Below, piece by piece: positions 1 through 64,000 of a stretch of 64,000 nt of DNA. The position numbers were made by a program, and so were the translations under genes. Source of the stretch: an uncultured bacterium (GTDB taxonomy: Bacteria; Omnitrophota; Omnitrophia; Omnitrophales; Aquincolibacteriaceae); contig CAYLPP010000004.1 of NCBI GenBank assembly GCA_964385615.1, forward strand, positions 108,743-172,742, in the 5' to 3' direction. The stretch's first letter is position 1. The number at the start of each line of letters is the position of its first letter. The notes beneath the pieces are model-generated. The model did not search any database, was not told where the DNA came from, and saw only the letters and a list, made by a program, of their open reading frames with translations.

Positions 1-1859
1 CCAAAGATTTAATGGAGCTTGCTGAGGACCTGGTGCTTAACCGCCGTCCGGACGCGACCGAACGCCTGCTGGAATATTCAGAAAAAACCAAAGGTGTCAA
101 AAAATCGGCGGCCAAAGAGCAAGAATGGCGCAAAAAAAGCGTGCAGGAAAGGCTTTCGCACGCATTGGTCAACGGGATCGCGGATTTTGTGGAAGCGGAC
201 GTTGAAGAAGCCCGTCAGCTTTACGCGAAACCTCTTGAAGTGATCGAAGGTCCTCTCATGGACGGCATGAAGATCGTCGGAGATCTTTTCGGCGACGGTA
301 AAATGTTTCTGCCTCAGGTGGTTAAAAGCGCGCGGGTCATGAAAAAAGCCGTGGCGGTGCTGACTCCTTATATTGAAAAGGAAAAAGCGGGAACGGGAAA
401 AAGCGCCGGCCGTGTTCTGATGGCGACCGTGAAGGGGGATGTTCATGATATAGGCAAAAATATCGTGGGGGTAGTGCTCGGCTGTAATAATTATGAAATC
501 ACCGACCTGGGTGTCATGGTTCCCCTTGAGAAAATCCTGGCGGAAGCGGAGGCTGTGAAGGCGGATATTATCGGGTTGAGCGGTCTGATCACGCCTTCGC
601 TTGATGAAATGATTTATGCCGCGCAGGAAATGGAACGGCGCGGACTCAAGACGCCTCTCTTGATCGGCGGAGCCACGACTTCGGTGATTCATACCGCGGT
701 CAAAATTGACCCGGTTTACAACGGACCGGTGGTTCATGTGCTGGATGCGTCGCGTAGTGTGAACGTGGTTAGCAGTCTGCTCAGCGACGCGCAGAAAACG
801 GAATTCGTCCGCAAAAAGAAAGCGGATTACGAAGAAATCCGCGTGGAGCATGCCCACAAAAAACAGAAGATTAAATATTCAACTCTCGAAGAAGCGCGCG
901 CTAATAAGTTTGAAATCGACTGGAAGAAGTCACCGCCGTTGAAACCGGCAATGACCGGTCTGAAGATTTTTAAAGATTACGATTTGGAAACAATCAGCCG
1001 GAATATTGACTGGACACCGTTTTTCCTCACCTGGGAGCTGAAGGGGAAATACCCGGATATTCTTCAGCATCCGGATATGGGTAAGGCCGCCAGAAATCTT
1101 TTTGATGACGCGCAGAAACTTTTAAAGAGAATTCTCAGTGAGAAGCTTTTGCGCGCTCAGGCGGTTATCGGTATTTTTCCGGCAAACGCAGTTGGGGATG
1201 ATGTCGAAATCTATACGGATGAAAGCCGGAAAAAAGTTCTGACTACTTTCCGTATGCTCCGCCAGCAGTCGCAGAAAGGGCCCGGGCAGCCGAACCTTTG
1301 CTTGAGTGATTTTATCGCGCCGAAAGAAACGGGGCTGCCGGACTATCTGGGTTTATTTTCTTCGACCGCGGGTTTGGGGATTGATGAGCCTGTCCGCGCT
1401 TTTGAAAAGGCAGGGGATGATTACAGTGCGATTTTAATGAAAGCGCTGGCGGACCGCATGGCGGAAGCTTTTGCTGAACATTTGCACCAACGCGTGCGCA
1501 AAGAGTTCTGGGGCTACGCGCCTGAGGAAAATCTGCCTAATGAAGATTTAATCCGTCAGAAATACACGGGGATTAGGCCCGCTCCGGGATATCCGGCTTG
1601 TCCGGATCACAGCGAAAAGCCCCTGCTTTTTAAAATTCTCGAATCTGAGAAAAACGCGGGAGTTTCCCTGACTGAAAATTTCGCCATGCTGCCCGCGTCC
1701 GCGGTTTCCGGTTATTATCTGGCTCACCCGGAGTCGGCGTACTTCGCGGTCGGAAAAATTGAAAAAGATCAGGCGGAAGATTACGCCCGACGGAAGGGCG
1801 TCAGCCTCGCACAGGTTGAAAAGTGGCTCGCCCCCAATTTAGCGTATACGCCTTCCTAA
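1..1859 (+). CDS. metH: Methionine synthase, C-terminal part (B12-binding and AdoMet-activation domains). 5'-partial: the reading frame is open to the window edge.
   Basis: The translation contains the cobalamin-binding motif [11 protein letters not shown] (DxHxxG) and a long activation-domain-like C-terminus. There is no in-frame stop upstream of position 12, so the gene begins outside the window. Confidence 0.8.
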
Positions 1860-2016
1860 CCTATCGGCGAGCAGGCTTGCCTTGCGGCACCGTAGGTCCA
1901 GCGCTGATGGCGCTGGCCTTCTACACCCTCAGCGTTTGGGGCTCCCCAAACGCCTGCGGGAGTTGCCTTCAGACAAGCTGCTTGCCTCAGTAAGTATCGT
2001 CGGGTATCATGCCCCA

Positions 2017-2904
2017 ATGAAAATTTCAGAGTTCTACAAAAAACAGAAACACACGTTTTCCTTCGAGTTTTTCCCCCCAAAAACCGAAGAGGCTGAAGCC
2101 CGGCTTTTTGAAACGGCGGTTCAGCTGAAAACGCTCAATCCTTCTTTTGTTTCCGTGACTTACGGAGCTATGGGAACTACCCGCTCCAGCACGCTGAGAA
2201 TTGTCAGCCGGATCAAAAATGAAATCGGGCTCGAAGCCGCGGCCCATTTGACCTGCGTTGGGCATACTCAGGATGAGATCGCCGTGATTCTTTCCGATTT
2301 AAAATCAAAAGGGGTTGAGAATCTTGTGGCTTTGCGCGGAGACCCGCCCAAAGGGGACACGGCTTTCAAGCCGGTGCCGGGGGGGTTCGCGCACGCGGAT
2401 GAGTTGGTGCGGTTTATCCGCTCCGATGCCCGGTTTTCAAAACATTTTTCGCTCGCGGTCGCGGGTTATCCTGAAGGTCACGTGGAATGCGCGGATAAGA
2501 ATCAGGATCTGCTGAATTTAAAACGAAAGATAGAAGCCGGCGCGGACGTCGTGATTACGCAACTTTTTTTCAGCAACGAAGATTATTTCCGTTTTGTTGA
2601 AAAAATCCGTTCTTATGGAATTCAGATTCCGGTAGTTGCTGGAATTATGCCGGTCACGCAGGCCGCGCAGATTCAGCGGTTCGCGTCTATGTGCGGAGCG
2701 AAAATTCCAGCGGAGATGCAGAAGGCGATTGAGAAGTTAGGAGAGGATCAGCCTTCGGTGGAAGCTTACGGAATTGAGTACGCGACAAAACAATGCGCGG
2801 AACTTCTGAAAAACGGGGTTCCCGGCATTCACTTCTATACCCTCAATAAATCGCACGCGACACGGGCGATTTACTCCAACCTGCACCTAACCGGTAAAGT
2901 CTGA
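2017..2904 (+). CDS. metF: 5,10-methylenetetrahydrofolate reductase
   Basis: MKISEFYKK..FSFEFFPPKT..FVSVTYGA..LEAAAHLTC..HFYTLN aligns along its whole length with the E. coli MetF pattern. The start is placed at the internal ATG 2017 instead of the ORF-track 1882, because the recognisable MetF N-terminus begins there. Confidence 0.85.
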   Translation: MKISEFYKKQKHTFSFEFFPPKTEEAEARLFETAVQLKTLNPSFVSVTYGAMGTTRSSTLRIVSRIKNEIGLEAAAHLTCVGHTQDEIAVILSDLKSKGVENLVALRGDPPKGDTAFKPVPGGFAHADELVRFIRSDARFSKHFSLAVAGYPEGHVECADKNQDLLNLKRKIEAGADVVITQLFFSNEDYFRFVEKIRSYGIQIPVVAGIMPVTQAAQIQRFASMCGAKIPAEMQKAIEKLGEDQPSVEAYGIEYATKQCAELLKNGVPGIHFYTLNKSHATRAIYSNLHLTGKV

Positions 2905-3354
2905 TTATCTTTTCGCGCTGAGAAACGGCGGGAAATAGCTTTCCTGAATCGAGGTTTTAATATCATCCGGAAGCGAAAGAACCGTCTTAATTTCTTTCAT
3001 GCCGGTCAACTTCTTAAGCTCAGCTTCCGGCCACACATTCAGCGGGCTGGAAATCGCGATGACCAGGCTTTCAGGAGAGACTTCAATCGGCATCAAAAGG
3101 TACTTCTCAGCGATGCTCTGGGGAATCAGTTCAACGGCGCGAGGGTTAATCTTGGTTTTTCTTAAATCCACGAAGCGCATGGCAAATTGGTCAGCCAGGG
3201 TTTTGTAGAGGAGGCTCTGAGATATATACTTCTTTCGGACTAACAGTTCTCCTGTTAGTTCTTGTGTTCTCTTTTGTTCCTGAAGGACGTCTTCGAGTTG
3301 CTCCCAGGAGATTAATTTCTTTTGAACCAGCAATTCCCCAATACGCCAGACCAT
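2905..3354 (-). CDS. Small cytoplasmic protein made only of a GspE/MshE N-terminal-like (T2SSE_N) domain
   Basis: 149 aa: GELLVQKKLISWEQLEDVLQEQ..LGELLV..YKTLADQF is typical of the N-terminal domain of type II/IV secretion ATPases, the fold that binds c-di-GMP in MshE. This is the only confident minus-strand gene in the window. Confidence 0.45.
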   Translation of the reverse strand: MVWRIGELLVQKKLISWEQLEDVLQEQKRTQELTGELLVRKKYISQSLLYKTLADQFAMRFVDLRKTKINPRAVELIPQSIAEKYLLMPIEVSPESLVIAISSPLNVWPEAELKKLTGMKEIKTVLSLPDDIKTSIQESYFPPFLSAKR

Positions 3355-3457
3355 ATATATCTCCAGGTTTATAATTTATAAAAGTATTTAAAACAATGTT
3401 ATTCTATTAACGGCATTAGGCCTTTGCAAATTAAATTTTATTCACATCCCCTCAGCA

Positions 3458-3486
3458 TTGACACTCCTGCCTGGGTGTAATAAAAT
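3458..3486 (+). promoter_or_regulatory. Candidate sigma70 promoter for lysS: TTGACA, a 17-nt spacer, then TAAAAT
   Basis: TTGACA lies at 3458-3463 and TAAAAT at 3481-3486, separated by exactly 17 nt. The site sits in an AT-rich divergent intergenic region 40 nt upstream of the lysS ATG at 3526. Confidence 0.4.
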
Positions 3487-3525
3487 CATCAAAATTTTTC
3501 TTAACCCATTAGAAATAAAGAACAA

Positions 3526-4965
3526 ATGACAAAATCAAATAAGTCTTACGGCGCAAGATTTCTACCAGTCGAACCTGTCTCCTCAATTCTAAACCGCTTT
3601 GCGGACGGTGTGAAAGTCCGCACGGCCGGCCGAATCATGACCCGGCGCAATATGGGGAAGAGTACTTTCGCGGATTTAAGAGATGAAAGCGGACGTATTC
3701 AGATCTACGGTAAGAAGGATGAATTGGGAGATCACTACGATCCTTTCTCCAATTTGAGCCTCGGGGACATCATTGGACTCGAGGGGAGCTGTTTTGTCTC
3801 TAAGACAGGGGAAAAAAGCATCCGGGTTGAGAAGTTCGAAATTCTTTCCGCGATTGTCCGCACTCTGCCTGAGAAGTGGCACGGCTTGAAAGATGTTGAG
3901 GCCCGCTATCGTCACCGCTATGTGGACCTGATTGTCAATGAAGAAACCCGTGAGACTTTTAAGAAGCGCAGTCAGATGATCCGGGATATCCGCCGTTTCC
4001 TCGATGATAAAGGCTTTATGGAGGTCGAAACCCCCATGATGCAGCCGATTCCCGGCGGTGCGCGCGCGAAGCCGTTTATCACGCATCACAATACCTTAGA
4101 TGTTGACCTTTATCTGCGCGTGGCCCCTGAACTGTACCTGAAAAGGCTTCTGGTCGGCGGCTTTCAGAAGGTTTACGAACTGAACCGCAATTTCCGCAAT
4201 GAGGGTATCTCCGTTCGGCACAACCCTGAGTTCACCATGCTTGAGGTTTACCAGGCGTTTGCCGATTATACAGACATGATGGCTCTGACCGAGGAGCTGA
4301 TTTCCGGCCTGGTCAGGAAGTTTTACGGAACGGATGAAATTCCTTACGGCGACAAGACCTTGAATTTTAAAACGCCGTGGAAAAGAATTTCTTTTTACGA
4401 CGCGCTCAAGGAAAAAACGGGGATTGATCTCCGCACGGCAAATCTGAAAGAAGCCGCGAAAAAACTTCACATTCGTTTTCCGGAAAATGAACCGCCGGAA
4501 GACGTGGACATTCTGAACGAAATTTTCGGCGAGTATCTTGAACCGGATCTTTGGGACCCCGCGTTTGTCATTGATTATCCGACCATCATGACACCGCTGG
4601 CCAAAGCGAAGGAAGATGACCCCTCGCTGGTTTACCGCTTTGAGCTGTTCGTCGCGAAAATGGAAATCGCGAACGCGTTTTCAGAACTGAATGATCCCGC
4701 GATCCAGCGCGAAAGGCTTGAGGCTCAGAAAGAAATGATCGGTGAGCATAAAGTGATTGATGAAGATTTCCTGATGGCGCTTGAGTACGGTATGCCTCCT
4801 GCAGGCGGGCTTGGGATTGGTATTGACCGCCTGATCATGCTGCTCACGAATCAGCATTCCATCCGGGAAGTGATTTTATTTCCGCAGCTCAAGCCTGAAG
4901 CGGTCAAGCCGTTGGATTCCGCCGGCGGAGAAACCGCGGATCCAAAATTTGAAGGGGAGATTTAA
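3526..4965 (+). CDS. lysS: Lysine--tRNA ligase (class II)
   Basis: 479 aa with an anticodon-binding OB N-terminus followed by class II motifs (..FRNEG..YQAFADY.., GGLGIGIDRL). Confidence 0.9.
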   Translation: MTKSNKSYGARFLPVEPVSSILNRFADGVKVRTAGRIMTRRNMGKSTFADLRDESGRIQIYGKKDELGDHYDPFSNLSLGDIIGLEGSCFVSKTGEKSIRVEKFEILSAIVRTLPEKWHGLKDVEARYRHRYVDLIVNEETRETFKKRSQMIRDIRRFLDDKGFMEVETPMMQPIPGGARAKPFITHHNTLDVDLYLRVAPELYLKRLLVGGFQKVYELNRNFRNEGISVRHNPEFTMLEVYQAFADYTDMMALTEELISGLVRKFYGTDEIPYGDKTLNFKTPWKRISFYDALKEKTGIDLRTANLKEAAKKLHIRFPENEPPEDVDILNEIFGEYLEPDLWDPAFVIDYPTIMTPLAKAKEDDPSLVYRFELFVAKMEIANAFSELNDPAIQRERLEAQKEMIGEHKVIDEDFLMALEYGMPPAGGLGIGIDRLIMLLTNQHSIREVILFPQLKPEAVKPLDSAGGETADPKFEGEI

Positions 4966-6266
4966 TGGGGTTTGAAGGGTTTATCGCCGGTAAACATCTC
5001 GCTCACCGCCGCCGCACGGGTTTTATTTCCCTGATTTCAATGATTTCAGTCGGAGGCGTCGCGATCGGCGTGATGGCTTTGATCGTGGTGCTGGCCGTGA
5101 TGACGGGTTTTGACCGTGAATTGAAAAATAAGATCGTGAATGTTCAGCCTCATTTGCGGATCGAGAAAATCGGCGGAATCGGCCGCGCCCAGGATGAAAT
5201 TCAGAAAATCAAAGCCCGCCACATTCCCGGCCTGCGAAACGTTTCGAGTTTTGTTGAAGGTCAGGCCATTATGCGCTCCGAAGACAACGCGACCGGCGTC
5301 ATCGTTAAAGGGGTCGATACGGATAACGAGGATATCTCGATTTATCAGGAGCATTTGATCGGCGGGGATCTGAATTTTGAAGATACCGTGACGACGGCGA
5401 CCAAACGGCGTTTTATCTTCTTTAAGAAAACCATTGAAACCCGGAAGGGCTCGATTCTGATCGGTGAAGAACTGGCCCGGATTTTACGCGCCCGTGTCGG
5501 CGACACGGTGACTTTGATCGCGCCTTACCGCGATCCTAAACTTCCTTTTTCTCTGATGAATTCTGAGACCCGGTCTTTTATCGTGAAAGGTGTTTTCCGG
5601 ATCGGGATGAACGATTTTGACACGTCGCTGGCTCTGATTCAGGAAGAAAAAGCGCGCCAGCTCTACCATCTGGGTGACCGCGTCACGGGTATCAGCATGC
5701 GTTTTGCCAACGTGGACGATGCCGAAAAATGGAAACTGGCCTTGCGCGAGGATTTCGGTATGGATTACATTGTTCGCTCCTGGTACGACATGAACCACAA
5801 TTTCTTTCAGGCGCTGAAAGTTGAAAAGTCTGTCATGACGATTCTTCTCGCACTTATTATTTTGGTCGCGGCGTTTAATATTATTTCCACGCTGACGATG
5901 GTGGTCATGGAAAAAACCAAGGATATCGGTATCTTGCGCGCGATCGGAGCCACTCGCGCGGCTATCCGTAAGATTTTCCTGATCGAAGGATTCAGTATCG
6001 GTTTTTCGGGCGTGATTACTGGAACCATTCTGGGCCTCTTGATGGCTTTTAACCTGAACCCGATTTCAGATTTCATTAAAAACACGACGGGGCTTGAAGT
6101 TTTCCCCAGTGACATTTACTTTTTCGACAAAATTCCGGCTGAAGTCCACGCGGAAGATGTCGTGGTTGTTGTGATTTTCGCGCTCTTGGCTTCCGTGCTC
6201 GCGGGTTTTTACCCCGCGCATCGGGCGGCGGCGCTTAATCCTGTTGAGGCCCTTCATTATGAGTAA
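4965..6266 (+). CDS. lolE: Lipoprotein-release ABC transporter permease (LolC/LolE, FtsX-like family)
   Basis: 433 aa with an N-terminal TM segment, a large periplasmic domain and a C-terminal FtsX-like 3-TM bundle. It lies immediately upstream of the lolD-like ATPase. Confidence 0.75.
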   Translation: MGFEGFIAGKHLAHRRRTGFISLISMISVGGVAIGVMALIVVLAVMTGFDRELKNKIVNVQPHLRIEKIGGIGRAQDEIQKIKARHIPGLRNVSSFVEGQAIMRSEDNATGVIVKGVDTDNEDISIYQEHLIGGDLNFEDTVTTATKRRFIFFKKTIETRKGSILIGEELARILRARVGDTVTLIAPYRDPKLPFSLMNSETRSFIVKGVFRIGMNDFDTSLALIQEEKARQLYHLGDRVTGISMRFANVDDAEKWKLALREDFGMDYIVRSWYDMNHNFFQALKVEKSVMTILLALIILVAAFNIISTLTMVVMEKTKDIGILRAIGATRAAIRKIFLIEGFSIGFSGVITGTILGLLMAFNLNPISDFIKNTTGLEVFPSDIYFFDKIPAEVHAEDVVVVVIFALLASVLAGFYPAHRAAALNPVEALHYE

Positions 6267-6990
6267 TCCCCAGATGAACGAAAATTTCTTGCTGTCCGCT
6301 TATGACCTTCGCAAAGACTACGAGATGCCCACGGGGAATTTACCGATTCTTAAAGGCCTCCAGATGAAAGTCCGCACTGGAGAGATGATGTTCATTATCG
6401 GGCGATCCGGGTCTGGGAAATCCACCTTGCTCCATCTTCTTGCCGGCCTTGATACGCCGACTTCCGGAAAAATTATTTTTGAAGGGGATGAACTGACGGC
6501 CATGAGTGAGCGGGCGATTTCACGCGTCCGTAACCGCCGGCTGGGTTTTGTTTTTCAGTTCTATCATTTACTGCCTGAGCTGACACTCTATGAGAACGTG
6601 CTTCTGCCTTCTCTGATCGCGGGGAAAAAAGATGAAAAATGGGCCAAAGAACTTTTAAAGCGCGTCAAGCTTCTCAGCCGGCAGGATCATTATCCTTCGG
6701 AGCTTTCCGGCGGTGAACAGCAGCGCGCCGCCATTGCCCGCGCGTTGATGAACCGCCCGTCACTGGTTCTTTGTGACGAACCTACGGGCAATCTCGACCG
6801 TGAAACCTCCGAATCCATTTTGTCTCTGATCAACGATTTGAACCGCCGTGACGGGCAGTCGTTTGTCATCGTAACGCACGACGAAGCTCTCGCGTGGCGG
6901 TACCCGAAGGTATTCCGCCTCGTAGACGGCGTGCTGGTCAAGGACGACAATCCTTCCGGCAGTGTGCGGTCCATCGAACAGATTCAGTGA
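6244..6990 (+). CDS. lolD: Lipoprotein-release ABC transporter ATP-binding protein
   Basis: Walker A GRSGSGKST, the ABC signature LSGGEQQR and Walker B LVLCDEPT. Confidence 0.85.
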   Translation: MRPFIMSNPQMNENFLLSAYDLRKDYEMPTGNLPILKGLQMKVRTGEMMFIIGRSGSGKSTLLHLLAGLDTPTSGKIIFEGDELTAMSERAISRVRNRRLGFVFQFYHLLPELTLYENVLLPSLIAGKKDEKWAKELLKRVKLLSRQDHYPSELSGGEQQRAAIARALMNRPSLVLCDEPTGNLDRETSESILSLINDLNRRDGQSFVIVTHDEALAWRYPKVFRLVDGVLVKDDNPSGSVRSIEQIQ

Positions 6991-7022
6991 TCGAAAAATT
7001 CATTCTATAGAAGGGAAAAGTC

Positions 7023-7922
7023 ATGGAACTCCAAATTTTTATCGATGGTAAGTGGTATCCGAAAAGCGAAGCTAAGATTTCCGTTTTTGATCATGGTCTT
7101 CTTTACGGCGATGGCGTTTTTGAAGGGATCCGCGCTTACGGCGGTCTGGTTTTCAAGCTGAAGGAGCATTTGGAACGGCTTTGGGAATCCGCGCACACGC
7201 TGATGCTGGAAATTCCCATGAGTCCGAAGGAAATGGAAAAAGCCATTATCGGCACGCTTCAGCGCAACGGCCTGATCGACGCTTATATCCGTGTCGTGGT
7301 CACACGCGGTACCGGTGATCTTGGCCTGGATCCGGCAAAGTGCAAGAAGGCCACGGTTTTTATTATTACCGACAAAATCGCGCTTTATCCGGAATCGCTT
7401 TACCGCGACGGTCTGGATATCGTCACGGTTCCGACGGTCCGCAATTTAAATGAAGCGGTCAATCCCGCGGTCAAGAGCCTGAACTATCTCAATAATATTC
7501 TGGCCAAGATTGAAGCGAAGAACGCGGGCTGTATTGAAGCGCTCATGCTCAACGCTCAGGGATATGTCGCGGAGTGCACGGGTGATAACGTTTTCATGAT
7601 CAAGGAAGAAAGCGGTAAACCCATCCTTCTGACCCCGCCTTCTTATTTGGGCGCGCTCAAGGGGATTACCCGGCAGGCCATTATCGAAATCGCTCAGGCT
7701 AAAAAACTCGCGTTCGAAGAACGCGTGCTGACCCGCCATGATCTTTTTAACGCCCGGGAGGTTTTTTTGACCGGCACGGCGGCGGAAGTGATTCCGGTCG
7801 TCAAAATTGACGGCCGTGTGATCGGCAGCGGAAAGCCCGGAGCTGTGACCGAGGCTTTAAGACGCGAATTCAAAAAACAGACGCGTCTTGACGGTGTCCG
7901 GTTCAAGCTTTCGAAGCGCTGA
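7023..7922 (+). CDS. ilvE: Class IV (fold type IV) aminotransferase, most likely a branched-chain amino acid aminotransferase
   Basis: YGDGVFEGIRAY at the N-terminus and LTGTAAEVIPVVKIDGRVIGSGKPG at the C-terminus are typical of the IlvE/Dat family. Confidence 0.65.
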   Translation: MELQIFIDGKWYPKSEAKISVFDHGLLYGDGVFEGIRAYGGLVFKLKEHLERLWESAHTLMLEIPMSPKEMEKAIIGTLQRNGLIDAYIRVVVTRGTGDLGLDPAKCKKATVFIITDKIALYPESLYRDGLDIVTVPTVRNLNEAVNPAVKSLNYLNNILAKIEAKNAGCIEALMLNAQGYVAECTGDNVFMIKEESGKPILLTPPSYLGALKGITRQAIIEIAQAKKLAFEERVLTRHDLFNAREVFLTGTAAEVIPVVKIDGRVIGSGKPGAVTEALRREFKKQTRLDGVRFKLSKR

Positions 7923-7976
7923 CCCCGTTTTACGTCTTAAAACTTCGGGCGGGAACCCGGCGGATGAAGTGATATA

Positions 7977-8513
7977 ATGGAAAACATGATTTGCAACATC
8001 TGCGGCTCTCAAGAAGCGACCATCCATCTGACGGAAATCGTTAACAGTCAGATGATGGAAATCCATTTGTGCGAAACCTGCGCCCAGGAAAAAGGCACGG
8101 ATTTCAAGACTCATTTCGGGTTGGGCGATTTAATCGGCGGACTCGCGGGCGCCGACCCTGAAGCGAAGCCCGGTAAAACCCTGCCTTCTGCCAAATGCCC
8201 TGAATGCGGTCTGACTTACGATGATTTTGGTAAAAACGGCCGGTTAGGGTGCGCGGGCTGTTATACCGCCTTTTCCAAGTTTCTTCTCCCTTTGATCAAA
8301 CGCGTTCAGCGTTCCACCACTCATGTCGGCAAACGTCCCGGCAATGTTTCTAAAAACGTCAGCCACGCGCATGACCTTCGCGTCCTTCAGGACCGGCTCC
8401 GCAAGACTGTCCAGATGGAAGAGTTTGAAAACGCGGCCAAGATCCGCGATGAAATCCGCCAGATCGAGGAGAAAATGAAAAAAAGTCCTAAAAAGGGGAA
8501 AAACGGTGAGTAA
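7977..8513 (+). CDS. mcsA: McsA-like activator of protein arginine kinase (zinc-finger pairs plus a UVR domain)
   Basis: CNICGS..CETC and CPECG..CAGC Cys pairs, and a UVR-like EEFENAAKIRDEIRQIEEKM. The gene sits directly upstream of mcsB. Confidence 0.7.
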   Translation: MENMICNICGSQEATIHLTEIVNSQMMEIHLCETCAQEKGTDFKTHFGLGDLIGGLAGADPEAKPGKTLPSAKCPECGLTYDDFGKNGRLGCAGCYTAFSKFLLPLIKRVQRSTTHVGKRPGNVSKNVSHAHDLRVLQDRLRKTVQMEEFENAAKIRDEIRQIEEKMKKSPKKGKNGE

Positions 8514-9570
8514 GATCGACGTTCTCCTGAAACAGCCCGCGGATTGGCTTAAAAGCGGAGGGCCTGACAGCGATATCGTGGTCAGCTCGCGCATCCGGCT
8601 TGCCCGCAATGTCGCGGGATACCCGTTTCTGCCGAAAATGACGGTTGAGGAGCAGAAGGAAATCGTCGATAAACTGGAAGATGCGGTACGCCGGATTCCG
8701 GTCACCCAGGATGCTCATTACTTCCGTTCAAATACGATGACGGAAGTCGACCGCCAGTTTCTTTTGGAGCGGCATTTGATCAGCCGTGAGCACGCGTCTG
8801 AAAAAGACCATAAAGCCGTTGCGATTTCGGCCAATCAGGCTTTGAGTCTGATGGTCATTGAAGAAGATCATTTACGCCTGCAGAGTTTTCAGGCGGGGTT
8901 TAATTTAACTGAAGCCTGGCGTGTGGTGAACCAGGTCGATGATGAGCTGGGCAAGATCATGGATTTTTCTTTTGATCAAAGCCTGGGGTATTTGACGGCC
9001 TGCCCGACGAATGTCGGAACCGGGCTTCGTGCCTCATGCATGCTCCATCTGCCCAGCCTGGTGCTGACCAAGCAGGTTCATAAAGTTTTGCAGGCGCTGG
9101 CCAAGCTGAATCTGGCTGCGCGCGGTCTTTACGGTGAAGGCACTCAGGCCATGGGGAATTTCTTTCAGTTCTCCAATCAGATGACTCTGGGCCAGCACGA
9201 AGAAGAGATCATCGAGAACCTGGCGACTGTGATTAAGCAGGTGATCGAGCATGAAAAAGAAGCGCGGACGCATTTAAAAGATAAGCGCAAACTGAAGTTT
9301 GAAGACCAGATCTGGCGCGCGCTGGGAAATTTAAAATCCGCGCGGACTATTTCATCCGTAGAAGCAACACAGATGCTGTCGCTGGTTCAGCTGGGGATGT
9401 CCATGGGCATCATGGATTGCGGGCTGGGCCGGGAGGATATGAACCTGCTGTTTTTGCTGATTCAGCCGGCGCATCTGCAGAAAATCGCTGGAAAAGTTCT
9501 TAACTCCGCGGAGCGTGACTCCCGGAGAGCTGAACTTATCCGTGAAAAGCTGGCGAAAGTTACGTTATAA
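8506..9570 (+). CDS. mcsB: Protein arginine kinase (ATP:guanido phosphotransferase)
   Basis: The phosphagen-kinase active-site motif CPTNVGTGLRAS is present, and the length and context match McsB. Confidence 0.85.
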   Translation: MSKIDVLLKQPADWLKSGGPDSDIVVSSRIRLARNVAGYPFLPKMTVEEQKEIVDKLEDAVRRIPVTQDAHYFRSNTMTEVDRQFLLERHLISREHASEKDHKAVAISANQALSLMVIEEDHLRLQSFQAGFNLTEAWRVVNQVDDELGKIMDFSFDQSLGYLTACPTNVGTGLRASCMLHLPSLVLTKQVHKVLQALAKLNLAARGLYGEGTQAMGNFFQFSNQMTLGQHEEEIIENLATVIKQVIEHEKEARTHLKDKRKLKFEDQIWRALGNLKSARTISSVEATQMLSLVQLGMSMGIMDCGLGREDMNLLFLLIQPAHLQKIAGKVLNSAERDSRRAELIREKLAKVTL

Positions 9571-9609
9571 TACTTTTTTCATAAAGCAAGACCAGAAAGT
9601 GGAGGTTTT

Positions 9610-12078
9610 ATGTTTGACCGTTTTACTGAAAGAGCCCGTAAAGTCATTATTCTTGCCAAGGAAGAAGCGAAGCGTTTTAATCACGATTACATCGGAACCG
9701 AACACATCCTGCTTGGTTTGATCAAAGAAGGCGAAAGTGTGGCTGCCGCGGTTCTTCAGAACCTTGGCCTTTCTCTGGATACGATCCGGCTTGAAGTTGA
9801 AAAGCTGGTTCAGTTCGGCCCCAGCACGATTGTTTCGGGGGATATTCCGTTTACGCCCAAAGCCAAGAAAGTCATTGAGCTGGCGATGGATGAAGCCCGC
9901 CGTCTCGGCCACAATTATATCGGCACGGAGCACTTGCTTCTCGGTCTCATTAAAGAAGGCGAAGGCGTCGCCAGTCATGTGCTGATGAATGTTGGGCTGG
10001 ATTTGAATAAAGTCCGCGCGGAAGTGATCAAGCTGTTGGGTTCTTCTACGCCCGGCAGCGGTCAGAATCCGGGTTCTGGAACTCCATCGCAGGGAGGATC
10101 CGGCGGGACCACCGCGAAAGGTAAAACGAAAACGCCCGCGCTTGACGCATTCGGCCGTGATCTTTCCCAGCTGGCACGGGAAGGCAAGCTGGATCCTGTC
10201 GTCGACCGTGAAACTGAAATTGAACGTGTGATTCAGATTCTCGCGCGCCGCACCAAAAATAACCCCGTGCTTCTTGGGGAAGCCGGTGTCGGTAAAACCG
10301 CGATTGTTGAAGGTCTTGCTCAGCGGATTATCTCAGGAGATGTTCCTGAGATTCTGGCGGAAAAAAGGATCGTGGTTCTTGATCTCGCGCTTATGGTCGC
10401 GGGTACCAAGTACCGCGGTCAGTTTGAAGAGCGTATCAAGGCGGTCATGGATGAAATCCGCCGTTCCGACAATATCGTAATTTTTATTGATGAATTGCAC
10501 ACTTTGGTCGGCGCCGGCGGAGCGGAAGGCGCGATTGACGCCTCCAATATACTGAAGCCCGCGCTGTCACGCGGTGAAATTCAGTGCATTGGCGCGACCA
10601 CGCTTGATGAATACCGCAAATATATCGAAAAAGACGCGGCCCTTGCCCGCCGTTTCCAGACCATCATGGTTGATCCGCCTTCGGCTGATCAGGCCATTCA
10701 GATTCTCAAAGGCCTTCGGGACAAGTACGAAGCCCATCATCGCGTCAAGATTCTTGATGAAGCGATTGAAGCGGCCGCGAAACTTTCAGACCGCTATATT
10801 ACGGGCCGGTTCCTGCCGGATAAGGCCATTGACTTGATTGACGAAGCGGCATCGCGCGCGCGTCTTTCAATGACGACTCTTCCCAAAGACTTGAAGAAGC
10901 TGGAAGGCGACATTGAAAGTTTCAAACGTGAGAAGGAAGCCGCGATCAAGGCCCAAGACTTCGAAAAAGCGGCGAAACTCCGCGATGACGAACGCAAAGC
11001 CAAGGAAGAGCTTTCCAGAATGAAGAAGAACTGGAAAGAGTCCAAGTCTGAGGTTGAAGTCCAGGTTACGGCCGAAGATATCGCGCACATTGTTTCCAAG
11101 TGGACCGGCGTTCCGCTGGCCCGGCTTGAAGAAAAAGAAACCGCGCGTCTGCTTCGCATGGAAGATGAGCTTCACAAACGCGTGATTGGCCAGGACGAAG
11201 CGATTCGCGCGATTTCGCACGCGGTGCGCCGTTCACGTTCCGGTCTGCGCAATCCGCGCCGTCCGATCGGCACTTTCATCTTTTTGGGTCCGACCGGCGT
11301 CGGTAAAACACTTCTGGCCCGCTCGCTCGCGGAATTTATGTTCGGGGATGCCGACGCGATGACGGTGATTGACTGCTCTGAATACGGCGAGAAATTTAAC
11401 GTTTCGCGGCTGGTCGGAGCTCCTCCGGGCTATGTGGGTTATGAGGAAGGTGGACAGTTGACTGAAAAAGTCCGCCGCCGGCCTTACACCGTGGTGCTTT
11501 TTGACGAAATTGAAAAAGCGCACCCCGATGTTTTTAATATCCTGCTCCAGCTTATGGAAGAAGGCCGTCTGACGGACTCTTTCGGCCGTAAGGTGGATTT
11601 CCGCAATACCATCGTGATTATGACCTCAAACGTAGGCGCCAACCTTGTCACCAAACAGGGCGACATGGGTTTCAAAAAGCAGTCCGACGAAATGACGTTT
11701 GAAGGTTTAAAACGCAAACTCCTGGAAGAAACTAAACGGTTTTTCCGGCCGGAGTTTTTGAACCGCGTGGACGACATCATTGTATTCCACCCGTTAACCC
11801 GTCAGGATCTGGATCAGGTCATTGAATTTGAACTTAAAGAAGTCAAAGACCGGCTCAAGGAAAAGAAAATTGAGCTGGTGCTTTCACCAGAAGCGGTGAA
11901 ATATCTGATTGATAAGGGGTATGATCCGGTTTTCGGCGCGCGCCCGCTTCGCAGAACTGTACAGCGGTACATTGAAAATATTCTCGCGGAAGAAATCCTG
12001 GGCGGAAAATTCCAGGAAGGCGACAAGATTCAGGCCTTGCTCCGCGGCGAAACCATTCAGTTTGAAAAGATATCCTGA
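9610..12078 (+). CDS. clpC: ATP-dependent Clp protease ATP-binding subunit ClpC (class I AAA+ with two Clp_N repeats)
   Basis: Duplicated Clp_N repeats (TEHILLGL / TEHLLLGL), two AAA modules ([17 protein letters not shown]) and an internal UVR-like coiled coil. Confidence 0.9.
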
Positions 12079-12089
12079 GGCGGCAGCCT

Positions 12090-12914
12090 GTGGAAAAGGC
12101 CCTACATAAAGTTCAGTCGCTGAGGCGCATGGTTTCTCTGCACGGCTGGCTCCAGCGCGTGGGCGAGAAGTCGATCGAGCTTTGCTACAATTCCGGCGGA
12201 GTTTCCTTCCTTTTGATCGACACGCTGAGAGCGCTGTTTAAAACCAAACTGCGCTGGAAAGCGACTCTTGATCAGATGGTCAAGATTGGCGTTCAGTCGC
12301 TTTCTCTGGTTTCCATGACCGCGCTTTTTACCGGCATGGTGCTTTCCCTTCAGTCAGCCTATCAGCTTAAACTTTTCGCGGCAACGCAGTTTACGGCGGA
12401 TCTCGTGGCTCTCTCGATCGCGCGCGAACTGGGCCCCGTGCTTACAGCTATGGTGGTTGCGGGCCGGGTTGGCGCTTCCATTGCCGCGGAGCTTGGAACC
12501 ATGAAAGTCACGGAACAGATTGACGCGATGCGCGCTCTTGCCGTCGACCCGGTGCGGTATCTTGTGGTGCCCCGCTTTGTCGCGGCCATTCTCATGCTTT
12601 TTGTTTTGACGATTTACGCGGACTGGATCGGTATGCTGGGCGGTTATTTGATCGCGGTCTTCAAGCTCGACATGAGCTCTCATATGTATCTCAAGCGCAG
12701 TATCAAAGCCATGATTCCGAAGGACGTCTGGACCGGGTTGATCAAAGCTTTCTTTTTCGGCGGAATTATTTCAATCGTTGGTTGTTACTTTGGGTTTAAA
12801 GCCAAGAACGGCGCGGAAGGCGTAGGCCGGGCAACAACGCTCGCGGTCGTGGCGGCGCTGGTTCTGACGATTGCCTCCGACGCGATTTTCACGGCGATCT
12901 TTTACTTCTTTTGA
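12090..12914 (+). CDS. mlaE: MlaE-type ABC transporter permease (phospholipid transport, YrbE family)
   Basis: 274-aa multi-TM protein with a conserved MlaE-like core (..ARELGPVLTAMVVAGRVG..EQIDAMR..). Confidence 0.8.
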   Translation: MEKALHKVQSLRRMVSLHGWLQRVGEKSIELCYNSGGVSFLLIDTLRALFKTKLRWKATLDQMVKIGVQSLSLVSMTALFTGMVLSLQSAYQLKLFAATQFTADLVALSIARELGPVLTAMVVAGRVGASIAAELGTMKVTEQIDAMRALAVDPVRYLVVPRFVAAILMLFVLTIYADWIGMLGGYLIAVFKLDMSSHMYLKRSIKAMIPKDVWTGLIKAFFFGGIISIVGCYFGFKAKNGAEGVGRATTLAVVAALVLTIASDAIFTAIFYFF

Positions 12915-12948
12915 TCTGGAGTTACCTTGAAGTGTTTGGATTGAACTT

Positions 12949-13701
12949 ATGATTGAAATCAAAGATCTTCATAAATCTTTCGGGGACCAAGCCGTTCTCA
13001 AAGGCGTTAACCTGACCGTTCAGGAAGGGGAGACGCTTGTGATCATCGGCCGTTCCGGCTGTGGGAAAAGCGTTCTTTTAAAGCATATTATGGCGCTTAA
13101 CGAACCTGATTCAGGGAGCATCCTGATTGACGGGAAGGACCTCTTTTCATTATCATCCGCTGAACAGGATGAACTGAGACTGCGGATCGGGATGGTGTTT
13201 CAGGGCGCGGCGCTCTTTGATTCACTCGATGTTCAGGAAAACGTCGGGTATTCACTTTATGAGCACACCAAATTGCCGGAAGAGAAAATCGCGGCAACTG
13301 TGGGCGAAAAACTGAACATGGTAGGGTTGGCCGGAATTGAATCGGTCATGCCCGCGGATCTTTCAGGCGGGATGAAAAAGCGCGTGGGCCTGGCACGGGC
13401 TATCTGTAACGATCCTAAAATTGTCCTTTATGATGAACCGACGACTGGGTTGGATCCGATCAACTCAGACGTCATTAACGATTTGATCCTGCGGATGCAG
13501 GAAAAACTGAAGGTCACGTCGATCGTCGTCACGCACGATATGACCAGCGCCTACAAAGTCGGCAATCGCATCGCGATGCTTTATCAGGGCAAAATTATCG
13601 GGACCGGAACACCGGATGAGATCCGGAACACGACGGACCCTGTTATCAGGCAGTTCATTACCGGTTCCGCCAAGGGGCCCATCACGGAAGGGAAAAGTTA
13701 A
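12949..13701 (+). CDS. mlaF: MlaF-type ABC transporter ATP-binding protein
   Basis: Walker A GRSGCGKS, signature LSGGMKKR and Walker B LYDEPT. Confidence 0.85.
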   Translation: MIEIKDLHKSFGDQAVLKGVNLTVQEGETLVIIGRSGCGKSVLLKHIMALNEPDSGSILIDGKDLFSLSSAEQDELRLRIGMVFQGAALFDSLDVQENVGYSLYEHTKLPEEKIAATVGEKLNMVGLAGIESVMPADLSGGMKKRVGLARAICNDPKIVLYDEPTTGLDPINSDVINDLILRMQEKLKVTSIVVTHDMTSAYKVGNRIAMLYQGKIIGTGTPDEIRNTTDPVIRQFITGSAKGPITEGKS

Positions 13702-14469
13702 ATGAAGAAAGACCGGAACGAAGTTACCGTCGGCGCTTTTGTGATTATTGGAACCATTCTTCTCTCGCTGATGATTTTCTTTATCAGCGGAGTTTACCTT
13801 TTCCGTTCCGGAAAATACATCAACGTTCTTTATGATTATGTGGATATTCTCGACAAGGGCGCTCCGGTGCGCATGGCGGGTGTGCGTGTCGGCGAGGTCA
13901 ATCAAATCGGTCTTTATTTTGATACCAAAAGCCAGAAAAACCGCGTCCGCGTAAAGCTGTTTATCGAATCCGCGACGGATATCCGCGAGAACGCTCAATT
14001 TTTTATCCGCGGCACCCATATTTTAAGTGAACCTCATATTGAAATTACCCCTCAGCCCGGCGATTTCCCCGCGATTAAAGAGGGGGCTGAAATTGAAGGC
14101 GTGATGCTTGAGCCGATTGAAAGCCTGATTGAACGCGCTCAGAATATTGCCAAGAACCTGGATGAGATGATTGCCGGTCTTCACGATGCCCTCGGCGGTG
14201 AGGAAAACTCCAAGGCTCTTCGGGATTTGATTAAGAACCTGACGAAACTGAGCGCCTCTCTGCAGGAAGCCGCGGATAAGGGCGATCTGCCTCAAACGAT
14301 GGAAAACATCAAAGTTTCCTCCGAAGCGATACGCGGTATCCTGGATAATATGCAAAAGGGCCAGGGTACGGTCGGGGGATTGCTGGTCAAGGATGAGATT
14401 TACACGGACATGAAAGAACTTATGTCTGACGTAAAGCGTCATCCCTGGAAGCTGTTTAAGAAGAGCTAG
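13702..14469 (+). CDS. mlaD: MlaD-type MCE-domain substrate-binding protein
   Basis: N-terminal TM anchor followed by an MCE-like domain (GAPVRMAGVRVGEV). It follows mlaE and mlaF directly. Confidence 0.7.
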   Translation: MKKDRNEVTVGAFVIIGTILLSLMIFFISGVYLFRSGKYINVLYDYVDILDKGAPVRMAGVRVGEVNQIGLYFDTKSQKNRVRVKLFIESATDIRENAQFFIRGTHILSEPHIEITPQPGDFPAIKEGAEIEGVMLEPIESLIERAQNIAKNLDEMIAGLHDALGGEENSKALRDLIKNLTKLSASLQEAADKGDLPQTMENIKVSSEAIRGILDNMQKGQGTVGGLLVKDEIYTDMKELMSDVKRHPWKLFKKS

Positions 14470-14552
14470 TATGGAAACATTATTTTCATTTCAATTAATA
14501 GATAATTTTATGAGCGCTTCAAGCAGGATCAATACTACTAAGGAGTCTTTTC

Positions 14553-15644
14553 ATGATTCTATTCATCCGGATTCTTTTTATTCTGGGCTGTACGGTCTTC
14601 GGCTACCTCACGGAACTTCCCTGGGTTTCTTCTCTGAACCTGGCCCATTCGGCCATGGTGGGCGGGGCGATCGGCTTTCTTGTCGGCACGCTGGTTCTAT
14701 CGCTCGACATTTTCTTTAAGCAATACACCGTCCGTAATATTCTCGCGGTTCTGATCGGTTTCGCGCTTGGTCTGGCCATTCACAAGTTGTTCATGATGGT
14801 GATTTCCTACGCGCATTTCCCCGAAGAAGATGTCAGCCAGTTTGCCGTTGCCAGTGCCATCATCTTCTCTTACCTGGGGGTGATTACCATTCTACGCGGG
14901 CAGGACGAGTTCACCATGATGATCCCTTTTGTCACCCTCGACACCAAGGGAAGCACGGAAGAGCCGATCGTGCTGGATACCAGCGTGATCATTGACGGCC
15001 GTATCTCGGATATCGTCAAAACCAACTTCATGTCCAACAAGTTTGTGCTTCCTCGTTTTGTGCTCAAAGAGCTCCAGCTGATCGCTGATTCATCCGACCC
15101 GCTTAAGCGCAACCGCGGCCGCCGGGGGCTGGACGTTCTGAACAAGATCAAGCAGATTCCCGACATCAACGTAAAAATCAGTGAAATGGATTTCCCGGAA
15201 TTCAATACCGTGGATGCCAAACTGGTGCGCATGGGGCAGGTCATGAACGCCAAGGTTTTCACCAACGATTACAACCTGAACAAGGTGGCTGAGCTTCAAG
15301 GGGTGAAGGTGCTCAATATTAATGAACTCGCGAACGCGCTGAAGCCGATCGTGATGCCCGGTGAAATGATGCAGGTTAAAATCCTGAAAGAGGGCAAGGA
15401 GCACGATCAGGGGGTTGCTTACCTTGATGACGGCACCATGGTGGTGGTCGATAACAGCCGCCGCCGGATCGGCCAGACCTTAAGTGTCACAATTACCAGC
15501 GTCCTCCAGACTCAGGCGGGCCGGATGATTTTCGCCAAGATGAGCGATGAAGCCGGTTCCGGCGGAGGTCCGGACCGCGCGCCTGAACGATTCCGCAATC
15601 AGGACCGCAAGCCCCAGGGTTCAGGCGGGAATCAGCCCCGGTAA
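14553..15644 (+). CDS. PIN and TRAM domain membrane protein (YacL-like)
   Basis: N-terminal TM helices, a PIN signature (IVLDTSVIIDGRI) and a C-terminal TRAM-like beta-barrel (QTLSVTITSV..). A strong SD (AAGGAG) precedes the ATG. A gene of this type sits upstream of ispD in Bacillus. Confidence 0.7.
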   Translation: MILFIRILFILGCTVFGYLTELPWVSSLNLAHSAMVGGAIGFLVGTLVLSLDIFFKQYTVRNILAVLIGFALGLAIHKLFMMVISYAHFPEEDVSQFAVASAIIFSYLGVITILRGQDEFTMMIPFVTLDTKGSTEEPIVLDTSVIIDGRISDIVKTNFMSNKFVLPRFVLKELQLIADSSDPLKRNRGRRGLDVLNKIKQIPDINVKISEMDFPEFNTVDAKLVRMGQVMNAKVFTNDYNLNKVAELQGVKVLNINELANALKPIVMPGEMMQVKILKEGKEHDQGVAYLDDGTMVVVDNSRRRIGQTLSVTITSVLQTQAGRMIFAKMSDEAGSGGGPDRAPERFRNQDRKPQGSGGNQPR

Positions 15645-15647
15645 TCC

Positions 15648-16835
15648 ATGCAGGCAAGTCTGATCGTAGCCGCGGGCGGTTCCAGCAGCCGTTTCCGCAA
15701 AAGTATGGCAGGCGTGAAACCGGGCTCTTCAAAACCGGAAGCTTCCAAACTTTTTCTCCCGCTGGCCGGCAAACCGGTTCTGATTCGTTCGATCGAAGCC
15801 TTCCAGAAGATTTCCCAGATTAAGGAAACCGTTGTTACCGTGCCGGGCGGGCAGGAGAAATTTGTTTCCAGCCTGATTCGGGAACATGGCCTGAAAAAAG
15901 TTAAGGTCGTTCGCGGAGGAAATTCCCGCGCGCAGTCTGTCTGGAACGGCATTCGCGCGTCCGGTAAGAATATTCCCTGGATTATGGTCCATGACGGCGC
16001 CCGCCCGCTGGTGACCCGGAAATCCATCGAGCAGATGCTCAAAGCTTCGCAAGGCGCGGACGGCGTGCTTCTCGCGCGCAAAGTCGTGCCGACGATTAAA
16101 GAAGCGGGAGCGGACGGGCGGATTCTCCGCACGGTCGACCGCAGCAATCTTTACGAGGCCGAAACGCCTCAGCTGGTCCGCCGTAAGGTGCTTGAAACGG
16201 CGTACAAACAGCCGGACGCGTTTAAATTTACTGACGAAGCTTCGCTTGCTGAAAGCGTGAATGCCAAAGTCAAAGTGGTCGTGCATGACGGGTGGAATCC
16301 CAAGATTACGACCGTGCATGATTACAAACTTGCGGAGCATTACCTGACCGGTGAAGGTTCCGTGCGCACCGGTTTTGGGCGAGACATTCACAAATTGGTT
16401 GAGGGCCGGAAAATGATTCTGGGCGGAGTGCATATACCGTTTGAAAAAGGTCCGCTGGGCCATTCCGACGGTGACGCGCTTCTGCACGCGATTACGGACG
16501 CCATCCTGGGCGGAATGGGCGCGGGAGATATCGGGGAATGGTTTTCAGACCGTGACCCGAAGCATAAAAATATTTCCAGCTCCAAAATTCTTGAAACGAT
16601 TATGAAAGAAGCTTCCGCCAAAGGTTTTGAAATGCGTCACGTGGATACCGTGATTGTGCTGGAAAAGCCCCGGCTCAGCCCTTATAAAGAGACTATCAAG
16701 AAGTCGATTGCCAAACTTTTGAAACTTCCGCTTGAGAATGTTTCAGTCAAAGCCAAGACCGCCGAAGGTTTCGGGCCTGAAGGCCAGGGGCTGGCGGTCA
16801 GCTGTGAAGCCATGGTTACCATGAGGAAAATATGA
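15648..16835 (+). CDS. ispDF: Bifunctional 2-C-methyl-D-erythritol 4-phosphate cytidylyltransferase / 2-C-methyl-D-erythritol 2,4-cyclodiphosphate synthase
   Basis: IspD N-terminal motif IVAAGGSSSRF, and the IspF C-terminal half TGFGRDIHKL..GHSDGDALLHA. Confidence 0.9.
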   Translation: MQASLIVAAGGSSSRFRKSMAGVKPGSSKPEASKLFLPLAGKPVLIRSIEAFQKISQIKETVVTVPGGQEKFVSSLIREHGLKKVKVVRGGNSRAQSVWNGIRASGKNIPWIMVHDGARPLVTRKSIEQMLKASQGADGVLLARKVVPTIKEAGADGRILRTVDRSNLYEAETPQLVRRKVLETAYKQPDAFKFTDEASLAESVNAKVKVVVHDGWNPKITTVHDYKLAEHYLTGEGSVRTGFGRDIHKLVEGRKMILGGVHIPFEKGPLGHSDGDALLHAITDAILGGMGAGDIGEWFSDRDPKHKNISSSKILETIMKEASAKGFEMRHVDTVIVLEKPRLSPYKETIKKSIAKLLKLPLENVSVKAKTAEGFGPEGQGLAVSCEAMVTMRKI

Positions 16836-18253
16836 TTCGAGTCCGTTTCGCTCCGTCGCCGACGGGTTACATTCATTTAGGCAACGTCCGCACCGCGCTG
16901 TTTAATTATCTTTTTGCCAAACGCAACGGCGGAAAATTTATTCTGCGCGTCGAAGACACCGATCTGGAGCGTTCCAAGCCTGAGTACCGCGCCGGTTTGG
17001 TGGAAGACCTCCGATGGATGGGAATTCTGTGGGATGAGGGGCCGGAAGCGGGCGGGCAGGTTGGACCTTATCTTCAGTCGGAACGCCTCGATATTTACAA
17101 AAAATACGTTCAGCAGATGCTCGACAAGGGGCAGGCGTACTACTGCTATGTGACCGAAGAAGAAACTGAAGAATCCAAGCGCCTGGCCCGTCTTGAAAAG
17201 CGTCCGCCCCGTTTTGATAACCGGGGCCGTTTCTTCACGAAAGAAGAAATCGAAGCGCGCAAAGCCAAAGGCATCAAGCCGACAATCCGCTTCAAAGTTG
17301 AAAACCCAAAAGTTACCATGACCGATATGGTGCGAGGGGAAGTGCATTTCAATCTCGACGACATGGTCGGCGATTTCGTGATCGTGCGCGCTGACGGCAA
17401 CCCGACTTTTCATCTGGCGGTTTGCGTGGATGACGGCCTCATGGGCGTCACGCACGTGATCCGCGGGGAAGACCACCTTTCTAACACCCCCAAACATATT
17501 CTTCTGCTTGAAGCGATGGGGTTTAAGCCTCCGACTTACGGGCATCTTTCTCTGATTTTTGGGCCCGGCGGGGAACCGCTTTCCAAGCGCCTCGGCGACG
17601 TTTCAGTGCGTGAATTCCGCAAAAAAGGTTATCTGCCTGAAGGCCTTTGCAACTATATCGCGATGCTCGGCTGGTCGCCCGGCGACAACAAAGAAATTTT
17701 CACCTGGCAGGAACTCCAGCAGGTTTTCAGCATGGAGCGTGTCAATAAATCCTCTTCGATTTATGACCCGCACAAACTCGATTGGGTTAACGGCGAGCAT
17801 CTGCGCGCGCTCAAGGTGGAGGATTTTACGGCTAAGGCTTTTAAGTGGCTGAAAGATAACGGCCAGATTCACCATGATGAAAATCTGGTGAAGGCCATTC
17901 TTCCGGTTTTTCACGACAATATTGAACGCTTCGATCAGCTTCCCGAAAAACTGGCGATCCTCAACGACGATCTTCATTATGAAGCCAAAGATCAGCTTCA
18001 GTCAGAAGACGGCAAGGAAATCTGCCGTGTCGCGCTGGAAATCCTGCCGTCCGTCACGGGCGAGGGCGAGGCCATGTACGAAAATTTCGTGAACCAGCTG
18101 AAACCGAAGGTGAAAGCCAAGGGGAAACATTTATTCATGCCATTGCGCATCGCCTTGACTGGCAAAGCCCACGGCCCCGAACTCAAGCGCATCTTCCCTG
18201 TGCTGGGCATCGCCAAAGTCAAAACCCGCTTCGAGAAAGCGTTATCAGCCTGA
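16832..18253 (+). CDS. gltX: Glutamate--tRNA ligase
   Basis: FAPSPTGYIHLGNVRTALFNY (HIGH region) and a KMSK-type LSKR motif. Confidence 0.9.
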   Translation: MIRVRFAPSPTGYIHLGNVRTALFNYLFAKRNGGKFILRVEDTDLERSKPEYRAGLVEDLRWMGILWDEGPEAGGQVGPYLQSERLDIYKKYVQQMLDKGQAYYCYVTEEETEESKRLARLEKRPPRFDNRGRFFTKEEIEARKAKGIKPTIRFKVENPKVTMTDMVRGEVHFNLDDMVGDFVIVRADGNPTFHLAVCVDDGLMGVTHVIRGEDHLSNTPKHILLLEAMGFKPPTYGHLSLIFGPGGEPLSKRLGDVSVREFRKKGYLPEGLCNYIAMLGWSPGDNKEIFTWQELQQVFSMERVNKSSSIYDPHKLDWVNGEHLRALKVEDFTAKAFKWLKDNGQIHHDENLVKAILPVFHDNIERFDQLPEKLAILNDDLHYEAKDQLQSEDGKEICRVALEILPSVTGEGEAMYENFVNQLKPKVKAKGKHLFMPLRIALTGKAHGPELKRIFPVLGIAKVKTRFEKALSA

Positions 18254-18259
18254 TTACTT

Positions 18260-19432
18260 ATGACTATTAGTATCCTTTTGTTAGACTGTTCTGATAATTT
18301 AGCGGATTTGTTAGAACGTCAAGGGTTTAATGTTTCAGTTGGATCTATGGGTTTCGGCGAAGCTACTAGATATTTACCAAATCCCTTATATGAAAACCAA
18401 ATAATAATTTACAATCCTAAAAAAATCATTTATTGGCAATCACAAATTACTGACGCAACTCCTGAGTATACTTTACAACCTTTAGCCGAGCATATAAAAC
18501 GCGGTGCGACAGTGCTCGCTTTTGTCAATCCCAGTGGTGTGGACAGTGACTTTGTAAAATTGCAAAATGCCTACGCATGGATTCCTGGCATACCAAACAT
18601 TTCTCCAACTAAAGACCATAAAGTTATTGCGGCGGGGGGATTGAGTAACGCTTGGGTTGAGGCCGAAGTGTATGCTCCGCTGATAGATGTGCACGAGTTA
18701 AAAATTCCAGTAGGGGCAAAGTTGAGTTTTCCAAACCTACCACGACCGTTAAGTCAAAATTACCCCGTAGTCAATTTTATTTTTAATATGAATAAAGAGC
18801 CGCTAGCGGGGCTTCGTAGGTTAGGTTTTGGTCAGGTAATAATTCTCCCCGAATATAAATCAAATGAAGATTTAATCAGTGCGTTTTTGCACCGAGTTAT
18901 GCCTAAGCTATATAAGCTTGATACAAAAACAAGTATTCGTGACGAATTTATCTCTCCGCCAGAAATTAAAGCTGATGAGGAGATCGAAAGTTTCCAAAAT
19001 CAAATAAAAGAAGCGGGGATGGCATTACAAAATGCCAAAGAAAAAAGAGAGGGATTAAGACGAGATAAAATCAAAGTGATAGATGGGGATCCGACTTGCT
19101 CTCAGTTTTTAAAGTATTATGATACTTCTCTGAATCAGCCAGACGTTGCGCTTTTCTTTCTATATAAAATTGTGGAAACGATCGAAGATGTTCTCGGTGG
19201 TGAAAGAGAAGCGAAGTCCAAACTGAATTGTGCTGGTGAATGGAATTTAATAAAGAAGCTGAGCAATGAAACGTATCGAGATATACGGCACGCTCCGAGA
19301 CCGGGAGAAAAAGCGAAGGAATGGACTCCGGATGAGATAAAAAAGTGCTTTGCTGCAATTGAAAAGATTATCGAGTCGTATTTTATGACGCTATTTGTGG
19401 AACCGCGAAAAGAAAATGATGCAATTCTTTAA
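18260..19432 (+). CDS. Hypothetical protein encoded by an AT-rich insert between gltX and cysS
   Basis: 390-aa ORF with no motif I recognise. The local GC is visibly lower (long A/T-rich stretches) than the roughly 50% GC flanks. Confidence 0.55.
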   Translation: MTISILLLDCSDNLADLLERQGFNVSVGSMGFGEATRYLPNPLYENQIIIYNPKKIIYWQSQITDATPEYTLQPLAEHIKRGATVLAFVNPSGVDSDFVKLQNAYAWIPGIPNISPTKDHKVIAAGGLSNAWVEAEVYAPLIDVHELKIPVGAKLSFPNLPRPLSQNYPVVNFIFNMNKEPLAGLRRLGFGQVIILPEYKSNEDLISAFLHRVMPKLYKLDTKTSIRDEFISPPEIKADEEIESFQNQIKEAGMALQNAKEKREGLRRDKIKVIDGDPTCSQFLKYYDTSLNQPDVALFFLYKIVETIEDVLGGEREAKSKLNCAGEWNLIKKLSNETYRDIRHAPRPGEKAKEWTPDEIKKCFAAIEKIIESYFMTLFVEPRKENDAIL

Positions 19433-20849
19433 TACTCTGGCAGGAAAGCTGGACAAGTTCGAGAAGGAGCCGGGCGCGGAGGTTGGGATTTACACCTGCG
19501 GGCCGACGGTGTATGACTACGCCCATATCGGAAATTTCCGGGCGTTTGTGTTTGAAGACCTTTTGCGCCGTTTTCTTGATTACGCGGGATACAAGGTTAA
19601 ACACGTCATGAACCTGACAGACGTGGATGACAAGACCATCGCGGGCGCTCAAAAAGCTGGCCAGAAACTCAATGATTACACCGCCAAATACATTCAGGCC
19701 TTCAATGAAGACTTGGCTACTCTGAACTGCTTGCCGCCGCACAAACAGCCGCGCGCGACTGAAAAGATTAAACAGATGCAGGATATGATCGCGCAATTGA
19801 TCCAGAAGGGGATCGCTTACGAAAACAAAGGCTCGGTTTACTACCGGGTTTCAAAGTTTCCGGGTTACGGCAAGCTTTCCAAGAAAAAGCTGGAAATGAA
19901 TATTACCGGCGCGAGTGAGCGTGTTGAGGCTGACGAATATGAAAGCAAGGAAGAAGCCACCGACTTTGTGCTCTGGAAGGGCGTGAAGGAAGGCGAAGCT
20001 GAAATCGGCGCGGCCTGGGATTCACCCTGGGGCAAGGGAAGACCGGGCTGGCATATTGAGTGTTCGGCCATGAGCGTCGAAGAGTTGGGGGCCCAGTTTG
20101 ATATTCACGCCGGCGGGGAAGATTTGATCTTTCCGCATCATGAGAACGAAATCGCTCAGTCCGAAGGCGCCACCGGCAAAGACCCGTTTGTGAAATACTG
20201 GCTTCACTGCAAGTTTTTATTGGTCGACGGCGCCAAAATGTCAAAATCAAAAGGTAATTTCTACACTCTGCGCGACTTAATTGCTAAAGGCTACGATCCT
20301 ATGGCCATTCGCCTCGCGCTTCTTTCAACACATTACCGAAACACCTTAAATTTTACTGAAACAGGTCTTAAAGAAGCTGGCGATACGGTTAAGAAGTTGG
20401 ATGAGTGCTATTATCAGTGCCTAAGCAGGTATGCCCGGGCAGAATGGATTGGACAGGACAAGGTCGATTTTTTTGAGAAAGATTTGAAGCGAGTGGCCGC
20501 ACACCTTGGAGATGATTTGAGCGTTGCGCCTGCTATGTCAGTTTTACTAAGCAGTGTTGCGGATATTAACGGCTGTATCCCGAGAATGAGTAAGAGAAGT
20601 CTAGAGAGATGCATCCGTTTTTTTGAGAATGTTGATGGCTTGCTGGGGTTTGATATAGCCTCTACAAAGTCTATCGGGAAAGATGTTATGGAAAAAATAG
20701 CCAAGTTGCAGGAATTTAGAAAGCAAAAGAATTTTCAGGAGGCGGACAAATTGAGGTCTGAATTAAAAGCTGAAGGTTGGCAGGTTAAAGATGGAAAGCC
20801 AGGCGAGCCATCAACTGTTAAGAGATTAAGAAGGGCTTGGGATAAATGA
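19416..20849 (+). CDS. cysS: Cysteine--tRNA ligase
   Basis: VGIYTCGPTVYDYAHIGNFR (HIGH) and KMSKS. The start is placed at the internal Met that gives the canonical N-terminus. Confidence 0.9.
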   Translation: MMQFFNTLAGKLDKFEKEPGAEVGIYTCGPTVYDYAHIGNFRAFVFEDLLRRFLDYAGYKVKHVMNLTDVDDKTIAGAQKAGQKLNDYTAKYIQAFNEDLATLNCLPPHKQPRATEKIKQMQDMIAQLIQKGIAYENKGSVYYRVSKFPGYGKLSKKKLEMNITGASERVEADEYESKEEATDFVLWKGVKEGEAEIGAAWDSPWGKGRPGWHIECSAMSVEELGAQFDIHAGGEDLIFPHHENEIAQSEGATGKDPFVKYWLHCKFLLVDGAKMSKSKGNFYTLRDLIAKGYDPMAIRLALLSTHYRNTLNFTETGLKEAGDTVKKLDECYYQCLSRYARAEWIGQDKVDFFEKDLKRVAAHLGDDLSVAPAMSVLLSSVADINGCIPRMSKRSLERCIRFFENVDGLLGFDIASTKSIGKDVMEKIAKLQEFRKQKNFQEADKLRSELKAEGWQVKDGKPGEPSTVKRLRRAWDK

Positions 20850-21460
20850 AAAAAGGAATGTTCATTACATTTGAAGGCGGAGAAGGAAGCGGGAAGAGTA
20901 CGCAGATCAAGCGGGCGGTCGCGTTCATTCAAAGCACCGGCCGCGATGTGGTCGTGCTCCGCGAGCCTGGCGCGACCCGCGTCAGCGAAGCCATCCGCGA
21001 CATCATCCTGAACAAAGAATTCGTGGAAATGGCCCCCAACACCGAACTCCTTCTTTACCTCGCCGCCCGCGCCCAGATCGTGCAGGAAAAAATCCTGCCC
21101 GCGCTTAAAGCCGGCAAAGTTGTAATCTGCGACCGCTTTGAAGATTCCACCTGGGCCTACCAAGGCTACGGCCGGGGAATTTCACTGAAAACCATCGACA
21201 CCGTCAGCGAGCAAATCGTGCGCGGAGATCTTCAGCCGGATCTGACCTTTCTTCTCGATATTGACCCCGTGAAAGGGATGCGCCGGGGCGGAAGGCATGA
21301 CCGGATGGAAAAACAGTCGATGGCGTTTCACCAGAAAGTGCGTCGGGGCTTCCAGGACATCGCGCGCAAAAACCCGCGCCGTTGTGTTATGATTGACGCC
21401 TCGAAACCCCTCGGGGAAGTCACTCAAAAAGTCAAAGAGGTTCTGGAACGTGTATTCTGA
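20846..21460 (+). CDS. tmk: Thymidylate kinase
   Basis: FITFEGGEGSGKSTQ P-loop and the DRF motif. Confidence 0.9.
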   Translation: MKKGMFITFEGGEGSGKSTQIKRAVAFIQSTGRDVVVLREPGATRVSEAIRDIILNKEFVEMAPNTELLLYLAARAQIVQEKILPALKAGKVVICDRFEDSTWAYQGYGRGISLKTIDTVSEQIVRGDLQPDLTFLLDIDPVKGMRRGGRHDRMEKQSMAFHQKVRRGFQDIARKNPRRCVMIDASKPLGEVTQKVKEVLERVF

Positions 21461-22253
21461 AGCGCTTGAAACACAGGATTTTGCCGTCCGTCTTTTAAGA
21501 GCCCATCTGCAGAATGGCAATCTGGCTCATTCCTATATGCTGACCGGCCAGAATTCGCCCAAAACGGAGCTGGCCCGGGCGTTTGCCGCAGGGTTGAATT
21601 GCGAAAAACAGCGGTATTTTCAGGAATGCGACTGCAATCCCTGCCATAAGTTTGAGACCGAAAACCACCCGGATATTCACATTTATGGTGAAGATTTAAA
21701 AGTAAAGTCGATTAAAATTGACGAAGTCCGCAATATGATCGAACAGGCCGGGTTCAAACCCTACGAAGGTAAATGGAAAGTCTTTATTCTTCTGCAGGCC
21801 GGCCGGCTGACTCCGGACGCTTCCAATGCTCTGCTTAAAACCCTTGAAGAACCGCCCGCTCACACACTCTTTATTTTGACAGCTGAAAGCAAAATGCAGT
21901 TTCTGGAAACGATTCAGTCACGCTGTTTCGAAATCCGTATGCGCCCCGGCGCGGCCGCGCTGAGCGAAATCAGCGCGCTGACGATTGCCGACAAAAAGTG
22001 GGAAGACTTTTTTGAAGAGCAGAGCGCCGGGCATAAAGAAGAAATCAAAACCACGATTGACGGTCTGATGGCTTTTCTTCGCCGTCAGCTCGCGGAATCT
22101 CCCGCGCCTGACGCGGACGCGCGCCGTCTCAAGGCGATCGACTATCTCATTGAAACTAAAGACGCGCTGGACGCCAACGTCAACGCCAAGCTGGCCATGA
22201 CCCGTTTGGCCGTGCACTTCCGGCGGTTGAATCCTGAAAAGGCCGGGGTATGA
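21393..22253 (+). CDS. holB: DNA polymerase III delta-prime subunit (start uncertain; it overlaps the tmk 3' end)
   Basis: AAA+-like clamp-loader fold: HSYMLTGQ (degenerate P-loop), a CxxC zinc module (CDCNPCH) and a sensor region. Position directly after tmk is the conserved arrangement. Confidence 0.7.
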   Translation: MTPRNPSGKSLKKSKRFWNVYSEALETQDFAVRLLRAHLQNGNLAHSYMLTGQNSPKTELARAFAAGLNCEKQRYFQECDCNPCHKFETENHPDIHIYGEDLKVKSIKIDEVRNMIEQAGFKPYEGKWKVFILLQAGRLTPDASNALLKTLEEPPAHTLFILTAESKMQFLETIQSRCFEIRMRPGAAALSEISALTIADKKWEDFFEEQSAGHKEEIKTTIDGLMAFLRRQLAESPAPDADARRLKAIDYLIETKDALDANVNAKLAMTRLAVHFRRLNPEKAGV

Positions 22254-23794
22254 GCTCAAAACCTTTTTACCTGACGACCCCTCTTTATTACGTGAACGCC
22301 AGCCCGCATATCGGCCACGCTTACACCAACATTTTGTGCGACGCTTTTTCCCGCTGGCACCGCTTTCGGGGCGAAGAAGTTTTCTTTTTGACAGGTACGG
22401 ATGAGCACGGCACCAAGATTGAGAAGGTTGCCAAAGCCGCCGGCAAAGAACCCCGTGAGTTTGTGGATGAAATCGTTCCGACCTTTAAAGCGCTGTGGGC
22501 TCTTCTCAATATTGAATACGACGGTTTTATCCGCACCACGGATGAAGAGCATAAAAAAGCGGTGGGTGAAATCCTTAAAGACTTGGAGAAAAAAGGGGAT
22601 ATTTACAAAGCCGGTTATAAGGGTTGGTACTGCACGCCTTGCGAATCGTTTTGGACGGATCTTCAGCTGAAGGAAGGCAAATGCCCCGACTGCGGACGGG
22701 AAGTGCAGGAACTTCAGGAAGAAAATTATTTCTTCAAACTTTCCAAGTATCAGGACTGGCTGATTGAATACATTGAGAAGAACCCCGGCTTTATTCAGCC
22801 CGACTACCGTAAGAATGAAATCCTCGGGTTTTTGCGCCAGCCTCTGGAAGACCTTTCCATCACCCGCCCGCGTACGCGCCTGACGTGGGGGATTGATTAC
22901 CCGAATTCCGCCGATCATGTGGTTTATGTCTGGTTCGACGCGCTGATTAATTATGTCAGCATTACTTATTACCCGGAGGTTCAGAAAAAATTCCCCAAGT
23001 TGTGGCCGGCCGATCTTCATCTGGTGGGTAAGGATATCTTGCGTCAGCACGCCGTTTACTGGCCTATCATGCTTAAGGCCTGCGGTTTGGAAATGCCCAA
23101 GACCGTGTTTGCTCACGGCTGGTGGACAATGTCCGGCGCGAAAGTTTCCAAATCGCGCGGAAACGCCGTCGATCCTGTGGAGCTTTGCCGGAAATACACG
23201 GTGGACGCGCTCCGTTACTTTCTTTTAAGAGAAGTCACTTTGGGGTTGGACGGCGCTTTTTCCGAAGACCTGCTCGCGGAACGCTACACGACGGATTTGG
23301 CCAACGATTTAGGGAATTTATTTTTCCGTGTGGCTTCGATGATCGATAAATACTTCGGGAAAGTTATTCCGGAGTTTCATGAAAAAGATCTGAAACTTTC
23401 AGAGATGGCGGAAACTTTTAAAGCCGTTGACGATGCCATGCTGGCCTGTGATCCCCGCGGAGCGCTTTCGGCGATTTGGGCGGTCGTCAAAAAGGCGAAT
23501 CTTTATATTGAGGAGAAAAAACCCTGGTCGATGGCCAAGGATCCGGCGCGTAAAGCGGAACTGGCCTCCGATATGGCTTTTCTGGCTGACCGGCTGGCGC
23601 ATATCGCCGTGCTTTTACTTTCCTTTCTCCCGGTTACGGCTCAAAAAATGCTGACCTGCCTTCAGCTTCCCGCGAAGTGGCAGGTCAAATCGCCTGATTT
23701 GTTCGCTCAGCCTCTTGTGAGGTCTGGGACTATTATTGAAAAAGGCGAGGCGCTCTTCCCGCGGCTGGAAGAAACGCCTGAAAAAGCAAAATAA
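22250..23794 (+). CDS. metG: Methionine--tRNA ligase (short form lacking the C-terminal dimerisation domain)
   Basis: YVNASPHIGHAYT (HIGH), a CxxC..CxxC zinc knuckle and KVSKSRGN (KMSKS). Confidence 0.9.
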   Translation: MSSKPFYLTTPLYYVNASPHIGHAYTNILCDAFSRWHRFRGEEVFFLTGTDEHGTKIEKVAKAAGKEPREFVDEIVPTFKALWALLNIEYDGFIRTTDEEHKKAVGEILKDLEKKGDIYKAGYKGWYCTPCESFWTDLQLKEGKCPDCGREVQELQEENYFFKLSKYQDWLIEYIEKNPGFIQPDYRKNEILGFLRQPLEDLSITRPRTRLTWGIDYPNSADHVVYVWFDALINYVSITYYPEVQKKFPKLWPADLHLVGKDILRQHAVYWPIMLKACGLEMPKTVFAHGWWTMSGAKVSKSRGNAVDPVELCRKYTVDALRYFLLREVTLGLDGAFSEDLLAERYTTDLANDLGNLFFRVASMIDKYFGKVIPEFHEKDLKLSEMAETFKAVDDAMLACDPRGALSAIWAVVKKANLYIEEKKPWSMAKDPARKAELASDMAFLADRLAHIAVLLLSFLPVTAQKMLTCLQLPAKWQVKSPDLFAQPLVRSGTIIEKGEALFPRLEETPEKAK

Positions 23795-24558
23795 TGGGAT
23801 TTGTCGACACCCACGCTCACCTGCATTACCCTGATTTCGATACGGACCGGGAGGAGAGTTTTAAACGCCTCCGTGAAGCCGGGTTCGAATTCTTCCTGAA
23901 TGTCGGCACCGATGTCGCGAGTTCAAAAATCTCTCTCGAGCTGGCTCAGAAGCATGAGTTTATTTATGCGGCGGCGGGCATTCACCCCAATGATACGGCT
24001 AATGCCGGCCCGGAAGATGTTCAGCAGATTCTGGAGCTCTTGAAGCACCCCCGCGTGGTCGCGATCGGTGAGATCGGCCTGGATTATTACCGCGAACATT
24101 CACCCAAAGAAAAACAGAAACAGATTCTTGGCGCGTTTCTGGATTTTTATCAGATTTTAAACAAACCTCTTGTGATTCACTGCCGTGACGCTTATGACGA
24201 TCTGGCCCTTCTCCTTCAGTCGCGGGGAAAGAGCTGGAAGGGGGTCATGCACTGTTTTTCATCGAATACGGAACATATGAAGAAATTTCTCCACCTCGGC
24301 TTCCATATTTCTTTTGCCGGCCCGCTGACTTACAAAAAAAATGACGAACTTCGAGAAGCCTGCAAGGCCTGCCCTTTGGACCGGCTCTTGCTGGAAACCG
24401 ACGCGCCGTTCCTGCCTCCTCAATCCATGAGGGGGAAGCGCAATGAACCTATTTACATGATTGAAACCGCCCGCACGGCCGCGGAAGTGCACGGCCTAAG
24501 CCTGGAGGAAATCGGCACCCGCACGACGGCCAACGCGCGCCGGCTTTTTTTATGCTGA
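23794..24558 (+). CDS. tatD: TatD-family metal-dependent deoxyribonuclease
   Basis: VDTHAHL N-terminus and TIM-barrel hydrolase motifs (HCRDA, ETDAPF). metG followed by tatD is a conserved gene order. Confidence 0.85.
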   Translation: MGFVDTHAHLHYPDFDTDREESFKRLREAGFEFFLNVGTDVASSKISLELAQKHEFIYAAAGIHPNDTANAGPEDVQQILELLKHPRVVAIGEIGLDYYREHSPKEKQKQILGAFLDFYQILNKPLVIHCRDAYDDLALLLQSRGKSWKGVMHCFSSNTEHMKKFLHLGFHISFAGPLTYKKNDELREACKACPLDRLLLETDAPFLPPQSMRGKRNEPIYMIETARTAAEVHGLSLEEIGTRTTANARRLFLC

Positions 24559-25637
24559 GATCCGCGATCGAATTTTTTAAAAAAGAAAAAAAATACGCTT
24601 TTCTTTCCGTTCTGGTTGCCGGTCTTCTGATTTACGCCGTGATGGTTCCCTCCACCCGCCGGCAGGAAATGGCGAATTCTCCCGCGATTCAAAAATTTAA
24701 AGCGGATGAGCAGAAACTCCAGGAGCAGGTTAAGGAAAAAGGCGCTCTTCAGGATTATCTCCAGGGCCACCCTGAAATTGCCCGGCAGGTTTCAGCTTTG
24801 TCTTTCGCGTTTTTTCTGATGTTTATCTACGGTCTGGTGCTGGATGGGCGGTTTTTTTTAAATAAAGAGTGGCGGGAAAATCTGCAGGTTCCTCAACCTC
24901 TTTTTGAAACGACCCCGTGGCGTCTTTCGATGATTTATAAAGTCGCTATTTTGTTTATTGTCCTCAGCTTCGGAACAGGGTTTATATTTTCCGGCTTAAA
25001 GTTTTTGAGCGGAAACAGTACGGACGGACTGAATTTTTATCTGCTCCTTCACACGACTCTGATGGATGTTCTCTGCTTTCTGCTGGTTAAGAAAGTCATC
25101 ACGGACGCGGGCGGGAACTGGCGGGAAATGGGCTTCCGGCTTCCTGAAGGCAAGCCTCTGAAGGAGATTTTCTTCGCGTGGGGAGCCTATGCCGCGGTCA
25201 TCCCTATCTTCGCCGTGATCCTCATGGCGCTGATCGGGATTGCCCATATGATTCATTATGAACCGCCTCCGCATCCGCTGGTTAACGTGTTTTTGGAAGA
25301 GGAACAGCGCGGGAAACCGCTGATCGTTTATTCAATTCTTCTGGCGACTGTGATTGGGCCGATTTTTGAAGAGATTTTCTTCCGCGGGTTTTGTTATAAA
25401 ATTTTAAAGCACCGATTTGGGGTCAAAACCGCCATGATCAGCAGTTCCGCGTTTTTCGCTCTGATCCATGAAAATAGTTTCGCTTTCTGGCCGATTTTCG
25501 TGCTGGGCATGATTCTCTGCTATATTTACGAAAAACGCCAGTCTCTGCTGGCTCCGATGGTTCTGCATGTGACGCATAATCTGATTTTCATCTACTACTT
25601 CTTCCTGGCTAAAGATATCGTCAAACTGGTGGGATGA
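24552..25637 (+). CDS. CPBP-family (CAAX/Abi) intramembrane metalloprotease
   Basis: Multi-TM protein with the EExxxR motif (FEEIFFRGF) and a second His motif (FFALIHE) characteristic of the CPBP family. Confidence 0.7.
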   Translation: MLRSAIEFFKKEKKYAFLSVLVAGLLIYAVMVPSTRRQEMANSPAIQKFKADEQKLQEQVKEKGALQDYLQGHPEIARQVSALSFAFFLMFIYGLVLDGRFFLNKEWRENLQVPQPLFETTPWRLSMIYKVAILFIVLSFGTGFIFSGLKFLSGNSTDGLNFYLLLHTTLMDVLCFLLVKKVITDAGGNWREMGFRLPEGKPLKEIFFAWGAYAAVIPIFAVILMALIGIAHMIHYEPPPHPLVNVFLEEEQRGKPLIVYSILLATVIGPIFEEIFFRGFCYKILKHRFGVKTAMISSSAFFALIHENSFAFWPIFVLGMILCYIYEKRQSLLAPMVLHVTHNLIFIYYFFLAKDIVKLVG

Positions 25638-26242
25638 TGCAGACGCTGATCTGGATCACAATTATTCTGTTCTCGATTATGATTCACGAGGTTTCTCACG
25701 GTGCCGTAGCCTGGGCTCTGGGGGACCGCACCGCGCGCGATCAGGGCCGTCTGACGCTCAATCCTTTAAAGCATATCGATTTTTTCTGGACGCTGGCGCT
25801 TCCCGCCGCGCTTTATTTCACGACTGGCGGGCGTTTCGTTTTTGGAATGGCTAAGCCGGTTCCGGTCAATTTCAGCCGCCTCCATCATTTCCGCCGTGAC
25901 AGCGTGCTGGTTGCCCTGGCGGGGCCGTTTTCAAATATCATTCTTGCGTTTCTCCTGGGGCGAGTCTGGAGCCATTATGGTTTTGTGACCGCGCTTTACG
26001 CGGCTTATTTGAATTTGGGTCTGGCCATGTTTAATCTGATTCCGGTTCCGCCGTTGGATGGTTCGCGGGTTTTAACCGCGTTTCTCCCGGCTAAATGGTA
26101 TCCCGTTTTCTTCAACTTTGAAAAATTCGGAATTCTGGTGATTATCCTTCTTTATTCCACCGGGATTCTTTTAAAAGTGGTGCTTCCCGCCGTTCAGTAC
26201 CTGGGGCTTCATCTCGGTCTGCCGGCCTTAACCTTGGAGTAA
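25634..26242 (+). CDS. Site-2 protease (M50) family membrane protein
   Basis: HEVSHG (HExxH in TM1) plus the downstream LDG motif (PPLDGSRV). Confidence 0.7.
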   Translation: MMQTLIWITIILFSIMIHEVSHGAVAWALGDRTARDQGRLTLNPLKHIDFFWTLALPAALYFTTGGRFVFGMAKPVPVNFSRLHHFRRDSVLVALAGPFSNIILAFLLGRVWSHYGFVTALYAAYLNLGLAMFNLIPVPPLDGSRVLTAFLPAKWYPVFFNFEKFGILVIILLYSTGILLKVVLPAVQYLGLHLGLPALTLE

Positions 26243-26245
26243 TTC

Positions 26246-27277
26246 ATGCCTTTTCCTCCGATTCGATTCAAAAATCCCAATCTTCAGCTTCTGGATCAGC
26301 GTCTTCTGCCTGAAAAAGAAACCTGGGTGACCTGCCGGAATTCCAGGCAAGTTTTTGACGCGATCCGAACCATGATTGTCCGCGGGGCGCCGGCGATCGG
26401 CATTACCGGCGGTTACGGCCTTTATCTGGGAATCCGGGATTTTAAGGGGGAGCCGAAAGCTTTTTTCAAGAAACTGGAGAAGGAAGCGGAATATTTAAAA
26501 ACCGCGCGTCCTACGGCGGTGAATCTCGCGCACATCATTGACAGGATTGTGGAATCGGTTTGGAAGTCTCAGGACAAGCGCACTGAAGTTTTGAAAAAGA
26601 AAGTCCTGAGTGAAGCCGTTAGCGCGCATCGCGAGGATGACCGCCTGTGCCGGAGCATGGGAAAGCACGGAGCCAAACTCCTGAAAAACGGCGCGCGGGT
26701 GCTGACGCACTGCAACGCGGGCGGGCTTGCCACGACGGGCTATGGGACCGCGCTGGGCGTTTTCTACGCGGCCAAGGAAGCGGGAAAGAAAATCAGCGTT
26801 TACGCGGATGAAACCCGGCCTTTGCTTCAGGGCGCCCGGCTGACGGCCTGGGAACTTCATAAAAGCAAAATTCCCGTGACGCTTCTCTGTGACAACATGG
26901 CGGCTTCGGTCATGGCGCAGGGCAAAATCGACTGTGTGGTTGTGGGCGCGGACCGTATTGCCGGCAATGGCGACACGGCCAATAAAATCGGCACTTATAA
27001 CGTCGCTCTTTTGGCCAAAGCCCACGGCATTCCGTTTTATATCGCGGCTCCCCGCACAACCTTCGATTTCAATATTCCGACCGGCAAACAAATTCCAATT
27101 GAAAACCGGAAAGACGAAGAAGTAACGGAGGGATTTGGTAAGCGCACGGCTCCCCGAGGCATTCAAGTCCTGAATCCCGCTTTTGACGTAACCCCCGCGA
27201 AACTGATTAAGGGGTTCATCACAGAGGCCGGCGTTTTGAAACCGCCTTTCCCGAAGGCCTTCCGCTTATCCAAATGA
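26246..27277 (+). CDS. mtnA: S-methyl-5-thioribose-1-phosphate isomerase (eIF-2B alpha/beta/delta-like family)
   Basis: The GAPAIGITGGYG and VVVGADRIAGNGD motifs are typical of the MtnA/e2B family. Confidence 0.7.
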   Translation: MPFPPIRFKNPNLQLLDQRLLPEKETWVTCRNSRQVFDAIRTMIVRGAPAIGITGGYGLYLGIRDFKGEPKAFFKKLEKEAEYLKTARPTAVNLAHIIDRIVESVWKSQDKRTEVLKKKVLSEAVSAHREDDRLCRSMGKHGAKLLKNGARVLTHCNAGGLATTGYGTALGVFYAAKEAGKKISVYADETRPLLQGARLTAWELHKSKIPVTLLCDNMAASVMAQGKIDCVVVGADRIAGNGDTANKIGTYNVALLAKAHGIPFYIAAPRTTFDFNIPTGKQIPIENRKDEEVTEGFGKRTAPRGIQVLNPAFDVTPAKLIKGFITEAGVLKPPFPKAFRLSK

Positions 27278-28200
27278 AATCAGAATTCGAACTGATTGAA
27301 ATTCTTAAAAAGAAAATTCCCAGAAACCTTCAGGGTGTGATCGGGATCGGGGATGACACCGGTGTTTTTGGTGTTTCTAAAGGAAATCTTTTAGTTACAA
27401 CGGACGCGGTGGTGGACGAGGTTGATTTCTTTTCAAAAAAAATCAAGCCGGAGATGGCGGGGCGCAAAGCGCTCGCTATCAACCTGAGTGATATCGCGGC
27501 CATGGGCGGAACGCCGCTGGCTTTTGTGATCACGCTGGGAGTTCCGATGAATTTTTCGGAGAAATGGCTGGAGCGTTTTTACTCCGGGATGATGAAGCTT
27601 GCCCGCAGACATAAGGTTTTATGTGTGGGCGGGGACATGACCGGCGCACAGCAATTTTTTGCTTCTATTACTTTGATAGGCAAGGCAGGCCGGCGGACGG
27701 TGACGCGCGGAGGCGCTCGGAAAGGCGACTGGGTTGGCGTTACGGGCGATTTGGGCGGTTCGATTATTGCACACCATTTTTCATTTGAACCCCGTCTGAA
27801 AGAAGGCCGTTTTTTGGCAGATGCCGGGGTGACGGCCATGATGGATATTTCTGACGGTCTCGGGCAGGATTTGGGCCATCTTCTCAAGGCTTCCGGGCTG
27901 GGTGTCCGGCTGAAGGCCCGGGAGATTCCGCTGTCTAAAGACGCGTTTCTTCAATCGTCAAAAGACGGGATCGCGCCTCTTCAGCACGCGTTTTCGGATG
28001 GTGAGGATTTTGAACTTCTTTTTACGGTGCCGTCTTCCAAAAAAGACAGGCTTGAATTAAAATGGCGGAAGCTTTTCCCGAAAGTCCGGCTTTCATGGAT
28101 CGGCCGTATGATTCCGGGAAAAGGAAAAATAACCTGGGAGAAGATCGCCAGACAGCTGGAAGCGCCTCCTCTGAAACGAAAAGGGTTCACTCATTTTTAA
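27274..28200 (+). CDS. thiL: Thiamine-monophosphate kinase
   Basis: AIR-synthase-related fold: GDDTGV, DISDGL and a PurM-like C-terminal domain. Confidence 0.8.
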   Translation: MKSEFELIEILKKKIPRNLQGVIGIGDDTGVFGVSKGNLLVTTDAVVDEVDFFSKKIKPEMAGRKALAINLSDIAAMGGTPLAFVITLGVPMNFSEKWLERFYSGMMKLARRHKVLCVGGDMTGAQQFFASITLIGKAGRRTVTRGGARKGDWVGVTGDLGGSIIAHHFSFEPRLKEGRFLADAGVTAMMDISDGLGQDLGHLLKASGLGVRLKAREIPLSKDAFLQSSKDGIAPLQHAFSDGEDFELLFTVPSSKKDRLELKWRKLFPKVRLSWIGRMIPGKGKITWEKIARQLEAPPLKRKGFTHF

Positions 28201-28619
28201 TGGAAAAGATAAGCCGTTCACCTGAAGAAACCATTGCCGCCGCCCGTGACTTTTCTAAAAAGATCAAGCCGGGGACCGTGGTCGCCCTTTCCGGGGATTT
28301 AGGCAGCGGAAAAACGACCTTCATTAAGGGGCTCGCGCTGGGCTTCGGCATGAAAGACGGGGCCAAGATCACCAGTCCGACTTTCGCGCTCATGCATATC
28401 TACCCCTCAAAGCCGAAAGTTTACCATTTCGACCTTTACCGGCTGGACAGCGTGAAGGAAGTCGCGGATATGGGGTTTGAAGAGTATATCAGCGAACCGG
28501 ATGTGGTCAGCTGTGTGGAATGGGCGGAAAAGGCCGGGGAGCTGATACCCAAAGACGCGGTGAAAATTAACTTCACGGTCCTCAGCTCAAATGAGCGCAA
28601 GATTCAGTTTGGAAAATAA
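28200..28619 (+). CDS. tsaE: tRNA threonylcarbamoyladenosine biosynthesis ATPase TsaE
   Basis: ALSGDLGSGKTTFIKGLA P-loop, ..SPTFAL.. and ~140 aa length. The start overlaps the thiL stop (TAATG). Confidence 0.8.
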   Translation: MEKISRSPEETIAAARDFSKKIKPGTVVALSGDLGSGKTTFIKGLALGFGMKDGAKITSPTFALMHIYPSKPKVYHFDLYRLDSVKEVADMGFEEYISEPDVVSCVEWAEKAGELIPKDAVKINFTVLSSNERKIQFGK

Positions 28620-28700
28620 AAAATTTGGCGGGTGGCGCGGTGACAGGGTTCCCGGACGCCCGCAGACTTTGAGTTCGTCGAGGACGGACGGGATGGCGCC

Positions 28701-29219
28701 GTGACAGGCCCTGCCAAATTTTTATTTAGGTTAAGCGCTTTAGTTTTTTGTTTTCTCTTTCTATTCCAAGCTTCTATTTTCGCGGAAAAAGTCCGGTATG
28801 TCATTGACGGCGACACCTTTATCCTCCAGAACAACCAGCGCGTGCGCATGATCGGCATTAACGCCCCCGAAATCAGCCACCGGAAATACGGCAAGAAAAA
28901 AGGCCAGCCGTTCGGACGTGAGGCCCGCGCGCGTTTGAAGGAGCTGATCGAAAAGAAAGACGTTACGCTTAAAAACGGAGGGGAAGATGAGTTTGACCGC
29001 TACGGGCGCAGGCTTTCCTACGTTTATCTTCCCGACGGAACCTTCGTGAATCTGCGCATGGTGGAAGACGGATACGCGGAGGCTTACCGCAAATTTCCTT
29101 TTGAATACAAAGATCAATTTATCGAAATGGAAAGCCGGGCCAAAGCGGCGGGCCGGGGAATGTGGTCCAACCGCCAGCCGGGCTGGTTTGAGAGTCTGAA
29201 AGAATTTTTGAATTCCTGA
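28701..29219 (+). CDS. Secreted staphylococcal-nuclease-like (SNase/thermonuclease) protein
   Basis: A signal-peptide-like N-terminus followed by SNase-type motifs (VIDGDTF.., ..DRYGR..). Confidence 0.7.
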   Translation: MTGPAKFLFRLSALVFCFLFLFQASIFAEKVRYVIDGDTFILQNNQRVRMIGINAPEISHRKYGKKKGQPFGREARARLKELIEKKDVTLKNGGEDEFDRYGRRLSYVYLPDGTFVNLRMVEDGYAEAYRKFPFEYKDQFIEMESRAKAAGRGMWSNRQPGWFESLKEFLNS

Positions 29220-29244
29220 ATCCCTCCTTTGATACAATAGACGC

Positions 29245-30927
29245 ATGGACAGTCAGCAGTTTGAATCCCTGAACCCGCAAGAGCAGGCGAAGATCTTTCA
29301 CCACAGTTCCTTCAAGGAACGGGCGGAACTGATCCGCCATTCCCATGACCCCAGAGCTCTGACCCGCTCGCTTTCGCATGAGGAACTTTACCTCCTGACG
29401 CGGGAAATGGATATTGAAGACCGCAGTGAGATTATCCGCTATGCGACCCTGCCTCAGCTTACCTTTATCGCGGATGTGGACTGCTGGAAGAAAGACCGGA
29501 TTGACTCCGATAATTTCCTGGAATGGATGGAAACTCTTCTTGCTGCCGGAGACTCCGTTCTTTTGAATTGGCTCCTGCAGATGGATTATGAAACCGTTGT
29601 CGCGGGTTTTCAGAAAATCTGTGAAGTGCTGAAGCCTGAAAGAGAATACGCGGCCGACGAAATTCTGGGGGACACGCCCTATTTTACGATTGATGACGTG
29701 TACTATATCGCGGTTCGTGAAGAAAATCTGGCAACCGTCCGCCGGGGCATTCAGCTTCTCTTTGAAAACAACAAGGGCCGTTACTATTCGCTCCTGGAAG
29801 ATATTATTGCCGACATTTCCGACCAGGTGGAAGAAGACGCGTATCAGAACCGCGAGCACCGGCTGGCTTCACGGGGTTTTCCGGATGATGAATCCGCGCG
29901 AAAAATTTACCGGCCGATCACTCAAGAAGAATTTGAAAGTTTCCCGCCCAAGAAAAGCAATTCTGTGAAGGATCCCGCGCAGGCGCCGCGCTACCCGGTT
30001 CTTGCGTCCACGGAACGTCTTTTTCTGGACGATGTTCTTCTTCATATCAGCAAGGAACGCACGGAAGTGCTTGAAGGACTGCATGATGAGCTGGCCTGGA
30101 TTTCCAATAAACTTATTGCCTGCGACGGGATTGATTTTTCATCCGAAGAGAAAGTCCGCAAAGGGATTCAGCGCGCCCGTTATATGGTCAGCCTGGGGCT
30201 GGAACTCCTCTCAAACGGAGACGTTAAAAAAGCTTTGAGAATTCTCGAAGAGAAATGGTGCGAAATTATTTTCCGGTGGGGGATGACGGGCCTTCTTCAG
30301 CTTCGTGAGCGGGTGAATAAGCTGGTCCGTGACGATTGGAAGGGCGATAAACTCCGCCTGCTGGATTTTTTAAAGCCTCCTTATGATCAGACCGCCCAGG
30401 GCCTGCTTCGCCAGGTGCCCCAGTGCTATGACGCCGCTGGAAACAATGCTGTGCCTCTTCGGGATTTTAAATCCTGGCAGGACGTAGAGCGTTCCGCGAA
30501 ATCTTTGGAGCAGATTGAAAAGGCGCATCAGGTTCTGCGCGCGAAATTTCCTGAGGTTTGGAAAATCGAAAATGTTTCCTCTCACGCGGTCTTCGGCACG
30601 CTTTTCGCTGTCTTTTGTTTAAAAGGAAAATTATCACTTTCGCCGCTGGCCCAGGATGAAGTCCCTGTTTTTACGGCCAAGGCTCTTGAGAAAAAGGGCG
30701 GACACGCGAGGGTGAAGCCGGAGCTGAAAGAGCAATTCCTGACAAAACTCTGCGGAGAAGCAGACTCAGGCGCTTTAAGCGTTTTTCTGAGCTTTGTGTT
30801 TGATGATATTGAGGATGAGCTGGGTTCTCTGGATTTTTCAAAAACCGTTGATTCCCGGTTTATTTCGTGTCTTTTAACGAAAACAAAATCCGCCAAGCCG
30901 AGTAAGAAGATGGCTCGAAAATCATGA
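29245..30927 (+). CDS. Hypothetical protein (560 aa), translationally coupled to the TPR and GT2 genes downstream
   Basis: Long ORF with codon usage typical of the window and no motif I can assign. It has a 4-nt overlap with the next gene. Confidence 0.55.
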   Translation: MDSQQFESLNPQEQAKIFHHSSFKERAELIRHSHDPRALTRSLSHEELYLLTREMDIEDRSEIIRYATLPQLTFIADVDCWKKDRIDSDNFLEWMETLLAAGDSVLLNWLLQMDYETVVAGFQKICEVLKPEREYAADEILGDTPYFTIDDVYYIAVREENLATVRRGIQLLFENNKGRYYSLLEDIIADISDQVEEDAYQNREHRLASRGFPDDESARKIYRPITQEEFESFPPKKSNSVKDPAQAPRYPVLASTERLFLDDVLLHISKERTEVLEGLHDELAWISNKLIACDGIDFSSEEKVRKGIQRARYMVSLGLELLSNGDVKKALRILEEKWCEIIFRWGMTGLLQLRERVNKLVRDDWKGDKLRLLDFLKPPYDQTAQGLLRQVPQCYDAAGNNAVPLRDFKSWQDVERSAKSLEQIEKAHQVLRAKFPEVWKIENVSSHAVFGTLFAVFCLKGKLSLSPLAQDEVPVFTAKALEKKGGHARVKPELKEQFLTKLCGEADSGALSVFLSFVFDDIEDELGSLDFSKTVDSRFISCLLTKTKSAKPSKKMARKS

Positions 30928-31304
30928 CTGCGCCTGAAGCCAAAGGTGCCAGGGAAGATACGGCTTTTGAAATTCGTTTCTACGAAGGCATCTTGACCCG
31001 GTCGCCCGATTTTGTGGACGCTCTTTTCCCTTTGGCTGAGCTTTATACCCGCACGGGTCTTTACGAAAAAGGCCTTGAAACTGACCAGAAACTCGCCAAG
31101 CTTTGCCCCCGGGATTCCGGCGTTTTTTATAATCTTGCCTGCAGTTTAGCTTTGACCGGCAGTAAAAATTCCGCCCTGGAGACTCTTGAGAAAGCCGTGG
31201 ATTTGGGCTATTGCGACGGCGATCACATGAAGAATGATCCTGATTTAAAATCTCTGCACGGGGAAGATGCTTTTCAGGCCCTTCTTAAAAGACTTCGGGC
31301 ATGA
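30924..31304 (+). CDS. TPR-repeat protein
   Basis: 126 aa with 34-residue helical-repeat periodicity (..LAELYTRTGLYEKGLE.., ..YNLACSLALTG..). Confidence 0.55.
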   Translation: MTAPEAKGAREDTAFEIRFYEGILTRSPDFVDALFPLAELYTRTGLYEKGLETDQKLAKLCPRDSGVFYNLACSLALTGSKNSALETLEKAVDLGYCDGDHMKNDPDLKSLHGEDAFQALLKRLRA

Positions 31305-32440
31305 TCGAAATTATTTCAGCTCTGGTCTGCCTGATTTGGCTTTTTCAGGCTGAGGATATCGTCCGCGGAATTCTTTTTCGCACACCCGTTCTGAAAGCCG
31401 GGCCCCGGGCTGTTCCTCAACCCGCTCCCAAAATCAGCATTATTTTTTCCGCCCGCAATGAATCCGCGAATGTCCGGCCGGCGCTGGAATCCATGCTGGG
31501 TCTGGATTATCCTGACTACGAAGTGATCGCCGTCAATGACCGCTCTGAGGATGAAACCTACGCGGTTTTAAAATCTTTTCACGACCCCAAACTGCAGGTG
31601 CTGAATATTCTGGAGCTTCCGGAAGGGTGGCTGGGGAAAAATCACGCGCTTTTTGAAGCTTACCGCCACTCTACAGGAAGCTGGCTTCTTTTTACTGACG
31701 CGGACGTTCATTTTCATCGGGACACCCTCAAAGCTTCGGTGGAGATGATTCAGGAAAAAAATCTGGATCATCTGGTGGTTTTTCCTGACATGATCTGCGG
31801 AAAGTGGATTGAAAAAATTTTCTGCTCTGCGTTCATTCTGGCTTTCTTCCGAAGGTTTCGTCCCTGGAAGGCGCTTGACCCTGAATCTGAAAATTTTATC
31901 GGAGTCGGAGCGTTTAATATGGTCCGGCGTGAAACTTACCGGGGTGCCGGAACGCATCAAAAAATCGCAATGGACGTCCTGGATGATATTCATCTCGGCC
32001 GGATGATTAAGGTGTTTGGCGGACGCCAAATGGGTGTTTGCGGGCCGGAACTGGTGAAAGTCCGCTGGGCTGTCGGCTGGGAGGGCGTTCTCAAAAGTCT
32101 GGAGAAAAACGCTTTCGCGGGATTTGATTACAGCGCGCCGCTTTTAGTGCTCGCGACCTTTGCCGGCATTTTGCTGGATGTGCTTCCTTTCCCTGCGCTA
32201 TTTTTTCCGAAAACATTTTTACCCGCGATGGTCGCGGTTTTCTGTATTGCCGCGGCCTATGCCGCGGGCAGTCGAATCAACCGCGGAACCTGGGTTTCAT
32301 TTTTTCTCCATCCTCTTGGAATGCTTCTTATTCTCGCGCTGATGTGGCGTTCCGCCCTCAAAGTCTTAAGTGAAGGGGGCGTGACCTGGAGGGGAACTTT
32401 TTACCCTTTGGACCAGCTCCGGGCTTATAGCAAAAAATAG
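31301..32440 (+). CDS. Family 2 glycosyltransferase with a C-terminal membrane domain
   Basis: GT-A signature (IIFSARNES..YEVIAVNDRSEDET, ..DAD.. DxD) followed by several TM helices. Confidence 0.75.
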   Translation: MIEIISALVCLIWLFQAEDIVRGILFRTPVLKAGPRAVPQPAPKISIIFSARNESANVRPALESMLGLDYPDYEVIAVNDRSEDETYAVLKSFHDPKLQVLNILELPEGWLGKNHALFEAYRHSTGSWLLFTDADVHFHRDTLKASVEMIQEKNLDHLVVFPDMICGKWIEKIFCSAFILAFFRRFRPWKALDPESENFIGVGAFNMVRRETYRGAGTHQKIAMDVLDDIHLGRMIKVFGGRQMGVCGPELVKVRWAVGWEGVLKSLEKNAFAGFDYSAPLLVLATFAGILLDVLPFPALFFPKTFLPAMVAVFCIAAAYAAGSRINRGTWVSFFLHPLGMLLILALMWRSALKVLSEGGVTWRGTFYPLDQLRAYSKK

Positions 32441-32541
32441 CATTTTTGATCGATCCCGCTTAAAAATCTTTTAATCAAATTCCCAGGGTTGTGTATTCAC
32501 AAAAAAACAGGCATTCTTCTATATTCCTCAAATAAAGCCTT

Positions 32542-35500
32542 ATGAAAAGTTATAAAAAACCTAGAGCCTTACGGCTGACTGCGCTTGCGGTTCTACTCTG
32601 CTTTCTTACCTCGCAGGGCGGGCCGGAGGCACGCGCTTTTTCGGCTCCTGAAGGCCCCTCGATCCCTCAAAAATTTGTCCATCTCGAGGAGTCCTTTCAA
32701 GGGACTTCCGGCAAAACTCTTCTATTCATTCAGGATGCCCATGAGTCTCTGGAAGCTCAGGAGAATATCGCGAAAGCGATTCAGTATTTCGTGGGGAGCC
32801 AAGGGGTCAAGACGGTGTATGAAGAGGGGTATGAAGGTGAAGTGCCGACGGATTCCTATTTCGCGTTTATCCATGATCCCAAAATCCGCCGGAGAGTCTC
32901 CTATTTCTTTTTGGATAAGCTTCGTATCGGCGGAGCGGAATTCGCCCATATCAACCGGGAAAAAGATTTTAAACTGATCGGGGCCGACAGCATCAAACTG
33001 CATCTTGAAAATATCGCGCAGTACCAGAAAGCTTCGGCCCGGCAAAAGGAAGTCGCTGAAGATCTGCGCGCGGTTTTAACCGAATTTGAAAAACTGGGTA
33101 ATTCTCATTACTCTGAAAAAATTAAAATCTGGCTGAAACTTCGCGGAAGATTTGATTCGAACCGGCTTCCGCTTCCTGACTACCTCAAAAGAACCGCGGG
33201 CCTTCTGGCGGATACCCGCGCTTACCCGCTTATCTCCCTTTTAATCTCGCCGGGCATTAATCAGGACCGGGAAAAGCTTAAAAAGCTTGAAGCCATGGAC
33301 CCCCGTCAGCTTTTTTCTGAAATTGACCGGATGGAAAATGATTTAGCCCAAAAGGAACTTAAGGGGAAAGAAGAACTGAAAATTTTTCAGTATCAAAAAG
33401 AGATCATGCTCCTGGTGCGGTTGAACAATCTTGAGGTCAGCGCTCCGGAATATGAAACGGCGCAAGCTGTTCTGGAAAAACTTCAGACGCGGGAGCTTGC
33501 GGAATTTATTGCCCGTGAAAGTAAGAGGACTCAGGTTCTATCCCGGGAATGGGAAGAGGAAATCCGGCACGCGCTGGATTTCTATAAAATCGCTAATGCG
33601 CGTGATCGTGAAATTGAAAGGGGAATTGAAGGGTTTCTTAAAAATCCGGATGAAAACACCGCGGTTCTGGTTTTTGGCGGATTTCATAAGAACGCGGTGA
33701 AGTCTTTTCTCAGGAGCAGGAATATTTCTTATCAAATTCTCAGCCCAATTATCAGCGGGGAAGACGCGGTTCACAGGGCTTACTACCGTGAGCTGATGTC
33801 TGAGGGATTTTACGATTTTGAAAAAATCGCTGCCCCCAGCCGGGCCGCAAGACCGCAAACTCTCATGACTTTACCGCAGGCGCGCAGTGAAATCCGGGGT
33901 GTTTACCGGACCGCGCTGGATAAACCGGATCTTGAATATCCTCTTTTTGAAAAAGAAGCCGTCCGCGCCTTCAACTCCCCGGCGGCCCGTTCCGAACTCC
34001 GTAAAATGTTCGCCGTGGAAGATGAAGTTGTCAGAGTCGAGATTGCCCAAACTTCCGGCAAGTATGTTCTGAGCGCTTACAACCTGCGTAAACAGGAAAC
34101 AGAGCCGCGTGTTCGGGTGGAGCTGATTGAGCCTTTATCCGGTGAAGAAGAACCTGCCAGGCTTGTGTTGGGAGATATTGTTGAGTCGCATATCCGCGCG
34201 GATGAGTTTTTAAGAAGGGCTCTTTATGTTTTACTGAAAAAATCCAGCGTGCAAATGGTGGGGTACCTTCCGAAAACCGGATCGGCGGAAGAGATGGACA
34301 AAATTTTCACATGGCTCGAAAAACAACCTGGGATATCGCTGTTAAAAGGAAACTCCGCCACGGTCAAGTACGATGCTGCGGAAGTTCTTATGCCCGGGTA
34401 TTTTATCGGGGAATGGAACCGTATCCGCAGTTCGAAAGATTACGGCGAACAGGTTTCGGATTTTCTGGACAGCCTGCTTTTATTTTATTCCAGCGAAACG
34501 GATAAAAAGCATCTTCATGATTTTCTGCTTTTTCTTCTTCGAGATCCGGATTTTATAATCAGACGCCAGGCCGTCGAATTAATGCTTAGGTACGTAAGAA
34601 TTCCTGTCGACCAGATTTTTCTCCACCTTGAAAATCCTGATTCAGGGCCTTTCAGGGATGACCAGGTTTCTCTCCCGAATCCTCTAAGCTCGGAATTGGC
34701 AACCGCGAATAAACGGCTGGCTCTCCTGGTTTTTCTTTCTCAAATTTCACAAGCCGTAAAAGCTCAGCGCTGGGCTGTAGACGCGTATTATGGGGCTGTC
34801 CTCAGACAGAGGTTTGCCAGTGAACTTGAAACTTCAGCCGGAGACCCTGTTTTTGATATCGCGAATGAAAGCGCGCTGATGGAGTCCATACAGAATGAAC
34901 CTAAAGCCGGCTTGGGGCATGCTGGAAAGATGAGTGCGCTGGAAGTTCTGGTCAGGGAATATTTCCGCTATTTGTACGTGACGGAGGTCCGGAAACAGGC
35001 GGATCCTTTTAAATGGCTCCATGATGATTTGTATGCCATGGTTCCTCAACTGAAGATCCCCAAGACTGAAGCGCTCATTATTCGAATGACTTCGAAGTTC
35101 CGCTCCGAACTCAGGACCGAAAATCCATGGGATGGCCGTGTCCGTGAAGTCCGCCTCAATGCGGACCGTTCCGCGGCTTCCGTGGTATTTGAAGACGGGA
35201 AAACGGTTGAGCTGACAGAAAAATTCGAAGAGGGCGCTTACCATGAATTTTTCGCTTATCATGAAAATGGGCGTAGGCTTCTGCTAAAGGTCATGAAGCC
35301 CGGTTTAGACGGGGACCGGTATGACAAGGGCGTAAAGTCACTGGAAAATGAAGCCCGAATATCTGATATTTTGAGACGCGTCAAGCATATGCAGAACGTA
35401 ACCAATGTTATCTGGCTTGGAACGATCCCCGGTTCCGGCGACGCGCTTTTAATTTCCGGACCCGAAGCTCAAAGCCTAAAAGATTGGCGTGAACGTCTTA

Positions 35501-38500
35501 CGCTTCAGGAACGGGGCGGTGTTTTTCGCCAGTACGTGGAGCAGATTTTTCAGGCCTATTCCGGCCCGGAACGCGAGAGTGTCTCGATCCACGATTTGAA
35601 ACCGGCGAATGGACTGCTCAAAGTCACCCGAAATCCCGACGGCAGTCTCCGCTATACGGTGCATGTGATTGATTTGGAAGCCGGAAAAATGACGGAAGAC
35701 ATTCCTTTCCGTGATATCTGGCGCGGCACCTATCCCTACCTGCCTAACGCGGAGCTGATCGCAATGCTGATGACGGAGCTTGGCCGTCACAAAACTTTGG
35801 GGTTGGTTGGTTTTATGGAATTGCTGATTTTCTTTCAGGATTTTGTTCTGGATGATGACGCTATGAACGGGGGAACCGCGAATGTCGAGAAATTTTTGCG
35901 GCGCAAAGACAAAGCGGTTTTCGAGAATATCGTTAAAAAAATCAGTGATTACGAAAAGTACCGGAAAATCTGGTATTACGAGGAGCATCCCGGCGATCCG
36001 GTTGACCTAAACGCGCTTTTCGCGGATTTGATTGAAAGCTTGCGGGTCATTGAGGGGTTTAAGGTTCGAAAAGTTCTATTTGTGGAGAGCTGGTGGAATT
36101 GGTTCGCGGGTTTCATCTCAATGATCTTTCGTAAACTCCTGGCTCTTTTGCCCAAGAGAACCCGCGCGCTGCCTTTCGAATTTAATGATGCGGAGTCGAC
36201 GCGATTGCCGGCAGCGCCTCCGGCGGATGACGGGATTTCGTCCGAAGCGCCTACCCCCAGACCTGAAACCGCGGGAACGGATACGCTTTCTCAGTTCCGC
36301 CGTTTAATGTTTCTTCTGGAAGCCTTGGGCCCTCAGTTCTCAGAAAGAGATTTCGTCCGAAAGGGAAACCGGACGGTGCGTGAGTTAAGTTCTCTTTACC
36401 TGATCGAAAAAGCGGCGGAATCCAACGACGCTCTTGATGTTTCCATTTACGAACAAGCGGAAAATGATGTCCGGCGCGTTTACGGCTGGCTAAAACGGCC
36501 TGTCGATTCTTACGCTGAAGATACGATCCGTTATATCCGTGAAAAATTTATAACCCCGCGTTCCGAGCTCCGGACGGCCGCGCGGGTGGAGGATAACGGT
36601 GTTAAACTTCGTGAAATTCTAGGACGGCTTATCCGCACGCGCACTTCCGGGGAGGTTGTTATTTTGCCTGGAATCTCCCAGCATCCTGCCGTGATTGATA
36701 AAGACACACTCGAAAAAGATAAAAAAGCCCTGACAGATCTGATTCGTTTGTATCTCAAGCAGGCGATCAGCCTGGGTCCGCCTTCTTCCTATTATCTTCC
36801 TTGGGATATTTTTCCCTTTGAGCGGAACTCCATTGAACTTGAAACCTTAGTGTCTCTCGGCCGTTATCTGGGATTTTGGAAAACGGAGCCTGATCCCGGA
36901 AGCAAATTTCCTTCAGCTGCTATTCTGCGCACTTACCGCACGCGAATTCCTCTAATTGGAGATTTTAATCTGCATGGCGACAGTGTTAAAGAAGGCAGGC
37001 TGGCTGAATTGAACGATCTTGAGCGTCTGGAGATTCTTCACCGTGTTTTTGCTGAAGTGAAGACGGAAATGGAAACGGAAATGCTCCCCGGATATTTTGA
37101 TATGAGCGGGCCTTTGCGTTTCGATTCTTTCAGGGAGATTCCCGGCATTGACGATCTGGAAGATTTTGAAAGGAGAGGCGTTTTGGGGAAAGGTAAAGAA
37201 GCGGCGGTTTTTTCCGCGGGGACGGGCACTCTTCCCGCGCTTCTGGCGGCTTTCACCCGAAGCGGGAAGATTACCGTTTATGAGAAGAATAGTTATTTTT
37301 TGGCAAAGGCCCGCAAGGCGGTAGAGCGGCTGCATCATCTGGGAGTTCTCGATGAAGGGCGCTTTACCTGGGTCAAAGAAGATTGGAGAAATCAAAAAGA
37401 TGATTGGAAAAAATTTGATTTCATCCTTTTACCGCCGGCCGGACAGAGTGAAAGTCCGGCTTCCGAAAAAGAAATTCAGGAATCGGTATCCGCTCAAGCC
37501 GTTGTTTATAAATTCGCCCGATCTGAAGTCAGATCCGTGAGGGCTTTGATTCAGCAAGCGGACCATCTTGAGAGGACCGGCGCTTTAATTCCGGAAGTTT
37601 CATCGCAGTTTGTGAATCGGCATATGGGGCCTTACCGCACCGCGCTCCAATTATTGACTAACCGGATTTTGGCGGAAGATCTTAGTGATGATGCTTTTCT
37701 TGAGCTTTGGACGGAATACCTTAAGGCTCTGAAAACCGCGGATTTGCCTCTCCTCGTGCAAGTTCCGATTCATATCGTTGCCGTGATGCGGATGCATGGC
37801 GCTCAAATGGCGAGCTGGGCGCGTGTCTGGTTTTCAAAACCCAGAAAGGATTGGCGCCGGATCGTTCATGTTTTGTCCGCTGAAGCAGGAGATGAAACGC
37901 TCATGGGAACCTTGCTTCGGCGGGAGATTCTGCCGTTCATGGATTCTTATATGAACGCCCGTAAAAGAGAATGGATGGATGAGAAGACGCCTGAAGACCG
38001 CGCTGCAAGATGGAAATATCATTGGACCCAGGCGGGTGAGAATCCGGGCGTGGAAGCGGTAGAAAAAGCGGGCTCTGATTATCTGGAGGAATTTATTCAA
38101 GGATTGCCGGTTTCTTTCCGCCAGACGGATCCGGGCAAAGACTGGCCTTCGCAGAGTCAGAGTCTTTTGGAAATGCTGAGTCCCGCGGGCGACGGGCTTT
38201 TAAGTCTGATTATTGAAGCTGAGGAAAAGAGCGGATTAGACGCCTCTCAGTTGATTGTGCAGTTTGATGAAAGATTAAATTTCCTTCCGGCGTTCGTGCA
38301 CAAGCTTTTTATGAATGATTTGCTGAAAAAATACAAAGTCTATCTTTTAAAGATTTGGCTGCGTAATCTCCAGGAACAGGCGGGATTTGAATATCAGGCA
38401 GGAGATTATTTCGGGCAAGTGAAAATCACCATAGAAGCCAAGGCAAATGAAGGTGCCGGTTTAAAAGCATATTTTTCGGGAGCTCCGGATTGGAAATTTG

Positions 38501-41500
38501 AGCCGGATGGACGGACTTTAAAATTTCCCGAACTTTCGGGAGTGGAAGATTCGGAAAATCGCCCGGGGATGTTCAAGGCTCCCGGCGTTTTTTGGCAGAT
38601 TTTAGGAGATTTTCAGCTGAAGTTTCTGGAAAAAGACGGGCGCAGAATACTGGTTCCGATCGCTTATCTGGAAGAAGTTCAATCTTCCACAGGTTATAGG
38701 GATATTCGAAATAGAACGGAGCATCTTAAAAGCGCGCGTAAACTGAACCGGGGCCGGACTCTGGCTGTGGACGCTGTCGCGCGCGCGGCCGCGAAAATGG
38801 GGGTTCTTGTTATGGCCCGCGGTCCGGAAACCGCGTCTCTTTTTATCTATAACCGCCGGACACTCGCGCAGATTGATCCGGGAAGCCGGACGGAAATCGA
38901 AATGCACTATGTCTCGCCTTTTTCCAACACGCAGCACTGGAAAAAAGTGGAAGCGCCTTCTTACGCGGGTACGGATTATTATCTGTTCGAAGGCAACCGC
39001 GAGGTTTTAAAACGTCACGGCTGGCCGGAAGACACGATTCAGCAGCTTCTCCGCTCAGAAGTCCGGAGAGATCCCCGCGAAAATATCCGCATGGACTTAA
39101 CTGAAAACTGGCGCCGGTTTCTAAATGGCGAGGCCGCGGATCCTGAAATCGCAGATCAGGTGGAGCGGGCTTTAAAATCGAAACTGGATCATTATCTTTT
39201 GATAACCGCGCTGATACGGCTTCACGTTTCCCAGGCGGTTACGGAAGAACAAATATTTTCGGGGCTCGAAAGGCTGATGGAGTCCGTGAGTACCGAAGGC
39301 AAAGAATATCTTTCCATTCTCGGGATCATTCTGAGTCAGCGGAATTTCGCGGAAGGTTTTGCGGGTTTGAATCCGGAGAGCGGCGCTTTTTATTTCGACT
39401 TGATCGGCATGACGCAGACGGGTGATGTGCTCCCTGAAGTCCGGCCTTTGAATCAGCGCAATGAAGCCGTGGGCGCGCTCTTGAATTTGGATGCTCCGGA
39501 TAAAAAAACGCTCATGGATGGTGTCAGGGACGTCACGGGTGAGAAAGCTTTAACCCCGGAAGATTTAAATCCGCTTACGGATATTGTCCGGATTCAGGCC
39601 GGAGACACTCAGGATGTCTACATGATTTCGGCGCTCCTTAAAGACGGACGCCGGGTTCCTTTTATTTTAATGGCAGCCAGGGGCCGGACCGCGCTTCGTG
39701 CCGTGAGAAGGGAGTTTGAAAATTTTGAACCTTACCGGGATGATGAAAGAGCGGTTCATGTTATTGGCTGGAGTCAAACCGGCAATGAGGCAGGCTACAC
39801 GAGCCGATTTTCCAATACTGAGGAAATTATCTATGTTTCCATGAGCGAACCGGCTCTTCATGGAGAGACACCCGGGAATTTTACCAAAAATTCCGACCTT
39901 CCGCTTCGTGTCGGTGAAATTAGAGGAGCAGAAAGCCTGCGCAAAATTACAGCCGCGTTCGCGTCCGCGATTGTTTATTTTTACAAGGCTGATTTAAAAA
40001 GAAGCGTCCAGTTTATTGTTAGTTCCGCCGGGGATCTTAATTTTTACGATTCCGACTTTCAGCCGATCGCGGAACAGCCGGGGAAATACGAAGTGAAGCC
40101 CGAAGTTGAGAAGCTCCGCACACGGCTGATTGCTTTTCGAGGCTACAATGATGAGGTTGATCCCGCGCATTTGATCGCGGAGCTTTTCGATTTTACTTAT
40201 TTTACTCCCGACAGTTCTGATCTTATGACCGGTCCTGTTCATGATGACGCGATGATCCAGGGTGTTCTTGATGGTCTGGTTCAGGGACTGGAGGATAAAC
40301 TGAAAGACCCGGTTCTCGCGCGTAAGACCGCCATGGAATGGCTTCAAGCCTATCTGAACGCGTTTAGTGATTATGAGAATCCCGTTTTCGGCCCGCCCAT
40401 CAATGTTATCCCTGAAGTCCGCGGGCGGATTGCCCGTCTCCGCCGCGAAGTTAAGCAGGCGGAAAAGCGCTCAGAGCTGAGGGTAAACCCGAAGTCTGAA
40501 GGTCTGGATTTGAATGGTTACGCGTGGCTGAAAGAATTACCCGTGGCGCACTTCAAGGAGCTGAAGGATTTTTTGGAGATGCTTTTCGGCCTGGATCAAA
40601 GCGGGAAACTTTTGGAATTGGAGAAGAGAGAGAGAATTCTCGAGCAGTCAGCGTATTTTTTGCGTTTATTCCAAGACCGCGTTAAATATCCCCGGGGGTT
40701 TGATGAGATTCCCCCGGGTATATTTGCCCATTCCGCCGGAATGTTTTTTATCAGCAATTTATCGTATCTGGGTATTTACAGACAATTGGAATCAGAAGGC
40801 GTGCTTCAGCCGGGTGCGGTTAAAAACCTGATAGAGCTGGGGCCCAGCTTTTGGAATTATTCCTCCGTTCTCCAAAAAGCTTATCCCAACCTTCAGCATG
40901 CTCTGGGGGTGGACAATGATCCCGCCAAAACGGCAGGTTTTCAGCAAGGTGCTGTACAGCTTTTAGGTGTTGACCCTGCCGTTTTTCAGTATGAGATCGC
41001 GGACTTTAAATCGCTTGATCAAAATCAAAAAATCCGGCAGTGGATGGATCAAAACGGAAAATCCGACGTTCTATTTCTTCAAAACCCAGAGCCTCAGAGC
41101 CGTCCGGGTGTTTTCTTTACAGTGCCCGAATACCGCGATTTTTTAGCGCGTGCCGGAAGCCTGCTTGATGAAAAAGGCAAGATGATCGTGGTCATTGATG
41201 AAGACCGTCTCGATCATGACGGAAATCCCGAACTTTTATCCGTCATTCGAGGGCTTGTTTATCAAACTTTAACCGGATTCCGAATTCCTCAGCAGGCTGG
41301 ATTTTTAGGAATGCCGGAACTTCGGAAGGTGAAAATTCTGGCGATTCCTCAGCCGGAACTTGTCCGCTTGGCTCAGCGCTCCGAAATGCGCGCGCTCAAT
41401 TTTACGCCGGTTTACGCGGTGGAGGAGCGGATTGAACTGATTGAAGAAATCCGCAAGCAAAGCGCGCTCAACTCAGAGCCCCCGTTTGTGATTCTTGAAG

Positions 41501-44500
41501 GCGGAAAAGGTTCCGGCAAGTCCACTCTGGCCCGGCAAATCGCGGGCTCTTTATCTCAAAAAGAACCCGGGCGTGAAGGGGTTGTGATTGAAGCGGATTG
41601 GTTTCACCGGGTTCCTTCAGGGCTGACGGCTCAGCTTCGGCGCCTCGCGGGGCTTTTCTTTTGGATGATACTGAGATGGGTCCGGATTTTATCCGAAGAG
41701 GCATTCAATCAGAAAATTTTCGAAGCTTACTTTGATCAGGAAGCTTTACAGAGGTTTCTTCACGATCTCGGCAGCGCGCGGACTTCATCTGAACCTGTTC
41801 CGGTTAAAATCAGGGACCATATTAAAAAAGAAGACGTTTCTGTTTTAATAGGCCGGCGCACGCCCGTGGTTTTTGAGGGCATGCTTTCTACCTTTCTGCT
41901 GAAGGGCTGGTCCGGTATCCGGGTTCATGTGATGACGCCTGGAGCCCGGGCCCGCGAGCGTTATAAGGCCAGGGAGAAACAAAAGGGGAAGGGGAATTTC
42001 CGGATTTTCATGGAGTCCCATGATTTTCTGGCTGGGTGGTTCAACCGTCACGGCCGCAAGGTGCAATTTGATTACGGCTACGTGACAACCGCCAATTTCC
42101 TTAAAGACTCCGCGTGGACGATGATTCAGCTTTCAGGCGGAAAGGGAACCCGAATGGGCCCGGGAGTTCCAAAACCTTTGCGTCAGCTCAAGGGGAAGCC
42201 TCTTTTTGAATACTCTCTGGATACAGCCAAAAGAAACGGGCTTCCTGTCATCGCGGTCGGCTCTTCAAACCAGGATTTGAGAAAAGCCCTGAAACCGCGC
42301 GTTCAGGGATATGTGGAAGAAGAGAGTTCGGTTGAGTCCGCGTTCTTTTCACCTTTGAGTAAATATGGATTCCTGAAAGGGAATTTAGTTTTTATCGGCG
42401 GGGATACGGTGATCACCGATCCCTCCATCCTGCGATCATTGATGCTCGCCCATGAAAAAAAATCACTCATTCCGGCGCTGATGACCTTTTCAACGGTTCG
42501 CGTATCCAACCCGCAAGGCCTGGACCGGGTTGTCCGCGATTCCAAAGGCCGCTACGTGACTTTTATCAAACAGGAAGAAATCGAGTGGCTTAGATCTTCA
42601 GGGCAGACGTTGAAGCTTGGCGATGGAACGGAACTCAAAACTTCTGAGCTTGACGCGATTAATGAAGTCTGGCCCGCGGTGATCGCGATGAGTGCGTTCG
42701 CGTACAGGATTCTGGGTTTTCTCCTTAAATTTAAAGATGCTTTTACGGTGCCGAAGTTCGTGAAAAAGAAAACGATTTCCGTGGATAAAATTCTCAATCG
42801 CGGAGCCCGGCGCCGGTTTCTGATGGCGCTTGGCGCGGTCCGGATTCATCAAATAGAGCAAAAAGACGCCATCCTCAATATTAATACGCCCCAACAGCTT
42901 GAGGAAGCTGAGAGAACTTTAACGGCCCGTTCCGAACTGAGAACCAGCCAGGCGGCGGAATTGGTCCGGGACCTTCAGCGCTGGAAGCTGGGGTTTCACT
43001 CGGAAGGGTTCGCGCTGGAAATTTACGCCCGCGAAATTCTTCTTTTGAAGGAACTTGGAATTTTAAATGAATCGTCTTCGGTTTTCAGTTTTTTGACCGG
43101 CGCGGATTTTCTTCCCGGGTTATTTGCGGGGAAATTTTACTCAACCGAGAAACGGTTTAACGCGGAGCAGATGGGACGTATCTGGAGTTTGACGGCCAAG
43201 AGGGATGCGTTTAAAAGTAATTTGCCGGTCAGCGACGCGGAAATGGAAGCGCTGAAGGCTAAAACGGAACATGAACAGGCGGATGTTCTTAACCCTGAAT
43301 TTATTAAGCGGTGGACGGGGAAAATGAAAGCCGGCGACACGGTTTATCTGCGTTTTGTTCCTGAGCATCTCTCGGACGGGGTTGGACGGAGGGATGTCCG
43401 AAAAATTGAAACCTGGCTGGATCAGCTGATCACCTTGGCGCCTGACGGCGTGCATTTTGTGATTTTTGATTTTAACGAGTCTTCACTTCCCGGCGGTACC
43501 GCCGGATACCTTCAGAGCCGTTATGCCGGCATTCTTACTGACGAAATAAAGTTCCGGCTGGGCAAAGAAGAATATCTCGAATGGCAGAAAATCAATGAAT
43601 GGGAAATACTCGGGCGTCATCTTAAGCGGGTTTCTCTTTCTCTGGACGGACAGCTGATGGATCTTGCTCAAGGCGGACGATTGACGGTTCTAACCAAGCC
43701 TCCGGCGAGGTCGGAGAGCAGGAATTTGCCGGACGCTCAGCCTCCCGTGGAAATTTCGTTTGAAAAAATAGACGGATTCATGCAGGAGATTCGAAGCCTG
43801 ATGGCCCGCAAACCCTGGAATCTTTACAATATTTCAGAGAAGGAAGAATACGTTGCGGACGCGGCGAAGGCTTATCTGGAAAAGATTCAGGGAATTCTTG
43901 AATCGGTTTCCGCCGAAGTCAAAACCTCGAAAGACGCTGTCCGGCTCCGTCTGCTTGAAACCGCGGCGGAGGATTTTGATTATTTCCTGAATGTTTTAAT
44001 TCTTCTCGAAAACCGCGAGCTTAAAGAAGTCAGCTGGAACCGTCTGGAAAAAGGCCAGGGGATTCATCATTACTTTAAATTTGATTACAAAAGCAGAACT
44101 TATTCCGTGGAGGTTTTTGCCCGCTGGTCACGGGGGCAGGGTCCCGAGGCCCGTTTTGAAATCAATTTCCCTCAGCAGGATAGGGAGAGTTTTCGTCTAG
44201 ATCTAAGTTCTTATCTTGGAAATTCAAGAGCCTCTTTTGATATGCCGACGTCGGTGCGGAAACTGGTGCCCGATCATACGGAGCTCTTTCATCATAATAT
44301 TCCTGATCTTTCCTATCAGGAAAATTTTCAGAACTACGTGATTGGGCTTGACCAGAAAATTTCACGTTCGGAATTGCGGGGGTCTCTGCCGCTGATTGAG
44401 ACTTCCGCTAAAAAGCCGCGCCGTGATCCGGAGCTTGTGGAGAAAATGAAGCTGAGGATTACGGTTGTGGGGGCAACGGCGGAAGACATCGCTAAAGGAC

Positions 44501-47500
44501 AACAGTCGTTGGACTCGATTTTTGAAAAAGAAAAGAACCGGAATCTTTCGGTTTACGAACAGGATCTTTTTGATTTTTACGTAAACGGGGAAGGCCGGGA
44601 CGTGCCTTTGGAATACCGCCCAGGGATGCATGGGGGAACAGGCTATTTCGGAAATGATAATGATAAAGGCCGGCCTTACGTCTGGTTCAGCGACGGCCGG
44701 ATGATCAGTAGCCGGTTCCGGGATCCCCGTTCTCCATTTGAAATATTTAAACATGAAGCTTCCCACACGATGGACGCCATCATGGAAAGAAAAGGCGATT
44801 CTAATCTGAAGGGGTATGCCGGTTTTCAGGGCCAGACCAATTCGGGAGTCGATATCTTTTATGTTCCTCAGCATCGGCTGGTTTACCAGGAATTTCGCGC
44901 CAACCTCTGGACTTACGACGGGAATCCCGGCCTGGCGCTCAAAGCTACTTTGCAATCCTATCCGGAACTGCGCACTCTCTTTAATGGAATCGCGGATGTT
45001 GAGAAAAAACCAGCTCCTGTTTTGTACACAGCCTTGAAATGGATGAGCCGTGACATGAATGACCAGCTTTATCCGGATTCAGTTTCCGATATCGGGCAAT
45101 TTGATCAGATTTACATTCACTGGTACCTCGAATTCGCTTCCGGACGGGTTAAAAAACTCAAACGCTCTGAGCTGCGTATGGAAGATATCAACACTATGAA
45201 CGCTTCAGAACTATTTCAGAAACTTCGGGACTCGAGGCTCGGCGACCTGGAAGAGCGGGCGGAGCTTCACCGGCAGTGGTCGGAAGTTCCCGCGGAAAAG
45301 CGCAGGCGGGGCGTGGGAATGATTGTTCTGAGGAAAATCGGCGGGGAATGGAAGGTTCTCTTTGGCCGGCAGAATCACGGCCGTTACAACGGTAAATATG
45401 TAGCTCCTTCCGGCGGAGTTGATAAACCTTTTGATCCGGTTTATGAAAATGCCGCTGAAACCGAAATCCTTCTTAAAAGCGGCATTGTGCAGGATTTTGA
45501 CGGCGCGCGCGGCGGAAAAGAATCCGCCCAGGCCGCGGTTCTGCGGGAACTCAAAGAAGAAACAGGGATCGAGGGGCGGATTGCGGCCCGGCTTGCGGAC
45601 CGCTTTGCCGCCGACGACGGTCTTTTTATGACCTATTTTATTCATGTGGATTCCGGCGAAGATGAAACCGTCCCGGAGCGTGATGGGGAAATCGAACCTC
45701 TGATATGGGTTCCGCTCAGCGTGATTCTGAAATCTGAATCCGGCCAGGCCGGGCAGACTGTTGAACGGGAATTTAATATCGAGTTTGTGCCGGGTCTTAA
45801 ACGGCGTGTTTTGAATATTCTGAAAGACCGGATTCAGTCGCTTCCTCGCTCCGAATTGCGCAATTCTCAGGAGCCTTACGAAAAGCGTCAGGGCCCCACG
45901 GATTTCGAATGGGTCACGCTGAATACCGCCCGTTTTTACGATCATTTGCGTCTGTTGTGGAGTTTGACGCCTAATGTCGCGAAAATCAGGCAGGAATCCA
46001 TGGCGTTCAGCGACGAAGAAAGAGAATCCTTTTTTGATTGGATTGTCCTTCCTTCACCCGCGATGCCGCCGGCGGAATCGCTTCGAAAAATTCTGCATTT
46101 AATCGTAGAGCAGCGGATTCTAGCCAGTCAAAGTAAAAACAGCGATGCTATTTTAAACGCGAATGACTGGGCCGATGTGCTGGCTTACCGCTGGAAAGTT
46201 CCGCCTCAGGTTTTGCAGGCGTTGTTTTTATGGATGGCGCGTTCTTCAATACGCCCGTCGGAAGTTTCGTCTCAGACGCTGATCGATTTTATGAATGCTT
46301 TCATCAGCAGTTACACTGAGGGAAGGCCAAAAGCTTATCAATGGACGCATTTTGGGCCCGCGATTCCCGCCGGTGAATCGGCTGAAGCTAAGCTGAATCG
46401 CGTGACTGCCAGTATTAACACGGCCAAGGCGCTGTTCGGTGAAGATTTTGTGCGGGGGAAAACGCGTTTTATTTCCCGTATCGGCGATTCGCCTTACTAC
46501 ATCGGATTCGGTTTCGGATTCGCGTCTGAGGATCCGTTCCGTCCCACGCTGATTCTAGGTGAGTGGAAAGACGGACAGAAAAATGTTTTTGAACGGGTTT
46601 TCTTTAAAATGAGTTTTGATATTGCCGATACCGGCCGTTTGCAGATTGTCACACTCAAAGGGATCAAGGGCAAAGAAACGGTTATTACCGATTTTCGTTC
46701 CGCGATGGGCGGCTCTCTGGGGCCCGGCCGCGCGCTTTTGACTGCTGCCGCAGTTTTCGCCCGCAAATATAGTTACCGCGAAGTTCTTGGATTAAAAGGG
46801 GAGCATCATACGACCGCTCCGGACGGAAAGCCTTTGAATTACAGCGCGATTTATAAAGGATTCGGTCTCCGTAAAAATTCCAAGGAGGGCCCCTGGCAGT
46901 CGACGGACGTTCTTTTTGAGCGGTTCTCCAGAATCCGGGCAGCGGGTGACGCCAACGCGCAATCGCTTACCCGTTTTCTCGAGGTTTCAGAAAAAATACT
47001 GCCGGCGATCCCTGCCCGCTCCGAACTGCGTACTGAGGAGGAGGATTTTTCCAAAAGCCTCCGGCACATTGAGCTTAAAAAATCCATGACAGACGTAGAA
47101 ATCAAGAAAGTCAGCGACGGATATCCGGGCAAAACACCGATGAGGGGGAAAACGCCGGTGACTAATAACCGTCTGTTGACGAAGATTTTGGACCGGCAAA
47201 AGGGCGAACCCCGTTTTCCTTCGTTGCTGGCCGGGAAACATGTTCTTTTAATCGGGCCGTCGCCGGAAGGCGATGATCTGGAGGCGCTGATCAGACGTTA
47301 TCCTGGGATCGGTAATATTTATCTCGTGGACGCAGACGAAAGAGTTTTTATCGGCAATGACCGCAAACTGCAGGATATGCAGGCCTCAGGAATTGCTTTA
47401 CCCAAAGTGGAAGGTTACAAAATTAACGCGCTTGAATTACCCGGGGAGTGGACGGAGCAAGTCGATGTCGCTATTCACGCGATGGTCATTGACCAGTTCT

Positions 47501-48279
47501 TTTTCAATCCGGCGCAGATCGGGCAGTTTGCCAATGAGATGGTCCGTGTGCTCAAACCCGGCGGCGCTGAGCTTTCCGTCGTCTTTGCCGACGATATTCA
47601 CGCTGGAGACGGGCGAATTCAGAAAATCAATGACTCCCTGCATCTCAAGACTGCCCGCTCTGAAATTCGTCTGGCCGCGGTGCAGCCGACGCTTAACGTG
47701 CGTCAGTCGCTTAAGAATCTGAAAACGCCCGCGTTGGTTTATCTGGATTATAAAAACCTGATGGAAAAATTCTGGGATTCCGAAAAGAACACCTGGAACG
47801 AGCAGGGGATGGAAATTATCGCCATGACCGCAATGCACCCGGACAAAATCCGTCTGGTGATTTCAGGCGCGGATCTGATGGATGACCGGCTGAAAGCTTT
47901 TCGGGACTTGCGGGATTCCGGGAAGAATGTGCGGATCACGGACTTGTCCGCGGCTGAAGCCTATGAAGCTTCGCAAAAGGATTTCATTAAGGGCTGGAAA
48001 AATCATGTGAGTATTCATCTCTCCAAGGATCTGCCCGGGCTTAAGAACTCTTTTAATAAAACCCAGCAATCTGAGATTTATTTCTTCCGTTACGCTCGCC
48101 AGGACAGGCAAGGCGGCTTGCTGGCGGCGGCTCTGCTCTGGGCGCAATACGCGGAAGACGGCAAAACAATGGACGGTGTTACCCGGGATGAAGAAGGTTT
48201 CCTGACCCTGACGGAAGGGTTTATCCGCCAGATCATTCAGAAGTACGAAGCCCGTCTGGTTGTCGCTTTCTCGGCGTAA
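32542..48279 (+). CDS. Giant secreted multi-domain protein (5245 aa) carrying a series of unrelated enzyme-like modules
   Basis: Uninterrupted 15.7-kb ORF. It opens with a signal peptide (MKSYKKPRALRLTALAVLLCFLTSQGGPEARA/FS). Motif-level modules are listed as separate features below. Confidence 0.8.
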   Translation: MKSYKKPRALRLTALAVLLCFLTSQGGPEARAFSAPEGPSIPQKFVHLEESFQGTSGKTLLFIQDAHESLEAQENIAKAIQYFVGSQGVKTVYEEGYEGEVPTDSYFAFIHDPKIRRRVSYFFLDKLRIGGAEFAHINREKDFKLIGADSIKLHLENIAQYQKASARQKEVAEDLRAVLTEFEKLGNSHYSEKIKIWLKLRGRFDSNRLPLPDYLKRTAGLLADTRAYPLISLLISPGINQDREKLKKLEAMDPRQLFSEIDRMENDLAQKELKGKEELKIFQYQKEIMLLVRLNNLEVSAPEYETAQAVLEKLQTRELAEFIARESKRTQVLSREWEEEIRHALDFYKIANARDREIERGIEGFLKNPDENTAVLVFGGFHKNAVKSFLRSRNISYQILSPIISGEDAVHRAYYRELMSEGFYDFEKIAAPSRAARPQTLMTLPQARSEIRGVYRTALDKPDLEYPLFEKEAVRAFNSPAARSELRKMFAVEDEVVRVEIAQTSGKYVLSAYNLRKQETEPRVRVELIEPLSGEEEPARLVLGDIVESHIRADEFLRRALYVLLKKSSVQMVGYLPKTGSAEEMDKIFTWLEKQPGISLLKGNSATVKYDAAEVLMPGYFIGEWNRIRSSKDYGEQVSDFLDSLLLFYSSETDKKHLHDFLLFLLRDPDFIIRRQAVELMLRYVRIPVDQIFLHLENPDSGPFRDDQVSLPNPLSSELATANKRLALLVFLSQISQAVKAQRWAVDAYYGAVLRQRFASELETSAGDPVFDIANESALMESIQNEPKAGLGHAGKMSALEVLVREYFRYLYVTEVRKQADPFKWLHDDLYAMVPQLKIPKTEALIIRMTSKFRSELRTENPWDGRVREVRLNADRSAASVVFEDGKTVELTEKFEEGAYHEFFAYHENGRRLLLKVMKPGLDGDRYDKGVKSLENEARISDILRRVKHMQNVTNVIWLGTIPGSGDALLISGPEAQSLKDWRERLTLQERGGVFRQYVEQIFQAYSGPERESVSIHDLKPANGLLKVTRNPDGSLRYTVHVIDLEAGKMTEDIPFRDIWRGTYPYLPNAELIAMLMTELGRHKTLGLVGFMELLIFFQDFVLDDDAMNGGTANVEKFLRRKDKAVFENIVKKISDYEKYRKIWYYEEHPGDPVDLNALFADLIESLRVIEGFKVRKVLFVESWWNWFAGFISMIFRKLLALLPKRTRALPFEFNDAESTRLPAAPPADDGISSEAPTPRPETAGTDTLSQFRRLMFLLEALGPQFSERDFVRKGNRTVRELSSLYLIEKAAESNDALDVSIYEQAENDVRRVYGWLKRPVDSYAEDTIRYIREKFITPRSELRTAARVEDNGVKLREILGRLIRTRTSGEVVILPGISQHPAVIDKDTLEKDKKALTDLIRLYLKQAISLGPPSSYYLPWDIFPFERNSIELETLVSLGRYLGFWKTEPDPGSKFPSAAILRTYRTRIPLIGDFNLHGDSVKEGRLAELNDLERLEILHRVFAEVKTEMETEMLPGYFDMSGPLRFDSFREIPGIDDLEDFERRGVLGKGKEAAVFSAGTGTLPALLAAFTRSGKITVYEKNSYFLAKARKAVERLHHLGVLDEGRFTWVKEDWRNQKDDWKKFDFILLPPAGQSESPASEKEIQESVSAQAVVYKFARSEVRSVRALIQQADHLERTGALIPEVSSQFVNRHMGPYRTALQLLTNRILAEDLSDDAFLELWTEYLKALKTADLPLLVQVPIHIVAVMRMHGAQMASWARVWFSKPRKDWRRIVHVLSAEAGDETLMGTLLRREILPFMDSYMNARKREWMDEKTPEDRAARWKYHWTQAGENPGVEAVEKAGSDYLEEFIQGLPVSFRQTDPGKDWPSQSQSLLEMLSPAGDGLLSLIIEAEEKSGLDASQLIVQFDERLNFLPAFVHKLFMNDLLKKYKVYLLKIWLRNLQEQAGFEYQAGDYFGQVKITIEAKANEGAGLKAYFSGAPDWKFEPDGRTLKFPELSGVEDSENRPGMFKAPGVFWQILGDFQLKFLEKDGRRILVPIAYLEEVQSSTGYRDIRNRTEHLKSARKLNRGRTLAVDAVARAAAKMGVLVMARGPETASLFIYNRRTLAQIDPGSRTEIEMHYVSPFSNTQHWKKVEAPSYAGTDYYLFEGNREVLKRHGWPEDTIQQLLRSEVRRDPRENIRMDLTENWRRFLNGEAADPEIADQVERALKSKLDHYLLITALIRLHVSQAVTEEQIFSGLERLMESVSTEGKEYLSILGIILSQRNFAEGFAGLNPESGAFYFDLIGMTQTGDVLPEVRPLNQRNEAVGALLNLDAPDKKTLMDGVRDVTGEKALTPEDLNPLTDIVRIQAGDTQDVYMISALLKDGRRVPFILMAARGRTALRAVRREFENFEPYRDDERAVHVIGWSQTGNEAGYTSRFSNTEEIIYVSMSEPALHGETPGNFTKNSDLPLRVGEIRGAESLRKITAAFASAIVYFYKADLKRSVQFIVSSAGDLNFYDSDFQPIAEQPGKYEVKPEVEKLRTRLIAFRGYNDEVDPAHLIAELFDFTYFTPDSSDLMTGPVHDDAMIQGVLDGLVQGLEDKLKDPVLARKTAMEWLQAYLNAFSDYENPVFGPPINVIPEVRGRIARLRREVKQAEKRSELRVNPKSEGLDLNGYAWLKELPVAHFKELKDFLEMLFGLDQSGKLLELEKRERILEQSAYFLRLFQDRVKYPRGFDEIPPGIFAHSAGMFFISNLSYLGIYRQLESEGVLQPGAVKNLIELGPSFWNYSSVLQKAYPNLQHALGVDNDPAKTAGFQQGAVQLLGVDPAVFQYEIADFKSLDQNQKIRQWMDQNGKSDVLFLQNPEPQSRPGVFFTVPEYRDFLARAGSLLDEKGKMIVVIDEDRLDHDGNPELLSVIRGLVYQTLTGFRIPQQAGFLGMPELRKVKILAIPQPELVRLAQRSEMRALNFTPVYAVEERIELIEEIRKQSALNSEPPFVILEGGKGSGKSTLARQIAGSLSQKEPGREGVVIEADWFHRVPSGLTAQLRRLAGLFFWMILRWVRILSEEAFNQKIFEAYFDQEALQRFLHDLGSARTSSEPVPVKIRDHIKKEDVSVLIGRRTPVVFEGMLSTFLLKGWSGIRVHVMTPGARARERYKAREKQKGKGNFRIFMESHDFLAGWFNRHGRKVQFDYGYVTTANFLKDSAWTMIQLSGGKGTRMGPGVPKPLRQLKGKPLFEYSLDTAKRNGLPVIAVGSSNQDLRKALKPRVQGYVEEESSVESAFFSPLSKYGFLKGNLVFIGGDTVITDPSILRSLMLAHEKKSLIPALMTFSTVRVSNPQGLDRVVRDSKGRYVTFIKQEEIEWLRSSGQTLKLGDGTELKTSELDAINEVWPAVIAMSAFAYRILGFLLKFKDAFTVPKFVKKKTISVDKILNRGARRRFLMALGAVRIHQIEQKDAILNINTPQQLEEAERTLTARSELRTSQAAELVRDLQRWKLGFHSEGFALEIYAREILLLKELGILNESSSVFSFLTGADFLPGLFAGKFYSTEKRFNAEQMGRIWSLTAKRDAFKSNLPVSDAEMEALKAKTEHEQADVLNPEFIKRWTGKMKAGDTVYLRFVPEHLSDGVGRRDVRKIETWLDQLITLAPDGVHFVIFDFNESSLPGGTAGYLQSRYAGILTDEIKFRLGKEEYLEWQKINEWEILGRHLKRVSLSLDGQLMDLAQGGRLTVLTKPPARSESRNLPDAQPPVEISFEKIDGFMQEIRSLMARKPWNLYNISEKEEYVADAAKAYLEKIQGILESVSAEVKTSKDAVRLRLLETAAEDFDYFLNVLILLENRELKEVSWNRLEKGQGIHHYFKFDYKSRTYSVEVFARWSRGQGPEARFEINFPQQDRESFRLDLSSYLGNSRASFDMPTSVRKLVPDHTELFHHNIPDLSYQENFQNYVIGLDQKISRSELRGSLPLIETSAKKPRRDPELVEKMKLRITVVGATAEDIAKGQQSLDSIFEKEKNRNLSVYEQDLFDFYVNGEGRDVPLEYRPGMHGGTGYFGNDNDKGRPYVWFSDGRMISSRFRDPRSPFEIFKHEASHTMDAIMERKGDSNLKGYAGFQGQTNSGVDIFYVPQHRLVYQEFRANLWTYDGNPGLALKATLQSYPELRTLFNGIADVEKKPAPVLYTALKWMSRDMNDQLYPDSVSDIGQFDQIYIHWYLEFASGRVKKLKRSELRMEDINTMNASELFQKLRDSRLGDLEERAELHRQWSEVPAEKRRRGVGMIVLRKIGGEWKVLFGRQNHGRYNGKYVAPSGGVDKPFDPVYENAAETEILLKSGIVQDFDGARGGKESAQAAVLRELKEETGIEGRIAARLADRFAADDGLFMTYFIHVDSGEDETVPERDGEIEPLIWVPLSVILKSESGQAGQTVEREFNIEFVPGLKRRVLNILKDRIQSLPRSELRNSQEPYEKRQGPTDFEWVTLNTARFYDHLRLLWSLTPNVAKIRQESMAFSDEERESFFDWIVLPSPAMPPAESLRKILHLIVEQRILASQSKNSDAILNANDWADVLAYRWKVPPQVLQALFLWMARSSIRPSEVSSQTLIDFMNAFISSYTEGRPKAYQWTHFGPAIPAGESAEAKLNRVTASINTAKALFGEDFVRGKTRFISRIGDSPYYIGFGFGFASEDPFRPTLILGEWKDGQKNVFERVFFKMSFDIADTGRLQIVTLKGIKGKETVITDFRSAMGGSLGPGRALLTAAAVFARKYSYREVLGLKGEHHTTAPDGKPLNYSAIYKGFGLRKNSKEGPWQSTDVLFERFSRIRAAGDANAQSLTRFLEVSEKILPAIPARSELRTEEEDFSKSLRHIELKKSMTDVEIKKVSDGYPGKTPMRGKTPVTNNRLLTKILDRQKGEPRFPSLLAGKHVLLIGPSPEGDDLEALIRRYPGIGNIYLVDADERVFIGNDRKLQDMQASGIALPKVEGYKINALELPGEWTEQVDVAIHAMVIDQFFFNPAQIGQFANEMVRVLKPGGAELSVVFADDIHAGDGRIQKINDSLHLKTARSEIRLAAVQPTLNVRQSLKNLKTPALVYLDYKNLMEKFWDSEKNTWNEQGMEIIAMTAMHPDKIRLVISGADLMDDRLKAFRDLRDSGKNVRITDLSAAEAYEASQKDFIKGWKNHVSIHLSKDLPGLKNSFNKTQQSEIYFFRYARQDRQGGLLAAALLWAQYAEDGKTMDGVTRDEEGFLTLTEGFIRQIIQKYEARLVVAFSA
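32700..33780 (+). other. N-terminal domain of giant ORF 1, shared with giant ORF 2; possibly TraB/GumN/Tiki-like
   Basis: LFIQDAHESLEAQ ... VFGGFHKN in ORF 1 parallels LVLHVQNIHGNYEAQ ... LVTGGFHTQ in ORF 2. A first-His motif near the N-terminus and a GGFH motif about 320 aa later resemble the TraB/Tiki GxxH pair. Confidence 0.35.
35240..35800 (+). other. Protein-kinase-like / aminoglycoside-choline-kinase-like module in giant ORF 1
   Basis: Catalytic-loop-like IHDLKPANGLL (HxDxxxxN, about 35587-35613), an upstream LLLKVMKPG (candidate VAIK lysine) and a downstream DLEAG (DFG-like). Confidence 0.45.
37190..37445 (+). other. Class I SAM-methyltransferase-like module (1) in giant ORF 1
   Basis: Motif I-like AVFSAGTGTLPALLA, an acidic post-I residue in ITVYEKN, and a motif IV-like FDFILLPPAG (compare FDLIVSNPPY of HemK-type enzymes). 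Confidence 0.35.
41500..41526 (+). other. Walker A P-loop (GGKGSGKST), kinase-type NTPase module in giant ORF 1
   Basis: VILEGGKGSGKSTLARQIA followed by VVIEADWF (hydrophobic strand plus Asp, Walker B-like). It resembles small-molecule/nucleoside kinase P-loops. Confidence 0.5.
42127..42430 (+). other. Sugar-phosphate nucleotidyltransferase (NTP_transferase) module in giant ORF 1
   Basis: LSGGKGTRMGPGVPKPL matches the (L/A)GGxGTR(L/M)xPxTxxxPKPL signature of RmlA/GlmU/LicC-type nucleotidyltransferases. FIGGDTVI lies downstream. Confidence 0.6.
44752..44766 (+). other. HExxH motif (HEASH), candidate zinc-metallopeptidase-like site in giant ORF 1
   Basis: FEIFKHEASHTMDAIM sits in a region with no other recognised fold. 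The motif alone is weak evidence. Confidence 0.25.
45300..45730 (+). other. NUDIX hydrolase module in giant ORF 1
   Basis: Canonical Nudix box GGKESAQAAVLRELKEETGIEG (Gx5Ex7REUxEExGU) at about 45511-45576, preceded by a beta-rich GVGMIVLRK segment. Confidence 0.7.
47236..47600 (+). other. Class I SAM-dependent methyltransferase module (2) in giant ORF 1
   Basis: Motif I-like KHVLLIGPSPEGDDL, then VDVAIHAMVIDQF and the classic RVLKPGG motif. Confidence 0.55.
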
Positions 48280-48332
48280 CCGTGCAGGTCCGGTCGAATA
48301 CGGTTTTGCATATGATGGTCATATGGGCGGGC

Positions 48333-48360
48333 TTGTTTATTTAAGGATTTGGGGTATATT
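48333..48360 (+). promoter_or_regulatory. Candidate sigma70 promoter for giant ORF 2 (TTGTTT, 16-nt spacer, TATATT)
   Basis: The hexamers lie in the 169-nt AT-rich spacer between the two giant ORFs. Spacing was counted by hand. Confidence 0.25.
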
Positions 48361-48448
48361 TTAATGCGGATTTATTTTTCTTTAATAAGGGACTTGTTTT
48401 TATTTTACGGGGGGATATCAGGCAATTTACATAAAAAGGCGAGCGAAA

Positions 48449-51400
48449 ATGGTCATGACGAAAAGGAAGAAAAAAATCCGCAAGATTTTTACCTTGGGGA
48501 TCCTTTTTTGCTTTTCCGCCACAAATATCTGGGCAATGCCCGAACCCGGTCTTATACTCCTTCCGCAAAAAGAAACGCCCGCGTTTCTGCAGGTTGAAAT
48601 TCCAAAAGACATTGCTTCGATTGAAGAGGTTTATGAAGCTCCGCCCAAAAGCGATCCGCGTTTAGTTCTTCATGTGCAGAACATTCACGGCAACTACGAA
48701 GCGCAGATGCAGATCAAGAAACTTCTCGATTACCTTTACAAACGCTACGCTTTTAAACTTTTATTTGTGGAAGGTGCCGTCGACACTCTCGATCCTGCCT
48801 ACCTTAAACTCTTTTCTGAGGAAGATCGAAATCAAAAATTAGCCGATTACCTCGCGAAGCGGGGAGAGCTCACCGGCATTGAAACTTACATGATGGAAGC
48901 TCCCCGTGATGTCCGCGCGGTGGGCATTGAAGAGCCCGCTCTATACCGTAAAAATCTCGAAGCTTACAAAGCTGTGATGTCTAAAAGAGAAGAAACGGAT
49001 AAGTTCCTCAGGCGTTATGAAGAAAAGCTCGAGCTTTTGTCTTCCCGAAATTTCTCTCCTGAGACCCGGCGTTTAATCAGTGAATGGAAAAAGTTCCAGG
49101 ACGGCCAGCGTGATTTCCTGCCCTATGTGAGACGTCTTTCTCAGGATGCCCGTAAAATTATCGGACTCGATCTCGAAAGTCTTTTCGCTCAGGTCGAGTG
49201 GCCTCAAATGACCCGGCTTTTAGTGCTCCAATCGATGGAAGCTGAGTTGAATCTTGAATCGGCTCAAGATGAAAAACAAAAGGTCTTGAGTTTTTTAAAA
49301 GAGAAAAAGATATCGTCTGAAATTTTAACTGCCATTGAAAAACTGGGTGAGAAACGCATTACGATGACGCGTGAAAATTCTGAAGCCGCCCGCCTGGAAG
49401 ATTTGCCCCGTTACCTCTTGGAGCGTCTTGTCGATGAAGCCAGCCCTCGAGGTTTTTACTTCCACGACTATCCCGCTTTTAGCTTGTGGGCCGGTTATCT
49501 GATTCTTCAAAGCGAGCTTGATTCGAGGACTCTTTTTGATGAAATTGAGAGGGTTTTCGAGAAGACGCTCGATCAGCTGACGGTAACCCAGGGTGAAAAA
49601 AATCTGATGGAACTTTACCGTGACGAACGTCTTCTCAATAAACTTCTTCATCTTGAACTGACCCGTAAGGAATGGGAAAAGGTCAGCTACCGTAAAGAAT
49701 GGAACCATCCCTCGGCTATGCTGAACCGCCTTAAAAAAATAGGGCAGGAATTTGACTCTCGGTTAAAAAGGACTCCGGAAACTTTGGTGCCCAAGCAGGA
49801 AGTGACAGGCATGGAAGAATCTCCGGAGTCTGAAGAATTTCCGATGAACGGTCTTTTTGAAACCGCTGTGAGCTTTTACGATTTTGCCCGCGAACGCGAG
49901 GCTGTGTTTATGAATACGATCAAAAAGGAAATGAGCGCTCAGAAAACAGAAAAAGCCGTGCTGGTTACCGGCGGGTTTCACACGCAGGGTATTTTAGAAA
50001 TGTTCCGTGATGATGAAATTAATTATAGCGTGCTTATGCCGAGGATCGCGGGAAGCGACCTGAGCACCGACAATTACGTTACTAATATGCTGGAAGACCG
50101 CAAAACCATGTTCGACATCGCAGGTCTTGAAGCCATTATTAAACTTCAAAATGCGGACCGCAGAACCCAACAGGGTGCCGACGCGGCTTACGAAGTGAAA
50201 AGAACGCTGGAAGCCTACGCGAAGTTTACGGGTTCTGAAACGCTTGCTCAGCTCGTTAATCATTTTAACGTTTTCAATCAATCGGCTTTCTCAGTAGGCT
50301 ATAAAGTAACGCTGGAAACGGTGCTCAATCAAGATAACCAGCCTTACGGCGTTAGAATTTTAGTAAACGGTCAGCCTCTGAAGAAAAATGACAGCGATAA
50401 GCGGGACATTGTCATTCCGATCATGACGGGTAAGAATCCGGAAACCAAACTCCCTGAATTTCGACTCGCGGATCACGCGGTGCTTAGGATTGGCGAGTCA
50501 GTGACTTCTCGTTCTGAGGTAAGAGGGGTAAGTGAAGCGGAGAAGGCTCAATTTGAAGCAATGCTTGGAAGGTTGCGGGGTTTAGGAGAGGGATATCTGG
50601 CGGCACTGCAGACTGGAATTACGCAAGTGATCCAGGCCGGTGAGGGGGGTGTTTTTGATTGGGCCACGAGTGACAGCGGTCATAAGGCTTACCGTGAATT
50701 ATTCGGAACGAATACGGGAACGGTCAATTATGGAAAGTTTGAAAATGCGGCGGCGCGGCAATTAGCCTCCACGATCGCAGGATTTATTCTGCAGTCGGGA
50801 TTGAAACCGAGAAGCTCAGCCGATCAGCAGGAACTGCTTGGAATCTTAACTCAATATGGAAAAGAGCAGGAAACAGCTGGTGAAAAGCCGTCCTCTGTCA
50901 AGCCGCAAGCCGGTGCTTGGAATGCCGAAATGACTGCAAGATTTCCTGCTTTTACGGTTTCGGTGGATGAAATTGAAGTGCCCGAAGCCCCGGTTATCGC
51001 GGGCAGGAGAGTGGAAGGATTCATGAGAGGGCTTCCTGAAGCCGGGGAGTTTCAGCGCGCGTACGGAGCGCTGGTGGGAGCGCGGGATTGGCTTGAAGAA
51101 GCGGGGCAGTTGGAAGGCGGGGAATTATTCAGTCAATGGGCGCAGGCGGTAGGACTGGTGCGGGAGATTCTGTGGATAATCAGCTACCGTACTGAGGGCC
51201 AGCGGTCTGCTCTCCCGGCTTTATTGAATCAAGCGATTGATGAGACGGTGGATTTGAACGGGAGTGAGTTGGCCTTCAGAGAGTCCGGGCTTAAGAAGCT
51301 GGAGCATTTGAGACAGGCGCTAATGCAGAATTTTAATTGGCCTGTGCCGAGCTTTATTTCAAAGTCTTTTTTGATAAAAGCTGAAGACGCAGCCGCTCGT

Positions 51401-54400
51401 ACGGAACGCATGATTATTTCCCCAAATGGCAAGTACGCGGTAAAGGTCGGAAGGGATCCGGGAATTTCTGTGTTGAGAGTTGGGAACTATGGAGAAGAGT
51501 TTACAGAGGTGGTTGATTCTGTCAGCCAGTCTGGACGCAGGGTTCTGGGGGCTGCCTTTGATTCTGACGGCGGTTATCTGGCGACATCCGGAGTTGATCC
51601 TAAGCTGAATCTGTGGAGTGTCGCTGAGGATGGGAAGCTGACGCTCATCTTTCAAGAAGACGTGAACGATGTAACTTCAGCAATAGCATTTTCTCCTGAT
51701 AACCGCTATTTGGTAAGCATAGGTTTGAATCAAGGGCTGAACCTGTGGCGTGTCGAGAACCGGTCTTTGCGTAAGGTTTTAACGTGGAGACCTCAAGATT
51801 TAAGCCGTTGGCCGGTTGGTTTAATTCGCAGTGTTGCTTTTTTACCTGGCGGTCAAGTTGAGATTGTGGGAGGGCAAAATGCAAGCTCCGGATCGAGGGG
51901 GCTCGATGCGTTTGTCTATAATCTTTTCCCTGTGGCGCCGCAAGCCAGGTCTGAAGCGCGCGTTTATGAAGAAAGGGATCCAAGGCTCGATTTTAGGAAG
52001 GGAGAGTATTACCTGCACGAGAATTTTGGGTTAGTGAGGCTGGAAGATTTTGAATACACCGTAAAAAATGGGGTTCCTGAAATAGCAAGCGATAAGATAA
52101 AAGTGCTTCCGCTGGGTGCTAGTCAGACAAATACGGCAATCATAAAGAATTCAAGTAAAAGAAGCGGGTATGTCGAAACCTCGCAGAATCCAATCACTCT
52201 GACCATTACTAAGGAAACGATGAAAGCGGGTTCTTTCGTCCCTTACTACAAACAAGATCAAAATTCTAAGCTTAGGGTAACCGATGCCGCGAAAGCGCTT
52301 ACAGAAAAAAGGCTTCAGGCCTTGGGGTATAGTAAATCCTCAGCCTTAGTTCCTATTTTGTTTGGGTTTGACGTGATTGCCAAAAGAATTCAGTCTGAAA
52401 AGAAAAGCGGAGTGACGGACGGCTATTTTAGCCGTGTGTATGAACAGATCAAAACTGAAGTGCCGGAAGGGGCTATGGACTATCCTTGGGATGTTCTTAA
52501 AAGCCAGAGTTTAACGGCTGAGCAAATAAAATTTTTCAAAACTTTATTCCTCCGGATTTATCAGGAACAAGGAGAGGATGTGATTTTGACCGGTTTACTT
52601 GATTCCTTTAAGCGGGAATCTGAAAACTATATGGACACCTGGGCTTTTACCACCTCGACCGGGAATGATTTTGTGGAGAATAAAACTTCAAACTTAATTG
52701 GAGCAGGAAGCCGCGGCGATCAATGGTCTCCGTTAAGAACCATCCCGAAGGACATCGACAGATACTACCGTGGGAATCTTTTAAAAGGGCTCTTGTTTTT
52801 GAACAGTGAAACCGAGACTTTGATAAGTGAAGAGGACTACCAAAAAATTCAGGACCGGTTTAACCTCTATCTGAGGCCTTATTATTCGCGAAAAAATCCC
52901 CTTCATGGCTCCGATGCATTTTCTCAGCTGATGCTGACTTTTAAAGACGCTATTCGCGACGGTGATTTTACAGCCGTTAACGAGCTTCTTAAAATTGTAG
53001 GGCCGGACATTGTGAGGTTAAAAAGCCGACTTTCCGGAAAATATCTCGTGGTGCCCGCGCCGTCACCGGATTTCTTTAAAAATCAAACGGTTCCGTTAGC
53101 CGCGATAATTGCGCGCGAGCTGGATTTTCCCGCGAGTTTATTTGCTTTGTCAAAAAGCGGCCAAAGAAAGAAGCCGCAAAAGCTTCAGCCTGATCTTTGG
53201 CATCGAGTTGAGAACGCGGGGAAATCTTTTCTTGAGGCGGATCCTGAGATTGTGTCGGGGAAAGAAATACTGGTGGTGGATGATATTGTAACCAGCGGAT
53301 TTACGCTGGATGCCGCGCGCGAGGCGCTTTATGCCGCCGGCGCGAAAAAAGTTCTTACTCTTGCTTACGGCCGTACGACTTACGGGAAAGATGAAAATAC
53401 TGCTGATGAAAATACGCCTGTGGATGAAGATGAAGCGGAACCGGCAGAGACAGAAGATGAAAGCGTTGCGGAAGCGCAAGGAAGTATTCTCGCCGGATGG
53501 CCCTCCGAAATCATGCTTTTGAAACCGTCTGAAGAGGCTGTGGCCCAGGGGGCTCTTTCGCGGACCATGGTTGATAGGCTCTTTGAAATATTGTCGCCGG
53601 GGCTTATCGATGGAATGGATCAAGATGAGAAAAACCGGTGGGGCCAAATTATAATTTGGATCCTGAGACAACCACAGTTAGGGTTTACGGACAGTCAGCC
53701 GGATGTTGAAAGGAAAGCTGTTGGGCTCAGGATTTTAATGAACTTGAATTATAGGGGGCCGGGTCTGTTAGAGCTGATCAAGGATGAAATTGATTTTAGC
53801 GCGCCTGGCCGCACTGTAAGAGCGAAGGTTTTTTCAGGGGTGATGGAACTGGCCGGCAATCTTCCGCCTGAATCAGCCGTTGATTTATTGCCTGGACTAA
53901 GCTCTTTTCTGGATCTTGCCCCGCAGAGAGTATTAAATAATCTCACATTCGGCGGTGTGAAGATTCCTATGCTGGCAGTTATGAGAATACAGATCATTAT
54001 TGAGAAAGCGGAAGAATCCTTGACTCCGGAAGCTCTCGTAAAAGTGAAACCCGCGCTAAGCACAGTGAAGACGGCCTTAACCGCTTATCTGGGCAGCGGA
54101 CGCTTAAAAAAAGATGAAAAAGCATTGATCAATAATGTGCTTCAAAGTTTATCCCGCTCCGAAGCGAGAGACGATGGCCGGCAAGCCAGGTCCGAAGTGC
54201 GTTTCACTCAGCCGACTGAAGGCGCGGAAAAAATAACAGAACCGGGGGGTGTGCCTGGAATTCCGGAGCGCTTTAACGGCGTGCAATTCCCTTCAGGTTC
54301 AGAGTTGTCCCGATGGTTTATGACGGTGGAGCCGAAGCTGCCGGTAAAGGTTCGCGTGCCGTTTTTAAGCGGGGGATTTGTCGCCTACGCGGAGGAGCCG

Positions 54401-55159
54401 GCGGATATGGGCGAAGTTGCCGTTTTGGGTGATCTCGTGGTCAGAGAAACTACGCCTGAATCCGCACGGCAAATTTCAAGAATCGCGGCGGAACTTGACG
54501 TGCCGTCCGTTCCGATGGCCTTGCTGTCTGTCATTTCTAATGAACCTGATCTTGAAGCTTTGGCCGTGGCGGCCGTCTTGAATCCCAAGGCTTACTCGGC
54601 CGTCGTTTACATTCTTCCTGACGGAAAATCAGAAGCCGAAGCCCGGGACCTTCAAAAAAAATACGAAGATCAGACCAAAGAGATCGAAGCGCTTCGGACA
54701 GGCGGCAAAGCTGTGGGCAAACGCTTCCGTTTGATTGTGACTTCCAAGGCAAATGCCATGGGGCGCATTTCCGAAGCGGAACGCTATCTTTTCGCGAACA
54801 TGAAGGATTCGGTCAACGCTTCAAGTGCCGGGGAAATGATGGAAAAATACGGGGTACAGCTTGTCGTTGGCCCGAATCTTTTGGATTTGTCACTGCTTGA
54901 ACGTCCGCGTGTCAGCCGTTTGGTCAGGCTTGAACTTGCGTCCGGCGCGCCGGATGCCGGCGCTATATCAGGAACGGCCATGGTGGTTGCGGCTAAAATG
55001 GGTCTGGCCAAGGAAATTGATCCGAAGACTGCCCAGTTAATTGATAACAGGGAGCAGGGCGATAAGGTCATTACGCTTTCGCTCAATAAGCTTCGTGCCT
55101 GGGAGCAGAAACTTCGTTCTGAAATCAGAGCCACTCTCAGCTTCGCGAAGGCGGCTTAA
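48449..55159 (+). CDS. Giant secreted multi-domain protein 2 (2236 aa), with an N-terminus paralogous to giant ORF 1
   Basis: Uninterrupted 6.7-kb ORF. Signal peptide MVMTKRKKKIRKIFTLGILFCFSATNIWA/MP. The shared N-terminal domain, WD40-like region and PRTase module are annotated separately. Confidence 0.8.
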   Translation: MVMTKRKKKIRKIFTLGILFCFSATNIWAMPEPGLILLPQKETPAFLQVEIPKDIASIEEVYEAPPKSDPRLVLHVQNIHGNYEAQMQIKKLLDYLYKRYAFKLLFVEGAVDTLDPAYLKLFSEEDRNQKLADYLAKRGELTGIETYMMEAPRDVRAVGIEEPALYRKNLEAYKAVMSKREETDKFLRRYEEKLELLSSRNFSPETRRLISEWKKFQDGQRDFLPYVRRLSQDARKIIGLDLESLFAQVEWPQMTRLLVLQSMEAELNLESAQDEKQKVLSFLKEKKISSEILTAIEKLGEKRITMTRENSEAARLEDLPRYLLERLVDEASPRGFYFHDYPAFSLWAGYLILQSELDSRTLFDEIERVFEKTLDQLTVTQGEKNLMELYRDERLLNKLLHLELTRKEWEKVSYRKEWNHPSAMLNRLKKIGQEFDSRLKRTPETLVPKQEVTGMEESPESEEFPMNGLFETAVSFYDFAREREAVFMNTIKKEMSAQKTEKAVLVTGGFHTQGILEMFRDDEINYSVLMPRIAGSDLSTDNYVTNMLEDRKTMFDIAGLEAIIKLQNADRRTQQGADAAYEVKRTLEAYAKFTGSETLAQLVNHFNVFNQSAFSVGYKVTLETVLNQDNQPYGVRILVNGQPLKKNDSDKRDIVIPIMTGKNPETKLPEFRLADHAVLRIGESVTSRSEVRGVSEAEKAQFEAMLGRLRGLGEGYLAALQTGITQVIQAGEGGVFDWATSDSGHKAYRELFGTNTGTVNYGKFENAAARQLASTIAGFILQSGLKPRSSADQQELLGILTQYGKEQETAGEKPSSVKPQAGAWNAEMTARFPAFTVSVDEIEVPEAPVIAGRRVEGFMRGLPEAGEFQRAYGALVGARDWLEEAGQLEGGELFSQWAQAVGLVREILWIISYRTEGQRSALPALLNQAIDETVDLNGSELAFRESGLKKLEHLRQALMQNFNWPVPSFISKSFLIKAEDAAARTERMIISPNGKYAVKVGRDPGISVLRVGNYGEEFTEVVDSVSQSGRRVLGAAFDSDGGYLATSGVDPKLNLWSVAEDGKLTLIFQEDVNDVTSAIAFSPDNRYLVSIGLNQGLNLWRVENRSLRKVLTWRPQDLSRWPVGLIRSVAFLPGGQVEIVGGQNASSGSRGLDAFVYNLFPVAPQARSEARVYEERDPRLDFRKGEYYLHENFGLVRLEDFEYTVKNGVPEIASDKIKVLPLGASQTNTAIIKNSSKRSGYVETSQNPITLTITKETMKAGSFVPYYKQDQNSKLRVTDAAKALTEKRLQALGYSKSSALVPILFGFDVIAKRIQSEKKSGVTDGYFSRVYEQIKTEVPEGAMDYPWDVLKSQSLTAEQIKFFKTLFLRIYQEQGEDVILTGLLDSFKRESENYMDTWAFTTSTGNDFVENKTSNLIGAGSRGDQWSPLRTIPKDIDRYYRGNLLKGLLFLNSETETLISEEDYQKIQDRFNLYLRPYYSRKNPLHGSDAFSQLMLTFKDAIRDGDFTAVNELLKIVGPDIVRLKSRLSGKYLVVPAPSPDFFKNQTVPLAAIIARELDFPASLFALSKSGQRKKPQKLQPDLWHRVENAGKSFLEADPEIVSGKEILVVDDIVTSGFTLDAAREALYAAGAKKVLTLAYGRTTYGKDENTADENTPVDEDEAEPAETEDESVAEAQGSILAGWPSEIMLLKPSEEAVAQGALSRTMVDRLFEILSPGLIDGMDQDEKNRWGQIIIWILRQPQLGFTDSQPDVERKAVGLRILMNLNYRGPGLLELIKDEIDFSAPGRTVRAKVFSGVMELAGNLPPESAVDLLPGLSSFLDLAPQRVLNNLTFGGVKIPMLAVMRIQIIIEKAEESLTPEALVKVKPALSTVKTALTAYLGSGRLKKDEKALINNVLQSLSRSEARDDGRQARSEVRFTQPTEGAEKITEPGGVPGIPERFNGVQFPSGSELSRWFMTVEPKLPVKVRVPFLSGGFVAYAEEPADMGEVAVLGDLVVRETTPESARQISRIAAELDVPSVPMALLSVISNEPDLEALAVAAVLNPKAYSAVVYILPDGKSEAEARDLQKKYEDQTKEIEALRTGGKAVGKRFRLIVTSKANAMGRISEAERYLFANMKDSVNASSAGEMMEKYGVQLVVGPNLLDLSLLERPRVSRLVRLELASGAPDAGAISGTAMVVAAKMGLAKEIDPKTAQLIDNREQGDKVITLSLNKLRAWEQKLRSEIRATLSFAKAA
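51420..51800 (+). other. WD40-like beta-propeller repeats in giant ORF 2
   Basis: Repeating units ..AAFDSDGGYLATSGVDPKLNLWSV.. and ..AFSPDNRYLVSIGLNQGLNLWRV.. follow the WD-repeat consensus (S/T-x-D-x-x-h-x-h-W). Confidence 0.5.
53038..53370 (+). other. ComF/GntX-type phosphoribosyltransferase module in giant ORF 2
   Basis: The PRPP-binding motif ILVVDDIVTSGFTLDAAREAL..GAKKV and the upstream KYLVVPAPSP..AAIIAREL pattern are typical of ComFC-family PRTases. Confidence 0.6.
53385..53480 (+). repeat. Acidic low-complexity linker (DENTADENTPVDEDEAEPAETEDESVAEAQ) in giant ORF 2
   Basis: Run of Asp/Glu-rich codons immediately after the PRTase module. Confidence 0.6.
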
Positions 55160-55323
55160 TTTTCAAGGCGCTGGCCGCAAAACCTTAAATCAAGAAATCT
55201 ATTTCTTCCGCTATACACACCTACTCCCCTGAGCTTCTAGCAATTTCTAACATTTCGAGGGGGTCCTTGAAATAAATTCCCCAAGCGGGAACTCTTTATA
55301 TAGAAGTTAAAAATCTGGAGTCA

Positions 55324-56739
55324 ATGGGAGACCCTATGAAAAGCCTTAAGATTTTAAGCTGGTTAGTTGCAGTTGCCATGATTTTTTCATTTGCTCTTCC
55401 GCCTTCTTATGCCTTTGATTCAATCGCTTCATTAACTCCTTCTGAATCCACCCTTGCCGAACAGCCTTCGACCGATTCACCTAAGCCGGCGTCTATCGCG
55501 CCGGCAGTGGAGGCGAAATCCGCTCCTGTGCAGGACTCTACCAGTTTTCTGATGGGTGAAAAACCTGAACCAGTTGTTTCGGATTCTGCCGCGCAAAAAA
55601 ATTCTGGAACTGTTACTGCGCCGGCTTTGGGAGATAATAAAGACGTACCGCAAAATTCTGATGCCGGCGGGGCGAAGGGCTCCGGAGTTTCAATAACGAA
55701 TATCTCAACCGCTTCGAATCCGAATAACGGAACGATTGTGCTTCCCGGAACCGTAAAACCGGGGGGGAATCCCGTTGTGAATATCAACGGAACTATTTAT
55801 GATTCGGAGGGGAATGTGGTGCCGAATAATCCGGATATTCGAGTTCCCGTTTACAGCGATAACCCGGGACAGGGAGAAATGCCGATTGAGGATTTGCCTA
55901 TTCAATATTGGCCGTTTAAACCGGAAGGAAACGTTATTACTCCTAAGCCGCCGCTTCCGCCCGAACCGGTACTCAGACCTGAGACAACAGTGCAGACAGC
56001 TTCCGGCGGTAGAATTGAAACGCGGTATATGCTGGGCAGTGACGGTCTGAATTACATCAGCAACACGTGGGAATATGACGCGGACGGTACTTTAATTACA
56101 GAAACAATCTACGCGGTTGACGCAGTGATTGGTTGGCATATCAAGGAAGTCAGGCATTATGAGCCCGATACCGGAGATCTTTCTGTTGTGGAGGAATACG
56201 AGTGGGGTGTTCAGGACGGAATGACTTTCGTAACCCAGACCATTTCTTATTACGTTGACGGGGTATTGAACAGAACTGAGGTCCACGACTCTCGCGGAGG
56301 AATAAGAATAGAATCACTTTATTATGAAGACCAGTTTGGCGGCCAGCAGACCGGGTTAACAGAAAACTATAATCCTGATGGCGTCCTGGTTTCCATGGTG
56401 TATGTGGACCCTGTTTCCGGGAATCTTCTACAATATCAGCATATTATCCCGCCGTCTACGGATGAACCTGAAATTTACACTTACAATGGTATCTCAGTGT
56501 TTGGTTGGGATCCCAACGAGCCATTCGCAGCTGTGACTGTTGATCCCATTCAGGTGACGCAGGTACCCGTAGATCCTGCCAATCCGGACGGCGAAACTCA
56601 AATCATCTCAACTCAAACCACCCACTATGTTTTTCTCAACGTTACGATTGATGTCATTAAGAACATTGAGACAGGAGAAGAATCGATAGTGAACCCAATT
56701 ACAGGAGGGTTGATTCCGATCACGAGTCCGGTCAGGTAA
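55324..56739 (+). CDS. Secreted protein with a Ser/Pro-rich N-terminal region and a C-terminal region carrying YD-repeat-like motifs
   Basis: Signal peptide (MKSLKILSWLVAVAMIFSFALPPSYA) and a GGAG SD. C-terminal motifs WEYDADGTL, HYEPDTGDL, YYVDGVL and NYNPDGVL resemble RHS/YD repeats. Confidence 0.6.
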   Translation: MGDPMKSLKILSWLVAVAMIFSFALPPSYAFDSIASLTPSESTLAEQPSTDSPKPASIAPAVEAKSAPVQDSTSFLMGEKPEPVVSDSAAQKNSGTVTAPALGDNKDVPQNSDAGGAKGSGVSITNISTASNPNNGTIVLPGTVKPGGNPVVNINGTIYDSEGNVVPNNPDIRVPVYSDNPGQGEMPIEDLPIQYWPFKPEGNVITPKPPLPPEPVLRPETTVQTASGGRIETRYMLGSDGLNYISNTWEYDADGTLITETIYAVDAVIGWHIKEVRHYEPDTGDLSVVEEYEWGVQDGMTFVTQTISYYVDGVLNRTEVHDSRGGIRIESLYYEDQFGGQQTGLTENYNPDGVLVSMVYVDPVSGNLLQYQHIIPPSTDEPEIYTYNGISVFGWDPNEPFAAVTVDPIQVTQVPVDPANPDGETQIISTQTTHYVFLNVTIDVIKNIETGEESIVNPITGGLIPITSPVR

Positions 56740-56752
56740 ACACCTTGCATCC

Positions 56753-56786
56753 GGCATGAGGCTCTACTAATATATGCCTCATTGCC
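56753..56786 (+). terminator. Hairpin (about 10 bp with one bulge, 13-nt loop) between the secreted-protein gene and mutS. It has no U-tract and abuts the mutS ATG.
   Basis: GGCATGAGGC..GCCTCATTGCC is an inverted repeat found by eye. It could act as a terminator or as an occluder of the mutS translation start. Confidence 0.25.
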
Positions 56787-59417
56787 ATGACTGACACAGC
56801 TTCAACCCCCAAATTGACCCCCATGATGGAGCAGTATCGCTCCATTAAGAAGACCCTTCCTTCTGATACCATTTTGTTCTTCCGCCTGGGCGATTTCTAT
56901 GAAATGTTCTTTGAAGACGCTGTCCGGGCCTCTGAAATTCTGAATATCACCCTGACTGGGCGCGAAGGCGGGGAAGCGGGCCGGGTGCCTATGTGCGGGA
57001 TTCCTTATCATGCTTTTCAGGGCTATGTCCGCACTCTTGTGGACCACAATCTGAAAGTCGCGATTTGCGATCAGGTCGGCGACCCGAAAGCCTCCAAGGG
57101 GATTGTTGAGCGCAAAATCAGCCGGATTATTTCACCTGCCGCTTATCTCGAAGATGAACAGGCGCGCTCCGGCGCGGAGTATATGACGGCTCTCGCTGTT
57201 TCCGGCGCTCAGGCCGCGCTGGCGTATCTGGATTTGAGCACGGGGGAGTTTTATGTTCGAGACCTCACACCTGACCGGATTTTAAGTGAACTGACTCTTC
57301 TTTCCCCGCGCGAAGTGATTTTATCCCGCAAAAAATCCGAAGATCATCAGCTGATTGCTTTTATCAAAGAAAGCCTCAACGCCGCGGTTACGATTTACGA
57401 TGACTGGATTTTTGAATCCTCTGAAGGCATGACGTTTCTTAAAAACGGTTTCAAACTTGCTTCCGATAAATCGATTTCTTTTTCAGACAAACCGCTTTGC
57501 GTGGGCGCGGCGGGAGCCGTGCTTTATTATCTGAAAGATCACCTTCATTCCGCTTTGGGGCATTTGCGTCTGCCGGTGCTGATGGACGCGGGCGGTTTTA
57601 TGGTGCTTGACCGGGAAGCGCAGAAAAGTCTGGAGCTTGTGGTCAGCAGCAGCGGGCGCAAGGATGGCTGTACGCTTCTTTCCACGGTCGATCAGACGCA
57701 GACTTCCATGGGGGCCCGCGCTTTGTACCACTGGGTGACGCATCCTCTTTTAGATAAAGCGCAGATTCTCAAGCGCCAGGAAGGCACGGCGGAATTCTGC
57801 TCTCAGCCTCCTTTTCTTCAGCAGGCGCGCGGACTTTTGACCGGCGTTAAAGACATGGAACGCACGCTCAGTCGTCTGAACTGCGGAGTGGCTAACGCGC
57901 GCGATCTGGTCAACCTTAAGCAGTTTCTGGAAAGAGTTCCCGAACTGCGCGGACTGCTTTCAAAAGTTAAAAGCGCGGTTCTGAAAGAAATTGCGGGCGG
58001 GCTGACGGAATTTCCCAAGCTTCAGTCGCTGATCGGCGCGTCGATCGTGGATCAGCCTCCGCTGAGCTTGCGTGACGGGGGAATGATCCGGCCGGGTTTC
58101 AATAAAGAGCTGGATGAGCTTCAGCATATTTCTTCCAACGGCAAGTCCTGGATTCTTGAATTTGAGAAGCGGGAGATTGAACGCACGGGCATCAAGTCGC
58201 TCAAGGTCAAATATTCCGGCGTGTTCGGTTACGCGATTGAAGTCAGCAACGCCAATAAGTCAATGGTACCGCCCGATTACATTCGCCGGCAGACGCTTGC
58301 CAACGCGGAGCGTTATATCGTGCCCGAACTCAAAACCTGGGATGAAAAAATTTCCGGCGCGCAGGACAAGATTAAAGCGCTGGAATACGAGCTTTTCAAC
58401 GGTGTTCGTCAGAAAGTTCTGGAAGAACTTGTGCCTCTGCAGACGATGGCCAAGGCCGTGGGCAGTCTGGACGCGTTGGCTTCACTCGCGATCACGGCTC
58501 TTCAGAAAAAGTGGGTCCGCCCTGAAATTTCTGAAAAAGACGAATTGATTATTCACGGCGGGCGTCATCCGGTTGTGGAAGCGATGCTTCCGTCCGGCCA
58601 GTTTGTGGAGAACGATACGATTCTGGACGGAAAAGAAAATCAGCTGATCGTTTTAACCGGTCCGAACATGGCTGGGAAGTCGACTTACATCCGCCAGGTC
58701 GCGCTTATTACCTTGCTGGCGCAGACCGGTTCATGGGTGCCCGCGTCTTCCGCGAAAGTGGGCCTGGTCGACCGAATTTTCACCCGGATCGGCGCGGCGG
58801 ATGATCTGGCCCGCGGGGAAAGTACTTTTATGGTTGAGATGCTGGAGACCGCCCATATCCTTCAGGCTTCGACTTCCCGCAGTCTTTTGATTCTGGATGA
58901 AGTCGGGCGCGGAACTTCAACTTTTGACGGCGTCAGTATCGCTTGGGCCATCTGTGAATTTCTGGCGCAGGAAAAGAAACCTCGCACTTTGTTTGCCACG
59001 CATTATCACGAGCTAACCCAGTTGGAAGATCATTTCACGGGTGTTAAAAATTACAATATTCTGGTGCGCGAAACCGGCGACGGGATTGTTTTCCTGCGCA
59101 AGGTTCAGCGCGGGGGATCTGACCGCAGTTACGGGATTCACGTAGCCAAGCTTGCCGGGATTCCTGAAGCCGTGACTAAACGCGCGGCGGAAATTTTAAA
59201 TATTCTTGAAAGTGAAAATACTCAAGCCACTGAGATTATAGAAGGTAAAAGCAAAAAAGGCGGCAAGAAGACTCAAGCCGGTCCGACTCTTTTTGATGTT
59301 GCTCCTGCGCCTGTGAATCCTGTGGTGGAAGAAATTAAGAAAACCGACGTTAACAGCCTGACACCGCTGGAAGCTCTGGCCAAACTGGCCGAGTGGAAAA
59401 AGAAGCTGGAGAAATAA
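56787..59417 (+). CDS. mutS: DNA mismatch repair protein MutS
   Basis: N-terminal mismatch-binding TPMMEQY..GDFYEMF and the ABC ATPase module GPNMAGKST. Confidence 0.9.
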   Translation: MTDTASTPKLTPMMEQYRSIKKTLPSDTILFFRLGDFYEMFFEDAVRASEILNITLTGREGGEAGRVPMCGIPYHAFQGYVRTLVDHNLKVAICDQVGDPKASKGIVERKISRIISPAAYLEDEQARSGAEYMTALAVSGAQAALAYLDLSTGEFYVRDLTPDRILSELTLLSPREVILSRKKSEDHQLIAFIKESLNAAVTIYDDWIFESSEGMTFLKNGFKLASDKSISFSDKPLCVGAAGAVLYYLKDHLHSALGHLRLPVLMDAGGFMVLDREAQKSLELVVSSSGRKDGCTLLSTVDQTQTSMGARALYHWVTHPLLDKAQILKRQEGTAEFCSQPPFLQQARGLLTGVKDMERTLSRLNCGVANARDLVNLKQFLERVPELRGLLSKVKSAVLKEIAGGLTEFPKLQSLIGASIVDQPPLSLRDGGMIRPGFNKELDELQHISSNGKSWILEFEKREIERTGIKSLKVKYSGVFGYAIEVSNANKSMVPPDYIRRQTLANAERYIVPELKTWDEKISGAQDKIKALEYELFNGVRQKVLEELVPLQTMAKAVGSLDALASLAITALQKKWVRPEISEKDELIIHGGRHPVVEAMLPSGQFVENDTILDGKENQLIVLTGPNMAGKSTYIRQVALITLLAQTGSWVPASSAKVGLVDRIFTRIGAADDLARGESTFMVEMLETAHILQASTSRSLLILDEVGRGTSTFDGVSIAWAICEFLAQEKKPRTLFATHYHELTQLEDHFTGVKNYNILVRETGDGIVFLRKVQRGGSDRSYGIHVAKLAGIPEAVTKRAAEILNILESENTQATEIIEGKSKKGGKKTQAGPTLFDVAPAPVNPVVEEIKKTDVNSLTPLEALAKLAEWKKKLEK

Positions 59418-61214
59418 ATGGGTGTAATCAATATTCTTTCCGAACATGTAGCTAATAAGATCGCGGCTGGTGAAGTCATCGAACGTCCCGCTTCCATCGT
59501 CAAGGAACTGGTTGAAAACGCGCTGGATGCCGGAGCCAAAAATATCGAAATCGCTGTCCGTCACGGCGGGAAAAGCCTGATCCGTGTCGCGGATGACGGT
59601 TCCGGGATGAGTCCGGAAGACGCGGAGCTGGCATTTAAACGCTACGCGACCAGTAAAATTTCAAAAGCTTCCGACCTCGACTCTATTTCTTCTTTCGGCT
59701 TCCGCGGGGAAGCCCTTCCGAGTATCGCCGCGGTTTCGCGCGTGAAAATGGTGACCCGCACGCCCAAATCGCCGACCGCCGTGGAAGTTTTAATCGAGGG
59801 CGGAAAATTGATGAGTGTGAAAGAATCGGCCGGCGCCAAAGGCACGGTCATGGAAATCCGGGATTTGTTTTTCAACACACCGGCCCGCCGTAAATTTCTG
59901 AAAGCCGATTCCACGGAAGCGGGGCATGTGGAAGAAACCGTGGCGAACCTCGCGCTTTCCCGCCGGGATGTGCACTTTAAATTCACCTCGAGCGAGAAGG
60001 TGGTTTTTGATTTATTGGCTGGAGAAACGCTCGCGACCCGCGCGGCCGCGCTCTTGGGCAAAGACCTGGCCAAATCTTTTCTGGAAATTGAAGCTGAAGC
60101 TTCAGGAATTAGACTCAGGGGTCTGATCGGAAAACCTGGCGTGAACCGGGCCAACCGCTCCGGGCAGATTTTTTTCATCAATAACCGGTGGGTGCGCGCG
60201 GCTTCACTGGGTTTTGGCCTTCAAGCCGGGTACCACGGTCTTTTAATGCACGGTCAGTTTCCGGTCGCGGTGCTCTTTTTGGATGTCGATCTTTCGCGCG
60301 TGGACGTCAACGTGCACCCGACCAAGCTTGAAGTCCGGATTTCCGGAGAAAACGATATCAAGAATTTTATCAAAGAAACGGTTTCCGTCCGTTTGGGCAA
60401 TGAAGGGGATTTGGCGCCGGAACTGAAAATCCCGGCCAGCCGTGCGTTTGGAACCATGCCGACTCCGTTTAAACCTAAAACCACGGCATCGTCCTTTCCG
60501 GAATTTTTACAGCCCTCGAAAACTTTTTACGTAGATGAAGGCCGGAAAGCTCCCGCGGGGATCGCGGAACCTCCGGTTTCCTATCCCGCTGAAACCGAAG
60601 TTCTTCCGGAACCCGTGCTTCTGAGCGGTAAACTGAAGATCACCAAAATTATGGGACAGATTCACAACACATTTCTGGTGGTTGAGACGGAAGAAGGGTT
60701 TATGCTGATTGATCAGCACGCGGCGCACGAGCGGGTCATGTTCGAATCGCTTGTCAAAGGTTTGGAATCCGGAAAACCTGCCAGCCAACGGCTGTTAATG
60801 GAAGAGATTCTGGAAGTTCCGGCCAAGCACCGGGACATTTTGAAGAAAATGACACCGCTTCTTGAAAAAACCGGTTTTGAAATTGAGCCTTTTGGCCAAG
60901 GCTCTTTTGTGATTCGCGCGGTTCCGTCCACTTTCGGGGAAGAATCCGCCGCGGCGGTGCTGAAAACTTTTCTGGAACAGAAAGAAGACGGAAAAGTTCA
61001 CACGGACCTGGAACACCAGAAAGAGGAAATCGCGGCCTTGATTGCCTGTAAGAAAAAATCCGTCCGGGCGTTTGAACCGCTGACGCTTGTGCAGATTCAG
61101 AGCCTGCTTCAGCGTCTGGCGCAGTGTGCCAATCCGTTTAACTGCCCGCATGGGCGTCCGAGTCTGATCAAGTATTCCTTCCTCGACCTTGAACGCCAAT
61201 TTAAGCGCAAATAA
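59418..61214 (+). CDS. mutL: DNA mismatch repair protein MutL
   Basis: GHKL ATPase N-terminus (ANKIAAGEVIERPASIVKELVENALDAGA, DDGSGM) and a C-terminal dimerisation domain ending ..CPHGRP.. Confidence 0.9.
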   Translation: MGVINILSEHVANKIAAGEVIERPASIVKELVENALDAGAKNIEIAVRHGGKSLIRVADDGSGMSPEDAELAFKRYATSKISKASDLDSISSFGFRGEALPSIAAVSRVKMVTRTPKSPTAVEVLIEGGKLMSVKESAGAKGTVMEIRDLFFNTPARRKFLKADSTEAGHVEETVANLALSRRDVHFKFTSSEKVVFDLLAGETLATRAAALLGKDLAKSFLEIEAEASGIRLRGLIGKPGVNRANRSGQIFFINNRWVRAASLGFGLQAGYHGLLMHGQFPVAVLFLDVDLSRVDVNVHPTKLEVRISGENDIKNFIKETVSVRLGNEGDLAPELKIPASRAFGTMPTPFKPKTTASSFPEFLQPSKTFYVDEGRKAPAGIAEPPVSYPAETEVLPEPVLLSGKLKITKIMGQIHNTFLVVETEEGFMLIDQHAAHERVMFESLVKGLESGKPASQRLLMEEILEVPAKHRDILKKMTPLLEKTGFEIEPFGQGSFVIRAVPSTFGEESAAAVLKTFLEQKEDGKVHTDLEHQKEEIAALIACKKKSVRAFEPLTLVQIQSLLQRLAQCANPFNCPHGRPSLIKYSFLDLERQFKRK

Positions 61215-63069
61215 TCTTCCGGTACTTATCTACGACGGCGATTGCGGGTTCTGCCGGCGCTGGGTGGAGCGTTGGAAAATTCAAACTTCCGGCAAAGTTG
61301 AATTCCGGCCGTTTCAAGAGGCCGCGGCTGATTTTCCTCAAGTGCCTGCTGAAGAATTCCGCAAGGCGGTTTATCTTTTTGAAGCGGGGTCTATTTCGAG
61401 CGGAGCGGAAGCGGTTTTTAGAATTCAGGCTTACGGTTCGGCTCCCTGGTTTCTCCGGGCCTACCGCTTCCTGCCGGGATTCCGCGCGGTTTCCGATTTT
61501 TTTTATTCCCTGATTGCCTCAAACCGGGTTTTCTTCTCGCGGGTGACGCGGCTGCTGTGGGGCCGTGATCCCAGGCCGGATTCCTATTTTTGTTCCCGGA
61601 AACTTTTTTTTAAATCACTCGCGCTGATTTACATTTCCGCTTTCGCTTCCCTTTGGCCGCAGATTCCCGGTCTTTTCGGCGAGCGGGGAATTCTTCCGGT
61701 CGGTCATTATCTACAGGCGGTTTCCGCCTATTTCAGCGGTTCGGCGCAAAGATTTTACGCGGTGCCGAGTCTCGCGTGGCTGAACCCTTCGGCGGTTTTT
61801 CTGCAGGGGATTTGCGTTGCCGGAGTTTTCTTTGCCCTTCTGATTCTGGCCGGGCGGGCGGTGCGCCTGTCATCCTTCGCGCTTTGGCTTCTTTATCTTT
61901 CCCTGGTTGTAGTCGGACAGGATTTTCTTTCTTTCCAATGGGATATCCTTCTTCTCGAAACGGGACTTCTCGCTGTTTTTTTCGCTCCGCTTTCAAAAGG
62001 ATTCAGCGCAAAGGCGGACTGGGATTCGCAATCCATTCCGGTTTCACGCTTTCTGCTTCAGTTCCTGCTTTTTAAACTGATGATTTCTTCAGGAATCGTA
62101 AAGCTTGCCAGCGGAGACCCTGTCTGGAGGAATTTGACGGCTTTGAATTATCACTATGAAACCCAACCACTTCCAGGGCCTTTGAGCTGGTACGCGCATC
62201 AGTTACCCGCCTGGTTTGACCGCGTTTGCGCGGCTGTTATGTTTTTCATTGAGCTTGCGGCGCCTTTTTTTCTTTTTTTTCCGCGCAGGATCCGCCATTT
62301 CGGAGTCCTGCTTCTGGCGGGTCTGCAGATTCTGATTTTTCTGACCGGAAATTACTGCTTTTTTAATCTTTTGGCTCTCGCGCTCTGCCTGACCGTGGTG
62401 GATGACACGGTCTGGAGGCGCGGGGTGAAAACCGAATCTGTCAGAAAAACCCCGATAGGGATGCGGTTAGCCATCCTGCCGGTTGCCGTTGTTTTTCTCG
62501 CGGTTAGTTGTAAGCAGGTTTTGCGTTTGGCGGGTGTTCCCATGACCGGAACGATTTCAAGAGTCGAAAGTTCTCTCCGTCCGTTTGAAAGCCTTAATAG
62601 TTACGGGCTTTTCGCGGTGATGACAACCCGCCGTCCGGAGATTGTGGTTGAAGGCTCCTTGGATGGAAAAGAATGGAAGCCCTACGTTTTCCGGTTCAAG
62701 CCGGGGGATATTCAAAAGCGTCCGGGTGCCGTTGCGCCTTATCAGCCCCGTCTGGACTGGCAGATGTGGTTTGCGGCTTTGGGACGCGGAGAACGGAATC
62801 CCTGGTTTATTCAATTTTGCATGAGGCTTCTGCAAGGTGTTCCGGAGGTTTCCAGGCTTTTGGCCTCAGATCCATTCGCGGGGAAACCTCCCAAGTACCT
62901 TCGGGCGGCTGAGTATGACTACCGGTTTACAAGTCTGAAGGAGAAATGGCGGACAGGCGCCTGGTGGAAGAGGGAATACACGGGGAACTACCTTCCGGTG
63001 ATGGCTCTAAACCAGGGTACAGCCTCAAGGGAAATTGCCGATAATAATCAGGACTCATTTAAATCATGA
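61189..63069 (+). CDS. DCC-family thiol-disulfide oxidoreductase domain (DUF393-like) fused to a large polytopic membrane domain (lipase-maturation-factor / HTTM-like)
   Basis: N-terminal YDGDCGFCRRWV (CxxC of the DCC family), followed by about 450 aa with many TM helices and a C-terminal ..YQPRLDWQMWFAAL.. motif. Confidence 0.5.
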   Translation: MNANLSANNLPVLIYDGDCGFCRRWVERWKIQTSGKVEFRPFQEAAADFPQVPAEEFRKAVYLFEAGSISSGAEAVFRIQAYGSAPWFLRAYRFLPGFRAVSDFFYSLIASNRVFFSRVTRLLWGRDPRPDSYFCSRKLFFKSLALIYISAFASLWPQIPGLFGERGILPVGHYLQAVSAYFSGSAQRFYAVPSLAWLNPSAVFLQGICVAGVFFALLILAGRAVRLSSFALWLLYLSLVVVGQDFLSFQWDILLLETGLLAVFFAPLSKGFSAKADWDSQSIPVSRFLLQFLLFKLMISSGIVKLASGDPVWRNLTALNYHYETQPLPGPLSWYAHQLPAWFDRVCAAVMFFIELAAPFFLFFPRRIRHFGVLLLAGLQILIFLTGNYCFFNLLALALCLTVVDDTVWRRGVKTESVRKTPIGMRLAILPVAVVFLAVSCKQVLRLAGVPMTGTISRVESSLRPFESLNSYGLFAVMTTRRPEIVVEGSLDGKEWKPYVFRFKPGDIQKRPGAVAPYQPRLDWQMWFAALGRGERNPWFIQFCMRLLQGVPEVSRLLASDPFAGKPPKYLRAAEYDYRFTSLKEKWRTGAWWKREYTGNYLPVMALNQGTASREIADNNQDSFKS

Positions 63070-63593
63070 TTCTGACACCTACTGCCGAATTTAAAGTTTT
63101 TCTAATGACCCTTGCCGTGCTGTTTGCCGCGGTTTTGACCGTCGCGCGGATCAGCGACGAAAGGCGTCCGAAATTTCTTTTCGTTCTCTTTCTTATCTAC
63201 CTGGTTTTTCAAAGCTTTCAGTTCATGGAGTTTTTCCCGTTTACTTCTTTTCAGCGGTACGCTCAATCCCAAGACGCTTCCGTGCGCTATATCGTCATGA
63301 AAGCCAGACTTGGAAACGGAACCGAGTTCGCGAAAGCGCCTGAAAAGGTTCTGCCCGCGCTTGGGCATGGAAGACTCAAGCATTTTCTTAAAATGGTTTT
63401 TAGAAATCCCCGTCTGACAGATGAGCTCGCGACCTCATACGCCAGAGCTTACGAAAAGCGTTTCTCCGAGAGTTCAGAATGGCCGATTTGGGACCTTCGT
63501 TATGAAAAAATGAAATGGAATGTTGAAACGGATCCTTATGACGCTGATCATGGGTATTTGCTCAAGCGTCTGATCGGGGAGCCTCAAGGATAA
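63066..63593 (+). CDS. Hypothetical small membrane protein
   Basis: 175-aa ORF with N-terminal TM helices. It has a 4-nt overlap with the upstream gene. Confidence 0.45.
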   Translation: MILTPTAEFKVFLMTLAVLFAAVLTVARISDERRPKFLFVLFLIYLVFQSFQFMEFFPFTSFQRYAQSQDASVRYIVMKARLGNGTEFAKAPEKVLPALGHGRLKHFLKMVFRNPRLTDELATSYARAYEKRFSESSEWPIWDLRYEKMKWNVETDPYDADHGYLLKRLIGEPQG

Positions 63594-63595
63594 CT

Positions 63596-64000
63596 ATGCT
63601 TGAAAGAAAAATTATCGGAATGGCGCCGTCGGTCCGCCTTGGAATGATTCGTTTTGTGATTTGCGCGGCCGCTCTGGTTAGTGTCTGCATGGAACGGTTG
63701 GCTGCTTTTTCGGAAGTGTCCTCCGCGTGGATGCGTCCCGCCGGTTTTTTGAAATGGATTCCCGCGCATACACTTTCGGCTTTCACGGAGTCGGCGCTTT
63801 ATTTATTTCTCTTTCAGGCGGTTCTGATTATCGTTCTGGTCCTCGCGGCCGCGGGGCTTTTTACCCGTGTTTCGCTCATTATTTCCGCCCTGCTCTACTT
63901 GCTTTACGCCGGTCTGCTCCGCTCCTACGGAACTTATTTCAGTCAGGGAATCGTGACTTTCTACCTGCTGTTTTTTCTTTCTTTTCTACCGTGCGGTGAG
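63596..64000 (+). CDS. Polytopic membrane protein (possibly HTTM-like), 3'-partial at the window edge
   Basis: The frame is open from ATG 63596 to the window end. It encodes successive hydrophobic helices (..LYLFLFQAVLIIVLVLAAAGLF..). HTTM-type proteins are commonly found next to DCC-family genes. Confidence 0.4.
   Translation, partial: MLERKIIGMAPSVRLGMIRFVICAAALVSVCMERLAAFSEVSSAWMRPAGFLKWIPAHTLSAFTESALYLFLFQAVLIIVLVLAAAGLFTRVSLIISALLYLLYAGLLRSYGTYFSQGIVTFYLLFFLSFLPCGE

Follow-up and report, generated by a model that had tools for sequence, protein, structure and literature searches.

The closest described system to the two giant genes analysed here, ORF 1 and ORF 2, is the class 1 'multi-enzyme' very long proteins of Omnitrophota (bioRxiv 10.64898/2026.06.07.730766), and their domain sets also resemble those of the 'Dockerin-type' giants (West-Roberts et al. 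2023, bioRxiv 10.1101/2023.11.21.568195). As in the Omnitrophota very long proteins, the named relatives belong to Candidatus Omnitrophota, an N-terminal signal peptide is present and unrelated enzyme-like Pfam domains tile one polypeptide. The Pfam domains at this locus are NUDIX, methyltransferase, nucleotidyltransferase, STAND/AAA, WD40 and phosphoribosyltransferase. In relatives, the domains include HPr, response-regulator, kinase and triose-phosphate isomerase, among others.

We analysed a window of 64,000 nucleotides, the whole stretch of DNA under study (Table 1), in which the peptide EIYFFRY can be read both near the end of ORF 1 and just past the stop codon of ORF 2. We hold with high confidence that the ORF 1 segment is a real strand of a C-terminal domain (CTD), that the second copy arose by chance and that ORF 2 is complete.

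Table 1 Features of the two giant genes and the spacer between ORF 2 and the next gene (window coordinates).
Feature	Position	Strand	Remarks
Giant ORF 1, 5245 aa	32542..48279	+	Full family member
ORF 1 CTD, aa 5039-5245	47656..48276	+	Begins at last RSEIR; ends ...LVVAFSA; conserved alpha/beta
Copy 1, KTQQSEIYFFRY	48058..48093	+	In frame in ORF 1; IYFFRY is a central CTD beta-strand (model)
Giant ORF 2, 2236 aa	48449..55159	+	Stop TAA 55157-55159; identical to public protein P0032
Open stop-to-stop stretch, 64 codons, copy-2 frame	55041..55232	+	Overlaps last 39 codons of ORF 2
ORF 2 C-terminal hairpin and helix, ITLSLNKLRAWEQKLRSEIRATLSFAKAA	55070..55156	+	Subfamily terminal pattern, ends [AS]A
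Spacer, ORF 2 to next gene, 164 nt	55160..55323		AT-rich, 41% GC
Copy 2, KTLNQEIYFFRY (hypothetical +1 reading)	55179..55214	+	Non-coding; chance-level match, LLR -7.4, 7.0 bits
Perfect palindrome AAGAAAT-CT-ATTTCTT, 7+7	55192..55207		Overlaps copy 2
Downstream ORF, 471 aa	55324..56739	+	Signal-peptide-like N-terminus; no family hits, no relatives found

A conserved C-terminal domain in ORF 1

From N- to C-terminus, family members carry a signal peptide, an N-terminal domain of ~440 aa, a variable set of enzyme modules with RSExR between them, and the CTD. ORF 1 follows this layout with 14 RSE[ILVM]R-delimited modules, and its N-terminal domain shares 32-50% identity with the corresponding domains of 12 proteins that carry the CTD. 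A phmmer search with the CTD against 1.84 billion representatives returned 31 hits, of which 8 had E <= 1e-30, and every hit ran to the C-terminus of its protein. A profile built without ORF 1 recovered the ORF 1 CTD at E = 7e-75. More than 25 large relatives of ORF 1 end in this domain, the named ones being Candidatus Omnitrophota. Its AF2 model (pLDDT 87.9, pTM 0.85) matched no PDB fold at E <= 1e-3.

EIYFFRY is encoded in the ORF 1 frame by GAGATTTATTTCTTCCGTTAC (48073-48093), and IYFFRY corresponds to model residues 142-147, a buried beta-strand. Conservation of the motif was observed directly in 25 homologues (F in 23/25, R in 21/25 and Y in 21/25), in which the positions of the preceding K and T are unconserved. 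Copy 1 is thus a real, conserved segment, predicted by the model to form a core strand of an uncharacterised alpha/beta CTD of ~200 aa. Of an earlier proposal that EIYFFRY marks a conserved C-terminal sorting or anchoring element, the first half holds for ORF 1, where the motif lies within a domain at the extreme C-terminus; the second does not hold, the motif being a strand buried in an alpha/beta fold. Conservation of the CTD motif lends no support to copy 2.

The second segment and the scope of chance

Past ORF 2, the same peptide is encoded by GAAATCTATTTCTTCCGCTAT (55194-55214) in the +1 frame relative to that gene, in which the translation reads KTLNQEIYFFRYTHLLP*. The 12-codon stretches at the two sites share 9/12 residues, with KT…EIYFFRY in common, and 24/36 nucleotides. 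Across the six frames of the window, FFRY is found at just two sites, the second of them directly past the stop codon of ORF 2, a paralogous member of the family.

The sequence-only reading had found both segments and the +1 frame of the second, although its copy-2 string begins at 55188 rather than 55189 and EIYFFRY begins 34 nt past the stop, where 30 nt had been given for the segment. Its consensus KTxQxE is wrong, as KTQQSE and KTLNQE have only K, T and E in common. It had also described the purely synonymous differences as what purifying selection on the peptide would leave. GAGATTTATTTCTTCCGTTAC and GAAATCTATTTCTTCCGCTAT do differ at four sites, all third positions, but the argument is circular: the match was chosen for peptide identity, so a synonymous-only pattern is automatic.

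How far chance explains such a match can be gauged in several ways. Six-frame translations of the window contain 49 exact 7-aa matches, compared with 17-25 in shuffles, and the shuffles yield 2.5-2.75 pairs (about 2.6) with at least two extra flank identities, the grade of the pair considered here. The 11-mer common to both sites has E = 0.087 even in a comparison of 850 x 540 nt, which also contains a better but non-collinear 12-mer; no DNA homology between the copy 1 and copy 2 regions was found past the 11-mer. For h-x-FFRY, the family motif derived afterwards from the homologues, the window-wide chance expectation is 0.09. The CTD family profile scores the copy-2 frame at 7.0 bits (E = 0.38), and the shared K and T lie at positions that are not conserved in the family. 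The match between the copies is not beyond chance. If the hypothesis is tied to the position just past the ORF 2 stop, the probability of coincidence is far lower than the window-wide E of 0.1-0.4 suggests.

The copy-2 frame lacks a coding signal by codon LLR, a direct observation. At 55161-55232 the value is -7.4, below 99.9% of in-frame windows, and across the last 38 codons of ORF 2 the same frame scores -14.5. GC content in the spacer is lower than in the ORFs (41% versus 48-50%). The flank upstream of copy 2 extends the similarity, at borderline level, to CTD positions ~95-147: with the EIYFFRY core fixed, its extension compared with null flanks gave P = 0.03-0.055 pairwise and P = 0.02-0.07 by profile. 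This similarity (P ≈ 0.02-0.07) counts, at borderline strength, against coincidence.

ORF 2 ends at a native terminus

ORF 2 comprises a diverged N-terminal domain and WD40 and phosphoribosyltransferase modules, with no CTD. Its public counterpart P0032 probably comes from the same assembly and is therefore not an independent check; a search for an orthologous locus found none. The CTD is carried by only 2/104 retrieved ORF 2-type proteins, a subfamily whose N-terminal domains are 27-57% identical; a C-terminal amphipathic helix terminating in [AS]A was found in 64 of 92 relatives (P0033-P0124). Under a right-anchored matrix, with the final 'AA' excluded from the score, the last 26 residues of ORF 2 rank in the top 0.4-0.6% of internal windows (-4.13, compared with an internal mean of -33 +/- 12). 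The terminus is 45% identical to that of P0020 over 29 aa, and only 3/37 genes in the window, ORF 1 and ORF 2 among them, end in [AS]A. The last 38 codons have a codon LLR of +10.3, which matches the average of in-frame windows; 0/11,938 out-of-frame windows reach it. In two relatives, other genes begin 18-57 nt past the stop.

ORF 2 is complete, and its stop lies at the native position of a sister subfamily ending in an [AS]A-COOH helix; a native-pattern terminus and normal codon usage up to the stop argue that neither frameshift nor truncation has occurred. The sequence-only reading had suggested that an ORF 1-like tail was lost through a frameshift or assembly indel near 55140-55160, which the near absence of the CTD among relatives leaves unsupported and which the family-like terminus and the +1 codon statistics contradict. 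A truncated ORF 2, whether by sequencing or assembly indel or by a recent real frameshift, with the protein continuing in +1, would make use of the open +1 frame that spans EIYFFRY. The fused product, however, would stop at ...EIYFFRYTHLLP* after about 25 residues, with neither a complete CTD nor the terminal [AS]A helix (matrix score -19.6). The present terminus is native-like in sequence and codon usage, and codon statistics in +1 are those of an out-of-frame reading. A truncation of either kind is close to refuted.

Less likely readings: a relic or a non-coding element

Copy 2 could instead be a decayed relic of CTD-coding sequence, if the CTD of ORF 2, or of a family gene that once lay next to it, was lost in the module shuffling that typifies this family. 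In favour of this, the N-terminal domain, which ORF 2 has, is normally paired with the CTD in the family. No two relatives share the same cargo modules, which indicates frequent recombination. Copy 2, with its borderline collinear extension upstream, coincides with the best-conserved motif of the CTD, and in the six-frame window only one site scores higher against the profile. We nevertheless consider a relic very improbable. Because essentially the entire subfamily lacks the CTD, any loss is ancient, and a 36-nt patch could not have remained peptide-identical in neutral DNA since then. No other collinear CTD fragments were found in any frame (remaining hits <=18.5 bits, compared with 18.4 +/- 1.4 in shuffles), and the missing 66 CTD codons do not fit before the next gene. 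The extended similarity overlaps sequence whose coding frame is clearly that of ORF 2, and codon usage in the copy-2 frame is not coding-like.

A non-coding function may have shaped copy 2, as an A/U-rich hairpin or a palindromic protein-binding site in the 3' region of ORF 2 or the leader of the downstream gene, with the likeness to ORF 1 incidental. This is unlikely, although less so than a relic. The palindrome in copy 2 is paired in the predicted MFE structure and begins 33 nt past the ORF 2 stop; another perfect palindrome, CATATGA-TGG-TCATATG (48309), is placed much the same way, 30 nt past the ORF 1 stop. A mononucleotide null, which is a weak one, predicts about 0.2 for the two spacers. 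However, the spacer folds no better than shuffles (z = -0.57) and has no Rfam match, the palindrome has neither the G+C stem nor the T-run of a terminator, and no further intergenic copies occur in the window. The only terminator-like hairpin in the spacer is a weak one at 55277-55291.

We therefore favour separate, unrelated origins for the two copies. Copy 1 is the conserved h-x-FFRY beta-strand in the CTD core of large modular Omnitrophota proteins, and copy 2 would be a fortuitous 21-nt T/C-rich look-alike in an AT-rich non-coding spacer; its resemblance is most likely coincidental. ORF 2 is intact, a member of the sister subfamily that is almost without CTD (2/104) and ends in the amphipathic [AS]A helix.

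Comparison with known systems

Like frameshifted or truncated pseudogene remnants, copy 2 is a shifted-frame peptide match to a paralogue just past a stop codon. Unlike them, its frame has no coding statistic, collinear flanking homology is absent and the ORF 2 terminus is family-typical.

C-terminal sorting and anchoring signals include LPXTG, PEP-CTERM, GlyGly-CTERM and the T9SS CTD. Here, too, a conserved element occupies the C-terminal end of giant secreted proteins, but EIYFFRY lies inside a Rossmann-like alpha/beta domain, in a buried strand ~60 residues from the end, and the CTD fold is no beta-sandwich. Being amphipathic and charged, the terminal helix (…FIRQIIQKYEARLVVAFSA) is no transmembrane segment followed by a basic tail.

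At 5.2 kaa and 2.2 kaa, ORF 1 and ORF 2 are much shorter than the giants on which the two papers (10.64898/2026.06.07.730766 and 10.1101/2023.11.21.568195) centre. No linker or motif is mentioned in the searched text of either, and the examined parts do not describe the conserved N-terminal domain, the CTD or [AS]A terminal helix, or the RSExR separators. The family architecture, in which RSExR-delimited enzyme modules lie between an N-terminal domain and a CTD, is the more interesting by-product of the analysis.

The carboxy-terminal domain of ORF 1

The peptide EIYFFRY is encoded within the carboxy-terminal region of ORF 1 (copy 1) and again, out of frame, beyond the stop codon of the adjacent giant ORF 2 (copy 2). 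As a pair, these copies do not make a real feature: copy 1 is a genuine conserved strand of an uncharacterised domain, and copy 2 is most likely a coincidence in spacer DNA. A HMMER search of the last 216 residues of ORF 1 against 1.84 billion representative proteins returned 31 relatives, 8 of them at E ≤ 1e-30. These proteins reach 6767 amino acids in length, and with few exceptions the match extends to the last residue. The alignment defines a carboxy-terminal domain (CTD) of about 200 amino acids, the most conserved local motif of which is h-x-F-F-R-Y (F in 23, R in 21 and Y in 21 of 25 homologues). One relative, P0006, carries the identical EIYFFRY, and the flanking K and T positions are unconserved among homologues. 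A CTD profile made without ORF 1 matches ORF 1 over about 200 amino acids at E = 7e-75. The domain ends precisely at the protein terminus with the pattern ...h-x-h-x-x-[AS]-A (...LVVAFSA in ORF 1), and all listed homologues with a full CTD have the [AS]A terminus.

An AlphaFold2 model of the CTD built from 23 sequences (pLDDT 87.9, pTM 0.85) predicts alternating β-strands and α-helices, in which IYFFRY forms the strand at positions 142–147 and is followed by a helix, a β-hairpin and a long terminal helix. Foldseek searches of the model against the PDB gave no match at E ≤ 1e-3; the structures returned were Rossmann-like folds of a generic kind, at TM ≤ 0.42. ORF 1 and the CTD-bearing proteins also have in common an amino-terminal domain of about 440 amino acids (32–50% identity). 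As judged from alignment and model, the tail of ORF 1 is a conserved, structurally confident and unannotated domain, predicted to be alpha/beta, that closes many ORF 1-related modular giant proteins. Because the CTD and the amino-terminal domain recur together in relatives, EIYFFRY belongs to a conserved carboxy-terminal family element, as one interpretation in the sequence-only reading had it; the accompanying idea of a sorting or anchoring peptide does not hold, as the heptapeptide is a strand inside a domain.

Features of the two giant genes and their surroundings (nucleotide positions are those of the window; aa, residue positions in the protein)
Feature	Position	Strand	Remarks
ORF 1	32542-48279	+	5245 aa
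N-terminal domain, ORF 1	32542-33882		~440-690 aa across the two ORFs, behind signal peptide
RSE[ILVM]R in ORF 1	aa 448, 483, 854, 1340, 1660, 2171, 2643, 2946, 3463, 3942, 4208, 4436, 4826, 5039
Copy 1, EIYFFRY codons	48073-48093	+	ORF 1 frame
[AS]A-COOH helix, ORF 1	48256-48276
Palindrome AAGAAAT-CT-ATTTCTT	55192-55207		perfect 7+7 nt; overlaps copy 2; 33 nt past ORF 2 stop
Palindrome CATATGA-TGG-TCATATG	48309-48325		perfect 7+7 nt; 30 nt past ORF 1 stop
ORF 2	48449-55159	+	2236 aa; stop TAA 55157-55159
N-terminal domain, ORF 2	48449-50509		as for ORF 1
RSE[ILVM]R in ORF 2	aa 688, 1914, 2223
[AS]A-COOH helix, ORF 2	55070-55156
Copy 2, EIYFFRY codons	55194-55214	+	+1 frame; begins 34 nt 3' of ORF 2 stop
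Spacer 3' of ORF 2, holding copy 2			164 nt; 41% GC
471-aa ORF	55324-56739		signal-peptide-like N-terminus; between giant genes and mutS-mutL

The resemblance between the two segments

Translation confirms that copy 2 lies in the +1 frame downstream of ORF 2, where the translated sequence runs ...KTLNQEIYFFRYTHLLP and then terminates. The nucleotide string first reported for copy 2 is present, starting at 55188 rather than 55189, and each of the four differences in the 21-nt EIYFFRY core does fall at a third codon position. The longer consensus KTxQxE is inexact; the 12-codon stretches agree at 9 of 12 residues and 24 of 36 nucleotides. The synonymous differences had been taken as the trace of purifying selection on the peptide, an argument that is circular, because choosing a match by its peptide leaves room for none but synonymous differences.

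Taken as found, the match between copy 1 and copy 2 is not beyond chance. The six-frame translations of the window contain 49 different exact seven-residue matches, compared with 17–25 in shuffled windows, and shuffled windows yield 2.5–2.75 pairs with at least two identities in the ±5-residue flanks, which is the grade of this match. Shuffling predicts 0.09 occurrences of the h-x-FFRY motif per window. The longest exact DNA run common to both sites is 11 nt (E = 0.087 in a comparison of 850 × 540 nt), and the same comparison holds a better, non-collinear 12-mer. A degenerate back-translated pattern occurs in the window at the two sites only, but it was built from those same sites, and we discount its uniqueness because the pattern derives from the match itself.

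The native terminus of ORF 2

A frameshift, truncation or mis-assembly of ORF 2 had been proposed to account for the position of copy 2; the termini of ORF 2-type proteins, a matrix score and codon usage all speak against it. ORF 2 has an identical public protein, P0032, and relatives named Candidatus Omnitrophota. Its residues ~1–690 are a diverged form of the ORF 1-type amino-terminal domain, and about 90 proteins carry this ORF 2-type form (27–57% identity, E from 1e-216 to 1e-40) with entirely different cargo domains. Over all 104 retrieved proteins the CTD profile gave 2 matches, both distant, and in ORF 2 it found nothing in frame at E ≤ 10; hhalign of the profile with the last 223 amino acids of ORF 2 returned a probability of 0.15% (E = 0.39).

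A helical segment ending in [AS]A forms the terminus of 64 of 92 relatives (P0033–P0124), many of the others looking cut by contig ends; examples are ...REALQVAKAA, ...AFQQIAKAA and ...AYRAEIRTKASA. ORF 2 itself terminates in ...LRSEIRATLSFAKAA, closing in AA. We scored this terminus with a right-anchored, ungapped position matrix derived from the relatives, using positions −26 to −3 only and so avoiding circularity from the terminal AA; a gapped 70-residue HMM of the same termini, which the matrix replaced, was badly aligned and missed ORF 2. The score of −4.1, compared with a mean of −33 ± 12, places ORF 2 in the top 0.4–0.6% of about 38,000 internal windows, and the tail of a supposed +1 fusion reaches −19.6 on the same matrix. 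Among the 37 genes in the window, 3 end in [AS]A, two being ORF 1 and ORF 2.

Codon usage was scored as an LLR. The last 38 codons of ORF 2 score +10.3 (in-frame mean, 10.3 ± 4.8), a value reached by 0 of 11,938 out-of-frame windows, and the copy-2 frame across the same DNA scores −14.5. Because the termini of relatives, the matrix score and the codon statistics agree, the ORF 2 stop is native, and ORF 2 is, by these sequence comparisons, a member of a subfamily with a diverged amino-terminal domain and without the CTD.

An in-frame homology between the carboxy-terminal regions of ORF 1 and ORF 2, seen by eye, was rejected, with 104 of 500 and 118 of 1000 shuffles scoring equally well in Smith–Waterman alignment. 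We dropped it as evidence because the Smith–Waterman, CTD HMM and hhalign results are all non-significant; the short right-anchored terminal pattern alone holds. A single-sequence AlphaFold2 model of the ORF 2 tail was unusable (pLDDT 37).

Copy 2 and its spacer

The spacer between ORF 1 and ORF 2 has a GC content of 39%, and the ORFs 48–50%. In the copy-2 frame, the 24 codons past the ORF 2 stop have an LLR of −7.4, below 99.9% of genuine in-frame windows. The coding remnant claimed after ORF 2 fails on two counts, as the shifted frame has no coding signal and the ORF 2 terminus is native. When the CTD profile made without ORF 1 was run on 1771 six-frame segments, the copy-2 frame gave the best non-self match in the window, but at 7.0 bits and E = 0.38 this is not significant. 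The spacer that contains copy 2 has no Rfam match, an ordinary fold stability (z = −0.57), no convincing promoter or terminator, and no G+C-rich stem with a T-run. Perfect 7+7-nt palindromes, one of which overlaps copy 2, number 43 in the window, compared with 17.4 ± 4 in mononucleotide shuffles.

If copy 2 were a genuine fossil of CTD loss, similarity to the CTD might extend beyond the heptapeptide. A tblastn search with 26 CTD sequences against positions 55041–55336 gave a 25.4-bit HSP (shuffled regions, 18.4 ± 1.4) that continues upstream of EIYFFRY, without change of frame, as far as 55044 and covers CTD positions ~95–147, although about 20 of the 25.4 bits are supplied by the 7-mer alone. 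With the core fixed and the flanks swapped for shuffled or genuine alternative-frame peptides, the upstream extension is borderline in pairwise alignment (P = 0.03–0.055) and scores 7.0 bits on the CTD profile versus 2.8–3.9 for null flanks (P = 0.02–0.07). However, the flanking DNA of the extension is clearly coding in the ORF 2 frame and ends in the native terminal helix, both of which would have to be accidents if copy 2 were a relic. Other CTD-like fragments nearby do not rise above noise and do not follow the order of the domain, and there are none downstream of copy 2. Because of the ORF 2-frame coding of the flank and the noise-level, disordered state of the other fragments, we retain chance as very probably the source of the resemblance and regard a fossil as highly improbable. 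The copy-2 resemblance should not serve as a basis for proposals of mis-assembly, a pseudogene or programmed frameshifting. The copy-2 frame is stop-free over 55041–55232 (64 codons), overlapping the 3′ end of ORF 2, and its weak CTD-like extension is probably chance.

The locus in other genomes

A MutS-anchored scan of species-representative genomes found one relative (L001, the nearest sampled genome, CAZPCF010000097.1; MutS 68% identical) and no synteny. Compared with positions 55324–61214 of the window, L001 keeps mutS–mutL at 67% nucleotide identity; upstream of mutS, where the window has the giant genes and the 471-aa ORF, it carries a transporter-like ORF plus a small one. Because L001 carries other genes there, the giant-gene locus looks like a site of variable insertion. 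Two close ORF 2-type relatives (P0035 and P0039) lie in unrelated contexts, with other genes 18–57 nt past their stops. The 471-aa ORF is a predicted orphan secreted protein, with no Pfam or NCBIfam match and no relative in a metagenome scan; a metagenome scan with the last module of ORF 2 was also empty, and exact-product look-ups for ORF 2, MutS and P0032 found no contig. A word-indexed search with the last 499 amino acids of ORF 2 gave no match and missed even the identical P0032, which the whole-ORF 2 query recovered; for this reason, word-indexed negatives on sub-regions of long proteins are unreliable.

Architecture of the protein family

No Pfam or NCBIfam entry matches the shared amino-terminal domain, which stands at the start of about 100 large Omnitrophota proteins (relatives P0002–P0135), all with differing cargo domains that include HPr, response regulator, dCMP kinase, triose-phosphate isomerase, NUDIX and methyltransferases. 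ORF 1 contains 14 RSE[ILVM]R motifs (~0.05 expected) and ORF 2 contains 3 (~0.02 expected), with none elsewhere in the six frames of the window; across 136 family proteins there are 262 occurrences versus 1.9 expected. The flanking residues, rich in A, S, E, P and G, are not conserved, and the codons of the motif vary synonymously. Each Pfam domain of ORF 1 falls within one inter-motif module, with RSE[ILVM]R between the Pfam domains, and we consider the motif a candidate for processing or docking between cargo modules.

An amphipathic terminal helix with an [AS]A-COOH end is present in both subfamilies (ORF 1, ORF 2 and the 64 of 92 relatives). Such a terminus is reminiscent of carboxy-terminal degradation or PDZ-recognition tags, for example, ssrA (...LAA).

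We tentatively suggest, while thinking it rather unlikely, that these proteins follow an undescribed family-wide design of amino-terminal domain, processed or docked cargo separated by RSE[LVMI]R, and carboxy-terminal recognition element, the EIYFFRY match being coincidental. In such a design, the amino-terminal domain common to Omnitrophota modular giant proteins would precede cargo enzyme modules split by the invariant short linear motif RSE[LVMI]R. In ORF 1-type proteins the shared recognition element would be the alpha/beta CTD, FFRY strand included; in ORF 2-type proteins it would survive in reduced form, as the terminal [AS]A-COOH helix. The RSExR sites may be proteolytic processing or docking sites, releasing or organising the cargo enzymes. 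The value of following up the EIYFFRY resemblance was indirect, in that it uncovered the CTD, the terminal [AS]A helix that is all ORF 2-type proteins retain, and the invariant RSExR at module boundaries in both types.

Relation to known Omnitrophota giant proteins

Two preprints (10.1101/2023.11.21.568195 and 10.64898/2026.06.07.730766) catalogue the very long 'multi-enzyme' proteins of Omnitrophota. Neither, in the parts searched, mentions the shared amino-terminal domain, the two kinds of terminus (CTD or [AS]A) or RSE[LVMI]R as a separator, and a literature search for 'RSELR' returned unrelated software names only. West-Roberts et al. 2023 (10.1101/2023.11.21.568195) state that the cleavage points are unknown. 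If RSExR motifs are processing sites, they would supply these 'cleavage points', and a role in processing or docking would give an experimental handle on the cutting or assembly of multi-enzyme proteins. As far as the searched parts of the preprints describe their giants, ORF 1 and ORF 2 are like them in Omnitrophota origin and in the many distinct enzyme Pfams that tile one polypeptide, and differ in size, as the length thresholds there are at least 10 kaa and at least 80 kaa whereas ORF 1 has 5.2 kaa. On this comparison, ORF 1 and ORF 2 belong, as small members, to the general kind of Omnitrophota multi-enzyme giant proteins.

Follow-up and report, generated by a model that had tools for sequence, protein, structure and literature searches.

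In CdiA and Rhs/YD proteins, a conserved region abuts variable cargo and several paralogues occur per genome, with short motifs marking the junction between the constant and the variable part (VENN in CdiA, PxxxxDPxGL in Rhs). MARTX toxins are single exported polypeptides whose unrelated effector modules vary by strain, and a built-in protease cuts between these modules at a Leu-based site. Surface polyproteins cut at short motifs in disordered linkers include RgpA, Kgp and HagA of Porphyromonas gingivalis, in which a protease domain of the gingipain precursors themselves cleaves after Arg or Lys; the P97/P102 adhesins of Mycoplasma hyopneumoniae are cut at S/T-X-F↓X-D/E.

The Omnitrophota are widespread ultra-small bacteria that are thought to be predators or parasites (PMC10066038), and their unusually long genes are largely unexplained. 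Their giant proteins contain NUDIX, methyltransferase, nucleotidyl- and glycosyltransferase domains, most of them have a signal peptide or membrane helices, and post-translational cleavage has been suspected (West-Roberts et al. 2023, 10.1101/2023.11.21.568195; Nielsen & Lui 2026, 10.64898/2026.06.07.730766). Published analyses state that the long proteins of the phylum may be cleaved, and one says that missing cleavage-point information blocked analysis. West-Roberts et al. 2023 define Archaeovorins as proteins longer than 30 kaa that have SecA DEAD-like domains and numerous transmembrane regions. A term search of the texts of West-Roberts et al. 2023 and Nielsen & Lui 2026 found no conserved N-terminal domain, C-terminus or junction motif, and the Omnitrophota literature that we searched, including PMC10066038, does not mention a junction motif or a polyprotein.

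We analysed a 64-kb window, which is the whole stretch of DNA under study, with two long genes in tandem; all features given below lie on its + strand. ORF1, the upstream paralogue (32542..48279, 5245 aa), carries 15 RSExR sites and ends in -FSA. ORF2 (48449..55159, 2236 aa plus stop) follows after an AT-rich intergenic spacer of 169 nt (48280..48448), where a promoter and terminator scan gave no signal above shuffled controls. The preliminary description of this DNA had placed a second giant gene directly 3' of ORF1, and our analysis confirmed both the gap and the intact ATG-to-stop frame; the ORF2 protein is identical to NCBI protein P0110. On the 3' side of ORF2, the first gene encodes a secreted protein of 471 aa for which Pfam gave no significant match, and MutS and MutL come after it. 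The genes around the pair are housekeeping genes (MutS, MutL, aminoacyl-tRNA synthetases, ClpB); immunity-like genes, secretion systems and toxin domains are not evident in this neighbourhood. Conserved synteny of the tandem pair was rejected, as the genes around the closest relative of ORF2 (L001) are different ones, with UvrD on its upstream side.

ORF1 and ORF2 share with the Omnitrophota giants and Archaeovorins their phylum, long ORFs that tile unrelated enzyme domains, and a mostly Pfam-free sequence. At 5.2 and 2.2 kaa, they fall below the 10-30 kaa cut-offs of the giant-protein studies, and Pfam searches of both proteins gave no SecA-like, C39-peptidase or dockerin domain. ORF2 is not an Archaeovorin-type giant, since it measures 2.2 kaa, has no hydrophobic segment passing the threshold used and lacks a SecA match; the likeness to Archaeovorins is limited to the enzyme content of ORF1 (NUDIX, methyltransferase).

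ORF2 begins with what reads in the sequence as a signal-peptide-like N-terminus (aa 1-29, 48449..48535; MVMTKRKKKIRK), in which a hydrophobic core is followed by NIWA↓MPEPG, and the pattern ...W[GA]↓MP is conserved in relatives. ORF1 shares this signal-peptide-like start, as had been proposed, with a basic and then a hydrophobic stretch. The following N-domain (aa 30-687, 48536..50509) was defined from an AlphaFold2 model (pLDDT 83, pTM 0.81) and from invariant residues; the model consists of an alpha/beta core, a helical insertion of ~300 aa that splits the core, and a small C-terminal subdomain. Pairwise BLASTP of ORF1 aa 1-450 against ORF2 aa 1-688 gave two colinear segments, one of 217 aa with 21% identity (E 8e-10) and one of 78 aa with 29% (E 1e-8), which confirms the common N-terminal domain claimed for the two proteins.

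His80, Glu108, Arg483 and Gly508-Gly509-Phe510-His511 (GGFH511) are invariant in the N-domain: of 86 family ORFs covering these positions, 81-83 have them. His80 and Glu108 are 28 residues apart, and Arg483 lies 28 residues before His511. In Bcr135 (His85/Glu113) and RRSP (His3902/Glu3930) the spacing is likewise 28 residues, and Arg4001 of RRSP lies 29 residues before His4030 (PMC6254334). By its pattern of His...28...Glu and Arg...28...His within GxxH, the N-domain looks like the TIKI-type superfamily as seen in Bcr135 and RRSP, and it contains a putative catalytic-type set, namely a His-Glu pair, a second His in GxxH and a conserved basic residue. It has Asn or Asp two positions before the first His, unlike RRSP, which has Glu there, and its core is split by the helical insertion, unlike the TIKI-type superfamily.

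No Pfam or NCBIfam model matched the N-domain, including PF01963, PF04187, PF05139 and their relatives, and the core alone gave a sole hint in Pfam (Cofac_haem_bdg, E 0.06, in 1 of 18 members). Searches of the PDB sequences with the N-domain profile (A1) and the core-only profile (A4) returned nothing relevant. Foldseek of the model against the PDB gave no match at E <= 0.001; long helical proteins dominated the output, and BcR135 and EreC appeared only at E 0.8-1.4. The PDB-profile and Pfam searches, with no significant match, gave no sequence-level proof of a TIKI relationship. In its predicted structure, the core appears to resemble the TIKI/TraB/ChaN/erythromycin-esterase/RRSP hydrolase fold, and we predict that the N-domain is probably a hydrolase of the TIKI superfamily. 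The preliminary description does not note this likeness to hydrolases.

The pentapeptide RSE[LIV]R had been described as punctuation common to both ORFs, and this was borne out in the form RSExR, with 15 sites in ORF1 against 0.16 expected (P 7e-25) and 5 sites in ORF2 against 0.056 expected (P 4e-9; aa 688, 1167, 1903, 1914 and 2223). A six-frame scan of the 64 kb revealed just 2 further matches. Motif 1 of ORF2 (RSEVR, aa 688-692, 50510..50524) stands at the end of a linker with pLDDT below 50, and motif 2 (RSEAR, aa 1167-1171, 51947..51961) stands between the two cargo modules. A double motif follows at 54155..54202, in which RSEAR (aa 1903-1907) and RSEVR (aa 1914-1918) start 11 residues apart; AlphaFold2 modelled the 38 residues behind this fourth motif at low confidence. 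The last motif (RSEIR, aa 2223-2227, 55115-55129) lies inside the C-domain, where AlphaFold2 places it in a helix and not in a linker.

We then counted the motif across the family. RSExR was observed 273 times against 3.3 expected in 79 family ORFs, and 453 times against 8.4 expected in 125 independent family proteins; for R-[SA]-E-x-R the enrichment was about 80-fold. Among 863 ORFs from ~1.2 Mb of Omnitrophota DNA, those with at least two motifs were always family genes or truncated pieces of them. A literature search for the motif string gave only unrelated software names. The motif is strictly conserved and its flanks show no conservation. At 832 sites, the flanks were enriched in Pro, Gly, Ser and Ala and depleted of bulky hydrophobics (P down to 1e-26). 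The distance between motifs has a median of 276 aa, and pairs 8-35 residues apart also occur. Pfam domains fall between motifs, as in the NUDIX domain (4253-4395, motifs at 4208 and 4436) and the methyltransferase (4910-5008, motifs at 4826 and 5039) of ORF1 and in a receiver domain of the relative L032 (1752-1873, motifs at 1734 and 1879). Hydrophobic helices within 30 residues after a motif were three times enriched (27% vs 8.7%). Lineage-specific variants were found as well, with RAEVR occurring 15 times in P0192, RAEKR in L060, and [AG][AS]SLG replacing R-[SA]-E-x-R in one clade whose N-domains cluster apart; paralogues within one MAG have the same variant.

Cargo module 1 of ORF2 (aa 693-1166, 50525..51946) has an N-terminal half without assignment, followed by WD40-like repeats (aa 979-1146, 51383..51886) detected with PF00400 and phmmer. 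PF00400 scored 30.1 bits on the module alone, above 27, and 23.1 bits on whole ORF2, below 27, and phmmer from the ORF2 cargo reached bona fide WD40 proteins at E 7e-32. The WD40-like assignment of the preliminary description therefore passes on the isolated module and not on the whole protein. The matches span only aa 979-1146, about four blades, compared with 6-8 in a closed propeller, and WD40 proteins dominated the output of a homologue query with aa 688-1918.

Cargo module 2 (aa 1172-1902, 51962..54154) holds a phosphoribosyltransferase (PRTase) domain and an acidic tract between unassigned regions. The type I PRTase domain (aa 1548-1653, 53090..53407) scored 42.7 bits with PF00156 against a gathering score of 26.3. 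Its PRPP-binding loop ILVVDDIVTSGFT is complete, and the domain is followed by an acidic tail. The region had been called a ComFC-like PRTase with an acidic tail; the PRTase and the tail stood, and the ComF type fell, as TIGR00201 gave 18.6 bits against a cut-off of 233.55 and covered only the C-terminal 53 model positions. The GntX model NF008616 also failed (14.6 bits vs 304). Models of ShosT and PsyrT matched the PRTase region at 4e-11 and 5e-9, reaching little beyond the generic PRPP-binding part of the PRTase fold. Whole module 2 used as a query gave no homologue, aa 1172-1517 and aa 1685-1902 had no Pfam match even at E 1, and BLAST among 79 and then 205 family proteins detected no relative of either ORF2 module. 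The cargo of ORF1 includes NUDIX, P-loop plus nucleotidyltransferase, and methyltransferase-like modules, and whole-protein BLAST of ORF1 against ORF2 showed no similarity outside the N-terminal domain, in agreement with the earlier statement that the modules of the two proteins differ.

The C-domain of ORF2 (aa 1919-2236, 54203..55156) was delineated by HMM, jackhmmer and AlphaFold2 and ends in -KAA. It measures ~315 aa, has a Rossmann-like alpha/beta core (pLDDT 65), and shares homology with the C-terminal ends of short and long family members alike. Over aa 1960-2236 it matches the family C-terminal HMM at E 2.4e-12; an alignment to the C-domain (A3) was built from trimmed C-termini. A jackhmmer search from this domain reached 21 of 44 complete family ORFs, and an AA or SA ending was present in 98 of 125 independent representatives. 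HMM and jackhmmer detected no homology between the C-domain and the last module of ORF1. The conserved C-terminal domain and the -[SA]A end are likewise missing from the preliminary description.

A census with the N-domain profile extended the ORF1 and ORF2 family to 8,935 representative clusters, and 360 relatives were found in GTDB species genomes. The family is essentially restricted to Omnitrophota. The best 150 of the 8,935 clusters measure 480-7,498 aa, and their N-domain always starts at about residues 1-20; the N-domain homologues P0001-P0045 (Omnitrophota, about 1000 aa) are 43-57% identical to ORF2. Several MAGs contain 3-4 paralogues, L023 has a further tandem pair, and many relatives have several internal membrane helices. 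The chassis is a signal-peptide-like start, an N-domain of ~650 aa and 0 to ~20 unrelated modules, in that order, and ORF2-type members add the ~315-aa Rossmann-like C-domain after the cargo; nearly all complete members have -SA or -AA as their last two residues. This family has no existing name, and its head-cargo-tail definition is made in the present analysis. We are confident that ORF2 is a real gene that belongs to this family and has its modular architecture.

Over aa 1-691, ORF2 shares 71% identity with L001; this similarity stops at the first RSEVR of ORF2, beyond which the two proteins are unalignable. Among 205 family proteins, 31% of cargo homology blocks start and 30% end at most 10 aa from a motif, compared with 5% at random, and homologous modules are found at different ordinal positions. 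Judged from these alignments, motif-bounded modules are the units that differ between relatives. The earlier view of tandem paralogues with swapped payloads on a common chassis thus holds phylum-wide, across the 360 relatives and 8,935 clusters surveyed. Its comparison with polymorphic effectors stood for the chassis and the cargo swap; the effector reading itself did not, being an analogy to systems from which this family differs in its internal variable part, with no immunity-like gene evident near ORF1 and ORF2.

We next set the family against the described systems. Like CdiA and Rhs/YD proteins, it has a conserved region abutting variable cargo, a short junction motif and several paralogues, but here the variable part is internal and multi-module, conservation extends to the C-terminus, and the cargo is made up of ordinary enzyme folds. 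A polymorphic toxin system was rejected, as there is neither a variable C-terminal toxin domain nor an adjacent cognate immunity gene. The MARTX effector RRSP has the same TIKI-type fold that is predicted for the N-domain. MARTX identity was rejected, however, because ORF1, ORF2 and 20 neighbouring ORFs contain no RTX repeats, cysteine protease domain or type I secretion genes; the candidate protease here is N-terminal and TIKI-like, and the junctions are a strict pentapeptide. ORF2 also appears similar to the gingipain and P97/P102 precursors in being a large, multi-domain, putatively exported protein with recurring short motifs in linkers, but RgpA/Kgp/HagA and P97/P102 have unrelated folds and motifs, belong to other phyla, and alone have experimentally mapped cleavage sites.

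The best explanation of these data, to which we assign a probability of roughly 45%, is that ORF2 encodes an exported polyprotein cut at its motifs, possibly by its own N-domain. The protein would be exported through Sec, the R-[SA]-E-x-R motifs would serve as endoproteolytic processing sites, and the head, tail, WD40 module and PRTase module would each be freed by the cuts as a polypeptide of its own. That the motif is a cleavage site is about as probable as this reading as a whole, just short of an even chance. The most economical candidate for the protease would be the TIKI-like N-domain of the protein itself, because its TIKI, RRSP and TraB/PrgY relatives are sequence-specific peptidases, and lineage-specific motif variants are what co-evolving enzyme-site pairs would produce. 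The fold by itself does not imply a peptidase, since esterases and proteins that are not enzymes (ChaN, PMT) also belong to the superfamily. Among minimal members of ~1000 aa, 21 of 36 lack the motif and keep the invariant N-domain residues, so the N-domain must do something besides cutting cargo. Two further points against processing are the position of the last ORF2 motif, in a predicted helix, and the periplasmic export of nucleotide-dependent enzymes (PRTase, NUDIX), which is difficult to explain except as delivery to another cell. Paralogues within one MAG share a motif variant, and RSExR is used by both ORF1 and ORF2 though their N-domains are just 21-29% identical over the aligned segments; a factor acting in trans would account for this no less well than self-cleavage. 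We consider a protease role of the N-domain rather doubtful.

A somewhat unlikely alternative is that the protein remains an uncleaved, envelope-tethered multi-domain scaffold, with the motif as a hinge, a docking site or a modification site (e.g. of Ser) recognised by a partner at each junction. A fixed motif without conserved flanks is typical of short linear docking or modification motifs, the motif-free minimal members retain the N-domain catalytic residues, and the last ORF2 motif is inside a helix. Omnitrophota long proteins have also been treated as single membrane-associated polypeptides (PMC10066038; Nielsen & Lui 2026). A hinge, however, needs neither five fixed residues nor lineage-specific alternatives such as SLG, and motif pairs only 8-35 residues apart make little sense in that role. 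The enrichment of helices after motifs also argues against a scaffold, as it gives the modules the look of separate proteins, each anchored at its own N-terminus.

Slightly less probable again is that these proteins are polymorphic effectors, in which the chassis is a delivery vehicle and the cargo acts in a host or prey cell under conflict-driven diversification; this is compatible with processing. Delivery would agree with the need of the cargo enzymes for cytoplasmic cofactors, the signal-peptide-like N-terminus, the several paralogues per genome, the wholly different cargo of close relatives on a conserved chassis, and the proposed predatory or parasitic lifestyle of Omnitrophota (PMC10066038). 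RRSP and HopBA1, which have the fold predicted for the N-domain, are delivered effectors, and the PRTase region matches the defence-toxin models ShosT and PsyrT, but these matches extend little beyond the generic PRPP-binding part. Against delivery, neither an immunity-like gene nor a secretion system or a recognised toxin domain adjoins the pair, whose neighbours encode MutS, MutL, ClpB and aminoacyl-tRNA synthetases; the variable part is internal and the C-terminus conserved; and internal membrane helices in many relatives fit resident membrane proteins better than injected ones.

It is very improbable that the motif is a functionless scar of the DNA-level cassette insertion or recombination that built these genes, even though motifs coincide with homology breakpoints and minimal cargo-free members largely lack them. 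The 20 motif sites in the window encode Arg by CGC, CGT, CGA, CGG, AGG and AGA and Ser by TCN and AGT, so that the 15-nt sites have no common DNA sequence while the amino acids are fixed, indicating selection on the peptide and not on DNA. We therefore rejected a DNA-level repeat or recombination site at the junctions, as codons differ at all 20 sites, and the persistence of RSExR across proteins with N-domains only about 40% identical requires selection on the peptide. An artefactual long ORF (assembly chimera, fused pseudogenes or mis-called frame) is hardly credible: some MAG relatives (L006, L024, L075) are visibly frameshifted or truncated, but the frame of ORF2 is unbroken for 6.7 kb, its N- and C-domains are conserved at the expected ends, and hundreds of independent assemblies show the same architecture.

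The conserved head and tail define a family of roughly 9,000 clusters, and the junction motif splits its proteins into domain-sized units that lend themselves directly to structure prediction and annotation. The N-domain is a candidate protease, and its putative catalytic residues are named as targets for mutation. Should the motif be a processing site, the use of such genes becomes directly testable, and many enzymes would be packaged in one exported precursor; if the proteins are not cleaved, no better marker than the motif is available for module boundaries and cassette exchange. At its most general, the polyprotein reading would give Omnitrophota thousands of self-processing polyproteins, in which a TIKI-like endopeptidase reads a lineage-specific punctuation code (R-[SA]-E-x-R or, in the other clade, [AG][AS]SLG) to yield up to ~20 enzymes or membrane-anchored proteins from cassettes that are gained and lost, a generalisation that we regard as speculative and, on balance, unlikely. 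If this self-processing reading is true, the family would be to cells what polyproteins are to viruses, and the long proteins of the phylum would gain the cleavage map that they lack.

ORF2 (48449-55159, + strand) is an uninterrupted open reading frame of 2236 aa lying 169 nt downstream of ORF1 (32542-48279, + strand, 5245 aa), and both products are present in NCBI as unnamed singleton proteins. The preliminary description regarded ORF2 as a paralogue of ORF1 built on the same N-terminus and RSE[LIV]R punctuation, with a different cargo of WD40-like repeats and a ComF-type phosphoribosyltransferase (PRTase). The two N-termini are homologous, as BLASTP aligned them in two colinear segments (E 8e-10 and 1e-8, 21-29% identity), and outside the N-termini BLAST gave no alignment between the two proteins. 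Against expectations derived from composition, RSExR occurred 15 times in ORF1 (0.16 expected, P 7e-25) and 5 times in ORF2 (0.056 expected, P 4e-9), with just two more matches elsewhere in the window in all six frames. The PRTase assignment stood for the general domain, as PF00156 scored 42.7 bits against a threshold of 26.3 (aa 1548-1653) and the PRPP loop was intact, but not for the ComF subtype, whose specific model scored 18.6 against 233.55 bits. The WD40 model fell short on the whole of ORF2 (23.1 vs 27) but reached 30.1 bits when the module at aa 693-1166 was scanned alone, and phmmer matched this region to genuine WD40 proteins (E 7e-32). The observation on ORF2 was confirmed except for the label "ComF-type". 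The PRTase region (window 53090-53407) also matched the defence-toxin models ShosT (4e-11) and PsyrT (5e-9) as well as it matched the generic PF00156; the ShosT match was confined to the PRPP-loop part (aa 1592-1648), and the PsyrT match covered most of the Pfam domain (aa 1550-1644).

ORF2 is a genuine gene and belongs to a large, undescribed family. Using ORF2 aa 1-688 as a query, we retrieved 45 proteins with 38-57% identity, nearly all of them unannotated, about 1000 aa long and from Omnitrophota MAGs. Scanning GTDB at one genome per species yielded 360 relatives; the 79 loci retained came from Omnitrophota or unclassified MAGs, several MAGs held three or four family genes each, and the ORFs were about 930 to >4000 aa long. 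A profile searched exhaustively against 1.84 billion representatives hit 8,935 clusters at E <= 1e-3, of which 4,743 reached E <= 1e-30, and in every one of the best 150 of the 8,935 clusters (480-7,498 aa) the domain was N-terminal. Tandem pairs recurred among the relatives, in that the matched gene has another family gene upstream of it at three loci (L023, L054 and L062); at L023 (1-9917), the upstream gene ends at 9764, about 150 nt ahead of the next start.

The N-domain has no covering model in Pfam or NCBIfam, and profile-to-PDB and Pfam searches gave no significant match. AlphaFold2 produced a confident model of ORF2 aa 30-688 (pLDDT 83, pTM 0.81), in which a helical insertion, some 300 residues long, interrupts an alpha/beta core and the stretch running up to the first motif is disordered. 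Foldseek with this model found no significant match. In the TIKI/TraB/erythromycin-esterase-type superfamily, the active site is built from a His-Glu pair together with another His and a basic residue, for example His85/Glu113 in Bcr135 and Glu3900, His3902, Glu3930, Arg4001 and His4030 in RRSP (PMC6254334). The spacing of His80 and Glu108 in ORF2 is 28 residues, the same as in Bcr135 and RRSP, and Arg483 lies 28 residues ahead of the His in Gly-Gly-Phe-His511. His80, Glu108, Arg483 and Gly-Gly-Phe-His511 were invariant across the family ORFs covering them, including ORF1. Despite the negative searches, we consider it fairly probable that the N-domain adopts this hydrolase fold; its putative activity could be that of a peptidase or of an esterase. 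The helical insertion (model residues about 134-470; window about 48935-49945) attracted weak Foldseek hits, none of them significant (E 0.4-3), to alpha-pore-forming toxins of the ClyA, MakE, NheA, XaxB and SmhB type.

At the other end of the protein, an HMM built on relatives' C-termini matched ORF2 at aa 1970-2201 (E 2.4e-12; envelope aa 1960-2236), and iterative search connected the tail of ORF2 with 21 of the 44 complete family ORFs, irrespective of their length. The chassis has both a head and a tail. Nearly all complete family proteins ended in -SA or -AA (98/125 independent representatives), as do ORF1 (-FSA, window 48268-48276) and ORF2 (-KAA, window 55148-55156). These small nonpolar ends resemble the tags by which tail-specific or Clp-type proteases recognise their substrates.

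The most informative feature of the family is the motif. RSExR occurred 273 times in the 79 family ORFs (3.3 expected) and 453 times in the 125 independent representatives (8.4 expected). The loci and the window hold 863 ORFs of 200 aa or more; at least two motifs were found in 51 of the 86 with the N-domain, compared with 8 of the 777 without it, and all 8 proved to be fragments of family genes, either truncated or frameshifted. Among the 20 motif sites in the window, all Arg codon families and both of those for Ser were represented, indicating that the constraint acts on the peptide. xSExR with a first residue other than Arg was nearly absent, and the flanks held no conserved position, just a preference for small residues on both sides; around 832 sites, Pro, Gly, Ser and Ala were enriched and bulky hydrophobics depleted. 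Median motif-to-motif spacing was 276 aa. Across this family and its shared architecture, the motif is selected as a peptide, lies in linkers and marks module boundaries: for example, the NUDIX and methyltransferase domains of ORF1 each lie between motifs, and a receiver domain at relatives' locus L032 is bracketed by motifs 18 and 6 residues away. Of the 36 minimal members (about 1000 aa), just 15 carried any motif, indicating that it accompanies cargo. Hydrophobic helices were 3x enriched within 30 residues downstream of motifs. Many modules open with a membrane-helix-like segment right after the motif (e.g., aa 756-790 of the L001 ORF and aa 834-870 of family protein P0004), so each such module apparently has its own N-terminal anchor. 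Close motif pairs, 11-35 residues apart, surround "empty" spacers, as at aa 1903 and 1914 of ORF2 (window 54155-54202) and aa 448 and 483 of ORF1 (window 33883-34002); in relatives, 15 of 238 inter-motif distances were <50 aa.

The motif-bounded unit is the unit of cargo exchange. The closest relative, an ORF of >3550 aa at locus L001 in a different genomic neighbourhood, shared 71% identity with ORF2 across aa 1-691 and was unalignable thereafter, and the break coincides with the first motif of ORF2, RSEVR. When 205 family proteins were compared all against all, 31% of the starts and 30% of the ends of cargo homology blocks lay within 10 residues of a motif (5% at random), and the ordinal position of homologous modules varied between proteins. 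In other proteins, relatives of the ORF1 modules at 3942-4207 and 4436-4825 start at a motif or close to one; for the two cargo modules of ORF2, no relative was detected in searches that included the 205 family proteins. The G+C content of ORF2 was 0.46 over the N-domain and PRTase module (window 48001-50000 and 52001-54000) and about 0.50 elsewhere, and GC skew reached a maximum of 0.21 at window 50001-52000; these differences could reflect distinct module origins.

The motif also varied between lineages. Family protein P0192 had RAEVR at 15/15 sites, other members carried RxE[ML]R or RAEKR in place of RSExR, and paralogues of the same MAG had one variant in common. A separate clade (P0213, P0203, P0194, P0232 and P0208) is punctuated at similar spacing by [AG][AS]SLG instead of R[SA]ExR, with 20 SLG sites in P0213 (7376 aa), and its N-domains cluster apart (38% identity inside the clade vs 31% to others).

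Because the motif is strict, short, lineage-variable and situated in linkers between independently folding units, we read it as a putative protease site. The proteins would be exported through Sec, as the basic-hydrophobic N-terminus and conserved ...W[GA]|MP junction suggest, and would be cut endoproteolytically at the motifs. The N-domain may be the protease; it is the candidate because it is the sole candidate hydrolase in each protein and its superfamily includes sequence-specific peptidases. In the chief alternative, the protein would stay uncleaved as a scaffold, with the motif as a docking or modification site. The retention of catalytic residues by motif-less minimal members argues against self-cleavage, as does the single motif variant among a genome's paralogues. 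The polymorphic-effector reading of the cargo offered in the preliminary description is compatible with processing but unsupported by context: the larger flanking genes (window 1-32440 and 56787-63593) are all + strand and housekeeping, encoding the C-terminal part of MetH, Asp/Asn/Lys-type, Glu, Cys and Met tRNA ligases, a MacB-like permease, ClpB/ClpC, IspDF, an IF-2B-like protein, DUF6178, a GT2 glycosyltransferase, MutS, MutL and an LMF1-like protein, and no secretion-system or mobile-element genes were seen there. Directly downstream of ORF2, an ORF of 471 aa (55324-56739, + strand) has a signal-peptide-like start and a region rich in Pro, Ser and Thr, and its C-terminal half carries many Y-x-x-D-G-like beta-repeats reminiscent of YD repeats; it had no significant Pfam match.

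Among known kinds, ORF2 belongs to the long modular proteins of Omnitrophota. ORF1 and ORF2 resemble the "multi-enzyme" long proteins in phylum and domain content, but they fall under the size cut-offs of the long-protein studies and lack the SecA, C39 and dockerin hallmarks of the published proteins. The published giants comprise a catalogue of 916 proteins (10 kaa and above) and a Velamenicoccus archaeovorus protein of 39,678 aa. As judged by term searches, the long-protein papers mention neither a conserved head or tail nor a junction motif, and one of them states that its analysis was blocked by missing cleavage-point information. When tested for membership, the ORF1/ORF2 locus did not qualify as MARTX, polymorphic toxin or ComF; in terms of working, the nearest analogues are MARTX toxins and motif-processed surface polyproteins. 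Both the punctuation code and the candidate protease are testable.
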